Shown: positions 1 to 32,000 of the stretch, piece after piece
Position numbering within the stretch: the stretch's first letter is position 1
Layout: each line of letters begins with the position of its first letter
Assembly (NCBI GenBank): GCA_945901405.1
Contig: CAMDLH010000034.1
Span: 1 to 32,000 of the forward strand
Length of the DNA: 32,000 nucleotides
Reading direction: 5' to 3'
Source: Bordetella parapertussis
GTDB taxonomy: Bacteria; Pseudomonadota; Gammaproteobacteria; Burkholderiales; SG8-41
Made by a program: the position numbers and the translations under genes
The notes under the pieces: generated by a model
Database searches by the model: none
Seen by the model: only the letters and a program-made list of their open reading frames with translations
What the model was told of the DNA's origin: nothing

Positions 1-162
1 GTATTAGCGAAAGGTTAAACCACAAGACCGAAGTCACCATCGGAAAAATCTGTTGCTTAGAGACGCAAAAAATGTAAAAACATGTTCTTAATCAGTTACT
101 TGGGAAAATACCCTAGCAAAACTCACCCACTGTTTCTGCTGACGAACCAAATAAATAGACTG

Positions 163-195
163 AAAAAACGGGCGGTCCTGAAACAGGGCCGCCCG
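163..195 (-). terminator. Rho-independent terminator downstream of the PhoX-like gene
   Basis: Minus strand reads CGGGCGGCCCTG-TTT-CAGGACCGCCCG (12-bp stem with one mismatch) followed by TTTTTT. It lies about 30 nt after the TAG stop at 227-229. Confidence 0.7.
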
Positions 196-226
196 CAAAC
201 GATGCCTGAAGACTGCGTGGTTGCTT

Positions 227-1756
227 CTAGTGCCGCGGCGCGGGAGACGCCATGATGTAGAGTTGTCCGCCTTCAACCAGTTCAGCGTCGGCGTTGGGAT
301 AGTGCGCCTGCATCACGCCAAGATAGTAACGGCGGAACGGTTGATACCAGTTCGCCGACTTGACGATATCAGTGACATCAATGATCCCCGAGTTTTCTTC
401 GTCAACGGTGTAAGGCGCCGGGGCGGGCGCCTGAAAGCGCGCAGGGTCGGACTTGAATATCTGGATGCCTGTCTTGGCCACCGGATCAATTTTCCAAACC
501 TTGGCGATATACGGCGTGTTGCCCGGGTCTTCCTGCACCATTACATTGCCATCGCCATCGACAGCGATATTGTCAAACGAGCGGGCGTTTTGTCCGTCGT
601 CGCCGATGAGCAAGGTACTGTCGATCACCAGTTCAATGCTGCCACCGGTGGGATTTGACAGGCTGTACAAGGTTAGTTTATACAAGCGCGCGGTTTGGCC
701 AAGCCCACCAGTGGTCACGAAGTAAAACACGTTCGGGTTTTTCGTGTCCCACGCGTCATCTTCGGGGCGCGCAAATTGGGTGATGCCCGCGGCTACGCTG
801 TCGGTTTGCAGTTGCGCACCGGTTTTGGTTTCCACTGCGGAAAGTTCGGCAAGCGAAAAACTGCCGTTTATCACACCAGCGTTCTCGATTGCTACCGTTG
901 AGGACGCGTAGTTTGCGCCGCCGTTGCTCACTTTCACGCCGAATAGTTTGCCGCCGTGCAGCCCTGCTTTTTCAATCGGGTTGCCCGTGTCTTTTTTGTC
1001 ACCGACGTAAACGTAAATCTGGCCCGGCGTTGAGTCATCCGTGCTGATCACGATGGTCTTGTCACCCGCATTGGGGTGTGCGAGCGAGTTTTCGTAGAAA
1101 AGCCGCCCCAGGAATGGCAACTGGTAGGCGTTGCCCTTCTCCGGGCCGGTCAGAATATGTGCAAAGGCACGACCCTCGTTGCCGGTTTCTTCACCGTTCA
1201 TGAAAATCCGGCCATTGAATCCCTTGCCGGTAACCGGATTGTAGAAAGCGGTTTTCTCAGGCAGATCAGCGGAGCAGAAACGGTTGAACACGCCAGATGG
1301 TGTATTGGTGCCATCGACGTAGGCGCCGTTATTCCACGTATAAACTTTCTAGATCAGATCTTCGCCAGTTCTCACCTGCAGGGTATTCAGGTGTACGGTC
1401 CAGTGCGAAACGAACGCGCCCTTTTGGCCATGGGCCTGGATAGCACCCGATCCGCCACCCAGTTCGTGATTCATGAACACGGTCATGAACGCCTTGTCCG
1501 CCACGTAGTCGCCGGAGTCCGCGTCATACTTCCCGGCAAGCGCACCTAAACCATCGGGGATGCCGACCATACGATATTGCACTTCCTTAGCAGTGTCGCC
1601 GACGGTAAGTAGCGATATCACTTCCCAGCCGGCTGCGCTCGGAACGATGTAAGGCGTTTGCGAACTGGTCGGGCCTTTCTGCTGCGCATATACGCCTCCT
1701 GCGGCGAGGGCGAGCGCGGCCGATACTGCGATAGCTATTTTCTTCAACTTAAACAT
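227..1756 (-). pseudogene. Secreted PhoX/DUF839-like beta-propeller phosphatase-family protein, interrupted by one in-frame TAG at 1349-1351
   Basis: ORFs 1349-1756 and 227-1291 are in the same frame (1351-1291=60). Translation runs ...TGEDLI*KVYTWNNGAYVDGTNTPSGVFNRFCSADLPEK... across the stop. The N-terminus MFKLKKIAIAVSAALALAAGGVYAQQ is a Sec signal. Motifs NHELGGGSG, CSADL, RIFMNGEE and FDNIAVDGDGN resemble the DUF839/PhoX propeller family. Confidence 0.7.
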
Positions 1757-1998
1757 ATTGCGGCTCCTTGGTCTTGCGTTATGTGATGTTCAACCTTGCC
1801 GCGGTGTTGACGTTAATTTCCATGCCCGCACCGCCAGCCGAGTCGCATACTACGGATGGCAGATTACCGGGTTATTTATGAATTTCTTCCTCGCCTAGTC
1901 CAAACGGTCTATCAAGCCCCGGGGCAAGCGCCCTATGCGCCAACAACCGAAGCGCACCTTGGCAGGCTATGCAAGGGTGTAAAAATCCAGCCTTGAAA

Positions 1999-2032
1999 TT
2001 GTCATAAAGCCGAAACATGCCTCATCTAGGAT
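1999..2032 (+). promoter_or_regulatory. Pho-box-like promoter of btaA
   Basis: TTGTCATAAAGCCGAAAC matches 13/18 positions of the E. coli consensus CTGTCATAWAWCTGTCAY. A 10-bp spacer follows, then the -10-like TAGGAT (2027-2032). This is the same geometry as the E. coli phoA promoter. Confidence 0.5.
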
Positions 2033-2065
2033 ACCAACGGTAATTCAATACCTTATTGGCTAAAC

Positions 2066-3271
2066 TTGAAGCTTCTCAGGAACATTCCAGAACGATTTCA
2101 CGACGCTGTTTTTGAATCTCTGTACAGCCGCTCGCTGGTCTACAACACCTGCTGGGAAGACCCGGCAATCGACCGAGCCGCGCTCGGACTCACACCTGCG
2201 GACGCCGTACTGGTAATTACCAGCGCGGGTTGCAATGCGTTCGACTATGCACTGGCGGGCGCCGGGCTCATTCATGCGGTTGACGCCAATCCGCGGCAGA
2301 CAGCACTCCTCGAACTGAAACTGTCGGGCATCGCCGCACTGGAGTTCGAGGATTTTTTCAGCATCTTCGGACGCGGTTCGCATCCCAATTTTGAAGCGAT
2401 CTACAAGAAGCAGTTGCGAGTCCGGCTTTCCGGCGAGTCACAACAGTTCTGGGACCGGCGCACCCATTGGTTCGATCCGCGCCGCAAACTGGGCTTTTAC
2501 TATCACGGACTGGCGGGCACGGTCGCACGCGCGTTTCGAGCGTACATGGTTTGGCGGCCAAGACTGCGCGACGCGTTATACGAGTTGCTTGCCAGTACGG
2601 ATATCGAAGTCCAGCGCGCGATTTACCACGCCCGTATACATCCGCTGCTGTGGAGTAAAAGCGTTGAGCGCGCGCTGTCGTCCGCGGTGACGCTAAGCTG
2701 CATGGGCGTGCCGCGTGAACAGCATGCCGAGGTGCGGCGCCAACACCAAGGCGGCGTGCCGGGGTTCGTGCGTGACGCCATCCGCCACGTTGCCTGCGAA
2801 ATGCCGATCACCGACAACTACTTCTGGCAACTTTATGTACGCGGCCATTACACCGACAAATGCTGCCCGGAGTATCTGAAGCCGGCGAATTTTGCATTGC
2901 TCAAACACGAACGCGCGGCGCGCATCGTGCCCCATACCGCGACGGTGACGCAACTGCTGCGCCATACGCGCCAGCGATTCTCCAAATTCGTGCTGCTCGA
3001 TCACATGGATTGGCTGGGGGCGCGCGATGCGCGCGCGCTCGCGGACGAATGGGAAGCGATACTCGCCAGGGCGGCGCCCGGCGCGCGCATCATCTTTCGC
3101 AGTGCGCACGCGCGGCCCTGGTTCATGGATCAGTTGCGCGTGGCGCTGTCGGGCGCGTGGCGCCCCTTGGACGAACTTCTGCACTTTGACGAAGCGCTGG
3201 CAAGGCGCCTGCACGCTTTTGACCGCGTGCATACCTACGGCGGATTTCACATCGCCGACGTGCGCGCCTGA
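2066..3271 (+). CDS. btaA: S-adenosylmethionine:diacylglycerol 3-amino-3-carboxypropyl transferase (BtaA, DUF3419 family)
   Basis: 401 aa. Carries the hallmark N-terminal LVYNTCWEDPAIDRAAL motif and the SAM-binding-like VLVITSAGCNAFDYA. It is followed immediately by a BtaB-like methyltransferase. The start is TTG (no in-frame ATG nearby). Confidence 0.85.
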   Translation: MKLLRNIPERFHDAVFESLYSRSLVYNTCWEDPAIDRAALGLTPADAVLVITSAGCNAFDYALAGAGLIHAVDANPRQTALLELKLSGIAALEFEDFFSIFGRGSHPNFEAIYKKQLRVRLSGESQQFWDRRTHWFDPRRKLGFYYHGLAGTVARAFRAYMVWRPRLRDALYELLASTDIEVQRAIYHARIHPLLWSKSVERALSSAVTLSCMGVPREQHAEVRRQHQGGVPGFVRDAIRHVACEMPITDNYFWQLYVRGHYTDKCCPEYLKPANFALLKHERAARIVPHTATVTQLLRHTRQRFSKFVLLDHMDWLGARDARALADEWEAILARAAPGARIIFRSAHARPWFMDQLRVALSGAWRPLDELLHFDEALARRLHAFDRVHTYGGFHIADVRA

Positions 3272-3272
3272 G

Positions 3273-4046
3273 ATGGAACTCACCGAAATCAGATCGCTGT
3301 GGCGCATGCTCAAGGGCATGCCCGGCGGCGATACGCAGGCGGCGCGGCTGGATGGGTTTTACCGGCCGCAGGCCGACCATTACGACACTCTACGCAAGCG
3401 CATGCTGCACGGGCGCGAGGAACTGCTCGACGCACTGGCGCCACCCGAGGGCAGCCGCGTGGTTGAACTTGGCGCGGGGACAGGCGCAATGCTTGAGTTG
3501 TGGGGCGCGCGCACTTCGCGCTTCGCCGCCATGGAACTGGTTGATCTGTGTCCCGCAATGGCCGAGCGAGCCTCCCAGCGCGCACTTGGGCGCCGCAACG
3601 TGCGCGTGGTGCAGGCCGATGCCGCGGCATACCGACCGCCGTGGAAAGCCGATTGCGTCTACCTGTCGTATTCGCTGACGATGATCCCGGACTGGGTGCG
3701 TGCTCTTAACAACGCGCTCGCCATGCTCAAGCCTGGCGGCAAGCTGGGCGTGGTTGATTTTTACGTCGCGGGCGGCGCTCATGAATGGGCAGGCGCGCAA
3801 CACAGCGCGGTCCAACGCTGGTTCTGGACGCAGTGGTTCCGTCACGATCACGTATTCCTGTCGCCGCGCCATCTTTCGGCCTTGTGCTCGCTCGCCGACA
3901 AGGCCTACCTGCGCGAGGCAACGGGATCGTTGCCGTACCTGCCGTTGCTGAAAGTCCCCTACTACGTATTCGTGGGCACGAAGCCGGAGCGCCCGCGCGC
4001 CGGTCTCGTCGCCGATCTGTGGAAAAGGAGTTCGATGCCATCATGA
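3273..4046 (+). CDS. btaB: Diacylglycerol-homoserine N-methyltransferase (BtaB-like class I SAM methyltransferase)
   Basis: 257 aa counted from ATG 3273, which lies 1 nt after the btaA stop. Has the SAM motif VVELGAGTGAM. Pairing with btaA is the canonical DGTS operon. The longer ORF-track start at 3027 would overlap btaA by 245 nt. Confidence 0.8.
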   Translation: MELTEIRSLWRMLKGMPGGDTQAARLDGFYRPQADHYDTLRKRMLHGREELLDALAPPEGSRVVELGAGTGAMLELWGARTSRFAAMELVDLCPAMAERASQRALGRRNVRVVQADAAAYRPPWKADCVYLSYSLTMIPDWVRALNNALAMLKPGGKLGVVDFYVAGGAHEWAGAQHSAVQRWFWTQWFRHDHVFLSPRHLSALCSLADKAYLREATGSLPYLPLLKVPYYVFVGTKPERPRAGLVADLWKRSSMPS

Positions 4047-4867
4047 AGCGAGTTCGCACGATGTTTCTGTCGGATATTCATCTGGGCACGCGGGCATGCC
4101 AGGCCGACCGGCTGCTTGCCTTTCTCAAGGAATACGAGAGCGAATATCTTTATCTGGTCGGCGACATCGTCGACATCTGGGCCATGGGCCGCAGCGTGTA
4201 CTGGCCCTCGGCGCGCAACACCATTGTGCAAAAGATACTGCGCAAGGCGCGCCATCACACCAAGGTGTTTTTTATTCCCGGCAACCACGATGAAGCGCTG
4301 AAGGAATTCATCGGCATTTCGTTCGGCGCCATGGATGTGGTCACCGATCACGTTCACGTCACGGCAAACGGCCAGCGCCTGTTGATCCTGCACGGCGACG
4401 AATACGACCAGATCACCACCTGTCACCGCTGGCTTTCGGTGCTGGGCGATATCTCGTACACCGCGTTGGTGCACATCAACCGCATCCTTTCATACGCCCG
4501 GCGCAAACTGCGCATCGGCGGGCATTGGTCGCTCGCGGACTACGCCAAGCGCAATGTACTCAAGGCCGTCGCCTATGTCGGCGACTTTGAGCAAGCCGCC
4601 GTGCGCACCGCGATGCAGCGCGGCGTGGACGGCGTGATCTGCGGGCATATCCACACGCCGGCCATCAAATCCATTGACGGACTGACTTATTTCAATTGCG
4701 GCGACTGGGTGGACAACTGCACCGCGCTGGTGGAACACATGGACGGGCGCATGGAACTGGTGCGCAGCACGCCCGAATTAAGGCTTGCCGCGGTGGGATC
4801 GCCCCTTCCCATGCCCGCGCCGGCGGCCGCGGCATTGCCCGCACGTGCGCGCCGGACTGCCCCCTGA
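4043..4867 (+). CDS. plcP: LpxH-family metallophosphoesterase, PlcP-like phospholipase C candidate
   Basis: 274 aa counted from ATG 4043, which overlaps the btaB stop (ATGA). Metallophosphoesterase motifs FLSDIHLG, LVGDIVD, GNHD and GHIH are present, plus a NCGDW tail typical of LpxH/YbbF-like enzymes. Its position next to lipid-remodelling genes mirrors S. meliloti and P. aeruginosa PlcP. Confidence 0.7.
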   Translation: MKRVRTMFLSDIHLGTRACQADRLLAFLKEYESEYLYLVGDIVDIWAMGRSVYWPSARNTIVQKILRKARHHTKVFFIPGNHDEALKEFIGISFGAMDVVTDHVHVTANGQRLLILHGDEYDQITTCHRWLSVLGDISYTALVHINRILSYARRKLRIGGHWSLADYAKRNVLKAVAYVGDFEQAAVRTAMQRGVDGVICGHIHTPAIKSIDGLTYFNCGDWVDNCTALVEHMDGRMELVRSTPELRLAAVGSPLPMPAPAAAALPARARRTAP

Positions 4868-4897
4868 CTGCCGATGTTGCGTCTCGGTACGGCTATT

Positions 4898-6040
4898 TCA
4901 TGCGATACGTTTGCCGCCGCGCCATACCGCGATAACGCTGGGGCTGCCGTCCACGCGCCGCACGCGCGAAAAATCAGCGCGTTTGCCGATGGCGATTTCA
5001 CCGCGATCACGCAGTTGCAGGCACTGCGCCGCGTTCAGGCTGATGGTATTGACCGCTTGCGAGATTGTGAAGCCGCACTGATCGGCGAGCATAAAGGCCG
5101 CATTGAGCAGACTCGACGGCACGTAATCGGAAGACAACGCATCGAGCAGCCCCTCGCGCGCAAGCGAGGTGGCGGCAACGTTACCGGAATGCGACCCGCC
5201 GCGAACCACATTGGGCGCGCCCATCACCACGCCGAGGTCATGTTGCCGCGCGGCGCGCGCCGCGGCGAGCGTTGTGGGGAATTCGGATACAGCAATGCCC
5301 TCCTGATAGGCTTCGGACACATGTTCGGGCGTAGTGTCGTCATGGCTTGCAAGGGGGATTTCCTGCTGGTGCGCGTATTGAATGAAATAGCGGCGGTGCG
5401 GCCCTGAATAGCGTTGCTGCAAGTCCCTGGATTCCGCCACAACACTATCAAACTTCTCGTCGCTCCAGCCCTTCTTACCAGTGTAGTAGACGCGCGCCTG
5501 CTCGACATTGGTCCACTGGCGCTGCCCCGGCGTGTGATCCATCAACGAGATCAAGCCCACGCGCGGACTTTTCGCGAAAGGCTCGAACAACGAGATCGTG
5601 TTAGGCGCTGGCAGTTCGCAGCGAACATGCAAGTAATGATCCGCGCGCAGCAAGCCCGCGGCCTCGGCGCGGTCGATGCATTGCAGCAGGCCGGCCATGT
5701 TGGTGCCGCGCAACGCGGCCTCGTCCACGTCCCCCACGCCCAGCGCGTCATACACCGTGGTGATGCCTGCCGCAGCCACCTCGGCGTCATGCGCCAGCAG
5801 CGCGGGAAATTCCGGCCAACTGACCTTGGGACGCGGCATCAGATGCTTTTCAAGGTTGTCGGTGTGCATCTCGATGAATCCGGGAAGCAGATAGTCGCCC
5901 TGCCAGTCTTCGGCACCCAAGGTGCGCATGACTCCCTCGTCAAGATCGGCGATGCGCCCATTGCTCACGCTCAGGGTTCCGAGGAAGTCGCGGCAACTGG
6001 TGACAATGCGCGCATTGGTTATCAACATTTCCGTGCTCAT
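4898..6040 (-). CDS. phnM: Alpha-D-ribose 1-methylphosphonate 5-triphosphate diphosphatase PhnM
   Basis: 380 aa amidohydrolase. Contains ITNARIV...LLPGFIEMHTDNLEKHLMPRP. It is the last gene of the phnGHIJKLM series, and its start overlaps the phnL stop. Confidence 0.9.
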   Translation of the reverse strand: MSTEMLITNARIVTSCRDFLGTLSVSNGRIADLDEGVMRTLGAEDWQGDYLLPGFIEMHTDNLEKHLMPRPKVSWPEFPALLAHDAEVAAAGITTVYDALGVGDVDEAALRGTNMAGLLQCIDRAEAAGLLRADHYLHVRCELPAPNTISLFEPFAKSPRVGLISLMDHTPGQRQWTNVEQARVYYTGKKGWSDEKFDSVVAESRDLQQRYSGPHRRYFIQYAHQQEIPLASHDDTTPEHVSEAYQEGIAVSEFPTTLAAARAARQHDLGVVMGAPNVVRGGSHSGNVAATSLAREGLLDALSSDYVPSSLLNAAFMLADQCGFTISQAVNTISLNAAQCLQLRDRGEIAIGKRADFSRVRRVDGSPSVIAVWRGGKRIA

Positions 6041-6762
6041 GCGTGCGCTCCGATAGGTGACATTTGAAACAATCGCGTGGCAATCGCGTCGCGTACCGCG
6101 TGGTCATGAAAAATCCCCAGCAGCGCAGCACCACGCTGCTGCGCTTCAATAATCAAATCAATCACCGCGCCGCGGTTGGCGTCATCCAGCGCGGCAGTGG
6201 GTTCATCCAGCAGCATTACCGGCGGTTTGGCGGCAAACGCGCGCGCGATGTTGATGCGTTGCTGTTCACCTCCGGAGAAAGTCGCCGGGGGCAATGTCCA
6301 CAAGCGCGACGGAATATTCAGCCGTTCAAGCAGAGCCTGCGCGCGACGCCTTGCTTCGCCGTGTTCAAGACCGATCGCCAGCATGGGCGCGATCACGATA
6401 TCGAGCGCGGGCACGCGCGGAATCACGCGCAGGAACTGGCTGACATATCCGAGGGTATGGCGGCGCACCTCGAGGATCTCGCGCGGCGGAGCGCTTGCCA
6501 TATCCACCCACGTATCGCGATGGCGCACGCGCGCGCTGCCCGATTGCGTGCGGTAATTGGCATAAAGGCACTTGAGCAACGTGCTTTTGCCCGCGCCGGA
6601 ATGCCCGGTCAGAGCGACACATTCACCCGCCGCCGCCGAGAGTGACACCGCGCGCAGCACCGGCAGATTCGCGCCGCCCTGCAAATGCAGAGTAAATGAT
6701 TTATGTAAGTTATTGATTTTAATAATATTTTCCGTCTTGCGTTCCATTTGGCGTTCCATCAA
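6037..6762 (-). CDS. phnL: C-P lyase system ATP-binding protein PhnL
   Basis: 241 aa. Has Walker A GHSGAGKST and signature FSGGEQQR. Position is between phnK and phnM, with 4-nt overlaps at both ends. Confidence 0.9.
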   Translation of the reverse strand: MMERQMERKTENIIKINNLHKSFTLHLQGGANLPVLRAVSLSAAAGECVALTGHSGAGKSTLLKCLYANYRTQSGSARVRHRDTWVDMASAPPREILEVRRHTLGYVSQFLRVIPRVPALDIVIAPMLAIGLEHGEARRRAQALLERLNIPSRLWTLPPATFSGGEQQRINIARAFAAKPPVMLLDEPTAALDDANRGAVIDLIIEAQQRGAALLGIFHDHAVRDAIATRLFQMSPIGAHA

Positions 6763-7547
6763 GCGCGCAACTCTGACGACACCAGCAGTTGGGTATAGGG
6801 ATGTTGCGGATCGTCAAGCACCTGATCAGTCAAGCCTTCCTCGACCACGCGGCCCGCGTGCATCACCAGCGCGCGATGCGCCAGCAGGCGCGCCACCGCG
6901 AGATCATGCGTGACGATGATCGCGGACAACCCCAGATCGCATGCCAGTCCGCGTATCAGATCGAGCAGGCGCGCCTGCACCGACACGTCAAGCCCGGCGG
7001 TAGGTTCGTCCATGAATACCAGGCGCGGACGCGAAACCAGATTACGCGCGATTTGCAGGCGTTGTTGCATGCCGCCCGAATAGGCCGCGGGACGCTCATC
7101 CATGCGGCACGGATCGAGCTCCACTTTTTGCATCCACGCATGGGCCTCGCGGCGGATGTTGCCGTAGTGACGCGCGCCCACGGCCATCAGCCGCTCGCCG
7201 ATATTCGCCCCCGCACTGACATCCGCGCGCAGGCCGTCGCGCGGATTCTGATGCACGAAGCCCCAATCGGTGCGCATCAACATCCGCCGCGACGCTTCCG
7301 ACATCGACCAGATATCAACGGCGCCATCAACGCGTGTCTGAAATTTCACGCGGCCCGCATCCGGTCGCAGTTGCCCCGACAGGCAGCGCAGTAACGTAGT
7401 CTTGCCCGAACCGGATTCGCCCACGACCGCCAGCACCTCGCCAGCGTACAAGGTGAACCCGATGCCGTCGCACGCGATGCGCGGCCCGTAGCAGTGCGCA
7501 AGACCGCTGACTTCGAGCAGCGGCGCTTCGGCGCGGCCCGCGTTCAT
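6759..7547 (-). CDS. phnK: C-P lyase system ATP-binding protein PhnK
   Basis: 262 aa. Has Walker A GESGSGKTT and signature YSGGMQQR. Lies directly downstream of phnJ. Confidence 0.9.
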   Translation of the reverse strand: MNAGRAEAPLLEVSGLAHCYGPRIACDGIGFTLYAGEVLAVVGESGSGKTTLLRCLSGQLRPDAGRVKFQTRVDGAVDIWSMSEASRRMLMRTDWGFVHQNPRDGLRADVSAGANIGERLMAVGARHYGNIRREAHAWMQKVELDPCRMDERPAAYSGGMQQRLQIARNLVSRPRLVFMDEPTAGLDVSVQARLLDLIRGLACDLGLSAIIVTHDLAVARLLAHRALVMHAGRVVEEGLTDQVLDDPQHPYTQLLVSSELRA

Positions 7548-8425
7548 GCCACGGCTGCCATCTGCGCGTGCTCATCCGTCTCACGCTGCTCGCGCCGGCC
7601 GCGGCAATAGTCGCTGTCCGAACACACAAACATGCGCGCGCCCTGATCGTCGAGTATCACCTCATCCAGAAAACTGTCGGTGGCATTGCACAAGGCGCAT
7701 GGATGGTCCCAGCGTTGAATTTCAAACGGGTGATCCTCGAAATCCAGGCTGCGCACCGATGTATACGGCGGCACGGCGTAGATACGTTTCTCGCGCCCCG
7801 CGCCAAACAGTTGCAGCGCAGGATTCATGTGCATCTTCGGATTGTCGAATTTCGGTATCGGCGAAGGACGCATAAGGTAGCGCCCGTTGACGATCACCGG
7901 GTAGTCGTAGGTCGCGGCGATATGGCCGAAATGGGCGATGTCTTCATAGAGCTTGACGTGCATCGCGCCGTATTCGGCCAGTGCGTGCATCTTGCGCGTC
8001 TCGGCTTCGCGCGGCTCCAGCCAACGCAGCATTTCGGGAATCGGCACCTGATAGACGATGATTTGGCCGCTGCAAAGCGGTGTCTCGGGGATGCGATGCC
8101 GCGTCTGGATCAAGGTCGCATCCTTAGTGCGCTCGGTGGTCTTGACCCGCGTGGTGCGCACAAAGAAGTTGCGGATATTGATGGCGTTGGTGGTGTCGTC
8201 CGAACCTTGATCGATAACCTTCAGCACGTCGTCCGGGCCAATGATCGAAGCGGTCACCTGTATGCCGCCGGTGCCCCATCCATAAGGTAATGGCATTTCG
8301 CGGCTGCCAAACGGCACTTGGTAACCGGGGATTGCGATCGCCTTCAGGATCGCGCGCCGGATCATGCGCTTGGTTTGTTCGTCGAGGTAGGCGAAGTTGT
8401 AACCGCTGCCATCTGGAGTATTCAT
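7544..8425 (-). CDS. phnJ: Alpha-D-ribose 1-methylphosphonate 5-phosphate C-P lyase PhnJ
   Basis: 293 aa. Contains NFAYLDEQTKRMIRRAILKAIAIPGYQVPF, closely resembling E. coli PhnJ, and a C-terminal Cys cluster CALCNA...CSDSDYC. Confidence 0.95.
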   Translation of the reverse strand: MNTPDGSGYNFAYLDEQTKRMIRRAILKAIAIPGYQVPFGSREMPLPYGWGTGGIQVTASIIGPDDVLKVIDQGSDDTTNAINIRNFFVRTTRVKTTERTKDATLIQTRHRIPETPLCSGQIIVYQVPIPEMLRWLEPREAETRKMHALAEYGAMHVKLYEDIAHFGHIAATYDYPVIVNGRYLMRPSPIPKFDNPKMHMNPALQLFGAGREKRIYAVPPYTSVRSLDFEDHPFEIQRWDHPCALCNATDSFLDEVILDDQGARMFVCSDSDYCRGRREQRETDEHAQMAAVA

Positions 8426-9525
8426 GCGACCGCCTTGCGAGGTCCATCCTTTTTCAGGTGGCGCGCGCGCAGCTTGCGCACCAACTCGAGCTCCGACTGA
8501 AAATCGACGTAGTGCGGTAATTTCAGATGCTGCACAAAGCCCGAGGCCTCGACGTTGTCGCTGTGATAGAGCACGAACTCCTGCATCTGCGTGGGCGAAG
8601 TCACGCTCTCGCCCAATTCATCCGCGCGCAGGCTGCGATCAACCAGCGCCATCGCCATCGCCTTGCGTTCGCATGCACCAAAGCTCAAACCATAGCCACG
8701 CGTGAACTGCGGCGGCTCCGTGGCGGAACCGGCAAACTGATTGACCATCTGACACTCGGTGACAAATATCTCGCCGATTTCAATGGCGAACCCGAGTTCT
8801 TCGGGCACGACTTCCACCGCCACCGTGCCCTGACGAATCTCGCCAGCAAATGGATGGGTGTTGGCATAGCCGCGCTGCGAGGCGTATCCGAGCGCGAGCA
8901 AAAAGCCTTCGTCGGCACGCGCCAGATTCTGCAGCCGTAACGGGCGTTCCGCCGGGAACTCCATCGGCTCGCGTGTTAGATCACGCGGATCGGGATCCTC
9001 CAGCGTGGGGACTTCAGCTTCAAGCAGACCTTCATCACCCATGATTTCGGTAACACGCGGGACAACGCGTGGCGGCACTGGAGCCGCCAGCGCTGAAGTT
9101 TCCACCGCCGCCAGCGATGCCGCGGCCAACTCAAAATCCAGCAGGCGCTGCGTGTAATCGTAAGTGGCGCCCAGCATTTGTCCGCCTGGAACATCCTTGT
9201 AGGTCGCGGAAATGCGTCGTTGCAGGGACATCTTGCCGGTATCGATCGGATTCGATACGCCCAGCCGCGGCAACGTCGTGCGATACGCGCGCAACAGAAA
9301 CACCGCCTCGACAAGATCGCCCTGCGCCTGCTTGATCGCCAGCGCGGCAAGTTCCGGATCGAACAGCGAGCCTTCCGCCATCACACGATCCACGGCGAGT
9401 CCGAGCTGCTCGCGTATCTGATCGAGCGAGAGTTCCGGCACCGCGATGTTGCCGCGCCGCTTTTCGGCCAGCAGCCGCCACGAATTCAGTATCGCCTGTT
9501 CACCACCCTTGACCGCTACATACAT
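8422..9525 (-). CDS. phnI: C-P lyase core complex subunit PhnI
   Basis: 367 aa. The N-terminus MYVAVKGGEQAI matches E. coli PhnI MYVAVKGGEKAI. Confidence 0.95.
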   Translation of the reverse strand: MYVAVKGGEQAILNSWRLLAEKRRGNIAVPELSLDQIREQLGLAVDRVMAEGSLFDPELAALAIKQAQGDLVEAVFLLRAYRTTLPRLGVSNPIDTGKMSLQRRISATYKDVPGGQMLGATYDYTQRLLDFELAAASLAAVETSALAAPVPPRVVPRVTEIMGDEGLLEAEVPTLEDPDPRDLTREPMEFPAERPLRLQNLARADEGFLLALGYASQRGYANTHPFAGEIRQGTVAVEVVPEELGFAIEIGEIFVTECQMVNQFAGSATEPPQFTRGYGLSFGACERKAMAMALVDRSLRADELGESVTSPTQMQEFVLYHSDNVEASGFVQHLKLPHYVDFQSELELVRKLRARHLKKDGPRKAVA

Positions 9526-9526
9526 C

Positions 9527-10111
9527 TCAGCACTCCACGGCCGTGGTGCGGGGCAGCGCGGCGATACGCTGTCCGCAAGCGAAAACGATGTCGATGCCGC
9601 GGGGGAACAGCGCGCGCATCGCCTGAATCTCGCCCCAGCGATCCGCGCCGATGCCGGCGACGTCCAGACGCACCGGATGCAACAAGCCAGGGCCGGAAAG
9701 TTTCACGCCCGAGGCATTGGATAAATTCGCGGCCTGTATGATCAGCGTCGCGGAGCGGTCCGGATATTGCGCATCGCCGGCGCTGAATGCCGACAACCGG
9801 GGCATCATTGCTGCGTTCGTGATTAACGCGAATCGTGCCTGTGCGGGCTCCGGGGTAATCGGACATCCGCAATGAAACCGCAGATACTCCGCGACGGCGG
9901 CATCAGGCGTTTGCAGCCACAGAGGCGTCTCGAAATCGAGCAGCGTCAGGCAGATGGCCGCGGCCGCCGGCATGAGTTGTCCTGGCGCCGGCGGATTCGC
10001 CGCCATGCGCTTGATTTCTCCGGGATGCGCCATCGCGTCCGCCAGGGCGCGGAATACCTTGATGCTGTCGAAGACGGGCTGATCCAGTCCAGGCGCCAGC
10101 GCCACATCCAT
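9527..10111 (-). CDS. phnH: C-P lyase core complex subunit PhnH
   Basis: 194 aa. Contains the VFRALADAMAHPGE motif and lies between phnG and phnI. Its ATG overlaps the phnG TAA (TAATG). Confidence 0.9.
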   Translation of the reverse strand: MDVALAPGLDQPVFDSIKVFRALADAMAHPGEIKRMAANPPAPGQLMPAAAAICLTLLDFETPLWLQTPDAAVAEYLRFHCGCPITPEPAQARFALITNAAMMPRLSAFSAGDAQYPDRSATLIIQAANLSNASGVKLSGPGLLHPVRLDVAGIGADRWGEIQAMRALFPRGIDIVFACGQRIAALPRTTAVEC

Positions 10112-10590
10112 TATTTGCTTCCCCCAGCGGCTTGGGCTTCCCGAGCCATGGTGTAGAACTCAACCTTGGTGGCCGCCGCTTTGCGCGCCGCCAGATCGCG
10201 CCGCGCCGACTGCCGAGCCGCCAGTGTCGAGATTACACGGGCATTTATTTTCGCGTGATAACGCATGTCCTGAAGCATTGCATCCAGACGCGCGGCGAGC
10301 TCGGCGTGACGCGCATCGCGTCCCTGCACCCAGGCGTGTCCGGCCGTGCCATCATCCAGACTGATCGCACAACGTGTCACGGGCACTTCGCCCAGATTGA
10401 ACTTCGCACCACCCCCGCCGATGCGCCCACGCACCATGACCAATCCGGTTTCCGGCCTGCGCAGCCACTTGAATGGCGGCAACGCGCCCAGCGGCGCACA
10501 CGCTGACTCGATTTGCTCCGCACTGGCCTTCGCCAGCACGCTCATCCAGTGCCTGCGCTGCTCGATTGCCTGTAGTTGGGGCGGGCTCAC
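10111..10590 (-). CDS. phnG: C-P lyase core complex subunit PhnG
   Basis: RRHWMSVLAKA...GLVMVRGRIGGGG...RCAISLDDGTAGHAWVQGRD...VEFYTM aligns with E. coli PhnG (about 150 aa). I favour GTG 10590 (159 aa). It is preceded by GGAAAG 7 nt upstream and lies downstream of the predicted promoter. The 239-aa ORF-track version starts upstream of that promoter. Confidence 0.8.
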   Translation of the reverse strand: MSPPQLQAIEQRRHWMSVLAKASAEQIESACAPLGALPPFKWLRRPETGLVMVRGRIGGGGAKFNLGEVPVTRCAISLDDGTAGHAWVQGRDARHAELAARLDAMLQDMRYHAKINARVISTLAARQSARRDLAARKAAATKVEFYTMAREAQAAGGSK

Positions 10591-10625
10591 TATTGATCTT
10601 TCCAGTTCTTCCTTAATTGGCGGCA

Positions 10626-10659
10626 AATCTACAGGGCAAATGTGAAGATTTGATGACCA
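10626..10659 (-). promoter_or_regulatory. Pho-box-like promoter of phnGHIJKLM
   Basis: Minus strand reads TGGTCATCAAATCTTCAC (11/18 to consensus, with half-sites GTCAT and TTCAC 11 bp apart). A 10-bp spacer and TAGATT follow. Confidence 0.4.
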
Positions 10660-10682
10660 TGCGGCAACTTCGATTCGCCGCC

Positions 10683-10716
10683 CTGTCATTGTTTTGTAAC
10701 CGTCGTACGCAAGACT
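10683..10716 (+). promoter_or_regulatory. Pho-box-like promoter of the DUF1045-phnN operon
   Basis: CTGTCATTGTTTTGTAAC matches 13/18, followed by a 10-bp spacer and AAGACT. It lies about 50 nt upstream of ATG 10769. Confidence 0.45.
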
Positions 10717-10768
10717 GGTGCGCCACACAGAACTCGAGACACGCATGCTCGTCGAACAAAAGGAATCC

Positions 10769-11548
10769 ATGGGTGCGTCATCGGCTCGCCGTGCGCTGTT
10801 CTCCCCCTGCATTGATGCGCGCTTTGCCATTTATTGCGCTCCGAACGTAAACAGCGCATGGTGGAAGTTCGGTAGTGCATGGCTGGGGCGCGATGCCATT
10901 TCGTCCGATTCGACTGCGCATCGGAACCACGGCGAGCTGGACAGTCAATTCATACACCGAATTACCGCCACACCGCGCCGTTATGGCTTTCATGCGACAT
11001 TGAAGGCTCCGTTCCAGTTGTCCGCGGGGCGCGTCGCGCAACATGTTTACCTTCAGGCCGAAACACTCGCCGCGTCTCTGCGCCCAGTGCGATTGCCGCC
11101 GCCGCGCCTGCAAGTCATTGATGGATTTGTAGCATTGGGGTTTGACCGCGAAGATGCGGCGAGCAGAGCAGCGAGCGCAGCGGCAAACGCCATTGCCGCG
11201 CAATGCGTGTCATGTTTTGACAATCTGCGCGCGCGTCCGGATGCGGTGGAGATCGCGCGGCGTCAGGCCGCCGGATTAAGCGCGCGGCAGGCTTGCCTGC
11301 TTGCACAATGGGGCTATCCTTTTGTTTTTGACGAATTTCGCTTGCACTTCACGCTCACGGAGCGATTGAATCCCGCCGATCAGGAACGCGTAATCGATGC
11401 GCTGAGTCCGGCGGTGGCCGCGCTCGGCGCGGAACCATTCATGCTCGATGCACTTTCGATCTATCTGCAGCCGTCGCCTGCGGAGCCATTCGTTGCGGTG
11501 CGCCGCTACGGTTTTGACGGCAGCCTCGAAATCTACGGCAATGGTTGA
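10769..11548 (+). CDS. DUF1045 / 2H-phosphoesterase-family phosphonate metabolism protein (PhnPP-like, likely functional substitute for PhnP)
   Basis: 259 aa counted from ATG 10769, with AAGGA 5 nt upstream. Two HxT motifs (GFHATLK and LHFTLT) are typical of 2H phosphoesterases. It is fused in an operon with phnN (8-nt overlap). Confidence 0.75.
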   Translation: MGASSARRALFSPCIDARFAIYCAPNVNSAWWKFGSAWLGRDAISSDSTAHRNHGELDSQFIHRITATPRRYGFHATLKAPFQLSAGRVAQHVYLQAETLAASLRPVRLPPPRLQVIDGFVALGFDREDAASRAASAAANAIAAQCVSCFDNLRARPDAVEIARRQAAGLSARQACLLAQWGYPFVFDEFRLHFTLTERLNPADQERVIDALSPAVAALGAEPFMLDALSIYLQPSPAEPFVAVRRYGFDGSLEIYGNG

Positions 11549-12128
11549 CGGTCGCTTGGTCTATCTGATCGGGCCGTCCGGCTCGGGCAAGGACACTCTC
11601 ATCGCATTAGCGCGAAAAATTCTCAACAAAAACAATGACTTATATTTTTCCCGCCGCTACGTAACACGCGCCCACGCCGAGGGTACCGATGTTGCCTGCA
11701 CAGCGGAAGAATTCGCAGGCTATGTAAAGCGCGGCATATTCGCGCTTAATTGGGAAGCGCACGGACTGCGCTACGGCATCAAGACCGTCATCGACAGTCA
11801 ATTGCGCGCGGGTAAATGCGTGGTAGTCAACGGTTCGCGCGCCTATCTTGCGGCTGCGCTCGCAAGGTATCCGCGGTTGATTCCGGTGTTGATCAGCGTG
11901 CCTCCCGAGGTTGCACGCGAGCGCCTGCTTGCGCGCAAGCGCGAGGATGCCGCATCCATGGCGGAGCGGTTATCACGCTCGCCAGGTATTGCCGTGCCGC
12001 CGTCGCGGCTCGTAACCGTCGATAACAACGGCCCGCCCGAGGAGGCCGCGCGCGCGTTGGTGGAAATTCTAGTCGGGGATGGGCATCAAGGCTTCGGCGG
12101 TACGCATAGCCGCGTCAGCGCGCTCTGA
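11541..12128 (+). CDS. phnN: Ribose 1,5-bisphosphate phosphokinase PhnN
   Basis: 195 aa. Has the guanylate-kinase-like P-loop LIGPSGSGKDTL and the motifs SRRYVTR and LRYGI. Confidence 0.85.
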   Translation: MVDGRLVYLIGPSGSGKDTLIALARKILNKNNDLYFSRRYVTRAHAEGTDVACTAEEFAGYVKRGIFALNWEAHGLRYGIKTVIDSQLRAGKCVVVNGSRAYLAAALARYPRLIPVLISVPPEVARERLLARKREDAASMAERLSRSPGIAVPPSRLVTVDNNGPPEEAARALVEILVGDGHQGFGGTHSRVSAL

Positions 12129-12563
12129 GGTATCGATAACAAAGCTGATGCCGTGCCGGCGAAAGCCCAGCGATTCGTAAAAACGATGCGCGTCGGCGCG
12201 CTTGATGTTGGATGACAGAGCCAGCTTGTAACAGCCCGCGGTGGCGGCAAGCCGCATCGCTTCGTGCATCATTTTTTGGCCGATGCCTTCGCCGCGCCGA
12301 TGCGCGGCAACCACCACGCCATCAACCAGCCCCTCGGAAGCGCCGCCATGCACAAGCGCGGCGAATATCAGCAAGGTAAACGTGCCGACCGGCTCCGCCC
12401 CGTCGAAGGCGAGATAACAGCGGTAATCCGGGTAGCGCGCCATCTCGCGAAAGATGCGTTGCGCGCGCGTGATCGACATCGGCGGCTCGCTGTCCATTTG
12501 CGCCAGTAAACGTACCACGACGGACAGTTCACTCCGCTTCGCTTCCCGCACGGCCAGTTTCAT
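12069..12563 (-). CDS. phnO: GNAT N-acetyltransferase, PhnO-like (aminoalkylphosphonate N-acetyltransferase candidate)
   Basis: 164 aa. LSSNIKRADAHRFYESLGFRRHGISF resembles E. coli PhnO [26 protein letters not shown]. It is the last gene of the phnCDE operon, and its ATG overlaps the stop of the upstream gene. Confidence 0.6.
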   Translation of the reverse strand: MKLAVREAKRSELSVVVRLLAQMDSEPPMSITRAQRIFREMARYPDYRCYLAFDGAEPVGTFTLLIFAALVHGGASEGLVDGVVVAAHRRGEGIGQKMMHEAMRLAATAGCYKLALSSNIKRADAHRFYESLGFRRHGISFVIDTSERADAAMRTAEALMPIPD

Positions 12564-13102
12564 CGTACGCAGCGCTCCATGATTTTTGCGTAGTGCGTGA
12601 GTCCGGGGGTCGGCTTACGGGGCGTTTTTGCCTGGTCATCCCACGTGCGCAGTCGCGCGGCATCGCGACCGAAGGGCTGCGTGATGAATTTTTTGGCATC
12701 ACTGGCGCTGAAAGGACCGCCCTGAAGCTCAAGGCTCAGTTTTGACGCGGGCGACAACGCGTCGAGATATTCCGGGTCAACACGGCACAAATAACGCTTG
12801 GCATCGACATGCAGGCGTATCGGCGCCAACACCCCATCACCAAAACTGCGCCGCAAAACGTGCAGCGCACGAAACTGGTGCTTGTCATCCACGCCCAGCT
12901 TCGCAGCGTCTTCTCCCAGATCGTGAGTCAAATGCCCGAGGTCGTGCAGCAGCGCGGCGACGATCAATTCATCGGCTGCGTTTTCCTGCTCGGCCAGATG
13001 CGCGCATTGCAACGCGTGCTCAAGCTGGCTGACCCGCTCGCCGCCGTAGCGATGCGCGCCTGCCCGCCCGAGCAAATCAAGTACCGGGTTCAAGTTTCGC
13101 AT
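12560..13102 (-). CDS. Phosphonate-operon-associated HD-domain protein (PhnZ-like / Phn-HD family)
   Basis: 180 aa counted from ATG 13102, 5 nt after the phnE stop. Contains YGGERVSQLEHALQCAHLA...AALLHDLGH, which is the HD motif. Located inside the phn transporter operon. Confidence 0.7.
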   Translation of the reverse strand: MRNLNPVLDLLGRAGAHRYGGERVSQLEHALQCAHLAEQENAADELIVAALLHDLGHLTHDLGEDAAKLGVDDKHQFRALHVLRRSFGDGVLAPIRLHVDAKRYLCRVDPEYLDALSPASKLSLELQGGPFSASDAKKFITQPFGRDAARLRTWDDQAKTPRKPTPGLTHYAKIMERCVR

Positions 13103-13107
13103 TGTTT

Positions 13108-13926
13108 TCAGATAAACGCGCGGCGTATGCGCGCCGACAGTACATCGATCAGGCTGACGGTCACCACGATCATCAGCATCACCGCGCAGGTTTGTGCATA
13201 TTGGAACCCGCGGATGATCTCCCACAGCACCACACCGATTCCGCCCGCGCCCACCATGCCGACCACCGCCGCCGAGCGCACATTGGATTCAAAGCGGTAG
13301 AGTGAGTACGAAATCCAAAGCGGCAGCACCTGCGGGATCACGCCAAAGATGATTTCTTCCAGCGGATGCGCGCCGGTCGAGCGTATGCCCTCGATCGGCT
13401 TGGGGTCGATGGTTTCCACCGCCTCGGAAAAAAGTTTCGCGAGTATCCCCGTGGTGTGTATGAATATGGCCAGCACGCCGGCGAAAGGCCCCAGACCGAC
13501 CGCAACCACGAACAGCATCGCGAACACCATTTCGTTGATGGCGCGCGCACCGTCCATGACGCGGCGCATCGGCTGGTACACCCACCACGGCACGATGTTG
13601 TTCGAGCACATCAGCCCGCAGGGAATCGCGCACACGATCGCCAGCACCGTGCCCCAGAGGGCAATGTGCAGCGTGATGACCATTTCGTTGAGGTACACAC
13701 GCCATTCGGTGAAGTCCGGCGGAAAAAACCCGGCGGCGTACGTCGCCATGTTGCCGGCGTCGCGCACCAGTGCGAGCGGGCGCATGTCCGCGCCCTGCCA
13801 TGCCCAGGCAAGCATGGCGCAAGCGACACCCCATGCCAGCAATACCGCCAGCGACTGCCTTGGCGCCTGCGGTATTTGCATCGACGGCGCCGCCGCCGGG
13901 ACGCGAGATAGAGACGTGGCCGTCAT
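13108..13926 (-). CDS. phnE: Phosphonate ABC transporter permease PhnE
   Basis: 272 aa multi-pass membrane protein with a PhnE-like [19 protein letters not shown] loop. Lies downstream of phnD. Confidence 0.9.
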
Positions 13927-13937
13927 GTTCCGAGCAA

Positions 13938-14921
13938 CTACTGTTTCGCCGCCAGTTGAGTGTTCAACTGCGCAAGCTTGCGGTTGATCTCATCGAGTTT
14001 GGCGGTTTTCTCGGCGGCGCTCATCGCGGTATCGTTTTCAATTCGGGTCTTGTCCTTGAACAACTCCAACTGGCGAATGGGTATCAACTGCCGGTCGTCG
14101 GAGGCCTTGAAGCCCGCGGTCGTGAGTTTCTGCATGATGGCCTTTTCGCGCGCGGCATCCGCACCCGTGCCGCCATAGGTGAGCATGAAATCGCGCACCT
14201 TCTTCTTCAAGTCCGGCGCGAGATCCTTGCGCCACACCAGCGGGTCACTGGGAATCAGCGGCGACTTCCAGATTACGCGTATGTCTTTAGCCTTGTCGGG
14301 AAACTTTGCCGTGAAGCGTTCCAGGTTTTCGGTATTGTTGGTCGCCACGTCGACTTGCCTGTTTGTCACGGCAAGCAGGTTGGTTTCGTGGCTTGCGCCG
14401 CGCGCGGATTTGAAATGCGTCTTCGGGTCGATCTTGTTCAGCGCGAAGACGTAGTACGACGGCACCAGAAAGCCCGAGGTCGAATTCGGGTCGCCGTTGC
14501 CGAAGTTCAGACTCTTGCCGTTTTTCAGCATGTCTTCGAGCGTGCGAATCCGGCTATCCTTATGCACCACGAGCAGCGAGTAATAGCCCTGACTGCCATC
14601 CGGCGCGATCATCTGCGCGAACACTTCGCCATTGGCGCGGTCAACCGCCTCCATCGCCGACTTGTTGCCGAACCACGCGACCTGCACTTTATTGAAGCGC
14701 ATCGCCTCGATAATGCCCGCATAGTCGGATGCAAAGAACGCGTTGATCTTCAGACCAGTACGCTTTTGCATGTCCTCGATCAGCGGTTGCCAGTTCTCCT
14801 TCAGATTGGTCGACGACTCCGTGGAAATAATGCCGAAGTTGATTTCATTCGTGCTCTGCGCGTAGGCCGGCGCCCACGCCGCGGCGATCATCAGCAGTAC
14901 TATTCTGAATAGACGTAACAT
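13938..14921 (-). CDS. phnD: Phosphonate ABC transporter substrate-binding protein PhnD
   Basis: 327 aa counted from ATG 14921, with signal peptide [31 protein letters not shown]...[26 protein letters not shown]...[14 protein letters not shown] is near-collinear with E. coli PhnD, including the C-terminal helical tail. Confidence 0.95.
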
Positions 14922-14964
14922 TGTAAGTCCTTGTTTTAAATAAATAATTTGTAGTTCCGTAATA

Positions 14965-15804
14965 TCAGGCCGCTGCTGATTCGGTAACTGGAAACGGCAG
15001 TACAAGTCCGCTTGAATGTCCCCTGGCGCCGTCGTGAGGCGGCGCGAAGAGTTCGTCCACTTCGGCGCCATAGATGTCGGCGAGCTTTGCGTTGGTCAGT
15101 AGCGCGGACGGCCCGTCGTAGAACACCTGACCCTGCCGTAGCGCCACCACGCGCGGACAAAACTGCCGGGCAAACTCCACCTGATGCAGCGACACCACCA
15201 CCGTACAGCGGTCTTCTCGATTAATGGCGGCAAGAATCTCCATCACGCGGCGCGACGATTCCGGGTCGAGCGAGGCGATGGGTTCATCCGCGAGTATCGT
15301 GCGTGCACCCTGCACCAGCGTGCGCGCGATCGCGCCGCGCTGCTGTTGACCGCCGGAGAGCGTGGAGGCGCGCTGCCACGCGTAATCCAGCATGCCGACG
15401 CGATTGAGCGCCTCCATGCCGCTACGAGTCTCTTCGCGCGTGAAACGGCGCAGCATGCCGCGCCACAACGGCACGCGATGCAGCAGCCCCGCCATCACAT
15501 TCGTGATCAGCGGCAGGCGTCCGACCAGATTGAATTGCTGAAATACGAAACCGGTGCGCGAACGCACGCCGCGGATACCGCGGCTCAAGCGGCCGTCGCG
15601 CTGAACCGGCAGGCCGCCGGCCTCGACGTAGCCGCGCTCGCCCAGCGTCAGCCCGGACACATGGCGCAGCAGTGTTGATTTGCCGGAACCCGACGCGCCG
15701 ATCAGGCCGACCATTTCGCCAGACTGAATCTCCAACGATACGCCGTCGAGCGCCTTGCGCGCGCCGAAGGTCTTGTGCAGTTGACTAATCACAATCGCGG
15801 ACAT
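14965..15804 (-). CDS. phnC: Phosphonate ABC transporter ATP-binding protein PhnC
   Basis: 279 aa counted from ATG 15804. Has Walker [10 protein letters not shown], signature LSGGQQQR, and FQQFNLV typical of PhnC. Confidence 0.9.
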
Positions 15805-15818
15805 GGCCGTACCCGTGT

Positions 15819-15857
15819 AAAAACCTGCATCATCATGCAGTGCCAATGTGACATTGG
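15819..15857 (-). other. Two small hairpins plus a T-run between the sORF and phnC (possible attenuator or processing element)
   Basis: Minus strand reads CCAATG-TCA-CATTGG (15843-15857), then CTGCAT-GATG-ATGCAG (15825-15840), followed by G and TTTTT (15819-15823). This lies 15 nt upstream of the phnC ATG. Confidence 0.3.
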
Positions 15858-15875
15858 TGTTAAGGATTTCTTACA

Positions 15876-16028
15876 TCACGGCATGCCCACGCCGCGGCCA
15901 TGAACAAAATCATCATCGTCGAATTCGTCGTCGTCTTCATCCGGAAGATCATCGGGTTCATTGAATTCGCACCACAGCGGGAGCCGCGGCAAGCGCGCAT
16001 CGATCACATCAGAGATTAATGTTTGCAT
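15876..16028 (-). CDS. Candidate unannotated 50-aa acidic small protein
   Basis: Hand translation gives MQTLISDVIDARLPRLPLWCEFNEPDDLPDEDDDEFDDDDFVHGRGVGMP*. The ATG at 16028 sits 9 nt after a -10-like TACAGT of a Pho-box promoter. It falls below the 60-aa ORF-track cutoff. Codon third-position GC is only moderate. Confidence 0.3.
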   Translation of the reverse strand: MQTLISDVIDARLPRLPLWCEFNEPDDLPDEDDDEFDDDDFVHGRGVGMP

Positions 16029-16037
16029 GGTGTATGC

Positions 16038-16071
16038 ACTGTAGCCGCGCTTCGTTACAGCGTGATGTCAC
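16038..16071 (-). promoter_or_regulatory. Pho-box-like promoter upstream of sORF/phnCDE
   Basis: Minus strand reads GTGACATCACGCTGTAAC (12/18, with second half-site CTGTAAC). A 10-bp spacer and TACAGT follow (compare phoA TATAGT). Confidence 0.4.
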
Positions 16072-16309
16072 GCCGGGACGTCCCGTACGCCACTGGAGCG
16101 AACGAATCGGGTGGATTTTTATGTCGCCGCACCAAGGCGCTCCGAATGTTTGGGGATAGTCATAGTAGTGAAATATTTACCGTACACACTTGGAGGTTTG
16201 CCGGATTCCGCGATGGCCTTAAAAGTCCAGCGCAGCTTGGAATTCCGTAATTTCGCTCGTATCGACCGCCCTCGTCCGCAACGCCATTCACTTAACAGGA
16301 GAATTTCAC

Positions 16310-19300
16310 ATGTCGCTATCAAACGTGGATCTGTCCACCTACGTACTGGTTGGTCAATACGACCTGCCCGAACCCACTCGCACCGCGGCGCCCGCCGACA
16401 GCTTGCTGGCGCAGGAAGTCTCGGCGGTGACTTACAACTGGGACACCGACACGTTGTTCGTGGTTGGTGATGGCGGCACATCGATCGTTCAGGTGACGAA
16501 GACAGGCGAGCTGATTAATTCGATGACTCTGGCGCCCGGCGGCAGTCCGCAGGGAACCGAGTTTTACGACACGGAGGGGCTGACCTATATCGGCAACGGC
16601 CAGTTTGTCATGATCGAAGAGCGGGATCGGCAGGCAGTGTTGTTCACCTACGAGGCCGGCGGCACGTTGACGCGCAGCGAAGCGCTTACCGTCGATCTGG
16701 GCACGTTCGTGCAAAACATCGGCATCGAGGGCATCTCTTATGATCCGTTAACCGGCGGATTTATCGCGGTCAAGGAGGCGCTTCCCGAAGGAATTTTTCA
16801 GACGGCCATCGATTTCGAGGCGGGTACCGCGACCAATGGATCATCCACCACCGAGAATTCAGTCAACCTGTTCAACCCGGTATTGCTCAACTTGTCGGAC
16901 TTTGCCGATGTCTTCGTGTTATCGAATTTGTCCGCCCTGAGCGGGCAGACCGATTACAGCCACCTGCTGGTATTGAGTCAGGAAGCGGGGGTTATTCTCA
17001 ACGTAGACCGTTCCGGCGTCATCTACAGTTCACTGACTATTACCTCGCCTGCCGGCAATCCCCTGACTGTTTCGGCCCAGCAGCACGAGGGCCTGACGAT
17101 GGACGCCAGCGGAAACCTGTATGTGGTCAGCGAGAACGGCGGCGGCGATTTTGATCACCCGCAGATCTGGGTCTACGCACCATCGTCGGTACCGAATCAG
17201 GCCCCAAGCGCGCTTGCGCTGACCAGTCCGGTCAATGCGATTGTAGAGAACACCAGCACGGCCACGCGGCTTAAGGTTGCCAATGTTGCGATCACCGATG
17301 ACGGTCTCGGCACGAATAACCTGACAGTATCAGGTGCAGACGCCGCCTTCTTCGAGGTTGACCGCAATGGCCTGTACCTCAAGGCCGGTACCATCCTCGA
17401 TTTCGAGACAAAGGCGAACTACAACGTCACCGTCAATGTCGATGACCCAGCGCTGGGCGGCACGCCGGATGCGAGTGCAAGCTTTGCGCTGGCGCTAACT
17501 GACGTTGCGGTGGAAACGCCACCCGTGCCCACGTTGATCATCTCCGAAGTCGCCCCGTGGTCCAGCGGCAATAGTCCGGTTGGCGCCGACTGGTTCGAGA
17601 TCACCAACACCGGCCAGATCGCCGTCAATATCAGCGGCTGGAAGATGGACGACAGTTCCAACTCTTTCGGCTCGGCGGTAACCCTGAACGGCATTACCAG
17701 CATCGCCCCCGGCGAATCGGTGATCTTCATTGAAACCAGCGATCTCGCAGGCAAGACCGCCGCTTTCCTGGCCAATTGGTTCGGCGCGAACCCGCCGGCG
17801 GGTCTGCACATCGGCAATTACTCCGGCGGGGGCGTCGGCTTGAGTACCGGCGGCGACGCCGTGAATCTGTTCAACGGCAGCGGCGTGCTCCAGGCCAACG
17901 TGGTTTTTGGCGCATCACCCGCGGGTCCATTCCCGACCTTCGATAACTGGGCGGGCATTAACAACGCGACGATTTCCCAACTGAGCGCGGCCGGCATCAA
18001 CAGCGGGTTCGTCGCGGCAAACGCGGCAAGTGAAGTCGGATCACCGGGAACGGCTGGCAAATTGTTTATCTCCGAAGTCGCGCCCTGGTCCAGCGGTAAT
18101 AGCCCCGTCGGCGCCGACTGGTTCGAGGTGACGAACACCACGGCTCGCGCGGTGAATATCAGCGGGTGGAAAATGGACGACAGCTCCGGTTCCCCTGCCG
18201 CCGCAGTCCCGCTGAGCGGCATTACCAGCATAGCGTCCGGTGAATCCGTCATCTTTATCGAAATGCCCGCCAGCGGCAATGCGGCCACCTACATCGCGAA
18301 TTTCAAGACGGTTTGGTTTGGCGACAACGCACCGGCGAACCTGCAAGTCGGCACTTATACTGGCGGCGGTGTCGGCCTGAGCACGGGCGGTGATGCGGTG
18401 AATCTCTACAACAGCGGCGGCGTGCTGCAGACCGGCATTTCCTTCGGCACTTCTCCCGCGGGCCCGCAGTTCGGAAGCTTTGACAATGCGGTTGCCTTGA
18501 GTGGCGTTGCCATTTCAAAACTCAGCGCTGTCGGGGTCAGCGGCGGATTCGCCGCGATCAACGATAACAACGAGATCGCCTCGCCGGGTGCGGTAGCAAC
18601 AGTGAATCAGGCGCCGGTGGCGGTTGACAACACGCTGTCGAGCATCGCCGAGGATTCCGGCCCCCGCACCATCAGCTTTGCCAGCCTGACGGCCAACGAC
18701 TCCAAGGGTTCGGTTACCGAAAACGCACAGAGCCTGACCATCATCGGCGTGAGCAACGCGGTTGGCGGTACCGTGAGCATCGCCGGAACGGACGTGATTT
18801 TCGCGCCGGCGCACAACTTCAACGGCCGTGCCAGCTTCGAATACACGGTGCAGGACAATGGCACGACGCGCAGCGTGAACAACTTCTTGAGCGACGCGGG
18901 CGCGGTAAGTTTCGACATTACGGCGGTCAACGACGCGCCGGAGGTTACACCCGCGACTTTTGACATAGCCGAGAATGACAGCGTGGCTGGCGTGGCGGCG
19001 GCCATCGATGCCGAGGGCGATGCTTTTACGTTTGCGCTGGAGGGCGGCGCCGATCAAGCCTTTTTCTCGATCGACGCCAATACGGGCGCGCTTTCCTTCA
19101 ACAACACACCCGATTTTGAAACGCCGGAAGACGCGGATAATGACAACACCTACGAAGTCCTGGTGGCGGCGACGGATATCTTCGGCGCCGTTGGCACGCA
19201 GACGATCAACGTCAAAGTCGGCGACGTGGTTGAGGCTGGTCTGGCCATTGACGGCGGCAACGGCAACGCTGTTCTGACGGGGGCCACCGGCAACGACACG

Positions 19301-19837
19301 ATCAACGGCGGAAACGGGAATGACTCGATTGGCGGCGGAGACGGTAACGATATCATCGGCGGCGGCAACGGTAACGACATTCTCGCCGGTGGCCGCGGCA
19401 ATGACATACTCAATGGCGGCAATGGCGAAGACACGCTGTCGGGCGGGGCGGGAATCGACAACCTGGGCGGCGGGCGCGGCAACGATTCCATTGATGGCGG
19501 CGCGGGTAGCGACATTCTTGCCGGCGGCAGCGGCATGGACACATTCAACTATCACGCCCTGGCGGATCGCGGCGCGGCGGGCGACGAGATCACCGATTTC
19601 GCCGCTGGCGCCGGCGGGGACGTGTTGAACCTTCACGACCTGCTGGACACGTTCTCCGGCATTGACGGCGGCACGCACGGCAATGCATTTAGCGGCGGCT
19701 TTGTGCGGTTTACCCAAGCGGGAAGCAACACCCTCGTTGAAGTCGATGGCAATGGCGGCGGCGACGCTTTCATCACCCTGGTGGGACTAACGAATACGGT
19801 ACTGGGGCAACACGATACCCAGAACTACATACTTTAA
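16310..19837 (+). CDS. Large RTX-type secreted protein with an N-terminal beta-propeller-like domain (SdiA-regulated/YjiK-type), cadherin-like modules, two lamin-tail domains (LTD), Ca-binding nonapeptide repeats and a T1SS C-terminal target domain
   Basis: 1175 aa. AGGAG lies 9 nt upstream of the ATG, and there is no N-terminal signal peptide. LTD signature ISEVAPWSSGNSPVGADWFE(I/V)TNT...NISGWKMDD occurs twice. GGNGNDxIxGG repeats span about 19247-19546. The tail GDEITDFAAGAGGDVLNLHDLLD resembles the VC_A0849-type T1SS signal. Confidence 0.85.
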   Translation: MSLSNVDLSTYVLVGQYDLPEPTRTAAPADSLLAQEVSAVTYNWDTDTLFVVGDGGTSIVQVTKTGELINSMTLAPGGSPQGTEFYDTEGLTYIGNGQFVMIEERDRQAVLFTYEAGGTLTRSEALTVDLGTFVQNIGIEGISYDPLTGGFIAVKEALPEGIFQTAIDFEAGTATNGSSTTENSVNLFNPVLLNLSDFADVFVLSNLSALSGQTDYSHLLVLSQEAGVILNVDRSGVIYSSLTITSPAGNPLTVSAQQHEGLTMDASGNLYVVSENGGGDFDHPQIWVYAPSSVPNQAPSALALTSPVNAIVENTSTATRLKVANVAITDDGLGTNNLTVSGADAAFFEVDRNGLYLKAGTILDFETKANYNVTVNVDDPALGGTPDASASFALALTDVAVETPPVPTLIISEVAPWSSGNSPVGADWFEITNTGQIAVNISGWKMDDSSNSFGSAVTLNGITSIAPGESVIFIETSDLAGKTAAFLANWFGANPPAGLHIGNYSGGGVGLSTGGDAVNLFNGSGVLQANVVFGASPAGPFPTFDNWAGINNATISQLSAAGINSGFVAANAASEVGSPGTAGKLFISEVAPWSSGNSPVGADWFEVTNTTARAVNISGWKMDDSSGSPAAAVPLSGITSIASGESVIFIEMPASGNAATYIANFKTVWFGDNAPANLQVGTYTGGGVGLSTGGDAVNLYNSGGVLQTGISFGTSPAGPQFGSFDNAVALSGVAISKLSAVGVSGGFAAINDNNEIASPGAVATVNQAPVAVDNTLSSIAEDSGPRTISFASLTANDSKGSVTENAQSLTIIGVSNAVGGTVSIAGTDVIFAPAHNFNGRASFEYTVQDNGTTRSVNNFLSDAGAVSFDITAVNDAPEVTPATFDIAENDSVAGVAAAIDAEGDAFTFALEGGADQAFFSIDANTGALSFNNTPDFETPEDADNDNTYEVLVAATDIFGAVGTQTINVKVGDVVEAGLAIDGGNGNAVLTGATGNDTINGGNGNDSIGGGDGNDIIGGGNGNDILAGGRGNDILNGGNGEDTLSGGAGIDNLGGGRGNDSIDGGAGSDILAGGSGMDTFNYHALADRGAAGDEITDFAAGAGGDVLNLHDLLDTFSGIDGGTHGNAFSGGFVRFTQAGSNTLVEVDGNGGGDAFITLVGLTNTVLGQHDTQNYIL
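17534..18589 (+). repeat. Tandem in-gene duplication of a 528-bp (176-aa) LTD-containing module
   Basis: Copy 1 is 17534-18061 and copy 2 is 18062-18589. Long identical stretches exist at DNA level, for example tctccgaagtcgc, ggcgccgactggttcgag and ggcttgagtaccggcggcgacgccgtgaatct versus ggcctgagcacgggcggtgatgcggtgaatct. Confidence 0.85.
19247..19546 (+). repeat. RTX nonapeptide (GGxGxDxUx) coding repeats
   Basis: About 10 consecutive units, for example GGNGNDSIG, GGDGNDIIG, GGNGNDILA and GGRGNDILN. Confidence 0.9.
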
Positions 19838-19862
19838 TCCGCCGCGAGAATCAGGACATGCG

Positions 19863-19883
19863 CCGTTCCCGAGGCGGGAACGG
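19863..19883. terminator. Hairpin between the convergent RTX and GT4 genes (candidate terminator)
   Basis: CCGTTCCCG-AGG-CGGGAACGG is a perfect 9-bp stem. There is no clean U-tract on either side (TTGCATCT follows on the plus strand). Confidence 0.4.
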
Positions 19884-19951
19884 TTGCATCTGCGCGGTTG
19901 GATTGGACCCAGCGCCGGGCGACTGGAGAACGCTTGGAGAACTTATGGCGC

Positions 19952-21190
19952 CTACGGGGCCGGCGACTGGTATAAGCCTGTTTCTTGAACTTCGTGCGTC
20001 TCACCCGTGCGCAAAATCGCCGCACGAAATACCGCTTCGGTGCGCTCCACGATCGCGTCCCACCCCTGCGCCAACGCGGCCTGCCGCGCGCGCAGCCGCA
20101 TCGAGTTTCTTAACGTGATGTCGCCCGCCACTTGCAGCGCGCCCGCTAGCAGCAGGTCCTCGCGGCCCGGCGACACCGCCAGTCCATTTTTTTGATTGCG
20201 TATCAGCTCATGCGCCGCGGCATGATCGTAGGCCACGACGGCCAGCCCGCTGGCCATGGCTTCGAGCGTGACGTTGCCAAAAGTCTCCGTCAGGCTCGGG
20301 AAGATAAACATATCCGCGCTGGCATAATGTTCCGCCAGGGATCGGCCGGTTTGAAAGCCGGCAAATACCGCATCGGGGCAATCGATCTGCAACTGCCGGC
20401 GCAAAGGGCCGTCTCCTACGATCACTAGTTTTACGCGTACCTGCGCACCGCGCAGCGAGTTGTAGCAGCGCACGACCGCCGCCAGATTTTTCTCAGCTGC
20501 CAGTCTGCCCACCGACAGGATTACGACTGTATCGGGCGCAGCGCCCCAGGATTTCCGCAGTTCAGCGGAATTTTGATACGGAGAGAATATTTTCGTGTCC
20601 ACGCCGCGCGGTACCACTGACAGTCTGTCGAACGCCATGCCCGCGAGTTCGCGCTTCAGTTGTTGGGTGGGAACCATCGTGCAATCGGCGTCGTTGTGAA
20701 ACTTTCGCATATAGGATTCAATCGCGCCCTTCAGCCAGCCGATACCATAAAACCGGCTATACGCATGGAAGTTGGTGCGAAAGTCGGTGCTCACCGGTAT
20801 TTGCAGCGAGCGCGCCGCTCGCAATGCAGACCATCCCAACGGCCCTTCCGTGGCAATGTGAACAATGTCGGGCCGCGCGGCCCGCCACAGGCGCCGCAAC
20901 TCACCGCCCGCGGGAAAACCCATCCTGAGTTGTTGGTACATGGGAATCGGTATCCCGCGTACCAATAGCTCCTGAAACCGGCCTCGACGTGCCGGCGTCT
21001 CGTTGTTGTGCTGCCGGGGGCGGACAAGGGTAAGTTCATGCCCCTTGGCCAGCAATCCCTCCACCACCTTTGACGTGGTGTGCGCGACTCCGTTGATATC
21101 CGGCGGATAGGTTTCCGTAACGAATGTGATGCGCAGTTTTTCGGCAGTTGCGAAGACGGAGCCGCGCCGCGTTTGAATGGGTGTGTTCAT
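19952..21190 (-). CDS. GT4-family glycosyltransferase, Agt-like candidate glycosyl-diacylglycerol synthase
   Basis: 412 aa counted from ATG 21190 (the ORF-track start 21199 is TTG). The N-terminus RITFVTETYPPDINGVAHT and C-terminal FPSLTETFGNVTLEAMASGL are typical GT-B/GT4 motifs. It is preceded by the best Pho box in the window. Confidence 0.8.
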   Translation of the reverse strand: MNTPIQTRRGSVFATAEKLRITFVTETYPPDINGVAHTTSKVVEGLLAKGHELTLVRPRQHNNETPARRGRFQELLVRGIPIPMYQQLRMGFPAGGELRRLWRAARPDIVHIATEGPLGWSALRAARSLQIPVSTDFRTNFHAYSRFYGIGWLKGAIESYMRKFHNDADCTMVPTQQLKRELAGMAFDRLSVVPRGVDTKIFSPYQNSAELRKSWGAAPDTVVILSVGRLAAEKNLAAVVRCYNSLRGAQVRVKLVIVGDGPLRRQLQIDCPDAVFAGFQTGRSLAEHYASADMFIFPSLTETFGNVTLEAMASGLAVVAYDHAAAHELIRNQKNGLAVSPGREDLLLAGALQVAGDITLRNSMRLRARQAALAQGWDAIVERTEAVFRAAILRTGETHEVQETGLYQSPAP

Positions 21191-21197
21191 GCACGGC

Positions 21198-21231
21198 AAT
21201 TTAAAGGACTTTCACGACAGACATATGACAG
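21198..21231 (-). promoter_or_regulatory. Pho box promoter of the GT4 gene
   Basis: Minus strand reads CTGTCATATGTCTGTCGT (16/18 to CTGTCATAWAWCTGTCAY). A 10-bp spacer GAAAGTCCTT and TAAATT follow. The ATG lies only 7 nt after the -10. Confidence 0.65.
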
Positions 21232-21291
21232 CGAATTTCCGCGCACCGGCACGGGCCTTGGGCGCGCGCGAATGGGTAAATGGACTTCCTT

Positions 21292-21336
21292 TTGTCAAGG
21301 AAACGTCATCAAACTTTCATGTTTACCAGACATATT
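21292..21336 (+). promoter_or_regulatory. Triple-half-site Pho-box promoter of the 4-TM membrane protein gene
   Basis: TTGTCAA-ggaa-ACGTCAT-caaa-CTTTCAT has three heptamers at exact 11-bp phasing. A 10-bp spacer and CATATT (21331-21336) follow. Confidence 0.55.
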
Positions 21337-21414
21337 GCCCGGCTATTGACGTTTCCTTTGTTGGTGTTTTCCGATTGAAGTCAGTAGTACCTACCCATTA
21401 ATCAGGGAGTCCGC

Positions 21415-22023
21415 ATGAAAAATCTGATGGATACATTGCGCGTTCAGCGCTGGGACGATCACCGTTATTATCACCACAGCAGAATCAATCAGGCGCTGCA
21501 TCTCATCAGCGCTATTTCATTCCTGGTTTCGTATGTCTATCTTTTCATAGACCCGGTGATCGCGGCACTGGTGGCGTGGCTGGTCGCCATGACCACGCGG
21601 CAGGCCGGGCATTTCTTTTTTGAACCCAAGTGTTACGATGAGGTCAATCAGGCGACCCACGAACACAAGGAACGCATCAAGGTCGGCTACAACCTGCACC
21701 GCAAGCTGGTGCTGCTGGGCATCTGGATCATGATTCCCCTGGTGGCGTATTTCTGGCCCGCCTATATCACCTGGGCCGTGCCAGAAAAATACGAGGACAC
21801 GACAGCACGCATTGTCGGCATGGCGTGGCTGCTGCTCGGCATCGCGGGACTGCTGTTTCGCGCGGGGCAGGTGTGGCTGAATGACCGCTTCGAGAGCGCG
21901 CTGGCGTGGGTGCTTAAGATCCTCACTGATCCATTTCACGACATCAAGTTATACCATCGCGCACCGCTGCAACTGCTGCGCGGCGAGTGGATGGACCCCA
22001 TGTCGCATGTGCGGCCTCATTGA
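21415..22023 (+). CDS. Hypothetical 4-TM membrane protein with His-rich motifs (possibly Mpo1/DUF962-like)
   Basis: 202 aa, with GGGAG 6 nt upstream of the ATG. Has four hydrophobic helices. HHSRINQALH and AGHFFFEP loosely resemble the DUF962 motifs HxxxxNxxxH and GHxxxExxxP. This assignment is tentative. Confidence 0.6.
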   Translation: MKNLMDTLRVQRWDDHRYYHHSRINQALHLISAISFLVSYVYLFIDPVIAALVAWLVAMTTRQAGHFFFEPKCYDEVNQATHEHKERIKVGYNLHRKLVLLGIWIMIPLVAYFWPAYITWAVPEKYEDTTARIVGMAWLLLGIAGLLFRAGQVWLNDRFESALAWVLKILTDPFHDIKLYHRAPLQLLRGEWMDPMSHVRPH

Positions 22024-23691
22024 TCATGCCGCCATGCGCGCGCGCAGCATTTCTTTCAATACCTGCCGGCGGATGGTCTTGTTGGTCTGGCCTTGGGGTG
22101 CCCACCACCATCCCTCGGCGGACATCTGCTGCGCCGCACGCGCGAATCGCGTGCAGAATTCCTCGTAGTCTTGTTCGTCAAAATTGAGACTGAAAATCAG
22201 GCGCCCGCTCCCCACCCAGCTAAGTGCGATGCCGTGGCGGCGCAGATAGAACTGGAAGAGCCAGTTGTAGCGCGCCGGTTTCGTGAACAATACTGTCCAC
22301 ACCGTCGACATCGCCGCCACCCGCACTGGCAGGTCTTCGCGATCCAGCCGCTGGTTAAGCTGATCCGCGCGAGCGTGCCAGAGTGCATCGATATTTTCAT
22401 AGAGCGCTTTTACTTGTGGCGACTCCAGGCGCTGCAGAAACTCATTCATGGCGCCCATCACGTAAGGATGGGCGTTGAAGGTGCCGCGCGCAAAGCAAAT
22501 ATCGGCGGGGCGTTCATTGCCGAATCTGCGCATGAGGTAGGCCTTGCCGCAAAGCACGCCCACCGGCAGCCCGCCGCCGAGTGTCTTGCCATAGGTTACA
22601 AGGTCGGCCCGCACGCCGAAGTATTCCTGCGCACCGCCGCGCGCGAGCCTGAATCCCAGAAACACTTCATCAAAAATGAGCACGATGCCGCGCTCGCTGC
22701 AAACCTTGCGAAGCGCTTCCAGCCAGTGAGTGTAGGCAACACGGTGGAATGCCGCACTGCGTGCGCTATCCACCAGCGTCGAATCCGTCGGCGCCGGGCG
22801 GTTCGGATGCAGGGCTTGCAACGGATTGACCAGCACACAAGCGATGTCGCGGCGGTTACGCAAAACGCGCAATGTCGAATCATGCATCTCGCGCAGCGTG
22901 AACGTTTGACTGGCGGGCGGCAGCGGGTTGCCGGGGCCGGGCTGCACATCGTCCCACCAGCCGTGGTAGGCGCCGGTAAAGCGCACCAGTTGAGTACGGC
23001 CCGTGTGATAGCGCGCAAGCCTTACAGCCTGCATGACGGCCTCCGTGCCGGACATGTGAAACGACACTTCATCCATGCCCGATATGGCGCGCAGCCGTGT
23101 CACGTTATCCAGCACGCACGGATGATACGAACCCAGCGCCGGCCCCAACTCGCGAACACGTTGCGCACCCTCGTCAATACAGGATTTATAGAAATCCAGT
23201 CCAAACAGATTGACGCCGTACGACCCGGTGACATCGATAAACCGGTTGCCGTCCATGTCCATAAGCCAAACGCCGTCACTCTTGTTCCAGTAGCTGCCGA
23301 TACGCAGGTGTTGCTGCAACACCTCGCGAAACTGAAACGGCACGCGGTAGCTGCTGATGAACTGCAAATCCGAAATCATCGGCTTGCTGGCGTCGGTATG
23401 TGCCAGCGTGAGCGGACTCTGGTTGCGCAAGCCGGCGCCAAGTTCCTTGAGTGCGTGGCGCCGCTGATTGGCAATATCGGCGGGCGCGCCGTCGGTGGTG
23501 AACCACTGCCCGTCCTCATACGCATAGCCCGGAACCCAGCGTGCCATGCGCTGCGCCCAGCGCACGTGCCCTGTCAGAGATGGATATTTTGCAAAGGACA
23601 ACTCGATACGTTGCTTGATTCTCCGCAGCACGTATACAGCGGCTGGCAACAAGACAATGAGTACGGCAATTAATACTGTTGACTCAGGCAT
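22024..23691 (-). CDS. Membrane-anchored class-III (HemL/GSA-aminomutase-like) PLP-dependent aminotransferase with a roughly 170-aa N-terminal extension
   Basis: 555 aa counted from ATG 23691. Has an N-terminal TM helix [17 protein letters not shown]. The PLP-lysine region [22 protein letters not shown] matches HemL [38 protein letters not shown] is typical of the fold. Confidence 0.8.
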   Translation of the reverse strand: [555 protein letters not shown]

Positions 23692-23719
23692 GGCATTCGT
23701 CCCCGGAAAACCTATGTCT

Positions 23720-23737
23720 ATGACAAATTTATGAAGA
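23720..23737 (-). promoter_or_regulatory. Pho-box-like site between the aminotransferase and psd starts
   Basis: Minus strand reads TCTTCATAAATTTGTCAT (14/18). It lies 28 nt upstream of the aminotransferase ATG and ends 2 nt from the psd ATG on the opposite strand. No good -10 sits at the canonical 10-bp spacing (TAGGTT lies 5 bp away). Confidence 0.3.
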
Positions 23738-23738
23738 A

Positions 23739-24611
23739 ATGATGAAAATCCGGGAATTGGCGCAAAAACTCGCTTTACAGGAAGACCTGAATTTCCTCCT
23801 GAGCAACCGCATTCCCCGGCTCGCGGCAACCCACTTCATGGGCTGGTTCAGCCAGATTCGCCAGCCCTGGGTATGCAGCGCGTCTATTGCGGCATGGAAA
23901 GTTTTTTCCGATCTGGACCTGAGTGAGGCGCGAAAACAGAAGTTCGACAGTCTTCACGACTGCTTCGTGCGCGAACTCGTTGCCGGCGCACGCACGCCCG
24001 ACCCCGATCCGAACATACTGGTCAGTCCCTGCGATGGCATCGTCGGCGCCTGCGGTCAGGTCGAGGGCGGCAACGTATTCCAGGCGAAGGGATTTCCCTA
24101 CAGCTTGAATGATCTCTTCGGCAATGAACACGCCGCGCGGCCTTGGCATGACGGCGTCTACGTGACCGTGCGTATCACTTCGGCGATGTACCACCGGTTT
24201 CACGCGCCCTATCGCGGGACAATGCGGCAAGTGCGCTACATCGCGGGCGATACTTGGAACGTAAATCCGATCGCGCTCAAGCGCGTTGAAAAATTATTCT
24301 GCAAGAATGAGCGGGCGGTGCTGTCGCTTGAGATTGGAGCGCAACGCTATCCCGTGGCGCTGGTTCCCGTGGCGGCGATCCTGGTGGGGGGAATTCGCCT
24401 GCACGGACTGGACACGCTGTTTCACACGCGTTACGGCGGCCCCACGGATTTTAGTTGCACGGTTGATTTTGACAAAGGCGATGAACTGGGCTGGTTTCAG
24501 CATGGCTCCACGATTCTGCTGTTCGCGCCCAGGGGGTTTCGTCTGGCGGATCAAATTGCGCTTGGCGCGCGCGTCAAGGCGGGCCAGATACTGATGCGCC
24601 TACCCGGCTGA
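23739..24611 (+). CDS. psd: Phosphatidylserine decarboxylase proenzyme
   Basis: 290 aa. Collinear with E. coli Psd: DPNILVSPCDG, YHRFHAPY, and the self-cleavage motif FQHGSTILLF (G-S-T). Confidence 0.9.
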   Translation: MMKIRELAQKLALQEDLNFLLSNRIPRLAATHFMGWFSQIRQPWVCSASIAAWKVFSDLDLSEARKQKFDSLHDCFVRELVAGARTPDPDPNILVSPCDGIVGACGQVEGGNVFQAKGFPYSLNDLFGNEHAARPWHDGVYVTVRITSAMYHRFHAPYRGTMRQVRYIAGDTWNVNPIALKRVEKLFCKNERAVLSLEIGAQRYPVALVPVAAILVGGIRLHGLDTLFHTRYGGPTDFSCTVDFDKGDELGWFQHGSTILLFAPRGFRLADQIALGARVKAGQILMRLPG

Positions 24612-24676
24612 AACGCACCCGCGATCCGACGCAAATTTCAATCTTGAAGCCCGCGCGGACAGCAATGCCGCCGCGT

Positions 24677-24710
24677 ATGTCACAAGAGCTTCATGCTAGT
24701 CCGGGACAAT
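24677..24710 (+). promoter_or_regulatory. Pho-box-like promoter of ugd
   Basis: ATGTCACAAGAGCTTCAT matches 12/18, followed by a 10-bp spacer and GACAAT. It lies about 50 nt upstream of ATG 24759. Confidence 0.4.
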
Positions 24711-24758
24711 CCCCATCGTTGCTTCAACTCCACTTTCTTGATCGCGGAGGCGTCATAC

Positions 24759-26189
24759 ATGCGAATTACTGTCATAGGCACGGGATACGTAGGGCTGGTA
24801 ACGGGAACTTGTCTCGCCGAATTGGGTAACGCGGTGGTTTGCGTTGATCTGTCCGTGGACAAAATCCATGGTCTCAATCATGGTGTGGCGCCAATACACG
24901 AGCCCGGTCTGGAAGACATGATTCAGCGCAACAAGGGGCCGGGCCGCATCAGTTTCACCACGGATATCGAGGCGGCGATCACGCACGGCGAGGTCGTGTT
25001 TATCGCAGTCGGCACGCCACCACTGGAAAGCGGCGGCGCCGACACACGATACGTACTCGCGGCGGCACGCGATATCGGACGTTGGATGAACGAATTTAAA
25101 GTGGTCGTCAACAAGTCCACTGTTCCCGTCGGAACAGCCGATCAGGTCAAGGCCGCGATAAGCCAAGAGTTGCACGCGCGCGGTTTCCTCGGCGCCCCCG
25201 CCCAGGAGCGCCTGTCGTTCTCGGTGGTGTCCAATCCGGAGTTTCTGAAGGAGGGCGCGGCAATTGAGGATTTCATGCGCCCGGACCGGATCGTGCTGGG
25301 CGCGGGTGACAACGAGCCGGATCAACGCGCCCTGGCCACCATGCGAATACTTTACTCGCCGTTTAACCGGCATCATGAGCGCACGCTGGTCATGACCAAT
25401 CGCGCGGCGGAACTCACCAAGTATGCCGCCAATGCGATGCTGGCAACTCGCATCTCGTTCATGAACGAATTGGCCAACCTTGCGGAACGGGTGGATGTGG
25501 ATATCGAGTCGGTACGCCAGGGTATTGGGTCCGACCCGAGAATCGGCTACAGCTTTCTCTATGCGGGCGCCGGTTGTGGCGGGTCGTGCTTTCCCAAGGA
25601 TGTGCGGGCTTTGCAACAGACCGCCAGGGAAAATGGAACGAGCATGCGCGTGCTGGAGGCGGTAGACAGTGTGAATCAGCAGCAAAAGCGCAGAATCCTT
25701 GAAAAGGTGCACGCACATTTCGGCGAGGATTTGCGCGGACTGACCATCACCGTCTGGGGCCTGGCCTTCAAGCCCGACACAGACGATGTGCGCGAAGCGC
25801 CCAGCAGAATCGTGATCACGGGGTTATTGAAACGCGGCGCCTGCGTGCGCGCTCACGACCCGGTGGCCAATCACGCCGCGCGCACGGCGCTGCAAGATGA
25901 TTTGATAGACAGCAAACATCTATGGCCGCGCATGGAATTTTTCGCGGATGCCAGCGACGCGCTGCAAGGCGCGGATGCGCTGGTCATCATGACCGAGTGG
26001 AAATCGTTCCGCAGCCCAAGCTTCGCCACGCTGAAGAAATCACTGTCGGCCCCGGTGATTTTTGACGGGCGCAATCTGTTTGAACCGAAGGTGATGGCGG
26101 GCGAAGGGTTCGTCTATCACGGTATTGGACGCGTCGGTTTGCCCGCCGGCTCGCGCCTCGCGCTGGTTAAGCGGCCGCTAGCGGCTTAG
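24759..26189 (+). CDS. ugd: UDP-glucose 6-dehydrogenase
   Basis: 476 aa counted from ATG 24759, with GCGGAGG 8 nt upstream. Has the Rossmann motif [16 protein letters not shown] and the catalytic region GGSCFPKD. Confidence 0.9.
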
Positions 26190-26201
26190 GTATCATTTAC
26201 C

Positions 26202-26867
26202 TTGCACCGCTATTTCTGTTTGAACTCAAACGCACGATGGCCCTGGATCGTGCGCGCCATCGCACCGCTGCCGGCACGGAGAATTGCCTGCATTGCGGCC
26301 ATGGTGTTTACTCAATCCGCGCTGATGGGATCCCCGGGCGGATACGTTCACGCCGCCGAGATTGCGGGGGTTCGCGTCGCTCCGGATGCCCGCGTCGCGG
26401 ACGTCGATCTCGTGCTCAATGGCGCTGGTCTGAGGCGTCTTTTCAGGGCTAACGTTTACGTCATCGGATTGTATTTTCCACAGCGTACGAACTCCGCGGA
26501 GTCTGCGTTCAATGGCGCCGGGCCAAAACGAATCGCGCTCACCTTCATGCGCGAAGTCACCGCGCAATCGCTTGTCGACGCGCTGTTTGAAGGCGTGCGC
26601 GATAACTCAAGCGAAGCGGAATTTGCAAAATTGAAAGCTTCCGCCGATACGCTGTCGGCGATCATGCTGCCGCTCAAAGTCGCAAAAAAAGGCGATATCG
26701 TCGCGCTCGATTACCTGCCGAACACGGGCGCGCAGGTAGTCATGAACGGGCGCGTAATAGGAAAGCCTGTTCCCGGCCATGATCTGTATCGTGCCTTGCT
26801 CAGAATCTGGTTGGGAGATTCTCCTGTCGATGCCAATCTGAAGCGCGAGTTATTGGGACAAGGGTAG
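26202..26867 (+). CDS. Chalcone-isomerase-like family protein (periplasmic, putative lipid/fatty-acid binding)
   Basis: LVLNGAGLRRLFRANVYVIGLYFP is typical of the bacterial Chalcone_3-type family. It lies 12 nt after ugd. The start is uncertain (TTG 26202, or the internal GTG giving MRAIAPLPARRIACIAAMVF..HA as a signal peptide). Confidence 0.65.
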   Translation: MHRYFCLNSNARWPWIVRAIAPLPARRIACIAAMVFTQSALMGSPGGYVHAAEIAGVRVAPDARVADVDLVLNGAGLRRLFRANVYVIGLYFPQRTNSAESAFNGAGPKRIALTFMREVTAQSLVDALFEGVRDNSSEAEFAKLKASADTLSAIMLPLKVAKKGDIVALDYLPNTGAQVVMNGRVIGKPVPGHDLYRALLRIWLGDSPVDANLKRELLGQG

Positions 26868-26879
26868 CCCGGTTTCAGG

Positions 26880-26913
26880 GCTTCATGAATCCGTAATCCA
26901 GCGCTTGCATAAT
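26880..26913 (+). promoter_or_regulatory. Pho-box-like promoter of the secreted metallophosphoesterase
   Basis: GCTTCATGAATCCGTAAT matches 12/18, followed by a 10-bp spacer and CATAAT (5/6 to TATAAT). Confidence 0.45.
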
Positions 26914-26934
26914 GTATCGGTGAACTATAATTTT

Positions 26935-27906
26935 ATGTTTAAAAACAATTACTTACGATTAGCGGGCATGGCGGTGGCCATTGCATTGGCGGCCCCGCAG
27001 GTTTCAGCCCCGGCGGCGGCGGAACGCTTCAGTTTCGCCGCCATAGGAGACATGCCCTACGCGCTACCCGGCGATTTTGAGCGCTTTGCCCGGCTCATCG
27101 AGCGTATTAACACCGCACACCCCGCCTTCACCATTCACGTCGGGGATTTCAAACCCGGAAACTCGCGCTGTGGCGATGAACACTTCGCAAAAATTTCGGA
27201 TATGTTCGAGACATTTGACGCGCCGCTCATTTACACACCTGGAGACAACGAGTGGACTGATTGTCATCGAGCCGACAATGGCGGGTTTGATCCCCTCGAA
27301 CGGCTCGGCAAGGTGCGCGAGCAGTTTTTTCCCAATCCGGCGCAAAGCCTCGGCCGCGACAAAATCGCGCTCGAGCATCAAGGCACTGATACGCGTTACT
27401 CCGCCTATATCGAAAACCGCCGCTGGGAACGCGCGGGCGTGTTGTTCGCCACCCTGCATATCGTCGGCAGCAATAACAACTTGCAAAGAGACCATGTGGC
27501 GGTCAATGAGTACATCGCGCGCAATGTCGCCAATCTGGCGTGGATGCAGGCAACGTTTGAAAGCGCCCGCAAGCGCAACGCGAAAGCCGTAGTGCTGGCG
27601 TTTCAGGCAGATCTGCGCTGGGAGTTAAATGCCAGCGAACAACAACGCGCGGGCTTTACCGACACGTTGACCGCTTTGCGGCGACATGCGCGCGCGTTCG
27701 GCAAACCGGTGTTGGTTGTGCATGGCGACCGGCACCGCTTTGTCGTCGATAAGCCGCTCTACGAGAACCGTCAACTGATTTACAACGTGACACGATTGAT
27801 GGTTTTCGGCGCAACTGAAGTTCAGGGGGTCATGGTACATGTGGACACCGAAGACCCCGATGTGTTCAGCTTTCGCCCGCTGACGGCTCCGGAAAACATT
27901 CGGTAG
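26935..27906 (+). CDS. Secreted calcineurin-like metallophosphoesterase
   Basis: 323 aa counted from ATG 26935, with signal peptide MFKNNYLRLAGMAVAIALAAPQVSAPAAA. Has the motifs IGDMPY, HVGDF, PGDNEW and VHGDRH. Confidence 0.8.
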   Translation: MFKNNYLRLAGMAVAIALAAPQVSAPAAAERFSFAAIGDMPYALPGDFERFARLIERINTAHPAFTIHVGDFKPGNSRCGDEHFAKISDMFETFDAPLIYTPGDNEWTDCHRADNGGFDPLERLGKVREQFFPNPAQSLGRDKIALEHQGTDTRYSAYIENRRWERAGVLFATLHIVGSNNNLQRDHVAVNEYIARNVANLAWMQATFESARKRNAKAVVLAFQADLRWELNASEQQRAGFTDTLTALRRHARAFGKPVLVVHGDRHRFVVDKPLYENRQLIYNVTRLMVFGATEVQGVMVHVDTEDPDVFSFRPLTAPENIR

Positions 27907-28038
27907 GAAATTGGCCGCGCTTGCCCGCGCATAGCCAGATTCGGCTCATTTCGGTTCATGCCATGCCACTTGTCTGGCGGTGCGTCACGGCTAAAAATAG
28001 TACATAAAAACAAATACTTAGATTCATCCGCGAGTGCG

Positions 28039-29889
28039 TTAACTACCTATCACACCGCCATCGTTCTTGCGTATGACCAACGTCGCCGAACGCGGCCGTC
28101 CGCCCGATGCGCCATCGGGCCACGAACTCACTGCCTTGGGCGCTTTCGGATTGCTGCGTTCGCTCGCGGTTTCGCCAGGATGCTGAATGTTGACGAACAT
28201 GGTGCGGCCGTCGGGCGTGGTGATGACACCCGTCACCTCGCAGCCGGCGGGGCCGGTGAGAAAGCGCCTGATCTCGCCGGTGCGTATATCCGCTGCCAGC
28301 ATCTGATTGTTGCCCATGCGCTCGTAATCGCCTTTGTGCATGGCGCTGGTCGAGACGTCGGTTTGTATCCATAAAATACCCCCGTCATCAAACCATAATC
28401 CATCCGGACTGCCGAACGCGTCACCATTGATATTGCCGCGCTTGGCCGGATCAGAATGTCGCGGATCGCCCGCCAGCACGAAAATGTCCCAATTGAATTT
28501 CAGCGCAGCCGGATCGTTGCCCAGCTCACGCCAACGGATAATGTGTCCGAAGGTATTGTTGGAACGCGGATTGGCCGCATTCAAGCCGGGAACTTGCGGC
28601 GTGCCTCGGCACGCGTTGTTGGTGAGCGTGCAATACACCTCGTTGGTGCCGGGGTGAACCGCGATCCACTCGGGGCGGTCCATTTTGGTGGCGCCGACGG
28701 CATCCGCCGCCGCGCGCGTGCGCACCAGCACGTCGGCCTGATCCCTGAAACCGCCCGCTGGAGTCAGCTTGTTCTTGCCGAACGTGAGTTCGACCCACTC
28801 GCCGCCGCCGTCTTCGTGAAACTTCGCGACGTAAAGCGTGCCATGATCGAGCAGATTGCGATTGGCATTGCGGTCGTTCGGGTTCCACGCATCGCGCGAC
28901 ACGAACTTGTAGATGTACTCGAACTGACGGTCATCCCCCATGTACAACGTGACACGGCCATCGCGCCCCACCGCCGGCCATGCGCCTTCGTGACTAAAGC
29001 GCCCTAGCGTCGTGCGCTTGACCGGCGTGGATCGCGGATCGTACGGATCGACCTCGACCACCCAGCCGAAGCGGTTGGGCTCGTTGGGATGTTTGCCCGC
29101 ATCGAAACGCTCGTCGAATTCATGCCAACGATAACCGCGGCCTTTTTCCCGCACGCCGTTGCGCCGCTGGTCCTCGGTGATTGCGCCGGAATTGACGAAA
29201 TAACCGTCCCAGTTTTCCTCGCATGTGAGATAAGTGCCCCAAGGCGTATACCCGTGCGCGCAATTGTTGATGGTGCCCAAACACTCGGCGCCGGTTGCAT
29301 CCGCGGCCGTGCGCAAGTACGGCGATCGCGCCGCCGGCCCGGAAAGCGTCATTGGCGTGGCCGCCGTGATACGCCGCGCGAAACGTGACGGACGCACCAC
29401 TTCCCAGCGCCCGTCCCGCGCGCGCACTTCCACTACGGACATGCCATGCGCGTTTTGCGATTTGCGGACTTTCGCCGCACTCCAGTTGGCAAACGCGTCC
29501 GTATGCAACAGGCCGTCGTCGGTATACTCGTGATTGATCGCAAGCAATGCGCTGCTACTACTGGCGCTTCCAAGGGGCAGCGGGAAGTAATGCACGCTGT
29601 CGTGATGCATGCCGGCTTGCAACGCCTGATCCTCGGCGCTGTTACTCGCATCCTGCCGAAACGCCGGCGACCCGGACGCGTGCCCGATCGGATCGCCCCA
29701 CGCGAGCAACACCCTCGCGTTGTAACCCTCGGGCACCCGCACCATGTCCGCGGCGGACCCGGCGACGCTCTTGAATCCCAACGTGCCTTCGCGCTTTAAT
29801 CCGCCGCTCGCGCAACCCGCCAACGACAGCGGCAATGCGCCGGCGGCCGCGAACGAGGCGGCGCCTTTGAGCAGTTCGCGGCGCGACAA
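28039..29889 (-). CDS. phoX: Tat-secreted alkaline phosphatase PhoX
   Basis: 616 aa. Has the twin-arginine signal SRRELLKGAASFAAAGA and the PhoX motif NNCAHGYTPWGTYLTCEEN. The apparent start is TTG (no in-frame ATG upstream). Confidence 0.9.
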   Translation of the reverse strand: MSRRELLKGAASFAAAGALPLSLAGCASGGLKREGTLGFKSVAGSAADMVRVPEGYNARVLLAWGDPIGHASGSPAFRQDASNSAEDQALQAGMHHDSVHYFPLPLGSASSSSALLAINHEYTDDGLLHTDAFANWSAAKVRKSQNAHGMSVVEVRARDGRWEVVRPSRFARRITAATPMTLSGPAARSPYLRTAADATGAECLGTINNCAHGYTPWGTYLTCEENWDGYFVNSGAITEDQRRNGVREKGRGYRWHEFDERFDAGKHPNEPNRFGWVVEVDPYDPRSTPVKRTTLGRFSHEGAWPAVGRDGRVTLYMGDDRQFEYIYKFVSRDAWNPNDRNANRNLLDHGTLYVAKFHEDGGGEWVELTFGKNKLTPAGGFRDQADVLVRTRAAADAVGATKMDRPEWIAVHPGTNEVYCTLTNNACRGTPQVPGLNAANPRSNNTFGHIIRWRELGNDPAALKFNWDIFVLAGDPRHSDPAKRGNINGDAFGSPDGLWFDDGGILWIQTDVSTSAMHKGDYERMGNNQMLAADIRTGEIRRFLTGPAGCEVTGVITTPDGRTMFVNIQHPGETASERSNPKAPKAVSSWPDGASGGRPRSATLVIRKNDGGVIGS

Positions 29890-29997
29890 GCGCGCATGAA
29901 GGATATCGTCAAACGATTAATTCGCGGATGTATTGATGGTTTTGCCATCGCTGTAACTGTGACTCATGTGGTTTGGACTCGCGCTCTAAAAGCGGGA

Positions 29998-30031
29998 ATG
30001 CTGACGCGCCCAGGTTACGGGTGTGTGACAG
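29998..30031 (-). promoter_or_regulatory. Pho-box-like promoter of phoX
   Basis: Minus strand reads CTGTCACACACCCGTAAC (13/18), followed by a 10-bp spacer and CAGCAT. It lies about 110 nt upstream of the start. Confidence 0.4.
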
Positions 30032-30110
30032 ACCGCAAGCAGAATTTCGGGCGATTGCCACCGCGAAACCATGAGCCAGTTGCCCTCACCGCCGCGGGAA
30101 TGAAACAAAA

Positions 30111-30155
30111 GCGTCACGTCACCGACATCGACCGGTAACACATCGTCAATACCAT
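30111..30155 (+). promoter_or_regulatory. Phased Pho-box-like heptamers upstream of the second phnC-like gene
   Basis: GCGTCAC-gtca-CCGACAT-cgac-CGGTAAC has 11-bp phasing. A 10-bp spacer and TACCAT follow. The RBS GAGAGGAG lies downstream. Confidence 0.35.
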
Positions 30156-30185
30156 GCGCTCATCACTTAACGAGAGGAGTTGCCC

Positions 30186-31016
30186 GTGCTCGAGATACGC
30201 GCCATCAGAAAGTCATTTGGAAAAGTGGATGCCCTACGCACCGTCACGCTCAACATTCCGGCGGGCCAGATGGTCGGCGTCATCGGACGTTCCGGCGCCG
30301 GCAAATCCACGCTCTTGCGCCTGATTAATCGGCTGGCGGAGCCGAGCTCGGGCCAGATTGCGTGGCAGGGTGAAGCGGTCAGCGAACTGCGCGGCCGCGC
30401 ACTGCTGCGCTGGCGCTCGCGCTGCGCGATGATCTTCCAGCAATTTAACCTTGTGCCGCGCCTGGACGTGATCACCAATGTACTTCTGGGCCGCGTGTCG
30501 CGCCACGCCACGTTGCCTTCGCTGTTCAAGCGATTTAGTGAAGCCGAGCGCGCGATAGCCTTACTGGCGCTCGAGCGCCTCGACTGCGCCCAGCTCGCCC
30601 TGCAGCGCGCCGAAACCCTGTCCGGCGGACAGCAACAGCGGGTCGCCATTGCCCGTGCGCTGATGCAGGAACCCGACATCGTCCTGGCCGACGAACCGAT
30701 TGCTTCGCTCGATCCGCGCAGCGCGATTCAGGTGATGCAGGCGCTGCGTGCGATCAACCGCGAAGACGGCATCACGGTGATCTGCAATCTGCACACCCTG
30801 GACACCGCGCGCCAGTACTGCGACCGGATCGTCGGCATCGCCGCCGGCGAAATCCTGTTTGATGGCCTGCCGGGCGAACTCACGCTGAATGTGGTGCGTC
30901 GCATTTACGGCGTTGAGGGTGACGGTTCGGGCTTCGACGAATCGGCCACCTCCACCGCCGCCGGCCTGGAGCACACCCCATCGCGTGAACCGAGCCGCGA
31001 AGCGATCGCGGCCTGA
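30186..31016 (+). CDS. Phosphonate/phosphite-type ABC transporter ATP-binding protein (PhnC family, second copy)
   Basis: 276 aa counted from GTG 30186, 7 nt after GAGAGGAG. The ORF-track TTG at 30180 abuts the SD. Has Walker [17 protein letters not shown] and LSGGQQQR. Confidence 0.85.
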
Positions 31017-31050
31017 CCGATTGCATTCCCCACCAAAAGGAGTTTTTCGT

Positions 31051-31968
31051 ATGAACGCACGAAACCGCTTTCTCGCCGCGGGAGCGTTGGGTCTGGCCCT
31101 CGCTTCGGCCGCCATGCCGAGTCACGCACAGGACTGGAGGAAAAAAATCCCCGTCGTCGGCTTCAGTTCGGTTAGCGCCGAGAACCAGTCCGCGACGCAG
31201 GCGCGCTTCAAGGAACTGGCCGACGTATTCAAGCAGAAAGTCGGCGCCGAGATGCGCATTTACACGGCCACCGACTACTCGGGCACGGTGCAGGCTTTGA
31301 CCTCGGGCCAGATCCACATGGGTCAGATGGGCGCCAGCGCGTACTCGGCCGCCTGGATAGACTCCAACGGCGGCGTGGAGCCTCTGGTGGCCAACCAGGA
31401 GCTCGATGGGGCGCTGGGCTATCACTCGATCCTGATCGTCAAGAGCGACAGCCCTTACAAGAAGCTCGAAGACCTGAAGGGCAAGAGCATGGCTTGGGCC
31501 GATCCGAACTCCACCTCGGGTTATCTGATCCCGCTGGTTTCGCTGCGCGGCGCCGGCATCGAACCCGACAAGCACTTCGGCAAGACGCTGTTCTCCGGGG
31601 GGCACGAGCAGAGCGTGCTGGGCGTGATCGGCGGGCAGTTTGACTCTGGCTTCACCTGGTCGTCAAAAGGCCACAATGCCGGCCAGATACGTGCGATGGT
31701 GGATCGCGGCGTGCTGAAGATGGACCAGTTCCGCGTGATATGGGAATCGCCGCTGATCCCCAACCCGGTGGTGGTGATCCGCAAGGACATGCCGGAGGAC
31801 ATGAAACGCGATCTTCGCGCCTTCTGGACCGAACTGGCAAAGACACACCCGCAGATCGCCGAAGCCGCCGCACGCGGCAAGACTTCGGGGTTCGTGCCGG
31901 TAACGCACGAAATGTACAAACCGGTGCTGGACGCCGCCCTCGAAGTGCGCAAGACGCGCAAGCGCTGA
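31051..31968 (+). CDS. Phosphonate/phosphite-type ABC transporter substrate-binding protein (PhnD family, second copy)
   Basis: 305 aa counted from ATG 31051, with AAAGGAG upstream and signal peptide MNARNRFLAAGALGLALASAAMPSHA. Contains DPNSTSGYLIP, the PhnD-family motif. Confidence 0.8.
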   Translation: MNARNRFLAAGALGLALASAAMPSHAQDWRKKIPVVGFSSVSAENQSATQARFKELADVFKQKVGAEMRIYTATDYSGTVQALTSGQIHMGQMGASAYSAAWIDSNGGVEPLVANQELDGALGYHSILIVKSDSPYKKLEDLKGKSMAWADPNSTSGYLIPLVSLRGAGIEPDKHFGKTLFSGGHEQSVLGVIGGQFDSGFTWSSKGHNAGQIRAMVDRGVLKMDQFRVIWESPLIPNPVVVIRKDMPEDMKRDLRAFWTELAKTHPQIAEAAARGKTSGFVPVTHEMYKPVLDAALEVRKTRKR

Positions 31969-31971
31969 ACC

Positions 31972-32000
31972 ATGCTAATACGCGTAGTCGCCGGTATCGC
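31972..32000 (+). CDS. Start of the next gene (probably the cognate permease), truncated by the window end
   Basis: ATG lies 3 nt after the phnD-like stop and reads MLIRVVAGI... Only 9 codons are visible. Confidence 0.3.

Follow-up and report, generated by a model that had tools for sequence, protein, structure and literature searches.

To our knowledge, no member of the SdiA-regulated protein family PF06977 has a known catalytic activity, and Escherichia coli YjiK, whose C-terminal domain (PDB 3qqz) is a five-bladed beta-propeller of this family, is uncharacterised; likewise, we know of no established catalytic role for the Phytase-like family PF13449. The propeller protein CarP (PA0327) of Pseudomonas aeruginosa has been described as a 'Ca2+-regulated beta-propeller' with a link to Ca2+ homeostasis (PMC10574481), and in Nodularia a giant PF13449 exoprotein, the 'atypical alkaline phosphatase' NSP_RS03145, is induced by P limitation (PMC9846622). 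Lamin-tail domains (LTDs) are present in the extracellular nucleases EndA1/2 of F. johnsoniae, which are induced by Pi depletion (PMC8115612), and in the Shewanella nuclease ExeM, where deletion of the LTD lowers the in vitro activity (PMC6085458). Here we analyse a gene, located in a stretch of 32,000 nucleotides (the window), whose product combines a propeller of the YjiK type with two LTDs and a signal for type I secretion (T1SS). No published characterisation of the protein was found. Its core recurs in at least seven phyla, often together with phosphatases and predicted Pho promoters, and is thus probably a tool for harvesting extracellular phosphorus.

Gene and domain architecture

The gene is composed of the following parts:
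16310..19837, + strand: complete gene, 1175 aa plus stop, ATG start
16310..17194, +: five-bladed YjiK/CarP-type (PF06977) beta-propeller, aa 1-295 (Pfam, PDB 3qqz, AF2, Foldseek)
17195..17515, +: cadherin-like beta-sandwich spacer within the conserved core, aa 296-402 (AF2 strands 301-397; second stretch of the Pfam Cadherin match)
17516..18058, +: lamin-tail domain repeat 1 (LTD plus C-terminal extension), aa 403-583 (Pfam PF00932 at 405-532)
18059..18595, +: lamin-tail domain repeat 2, aa 584-762, with which the cross-phylum core ends (Pfam PF00932)
18596..19234, +: lineage-variable Cadherin_5/Big_9 and Cadherin_4/Cadherin modules, aa 763-975 (Pfam)
19280..19549, +: ten RTX nonapeptides (GGxGxDxUx), aa 991-1080 (repeat count; Pfam PF00353 HemolysinCabind)
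19583..19834, +: VCA0849-type C-terminal type I secretion signal, aa 1092-1175 (NCBIfam TIGR03661)
19841..19898, +: stable hairpin directly 3' of the stop, a likely terminator, core stem 19863-19883

By sequence comparison the gene is real beyond doubt, as 1385 homologues were found at E <= 1e-10; a threshold of E <= 1e-30 is reached by 279 clusters (50% identity). An AGGAG motif (16297-16301) lies 8 nt 5' of the ATG. The gene is monocistronic, its downstream neighbour, a GT4 gene (19952-21199), is convergent, and the hairpin behind the stop folds with -32.1 kcal/mol (z -3.08), equally good folding being reached in none of 200 shuffles.

The preliminary description had delimited the open reading frame and its order of domains almost to the residue, as judged by Pfam, NCBIfam and repeat counts. 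The propeller of about 290 aa that it had assigned to the YjiK/SdiA-regulated type matches PF06977 at aa 33-275 (E 5e-43, 147 bits) and has 3qqz as its best match; the cadherin-like module, the two LTDs and the further cadherin/Ig modules (Cadherin_5/Big_9 at aa 765-855, Cadherin_4/Cadherin at aa 866-970) are recovered by Pfam; the estimate of about ten RTX repeats is exactly right; and the secretion signal of the VC_A0849 type is matched by TIGR03661 (T1SS_VCA0849) at aa 1092-1169 with 31.3 bits (cut-off 17.6). A signal peptide is absent as proposed, there being no hydrophobic N-terminal stretch (maximum Kyte-Doolittle value 1.1 over a 12-aa window), and a scan of all candidate gene ORFs of at least 150 aa agrees that the window holds no T1SS ABC, MFP or OMP genes. 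In homologues that do carry a signal peptide the mature protein begins at the same 'VDLSTYVRVGRYDLPEP' motif.

The protein lacks Cys and is strongly acidic. In the spacer the acidic columns E313, D330, D344 and D379 are invariant, and one homologue is annotated 'Cadherin (faint)' between its SdiA-regulated and LTD domains. The two LTD repeats (403-583 and 584-762) are 63% identical to each other, and repeat 1 has no sequence relatives in the PDB. Both are net acidic (-9 and -7), which speaks against simple electrostatic binding of DNA. The modules at aa 763-975 are conserved in close relatives only. AF2 modelling gave no confidence to the packing of the domains against each other (pTM 0.49).

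Neighbourhood and control region

All genes that can be recognised in the window serve phosphorus-starvation functions (btaAB, plcP-like, phnG-M, phnCDE, GT4, UDP-Glc dehydrogenase, PhoX, and phnCD a second time); as a whole, the window forms a P-starvation island. The following features are relevant here:
227-1291: PhoX-like ORF
3785-4867: PlcP-like metallophosphoesterase
15876..16028, - strand: small divergent ORF of 50 aa, very acidic (MQTLISDVIDARLPRLPLWCEFNEPDDLPDEDDDEFDDDDFVHGRGVGMP), conserved, and kept beside the gene at the orthologous locus
16054..16070, -: second Pho-box-like repeat TGACATCACGCTGTAAC, facing the small divergent ORF and phnCDE, in a block near-invariant in locus L001
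16159..16174, +: Pho-box-like direct repeat GTCATAGTAGTGAAAT in gene orientation, 136 nt before the ATG (pattern match; conserved in L001)
28039-29889: PhoX, about 8 kb from the gene

An embedding among phosphatases had been noted before, and PhoX, the PhoX-like ORF and the PlcP-like enzyme bear this out. The control region of 460 bp is not empty; it holds the conserved 50-aa ORF, to which no Pfam family could be assigned, and both Pho-box-like sites. Ten nt behind the site at 16159..16174 comes a -10-like CACACT (16185-16190), and the two together are a candidate PhoB-dependent promoter of the gene; the counterpart in L001, GTCATATGGTTGCAAC followed by CACAAT, is kept amid diverged flanks. 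On the other strand, the repeat at 16054..16070 is followed by 10 nt, TACAGT, about 11 nt and the ATG at 16028, and the window and L001 hardly differ over the block 16037-16075.

The relaxed pattern GTCAY-N5-YKNMAY, which was drawn up after the sites, the box at 16159-16174 among them, had been seen, occurs 8 times in the window against 2.15 expected, a number reached in none of 100 shuffles. All eight matches lie in promoter regions and are oriented like the genes concerned; one of them precedes this gene. Among proteobacterial upstream regions 3 of 12 match the pattern (about 0.009 expected per region), and 8 of the 21 upstream regions of cyanobacterial homologues contain triple tandem Pho boxes, compared with 1.1% of the background windows, these loci being in part close relatives that form about four independent groups. 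An orthologue with 81% identity, which is flanked by metK and ahcY and has no phn genes beside it, has nevertheless kept the upstream boxes, which indicates that the gene carries its own control region. The Pho boxes are predictions, and the earlier idea of a control region shared with the Pho-regulated phn transporter is weakened, since the boxes stay with the gene where phn is missing.

Conserved core and propeller

Between members from Pseudomonadota, Bacteroidota, Cyanobacteriota, Planctomycetota, Acidobacteriota, Verrucomicrobiota and Chloroflexota the core (aa 1 to about 765) shares 58-87% identity; for the propeller the value is 69-87%, over at least seven phyla represented by 530 or more species genomes. 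Export signals of orthologous cores are lineage-specific and consist of a signal peptide with a T9SS tail, PEP-CTERM-like tails or RTX repeats. At least one LTD is kept in 124 of 142 cluster representatives. Thirty of these representatives combine the core with PhoD, PhoX-like or EEP domains in a fusion protein; the majority (112/142), exemplified by Flavobacterium proteins of about 900 aa, are stand-alone forms in which only export or spacer domains accompany it. Of 81 loci, which come from several phyla, 29 have a P-scavenging domain (PhoA-type AP, PhoD, NPP, GDPD, EEP, Phytase-like, BPP, PhoX-like or pstSCAB) at a distance of up to 10 kb (raw count), 14-15 of them on the same polypeptide, and the other 52 have no P gene within this distance. 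The immediate neighbours vary and are not conserved in most loci.

The AF2 model of the propeller has five blades (pLDDT 92.7, pTM 0.92). YjiK 3qqz is its best match both in a PDB sequence search (E 4e-14) and by fold in Foldseek (TMt 0.73-0.76), followed by ligand-binding NHL propellers and a phage receptor-binding platform; apart from generic propellers, no solved enzyme matched the model in Foldseek. In each of blades 1-5 one acidic residue at the start of the inner strand is invariant (E36, E89, E140, D200 and E260), and so are D54, E103-E104-R105, R107, R122, N136, K155-E156, R234 and E275-N276. D54, E103-R107, K155-E156, R234 and E275-N276 are assigned to B-C loops and, by propeller topology, would share one face with these strand starts. 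The domain has a net charge of -28, and five of its seven Arg/Lys residues are invariant. This pattern of acidic and basic invariants on one predicted face, which reaches as far as the distant YjiK, resembles a metal-dependent active site.

The proposal of a common structural class with the beta-propeller phytases is weakened, as the propeller has five blades, not six, and the likeness is limited to that of a 'beta-propeller with acidic blade motifs'. Of the two fold relatives suggested for comparison, YjiK came out best and no phytase appeared among the top 50 Foldseek matches. Membership in the six-bladed, Ca2+-dependent phytases (PF02333) was rejected, there being no PF02333 match and an HHalign probability of 3.2% against an alignment of these enzymes.

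Proposed function and comparison with known systems

The data make some role of the protein in extracellular P acquisition probable. That the propeller itself is catalytic has a little less than an even chance, and our best explanation, a tentative one, is that of a PhoB-regulon exoprotein acting on extracellular organic phosphorus with the propeller as phosphoesterase. The domain architecture, the fold, the conservation, the fusions with the neighbourhoods, and the sequence motifs are observed; PhoB control, Ca2+ binding, catalysis and substrate are what we infer in this scheme. Under Pi limitation PhoB would switch on the gene's own promoter via the Pho box at 16159-16174, and the acidic, Cys-free chain would leave the cell unfolded, C-terminus first, through a type I secretion system encoded elsewhere. 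The ten RTX repeats would fold outside the cell with the help of Ca2+, and so would the cadherin-like spacers and the five-bladed propeller at the N-terminus, with the conserved core (aa 1 to about 765) as the presumed working unit. On the top face of the propeller the ring of invariant Glu/Asp presumably forms a Ca2+ site and nearly all of the domain's invariant Arg/Lys a phosphate-ester site; the propeller would hydrolyse phosphoesters, most likely diesters, in a Ca2+-dependent manner. The two LTDs may retain substrate that is polymeric or bound to a surface, for instance extracellular DNA; PhoX-type monoesterases would finish the products, and the Pst/Phn transporters encoded around the gene would take them up. 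A secreted, Ca-dependent role in organic-P scavenging or tethering under Pho control had been suggested before: the fusions (30/142), the loci (29/81) and the predicted Pho boxes strongly and independently favour its core, whereas the phytase analogy and the promoter shared with phnCDE come out weaker than proposed.

A P-scavenging protein whose propeller-LTD core is a non-catalytic, Ca2+-bridged binding or tethering module is less likely, but it is the likeliest of the alternatives. Such a core could bind polymers or particles that carry phosphate (eDNA, Ca-phytate, Ca-phosphate) or anchor partner phosphatases at the cell surface, and could raise the local substrate for PhoX, PhoD and nucleases. 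Frequent fusion to several phosphatases is also expected of a substrate-binding or anchoring module, and the combination of one core with many catalytic domains (PhoD, PhoX-like, EEP, 5'-nucleotidase C, metallophosphatase, NPP) is typical of accessory modules; the ligand- and receptor-binding folds next to YjiK and a family without known enzyme point the same way. LTDs are moreover regarded as targeting or substrate-handling domains, not enzymes (PMC6085458). However, the predominance of stand-alone cores, the very high conservation and the similarity of the invariants on one predicted face to a metal-dependent active site speak against this reading.

It is improbable that the protein is a common surface adhesin of the RTX/cadherin type or a component of the biofilm matrix, without a specific part in phosphorus nutrition and located in a P island by chance. 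Giant bacterial adhesins typically carry Cadherin/Ig-like modules and RTX repeats and leave the cell by T1SS, homologues go in some sources by the names 'outer membrane adhesin like protein' or 'VCBS repeat-containing protein', and the orthologue in L082 lies among housekeeping genes. It is, however, the adhesin-like modules that vary and the propeller and LTDs that are conserved; fusion to and clustering with phosphatases or nucleases recur in several phyla, the predicted Pho boxes track the gene, not its neighbours, and the window holds neither LapG/LapD-type genes nor a repeat-rich stalk. More doubtful still is a Ca2+-sensing or Ca2+-buffering exoprotein whose propeller handles calcium, not phosphate esters. 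The protein is rich in Ca2+-binding modules, and mutation of CarP, an SdiA-regulated-domain propeller, disturbs Ca2+ homeostasis (PMC10574481), but the kinship to CarP is one of Pfam family membership only, and neither Ca2+ transport nor CarSR-type regulators are associated with the present family, in contrast to P-scavenging enzymes and Pho boxes. An RTX cytolysin or toxin is highly improbable, as the sub-threshold NCBIfam matches of the RTX block to hemolysin families span repeats only (66.9 bits, cut-off 1000) and a hydrophobic pore-forming region, an acyltransferase gene and a toxin operon are all absent.

Compared with known systems, the phosphoesterase proposed here is closest in fold to YjiK, which at 22% identity retains E89, E104-R105-D106, N136, E140, K155-E156, E260, D265 and E275 of this family but not E36, D54, R107 and R234, and which is a small protein without LTDs, RTX repeats or Pho context. 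CarP, likened by Pfam family only, is a calcium-linked propeller (PMC10574481) but small, controlled by CarSR and Ca2+, without LTD or RTX and with no phosphatase association seen. The giant, Pho-induced PF13449 exoproteins of cyanobacteria share acidic 'xEG...D' blade motifs with the propeller and keep the same genomic company (GDPD, EEP, BPP, RTX). PF13449 matches this protein weakly and partially (aa 35-149, 34 bits, cut-off 27.6) and PF06977 in turn a Nostoc PF13449 protein; it is nevertheless a different Pfam family, and HHalign against a PF13449 alignment of three sequences gave a probability of 2.5%. Beta-propeller phytases are alike in general chemistry, with Ca2+ bound and phosphate esters presented by an acidic propeller, as would be the case here, and in a local blade motif ('QTEGMVVDQETGFLYIGQEN' vs 'QHEGLTMDASGNLYVVSENGG'). 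ExeM and EndA1/EndA2 are secreted or surface hydrolases with LTDs as here, but own recognised nuclease domains (EEP, Endonuclease_1), whereas here the propeller is the sole candidate catalytic domain. The functional domain is unrelated to those of serralysin-type proteases, RTX lipases, PhoX and PhoD, and the T1SS genes are unlinked; nevertheless, the T1SS-secreted RTX proteases and lipases have the same order of N-terminal functional domain, RTX and C-terminal signal, and they and the Ca2+-dependent PhoX and PhoD are likened to this protein for Ca2+-dependent extracellular folding. With the Pho phosphatases PhoX and PhoD the gene has, in addition, its Pho-regulon context in common.

Domain architecture and export

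The open reading frame at 16310-19837 (+) is the longest of its neighbourhood and is translated without interruption into 1175 residues; an AGGAG is located 8 nt 5' of its ATG. The following parts of the protein were recognised.

Domains of the large protein (residue numbers)
33-275, SdiA-regulated domain (PF06977), Pfam, E 5e-43
35-149, Phytase-like (PF13449), Pfam, weak and partial
403-583 and 584-762, lamin-tail domain (LTD) repeats, 63% identical to each other; two LTD stretches are also reported by Pfam
765-855, Cadherin_5/Big_9, Pfam
866-970, Cadherin_4/Cadherin, Pfam
991-1080, exactly ten consecutive RTX nonapeptides GGxGxDxUx (regular-expression count; PF00353, 59.9 bits)
1092-1169, C-terminal uncleaved secretion signal T1SS_VCA0849 (TIGR03661), NCBIfam, 31.3 bits against a cut-off of 17.6

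The PF06977 match reaches 147.5 bits against a cut-off of 21 and covers model positions 21-241 of 249. The protein is free of Cys and contains 2.4% K+R versus 10.9% D+E. Its N-terminus is not hydrophobic, the highest hydropathy of any 12 residues within the first 50 being 1.1. It has the features of a type I (RTX) substrate, namely a C-terminal signal, tandem nonapeptides, an acidic and Cys-poor composition and, as judged by hydropathy, no N-terminal Sec or Tat signal. Pfam, NCBIfam, the repeat count and the Cys and hydropathy values confirmed the architecture given in the preliminary description in every point. Its statement that genes of a type I secretion system (T1SS) are absent from the window also holds for all candidate gene ORFs of ≥150 aa: neither an ABC transporter nor a membrane fusion protein nor a TolC-like outer membrane protein was found within the 32 kb.

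Fold, conserved residues and spread of the propeller-LTD core

The only solved structure matched by sequence is that of Escherichia coli YjiK (PDB 3qqz, E 4e-14). An AlphaFold2 model of residues 1-300 based on 32 homologues (pLDDT 92.7, pTM 0.92) consists of 20 strands arranged in five four-stranded blades, with the N-terminal strand 11-18 closing blade 5. In a Foldseek comparison with the PDB, 3qqz again was the top match (E 1.5e-14, TMt 0.73), followed by generic NHL propellers and five-bladed bacterial glutaminyl cyclases. The fold search proposed earlier for these residues thus returned YjiK, but the suspected kinship with beta-propeller phytases (BPP, PF02333) was not borne out: the propeller has five blades and not six, Pfam gave no PF02333 match at E ≤ 1e-1, no BPP was present among the top 50 Foldseek matches, and HHalign against a BPP alignment yielded a probability of 3.2%. 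The PF13449 match (34 bits against a cut-off of 27.6) places only residues 35-149 on model positions 4-136 of 284, and the HHalign probability of 2.5% for PF13449 was obtained with a shallow, uninformative alignment. Since 3qqz is the best match in sequence and fold and the BPP comparisons were negative, the N-terminal propeller is a domain of the type found in YjiK and in CarP (PA0327) of Pseudomonas aeruginosa, and the name 'Phytase-like' appears to be true only as a distant likeness of the acidic blade motif. A model of the whole core (residues 1-765) showed confident domains and no confident packing between them (pTM 0.49); Foldseek with this model gave nothing beyond the earlier result, again with no phytase in the top 50. 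A sequence search of the PDB with LTD repeat 1 found no match.

In two alignments one invariant acidic residue opens the inner strand of each blade (E36, E89, E140, D200 and E260). Also invariant are D54, E103-E104-R105, R107, K155-E156, R234 and E275-N276 in the B-C loops of blades 1-5, which, assuming standard propeller topology, would share one face with the inner-strand acids around the central tunnel. The net charge of the propeller is -28, and five of its seven Arg/Lys residues are invariant. About half of the invariant positions are retained by YjiK at 22% identity (E89, E104-R105-D106, N136, E140, K155-E156, E260, D265 and E275). The pattern of these residues is that of a metal site beside an anion site, with a spatial clustering predicted from the topology.

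A search of 5.8 billion proteins yielded 1385 relatives at E ≤ 1e-10, and the segment alignable in all of them corresponds to residues 1 to ~765, that is the propeller, a cadherin-like module and the two LTDs. This core is 58-76% identical in Sphingobium, Phycisphaera, Blastocatellales, Verrucomicrobiota and T9SS-bearing Bacteroidota. Beyond it, each lineage has its own C-terminal half. In proteobacterial members the sequence opens immediately with 'VDLSTYVRVGRYDLPEP' and closes with RTX repeats; those from Bacteroidota carry a signal peptide and a Por_Secre_tail, and others have signal peptides, other tails and often an additional LTD in front. The propeller is encoded in at least 530 genomes (69-87% identity over 300 aa in a scan with a single genome for each species). 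Carriers include Betaproteobacteria, Acetobacteraceae, Reyranella and Methylococcaceae; Chitinophagaceae, Flavobacterium, Nostoc, Dolichospermum, Aphanizomenon and Cyanobium; and Planctomycetota, Acidobacteriota, Verrucomicrobiota and Chloroflexales. When 1.84 billion representatives were searched exhaustively with HMMER, 279 clusters reached E ≤ 1e-30, and the position of the propeller varies within these proteins, which are up to 4100 aa long.

A ~200-aa N-terminal segment ('MAL..G.IAFVGFNADGNDNIAFVAL...') recurs ahead of the core in many homologues: at 9011-9650 of locus L050 and at the N-termini of the homologues in L006, L020, L028, L030, L034, L053, L056, L061, L064, L069 and L073 and of protein P0035. 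The sole example scanned (L050) gave no Pfam match to the segment, only a Calx-beta domain after it.

Phosphorus genes and control regions

The window as a whole is a phosphate-starvation island in which P scavenging is combined with membrane-lipid remodelling.

Genes of the island
227-1291, PhoX-like ORF
2066-4046, btaA (DUF3419) and btaB
3785-4867, PlcP-like metallophosphoesterase
4898-10830, phnM-L-K-J-I-H-G
between phnMLKJIHG and the large gene, DUF1045/PhnPP and phnCDE
3' of the large gene, GT4 glycosyltransferase, phosphatidylserine decarboxylase, UDP-glucose dehydrogenase and chalcone-isomerase-like protein
last in the island, Tat-PhoX and a second phnCD

The island also holds a 333-aa ORF without a Pfam family (26905-27906, +). 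A class-III aminotransferase ORF (22024-23829, -) has ~180 additional N-terminal residues ahead of the aminotransferase domain; either an added domain or a wrongly called start may account for them.

BLAST searches with PhoX, PhnCDE and PhnGHI of the window against the flanks of the homologous loci found generic ABC ATPases only; the synteny of the window is not conserved. A Pfam census of the 119 immediately flanking ORFs in 80 loci showed neither a conserved neighbour nor a P gene among the top 25 families. This negative result is misleading because adjoining giant phosphatases had been grouped with the target through common Ig, RTX and T9SS domains, and a re-scan of these proteins revealed the association. 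A P-scavenging domain lies within 10 kb in 29 of 81 loci (80 from the species scan plus L081), and in 14-15 of these it shares an ORF with the propeller. Such genes number about ten per genome of thousands, so that, by this general yardstick, chance alone would account for a few per cent.

P-related genes near the homologue, by locus
L020, L034, L059, L070: PhoA-type alkaline phosphatases
L041: PhoD
L076: NPP-PhoD fusion
L046, L064, L076: GDPD and Phytase-like proteins
L064, L073, L075: EEP, Phytase-like, BPP-phytase and RTX proteins
L011, L013, L016: T9SS-exported EEP and PhoX-like proteins
L002, L013, L039, L062: pstSCAB

Among 142 new cluster representatives, 30 are fusions with PhoD, PhoX-like or EEP domains, several of them carrying two of these, and one or more LTDs are present in 124; further fusions involve a 5'-nucleotidase C domain (P0112) and a metallophosphatase (P0117). 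In cyanobacteria and Alphaproteobacteria, giant ORFs of 3200-4300 aa link the propeller-LTD core to EEP, PhoD or PhoX-like domains (L047 227-13195; L020 6125-17674; L006 9359-18931; L061 9005-18988) and look like single-chain multi-enzyme P-scavenging machines.

Matches to relaxed Pho-box patterns, based on the consensus known from E. coli and rhizobia, are confined within the window to promoter regions. Eight matches exist to TGTCAY-N5-TGTCAY with ≤2 mismatches. The exact pattern GTCAY-N5-YKNMAY, defined post hoc with some sites already known, also has eight, three of them new (2001, 10642 and 30113), versus 2.15 expected; none of 100 shuffles reached eight. All eight lie 5' of, and are oriented with, btaA, phnG, phnPP, the large gene, the gene for an Mpo1-like protein, UDP-glucose dehydrogenase, phoX and phnC2. 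The strict E. coli box CTGTCAT-N4-CTGTCAT (≤3 mismatches) gave three matches versus 1.37 expected, none of them ahead of the large gene, and a scan for sigma-70 promoters and terminators gave no signal above chance.

Control region of the large gene and its counterpart in the closest orthologue
15876-16028 (-, 16028->15879), small, very acidic divergent ORF, 50 aa
16054-16070 (-), Pho-box-like site with a TACAGT hexamer, ahead of the small ORF
16159-16174 (+), Pho-box-like GTCATAGTAGTGAAAT with a -10-like CACACT 10 nt downstream, candidate promoter of the large gene
L001 9539-9679 (-), small acidic divergent ORF, 47 aa ('...PLWCEFNEPDDLPDEDDDEFDDD.F...' conserved in both small ORFs)
L082 (GCA_945878615.1) 8077-15245, orthologue and small-ORF partner flanked by metK and ahcY, two methyl-cycle genes

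The small ORF has a near-leaderless geometry, belongs to no Pfam family and bears the NCBI label 'hypothetical protein'. It was seen in the window and in L001/L082 only and is missing from the other 79 loci; it is therefore lineage-specific and not a feature of the family. The closest orthologue (L001/L082, 81% identical overall) sits between metK and ahcY without phn genes, a setting different from the Pho island of the window, yet the small ORF and both boxes are retained there, while the sequence around them has diverged. This comparison indicates that the large gene carries its own putative control region and that its position next to phnCDE is not what has been conserved; a promoter shared with phn can thus no longer serve as a basis for the functional assignment, as it had initially.

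GTCAY-N5-YKNMAY is present upstream of three of 12 proteobacterial homologues versus ~0.009 expected per region. Triple tandem PyTTAAPyPy(T/A) repeats, the known form of the cyanobacterial Pho box, occur in eight of 21 cyanobacterial upstream regions, which comprise only about four independent groups, versus 1.1% of background windows. Of all Pho boxes in the window the best, CTGTCATATGTCTGTCGT (21214-21231, -; one mismatch to the E. coli consensus), lies in the divergent GT4/Mpo1-like promoter region, which has on the opposite strand a run of three half-sites spaced 11 bp (21293-21320, +). In six Flavobacterium loci (L040, L042, L048, L051, L066 and L071) the motif GTTAATCATAANGTAACTA, in L066 as TTTAATCATAAGGTAACCC, lies at -79 to -83 from the homologue start, and GTTAACCATAGGTTAACCA is found at -67 in L068, a locus from Acetobacteraceae; these motifs may be lineage-specific Pho boxes.

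Functional models and comparison with known systems

We consider it probable that the protein serves extracellular P acquisition. The best-supported account is that of a Pho-regulated, T1SS-exported and Ca2+-folded exoprotein, the propeller-LTD core of which acts on extracellular organic P. The function suggested in the preliminary description is thereby largely upheld on partly different grounds, phytase homology and a shared phn promoter no longer being among them. The propeller itself could be a Ca2+-dependent phosphoesterase, a serious possibility that falls somewhat short of a probability. Catalysis is favoured because the conservation resembles that of an active site, because it persists in the distant YjiK and because stand-alone forms predominate. 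The main rival takes the core for a non-catalytic capture or tethering module; the wide range of phosphatases to which it is promiscuously fused and the lack of a known enzyme in PF06977 speak for this, and we regard it as somewhat less probable than catalysis. The net-acidic LTDs argue against simple electrostatic DNA binding.

Less likely are a pure adhesin, a role in Ca2+ homeostasis and a toxin. In giant RTX adhesins of the LapA type the N-terminus is a retention module that LapG can cleave, and identical repeats form long arrays. The present protein has a propeller at its N-terminus and only three to four Ig/cadherin modules; no lapG- or lapD-like genes were seen in the window. Ca2+ homeostasis is the process to which CarP, a Ca2+-regulated propeller, has been linked (PMC10574481); the other known PF06977 member, YjiK, is a structure without a function. 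Hemolysin models match the RTX repeats only, and the toxin reading was rejected.

We found no published characterisation of the propeller-LTD family (YjiK, SdiA-regulated, lamin tail, or PF06977/PF00932 with phosphate or Pho regulon) and no paper reporting its PhoB-dependent induction by Pi limitation. Bacterial LTDs have been noted to accompany phosphoesterase-type hydrolases, and the activity of the LTD-bearing Shewanella ExeM drops on removal of the LTD (PMC6085458). The Pi-depletion-induced extracellular nucleases EndA1/2 of F. johnsoniae also bear LTDs (PMC8115612), and the P-limitation stimulon of Nodularia includes a PF13449 'atypical alkaline phosphatase' (PMC9846622).

The finding is real, and its weight derives from belonging to an uncharacterised family that is Pho-associated, highly conserved and widespread. 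Surveys of P-cycling genes miss the module because it is annotated merely as a 'YjiK', 'SdiA-regulated' or 'lamin tail domain' protein. If catalytic, the propeller-LTD module represents a new class of enzyme; should it serve in binding, bacterial LTD-propeller cores would receive their first functional assignment, and there would be a handle on substrate capture by giant multi-phosphatase exoproteins. Either way, the orphan family PF06977 (YjiK, CarP) gains a testable biochemical hypothesis. Extracellular phosphatases set the rate of organic-P recycling in P-limited lakes, soils and oceans, and the newly recognised families PhoX and PafA each shifted gene-based estimates of recycling capacity. 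It is conceivable, if doubtful, that the propeller and LTD pair constitutes an unrecognised family of Ca2+-dependent extracellular phosphoesterases, horizontally spread over seven or more phyla, with bloom-forming Nostocales among the carriers, and Pho-wired in each, that would stand beside PhoA, PhoD, PhoX and PafA.

Follow-up and report, generated by a model that had tools for sequence, protein, structure and literature searches.

[quoted passage not shown] However, that pathway has no counterpart of the two proteins that always accompany the glycosyltransferase GT4 here, the aminotransferase AT and the membrane protein TM4. GT4 itself forms a separate clade, being about 31% identical to the Agt-type enzymes of PlcP-Agt operons in the same genomes, as against 45-49% to its Methylomirabilota orthologs. 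The Ugd-ArnA-ArnB route to 4-amino-4-deoxy-L-arabinose is similar in logic only: a uronate becomes an oxidised, decarboxylated keto sugar and then an amino sugar, adding positive charge to a membrane lipid, and ugd is likewise a recurrent neighbour of the module. The Arn steps act on a nucleotide sugar, with ArnA being an NAD-dependent dehydrogenase and ArnB a DegT-family aminotransferase, whereas the module has an Mpo1-like membrane protein and a membrane-anchored class-III enzyme, and no ArnC/ArnT-type transferases. The ring-ketone sugar aminotransferases known to us belong to the DegT/ArnB family and not to class III.

The gpgSDF system of P. aeruginosa, producing GlcN-phosphatidylglycerol, and hexSDF of C. 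difficile, producing aminohexosyl-hexosyl-diradylglycerol (PMC12713373), share a plan in which a GT4-type lipid glycosyltransferase, a tailoring enzyme and a putative flippase yield an amine-bearing sugar lipid; an LplT-like MFS protein is a frequent neighbour of the module. There, the amine arrives already in place on GlcNAc and a deacetylase exposes it, and Pho regulation has not been reported, whereas the module has no deacetylase and its oxidase-like protein and transaminase would create the amine de novo. A carbonyl-forming step coupled or fused to a class-III transaminase is found in MycA (KS-AMT, 6kfm), NeoQ/NeoN (neomycin) and GenB (gentamicin). These are soluble enzymes of secondary metabolism, while AT has a transmembrane helix and a membrane-bound Mpo1-like partner. 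The MycA AMT domain acts on a beta-ketoacyl thioester, that is, on a lipid-chain carbonyl rather than a sugar.

The block lies within the window, the whole 32,000-nucleotide stretch analysed, which also contains btaA-btaB-plcP, a C-P lyase operon, PhoX and phosphonate transporters and so bears out the phosphate-starvation lipid-remodelling setting proposed in the initial annotation. Six genes occupy positions 19952-26867: GT4 faces leftwards, TM4 and AT converge, and psd, ugd and a chalcone-isomerase-like gene follow rightwards. Pfam profile searches confirmed all six identities given earlier, and identical public gene calls confirmed the starts of AT, TM4, GT4 and ugd. The earlier grouping of all six into one module did not hold: GT4, TM4 and AT are linked in two phyla and form the conserved core, while psd is lineage-specific, ugd is accessory and the chalcone-isomerase-like gene is never co-located. 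As judged from sequence, this core is a phosphate-starvation unit kept from freshwater Burkholderiales to Methylomirabilota, and it usually adjoins a PlcP-type phospholipase C gene.

TM4 (21415-22023, forward strand; 202 aa) is a His-rich membrane protein of the Mpo1-like/DUF962 type. It scores 22.3 bits against PF06127, just under the cut-off of 24 bits, and all 20 tested members of its family match this profile. The invariant residues comprise H16, H20, H29, H66, H175 and H198 together with a GHFFFE motif, and the AF2 model is all-helical (pLDDT 86, pTM 0.80). The sole characterised enzyme of the family, the yeast 2-hydroxy fatty acid dioxygenase Mpo1 (PF06127/DUF962), catalyses the oxidative decarboxylation of an alpha-oxygenated carboxylic acid, and its only known chemistry concerns free 2-hydroxy fatty acids, not sugars (PMC10398889). 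TM4 and its fused homologs share with it a His/Asn-rich N-terminal motif and GHxxFE, and TM4 is likewise a small polytopic membrane protein, but it extends about 100 residues further at the C-terminus, where more invariant His and Asp occur. We know of no characterised bacterial member of the family; TM4 is predicted to be an Fe/O2-dependent oxidase.

AT (22024-23691, reverse strand; 555 aa) is a membrane-anchored class-III PLP aminotransferase (PF00202, 127 bits), whose start is supported by a 100% identical protein (P0001). It is HemL-like but, at 179 bits, falls far below the hemL equivalog cut-off of 527 in NCBIfam. A transmembrane helix followed by RRIKQR forms the N-terminus, and alignment to solved relatives places the PLP lysine within TYGKTLGGGLPVG. 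Of the solved structures, the amine-transferase domain of mycosubtilin synthase MycA matches it best (6kfm, E 6e-54, 186 bits), with GSA aminomutases ranking behind (E about 4e-39, 138 bits); class-III sugar C-6' aminotransferases are also detectable, and no phospho-lyase occurs among the 60 listed solved relatives. Features specific to the family are a 100-residue N-terminal region (Y-x-Y/F...FF-x-ADGA) and a C-terminal GWW motif.

The stop codons of TM4 and AT abut at 22023/22024, and the two genes are convergent neighbours in 68 of 68 Burkholderiales loci. In Methylomirabilota they form one polypeptide, with TM4 fused to the C-terminus of AT. Such fusions fall into four separate 50%-identity clusters (P0246, P0284, P0295 and P0308); residues 591-746 of P0246 align to residues 11-180 of TM4 (34% identity, E 6e-20), and the Mpo1-like domain of P0295 scores 38.6 bits, above the cut-off. 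An artefact of assembly or gene calling is unlikely, given 78 members in the P0246 cluster and over 100 clusters of similar length. The invariant adjacency and the fusions argue that AT and TM4 work together.

The third core gene, GT4 (19952-21190, reverse strand; 412 aa), contains Glyco_transf_4 (96 bits) and Glycos_transf_1 (95 bits) Pfam domains. Its best NCBIfam matches are GlcNAc-PG synthase GpgS (138 bits against a cut-off of 480, so that GT4 is not GpgS) and MGlcDAG synthase (101 bits, also below cut-off), and GT4 is predicted to be a lipid (diacylglycerol) glycosyltransferase. Weak NCBIfam matches to EPS and teichuronic-acid glycosyltransferases were also observed. GT4 flanks TM4 divergently in 55 of 60 Burkholderiales loci; in all five Methylomirabilota neighbourhoods a GT4 gene, 45-49% identical to that of the window in the four with DNA, stands directly upstream of the AT-TM4 fusion, and in three (L082, L083 and L085) its stop overlaps the fusion start. 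This linkage in both phyla indicates that GT4 belongs with AT and TM4.

The window also encodes a PlcP-like metallophosphoesterase of the phospholipase C type (4043-4867, forward strand; Metallophos domain), the last gene of btaA-btaB-plcP, which is LpxH-like in NCBIfam but below the cut-off and is the predicted supplier of diacylglycerol. Of the 29 Burkholderiales loci that have at least 8 kb on both sides of the module, 20 carry a PlcP ortholog no more than 10 kb away from it. PlcP orthologs also adjoin the module in three of the five Methylomirabilota neighbourhoods, including orthologs of 47-49% identity immediately downstream of the fusion in L085 and after an intervening PEMT gene in L081. 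The unit is followed by this PEMT-family gene in L081 and by a SAM methyltransferase gene in L085. Other neighbours are OlsB-like (frequent), Agt-like, BtaA-like, DgkA and LplT-like genes, the last adjoining most Burkholderiales loci but absent from the Methylomirabilota version. The initial annotation linked PlcP to GT4 and Ugd only, a view that did not hold, as PlcP accompanies the GT4-AT-TM4 unit as a whole. A diacylglycerol context is suggested by the PlcP orthologs in both phyla, by the lipid-enzyme neighbours and by the membrane-lipid glycosyltransferases that are the nearest families of GT4.

The ugd gene (24759-26189, forward strand; 476 aa) encodes a UDP-glucose 6-dehydrogenase with three UDPG_MGDP_dh domains (TIGR03026 score 422, above the cut-off of 190), the probable supplier of UDP-glucuronate. 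It occurs no more than 10 kb from the module in 17 of 80 loci, where it takes at least four arrangements, and is missing from the majority of loci and from the Methylomirabilota neighbourhoods. It is present, however, in all six loci in which a GT4 ortholog was undetected and an Agt-type glycosyltransferase stands beside psd; four of these extend far enough past TM4 to show that GT4 is truly absent. The recurrence of ugd, its constant presence where an Agt-type enzyme stands in for an undetected GT4 and the decarboxylation precedent of Mpo1 point to glucuronate as the sugar. The adjacent Chalcone_3 gene (26202-26867, forward strand; PF16036, 149 bits) has no homolog in the 80 related Burkholderiales loci or in the Methylomirabilota loci and was rejected as a module member.

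The gene psd (23739-24611, forward strand) encodes a canonical phosphatidylserine decarboxylase proenzyme (PF02666, PS_Dcarbxylase, 184 bits; TIGR00163 score 143, above the cut-off of 112), which aligns to E. coli PSD (6l06/7cnw, 117 bits) at the CDG Asp and the YHRFH His and has the self-cleavage motif GST in FQHGSTI. It is divergent from AT in 73 of 73 Burkholderiales loci but absent from all five Methylomirabilota neighbourhoods, and was therefore placed outside the core chemistry.

The pattern KTCAY-N6-KTCAY occurs six times in the window against 0.82 expected, a number reached in none of 100 shuffles, and five matches are correctly oriented and close to the 5' end of a gene; sites precede phnG (10642, reverse), TM4 (21305, forward), AT (23720 and 23731, reverse) and ugd (24679, forward). 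The predicted Pho box of GT4 (21214-21231, reverse strand; CTGTCATATGTCTGTCGT) is the best match in the window to the E. coli-type consensus CTGTCAT-N4-CTGTCAT (13/14), and related loci keep a counterpart of this box (TGTCATCGAACGGTTAT / CTTCATCAAACTGTTGC) ahead of GT4. TM4 is preceded by three predicted half-sites spaced by 11 bp (21292-21320, forward strand; TTGTCAA-GGAA-ACGTCAT-CAAA-CTTTCAT); related loci have a conserved TGTCA..N..TTCAT element directed at TM4, and 55 of 73 pattern sites in the TM4/GT4 spacer are on the TM4 strand. The predicted array of AT comprises three boxes (23720-23746, reverse strand; TTTCAT-N5-CTTCAT-N5-TGTCAT), the first overlapping the ATGATG start of psd (23739-23744). 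Aligned spacers of related loci contain the same array, always directed at AT and always over the psd start codon, and the strict pattern has at least one site in the psd/AT spacer of 50 of 73 loci, all 88 sites being on the AT strand. In related loci the psd/AT spacer reaches a pattern density of 17.6/kb and the TM4/GT4 spacer one of 6.6/kb, against 0.12/kb in the remaining 1.2 Mb. The site of ugd (24679-24694, forward strand; GTCACAAGAGCTTCAT) lies 65 bp upstream of the ATG at 24759. Thus, of the Pho boxes ascribed earlier to every unit, those at the 5' ends of GT4, TM4, AT and ugd were recovered, but no correctly oriented KTCAY-N6-KTCAY site of its own was found for psd in the window. In Zwartia the module adjoins phoU-phoB, which, together with the conserved, correctly oriented arrays, suggests Pho control of the core. 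The ORF beside phoB there resembles phoR, as judged by eye.

We tentatively read the core, with a confidence just short of even, as an extension, under PhoB control, of the PlcP/glycosyltransferase route of lipid renovation that would give an amine-bearing glycolipid. The gene identities, conserved linkage, fusions, overlap of adjacent genes and conserved Pho boxes are observed here; from them we infer each catalytic step, the acceptor lipid, the sugar, the position of the amine and the reciprocal regulation of psd. During phosphate starvation PlcP would cleave phospholipids to diacylglycerol, to which GT4 would add a sugar on the cytoplasmic side of the membrane, in the likeliest case glucuronate supplied through Ugd, or else possibly glucose. 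TM4, with Fe(II) and O2, would then generate a carbonyl on the sugar head group. It might oxidise a hydroxyl or, as ArnA does, decarboxylate the uronate oxidatively; a pyranosyl uronate decarboxylated directly at C5 would become an unstable hemiacetal, which counts against the latter. Membrane-tethered AT would convert the carbonyl to a primary amine. The phosphorus-free product could stand in for phosphatidylethanolamine. Besides the instability of that hemiacetal, the route has against it the confinement of known Mpo1 chemistry to free 2-hydroxy fatty acids, the beta-ketoacyl thioester substrate of the best characterised relative of AT, the DegT/ArnB membership of known ring-ketone sugar aminotransferases and the lack of ugd in most loci and in the Methylomirabilota neighbourhoods. 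An amine on the lipid is suggested by MycA AMT as the nearest solved relative, by the detectable sugar C-6' aminotransferases and by the methyltransferase genes 3' of the unit. The amino-modified head group envisaged in the initial annotation is thus favoured by the fusions, the upstream or overlapping GT4 and the PlcP orthologs of the second phylum, the product itself remaining conjectural. For the invariant psd-AT linkage the only explanation at hand is a regulatory conjecture: the three predicted PhoB boxes, which would drive AT, lie over the psd start and may lower PE synthesis as the surrogate switches on. No paper describing such a GT4-TM4-AT system was found, and the route, if real, is probably an undescribed phosphorus-free aminoglycolipid pathway.

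The target of AT and TM4 might instead be an acyl chain or some other lipid carbonyl outside the sugar, with GT4 acting elsewhere or on a separate lipid; for example, a 3-oxoacyl group or an aldehyde derived from alpha-oxidation would yield an amino-acyl or alkyl-amine lipid. The closeness of AT to the amine-transferase domain of MycA, at 186 bits compared with 138 for GSA aminomutase, agrees with this, since that domain puts an amine on a beta-ketoacyl chain; so do the fatty acid substrate of Mpo1 (PMC10398889) and the frequent OlsB-like N-acyltransferase genes. Yet it leaves unexplained why an orthologous GT4 always immediately precedes the fusion, with an overlap in three loci, and why an Agt-ugd pair replaces an undetected GT4. 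Moreover, genes for acyl carriers, ligases or reductases do not accompany the unit, and we regard this alternative as unlikely. That the unit decorates a surface glycan or lipid A/LPS with an Ara4N-like cationic group, rather than a membrane glycerolipid, appears quite unlikely. A GT4, Ugd and an aminotransferase are often combined in O-antigen, EPS and lipid A modification pathways, in keeping with the weak matches of GT4, and Pseudomonas is known to give its envelope cationic modifications when Pi is short (PMC8528852, PMC12713373). However, no neighbourhood contains a polyprenyl-phosphate transferase, Wzx/Wzy, ArnT/ArnC-like or LPS gene, the recurrent neighbours (PlcP, OlsB-like, BtaA-like, DgkA, LplT-like) are glycerolipid enzymes, and AT is of class III and not DegT/ArnB.

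The constant psd and the LplT-like genes adjacent in most Burkholderiales loci, together with the reversibility of transaminases, could also be taken as signs of catabolism, in which psd, AT and TM4 would take apart the head groups of aminophospholipids (PS to PE to aldehyde, then cleavage) and help to free phosphate, LplT importing lyso-lipids. Ethanolamine-phosphate phospho-lyase, which frees phosphate from phosphoethanolamine, has the class-III fold. The Methylomirabilota version nevertheless dispenses with psd and LplT while keeping GT4 and PlcP, AT is much closer to HemL and AMT-type enzymes, with no phospho-lyase among its 60 listed solved relatives, PlcP already removes the head group and the Pho array is directed at AT rather than psd, which makes such a role very unlikely. 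Finally, the window is a mosaic of Pho-type genes, and the separate promoters and the lack of an operon in Burkholderiales would suit independent Pho-regulon genes lying side by side in a phosphate island, with GT4 as an ordinary Agt-like glycolipid synthase, a housekeeping psd and unrelated AT and TM4. This is highly improbable, being already disfavoured by the AT-TM4 fusions in several lineages; in addition, the GT4 gene runs into that of the fusion, linkage of the three genes persists in two phyla between copies of 32-50% identity, and their order and orientation are invariant in 55-73 loci.

Pfam and family searches of the window bore out the identities that the initial annotation had given to six adjacent genes. 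These encode a lipid-type glycosyltransferase (GT4, 19952-21190, minus strand), a His-rich helical membrane protein of 202 aa whose sole family match is Mpo1-like/DUF962 (TM4, 21415-22023, plus strand), a class-III aminotransferase of 555 aa with an N-terminal transmembrane helix (AT, 22024-23691, minus strand), phosphatidylserine decarboxylase (psd, 23739-24611, plus strand), UDP-glucose 6-dehydrogenase (ugd, 24759-26189, plus strand) and a Chalcone_3 protein (26202-26867, plus strand). The starts of AT, TM4, GT4 and ugd were fixed by sequence-identical public gene calls. The stop codons of TM4 and AT abut, and GT4/TM4 and AT/psd form divergent pairs.

AT belongs to the class-III aminotransferases (PF00202, 127.2 bits against a cut-off of 30.5), and its PLP lysine, located in TYGKTLGGGLPVG, is aligned with the corresponding lysine of MycA and GSAM. 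The score against the HemL equivalog TIGR00713 (178.6 bits) is far under the cut-off of 527.3, and the automatic name 'glutamate-1-semialdehyde aminomutase' found in some sources is therefore unjustified. Among solved structures, AT comes closest to the amine-transferase domain of mycosubtilin synthase (E 6e-54), which aminates a beta-ketoacyl chain; GSA aminomutases come next (E ~4e-39), followed by weaker relatives among the class-III sugar C-6' aminotransferases, GenB and NeoN. A function of AT as a phosphoethanolamine or phosphatidylethanolamine (PE) phospho-lyase was considered and rejected, as no such enzyme is among the matches listed (60 solved relatives) and this activity would also leave GT4 unexplained.

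TM4 matches PF06127 with 22.3 bits, under the Pfam gathering cut-off of 24; the same model is matched at E <= 0.01 by all 20 of the TM4 family members tested, and the Zwartia ortholog is named DUF962 in UniRef. Six histidines, H16, H20, H29, H66 (in the motif GHFFFE), H175 and H198, are invariant, as are several acidic residues (Asp, Glu). The AF2 model of TM4 is confident (pLDDT 86), and a Foldseek comparison of it with the PDB returned nothing better than E 0.4, that is, no solved structural relative. TM4 may be an Mpo1-like enzyme of the Fe/O2 type, the activity expected of the family being Fe2+-dependent dioxygenation of a 2-hydroxy acid. The best named relatives of GT4 are membrane-lipid glycosyltransferases, namely the GlcNAc-PG synthase GpgS and MGlcDAG synthase, all scoring below the cut-offs. 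The psd product is canonical (TIGR00163, 143.4 bits against 111.75; Pfam PF02666, 184.5 bits), with CDG and YHRFH motifs, carrying the catalytic Asp and His, that align with E. coli PSD, and a G-S-T self-cleavage site in FQHGSTI. The ugd product falls in the nucleotide-sugar dehydrogenase family (TIGR03026, 422.5 against 189.8), while its score against the TuaD equivalog, 466, is under the cut-off of 700, so that its substrate specificity is a prediction.

A scan with AT, taking one genome per species, recovered 487 relatives, and synteny was analysed around the best 80 of these 487. All of the best 80, which are 62-73% identical to the window AT, come from freshwater Burkholderiales, including Limnohabitans, Rhodoferax, Zwartia, Sheuella and many MAGs. 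Wherever the contig was long enough the local order in these loci is invariant: AT and psd are divergent in 73/73 loci, AT and TM4 convergent in 68/68, and TM4 and GT4 divergent in 55/60. Neighbours were counted at the 29 loci whose contigs extend 8 kb or more on both sides. The most frequent are a PlcP-type metallophosphoesterase gene (20/29, within 10 kb), an LplT-like MFS transporter gene (18/29) and an OlsB-like N-acyltransferase gene (11/29), followed by PPK2 (8/29), ugd (7/29), an Agt-type GT4 (5/29), phoB/phoU (5/29), DgkA (3/29) and BtaA-like genes (3/29). Chalcone_3 was found at none of the 29 loci. Counted over all 80 loci, 17 have ugd, which takes up at least four different positions, and it occurs in 6/6 loci where the GT4 ortholog was undetected and an Agt-type glycosyltransferase adjoins psd.

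The PPK2 polyphosphate kinase gene near the module often lies between GT4 and ugd; its carriers are the loci L016-L018, L028, L030, L036, L040, L043, L049, L056, L075 and L080. At three Comamonadaceae-type loci (L029, L036 and L040) a BtaA-like DUF3419 gene (341 bits) and dgkA come after psd in the same orientation, as at L040:7282-9938 (minus strand), and none of the three has a btaB-like methyltransferase gene beside these genes.

An exhaustive search with AT revealed proteins in which the Aminotran_3 domain is followed by an Mpo1-like domain (P0284, P0295 and P0308); in P0295 the fused Mpo1-like domain scores 38.6 bits, above the cut-off. P0246 represents a cluster of 78 members from Methylomirabilota/Rokubacteria MAGs, and its residues 591-746 are 34% identical to residues 11-180 of TM4 (E 6e-20); more than 100 further clusters share its length. 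AT and TM4 are thus one protein in several lineages. Positively charged residues follow the transmembrane helix, and the AT C-terminus is fused to the TM4 N-terminus, which suggests, judged by sequence, that the AT catalytic domain and the His-rich N-terminal motifs of TM4 face the cytoplasm.

Five distinct neighbourhoods of the fusion genes were retrieved from Methylomirabilota. In all five a GT4 gene is located immediately upstream of the fusion, and the four with DNA available for comparison encode GT4s with 45-49% identity to that of the window; at three loci (L082, L083 and L085) the GT4 stop overlaps the fusion start. A PlcP gene is adjacent in 3/5 neighbourhoods, the two copies with DNA (L081 and L085) being 47-49% identical to the window PlcP, a Metallophos-domain protein encoded at 4043-4867. 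One fusion locus runs on into a phosphonate transporter and phnGHIJ. A PEMT-family gene follows the fusion at one locus, and at another (L085) PlcP is followed by a SAM methyltransferase gene, which is not BtaB-like. Genes for psd, ugd, LplT and Chalcone_3 are absent from all five neighbourhoods.

Of the six-gene module initially proposed, GT4, TM4 and AT, joined by PlcP, are kept together, while Chalcone_3 drops out with its 0/29 loci. Both ugd and psd lie outside the shared core: they accompany the genes in Burkholderiales (17/80 and 73/73 loci, respectively) and are missing from the Methylomirabilota neighbourhoods. The evolutionarily retained unit is PlcP, GT4, TM4 and AT in a phosphate-stress setting.

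A strict scan for the E. coli Pho-box consensus (CTGTCAT-N4-CTGTCAT, at least 11/14 matches) recovered the GT4/TM4 spacer alone, including CTGTCATATGTCTGTCGT at 21214-21231 (minus strand), and missed the AT and ugd sites. It was replaced by phylogenetic footprinting together with a looser pattern of 11-bp period, KTCAY-N6-KTCAY. The aligned spacers of the 80 related loci contain conserved 11-bp-periodic (T/G)TCA(T/C) repeats, arranged as one element per direction in the TM4/GT4 spacer and as three boxes in the psd/AT spacer, which always face AT and of which the first always overlaps the psd ATG. In these loci the looser pattern has 88 matches within the psd/AT spacer, every one of them on the AT strand, which amounts to 17.6 per kb; the TM4/GT4 spacer has 6.6 per kb and the other 1.2 Mb 0.12 per kb. 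In the window itself six sites were observed, with 0.82 expected and none of 100 shuffles reaching six, and 5/6 are found shortly before a gene: one each for phnG, TM4 and ugd, and two for AT. These five sites, taken with the GT4/TM4 spacer, make PhoB sites plausible at GT4, TM4, AT and ugd. No Pho-box-like site belonging to psd itself was found in the window. Induction by Pi limitation, which along with a Pho-box promoter characterises the PlcP-Agt pathway, would be predicted from such conserved Pho-box-like arrays.

The start codons of psd and AT are 41-86 bp apart in the 80 related loci and 47 bp apart in the window (23692-23746). The spacer is mostly filled by the three boxes, which cover the psd ATG; the leaders of psd and AT must therefore be very short, or else their promoters lie within the adjoining coding sequence. 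PhoB bound to the boxes might repress psd while activating AT, and since the presumed AT-activating array sits on the psd start, PE synthesis could drop as a PE surrogate is made. We conjecture that the invariant linkage of psd in Burkholderiales is best read as regulatory.

GT4, TM4 and AT probably belong, together with PlcP, to a single unit for lipid tailoring under phosphate stress. In the simplest mechanism consistent with the linkage, PlcP would yield diacylglycerol, which GT4 would convert to glycosyl-diacylglycerol; TM4 would then introduce a carbonyl on the head group, and AT would turn this carbonyl into an amine. That the product is an amino-glycosyl-diacylglycerol is put forward tentatively, at slightly under even chances, and any specific sugar or amine position carries low confidence. 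An amine product agrees, though weakly, with the N-methyltransferase genes found after the unit at two loci of Methylomirabilota.

The recurrent ugd and the chemistry of the Mpo1 family point to a glucuronosyl-diacylglycerol intermediate. The only characterised enzyme of this family oxidatively decarboxylates an alpha-oxygenated carboxylic acid (PMC10398889), and the route would amount to a Ugd/ArnA/ArnB-like logic performed on the lipid. A direct Mpo1-type C5 decarboxylation of pyranosyl glucuronate by TM4 is not a step to which we commit, because its product would be a labile hemiacetal releasing diacylglycerol. Alternatively, C-6 of a hexose could be oxidised and then aminated, as in NeoQ/NeoN, a route that fits the class-III family of AT better than the glucuronate route does. 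The psd-btaA-like-dgkA operons of L029, L036 and L040 prompted a further idea, in which psd would decarboxylate BtaA-made diacylglyceryl-homoserine; routes to a DGTA-like lipid were weighed as well. Psd as a pathway enzyme was downgraded, since it is missing from every Methylomirabilota neighbourhood while GT4, AT, TM4 and PlcP persist.

Tailoring by TM4 and AT can be extended to a wider reading, possible but somewhat less probable than the amino-glycosyl-diacylglycerol product itself. A membrane-bound two-step 'oxidise then transaminate' machine, in which an Mpo1-like Fe/O2 enzyme is coupled to a class-III aminotransferase or fused with it, would install the primary amine on the head group of the glycolipid itself. 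The resulting, previously unrecognised class of phosphorus-free amino-glycolipids would replace PE in phosphate-starved cells of abundant freshwater Burkholderiales (Limnohabitans, Rhodoferax, Zwartia), Methylomirabilota and possibly euglenids. In Burkholderiales a single PhoB-bound region would act as a toggle that lowers psd, and with it PE synthesis, while raising the surrogate pathway.

Among known systems, the module works like the PlcP-Agt pathway (PMC4796936, PMC8528852) in pairing a PlcP-type metallophosphoesterase with a glycosyltransferase encoded with or near it. That pathway, which yields MGDG or GADG, has no counterpart of the TM4/AT tailoring pair, and its glycosyltransferase is of a different clade from the module GT4. 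Agt1/Agt2 are 35-41% identical to the Phaeobacter Agt (PMC8528852); the module GT4 is 29-34% identical to the Agt-type GT4s of the PlcP-Agt operons at the same loci, which stood in for characterised Agt, and groups with its own orthologs, 45-49% identical across phyla; by this comparison it is not an Agt ortholog. The amine-bearing glycolipids of gpgSDF and hexSDF arise from GlcNAc via deacetylation and not transamination (PMC12713373); the module GT4 scores 138 bits against a cut-off of 480 for the GlcN_PG_synth model, and no deacetylase gene was found in any neighbourhood. Unlike ArnB of the Arn (Ara4N) system, which is a DegT enzyme, AT belongs to class III, and no ArnA-like gene is present in the block. 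No description of a GT4-TM4-AT module was found in the literature, and both its enzymology and its lipid class may well be new.

For bacteria of waters and soils, exchanging phospholipids for lipids free of phosphorus is a major adaptation. The surrogates include glycolipids made via PlcP-Agt, betaine lipids via BtaAB, and ornithine/glutamine lipids via OlsBA/OlsF; to our knowledge only a handful of such lipids and enzymes have been described. The proposed pathway, if true, would add a branch in which a glycolipid is tailored to bear an amine, would give bacterial DUF962/Mpo1-like proteins their first functional context, and would bring in a large subfamily of aminotransferases mis-annotated as 'HemL-like'. 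Because some of the most abundant bacterioplankton of fresh water are among the carriers, a lipid class that has gone unrecognised could affect lake lipidomics, the accounting of phosphorus and the interpretation of biomarkers. Surrogate lipids of other kinds change susceptibility to cationic antimicrobials and phage, and a cationic or zwitterionic glycolipid could do likewise.

Among the AT-related proteins, P0249 from Euglena mutabilis (EukProt) has an AT-subfamily aminotransferase joined to an N-terminal region with sub-threshold GT2 matches (22.4 and 21.8 bits, cut-off 23.3) and with no sequence relative in the PDB; it gives only a hint of an aminotransferase-glycosyltransferase fusion. 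The AT subfamily, marked by an N-terminal FF-x-ADGA region and a C-terminal GWW motif, is represented in P0249/P0407 (the Euglena transcriptome entry and metagenome relatives), where it bears long multi-TM N-terminal extensions and, in two proteins, a sub-threshold GT2-like domain. The metagenomic P0248, P0250, P0254, P0263, P0272 and P0278 are eukaryote-like in appearance. In the Methylomirabilota locus L081 (12263-17738), genes for PEMT, a PlcP-like protein, phosphonopyruvate decarboxylase (TPP enzyme), a class-V aminotransferase and PEP mutase come after the GT4/AT-TM4 unit; the last three make up a set for 2-aminoethylphosphonate biosynthesis, next to a lipid unit that spares phosphate.

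Outside the block the window forms an island of phosphate-starvation genes: btaA (DUF3419), a methyltransferase gene, the PlcP-like gene, the C-P lyase operon phnGHIJKLM, two ABC systems for phosphonate, a TAT-signal PhoX and an RTX/T1SS protein of 1175 aa that has a phytase-like domain. The co-directional btaA (370 bits), btaB-like SAM methyltransferase (ORF 3027-4046, start uncertain) and PlcP-like metallophosphoesterase genes at 2066-4867 (plus strand), 15 kb away from the block, resemble an operon for the betaine lipid DGTS that includes a phospholipase C of its own. The 1175-aa protein (16310-19837, plus strand) combines an SdiA-regulated/phytase-like beta-propeller, two lamin-tail domains, cadherin-like/Big_9 repeats, RTX repeats and a type-I-secretion C-terminal signal, and is probably secreted for organophosphate scavenging or adhesion; a single Pho-like pattern match (17018, plus strand) lies inside its gene. 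Between the Chalcone_3 gene and PhoX, a 333-aa protein with a signal-like N-terminus (26905-27906, plus strand) has metallophosphoesterase-type motifs visible by eye only (GDMPY, HVGDF, TPGDNEW), no Pfam or NCBIfam match and no homolog in the 80 related loci. Of the two PhoX-type genes, 227-1291 and 28039-29889 (both minus strand), one encodes the full-length TAT-signal PhoX (592 bits) and the other a 354-aa ORF with a weak partial match (30 bits), possibly a divergent beta-propeller phosphatase. The phnG ORF (region 10560-10830) could start at 10830 (239 aa), but its PhnG domain begins only at residue 91; a Pho-box-pattern site on the same strand (10642-10657, minus) indicates that the true start is probably further downstream and that the box lies in the phn promoter.
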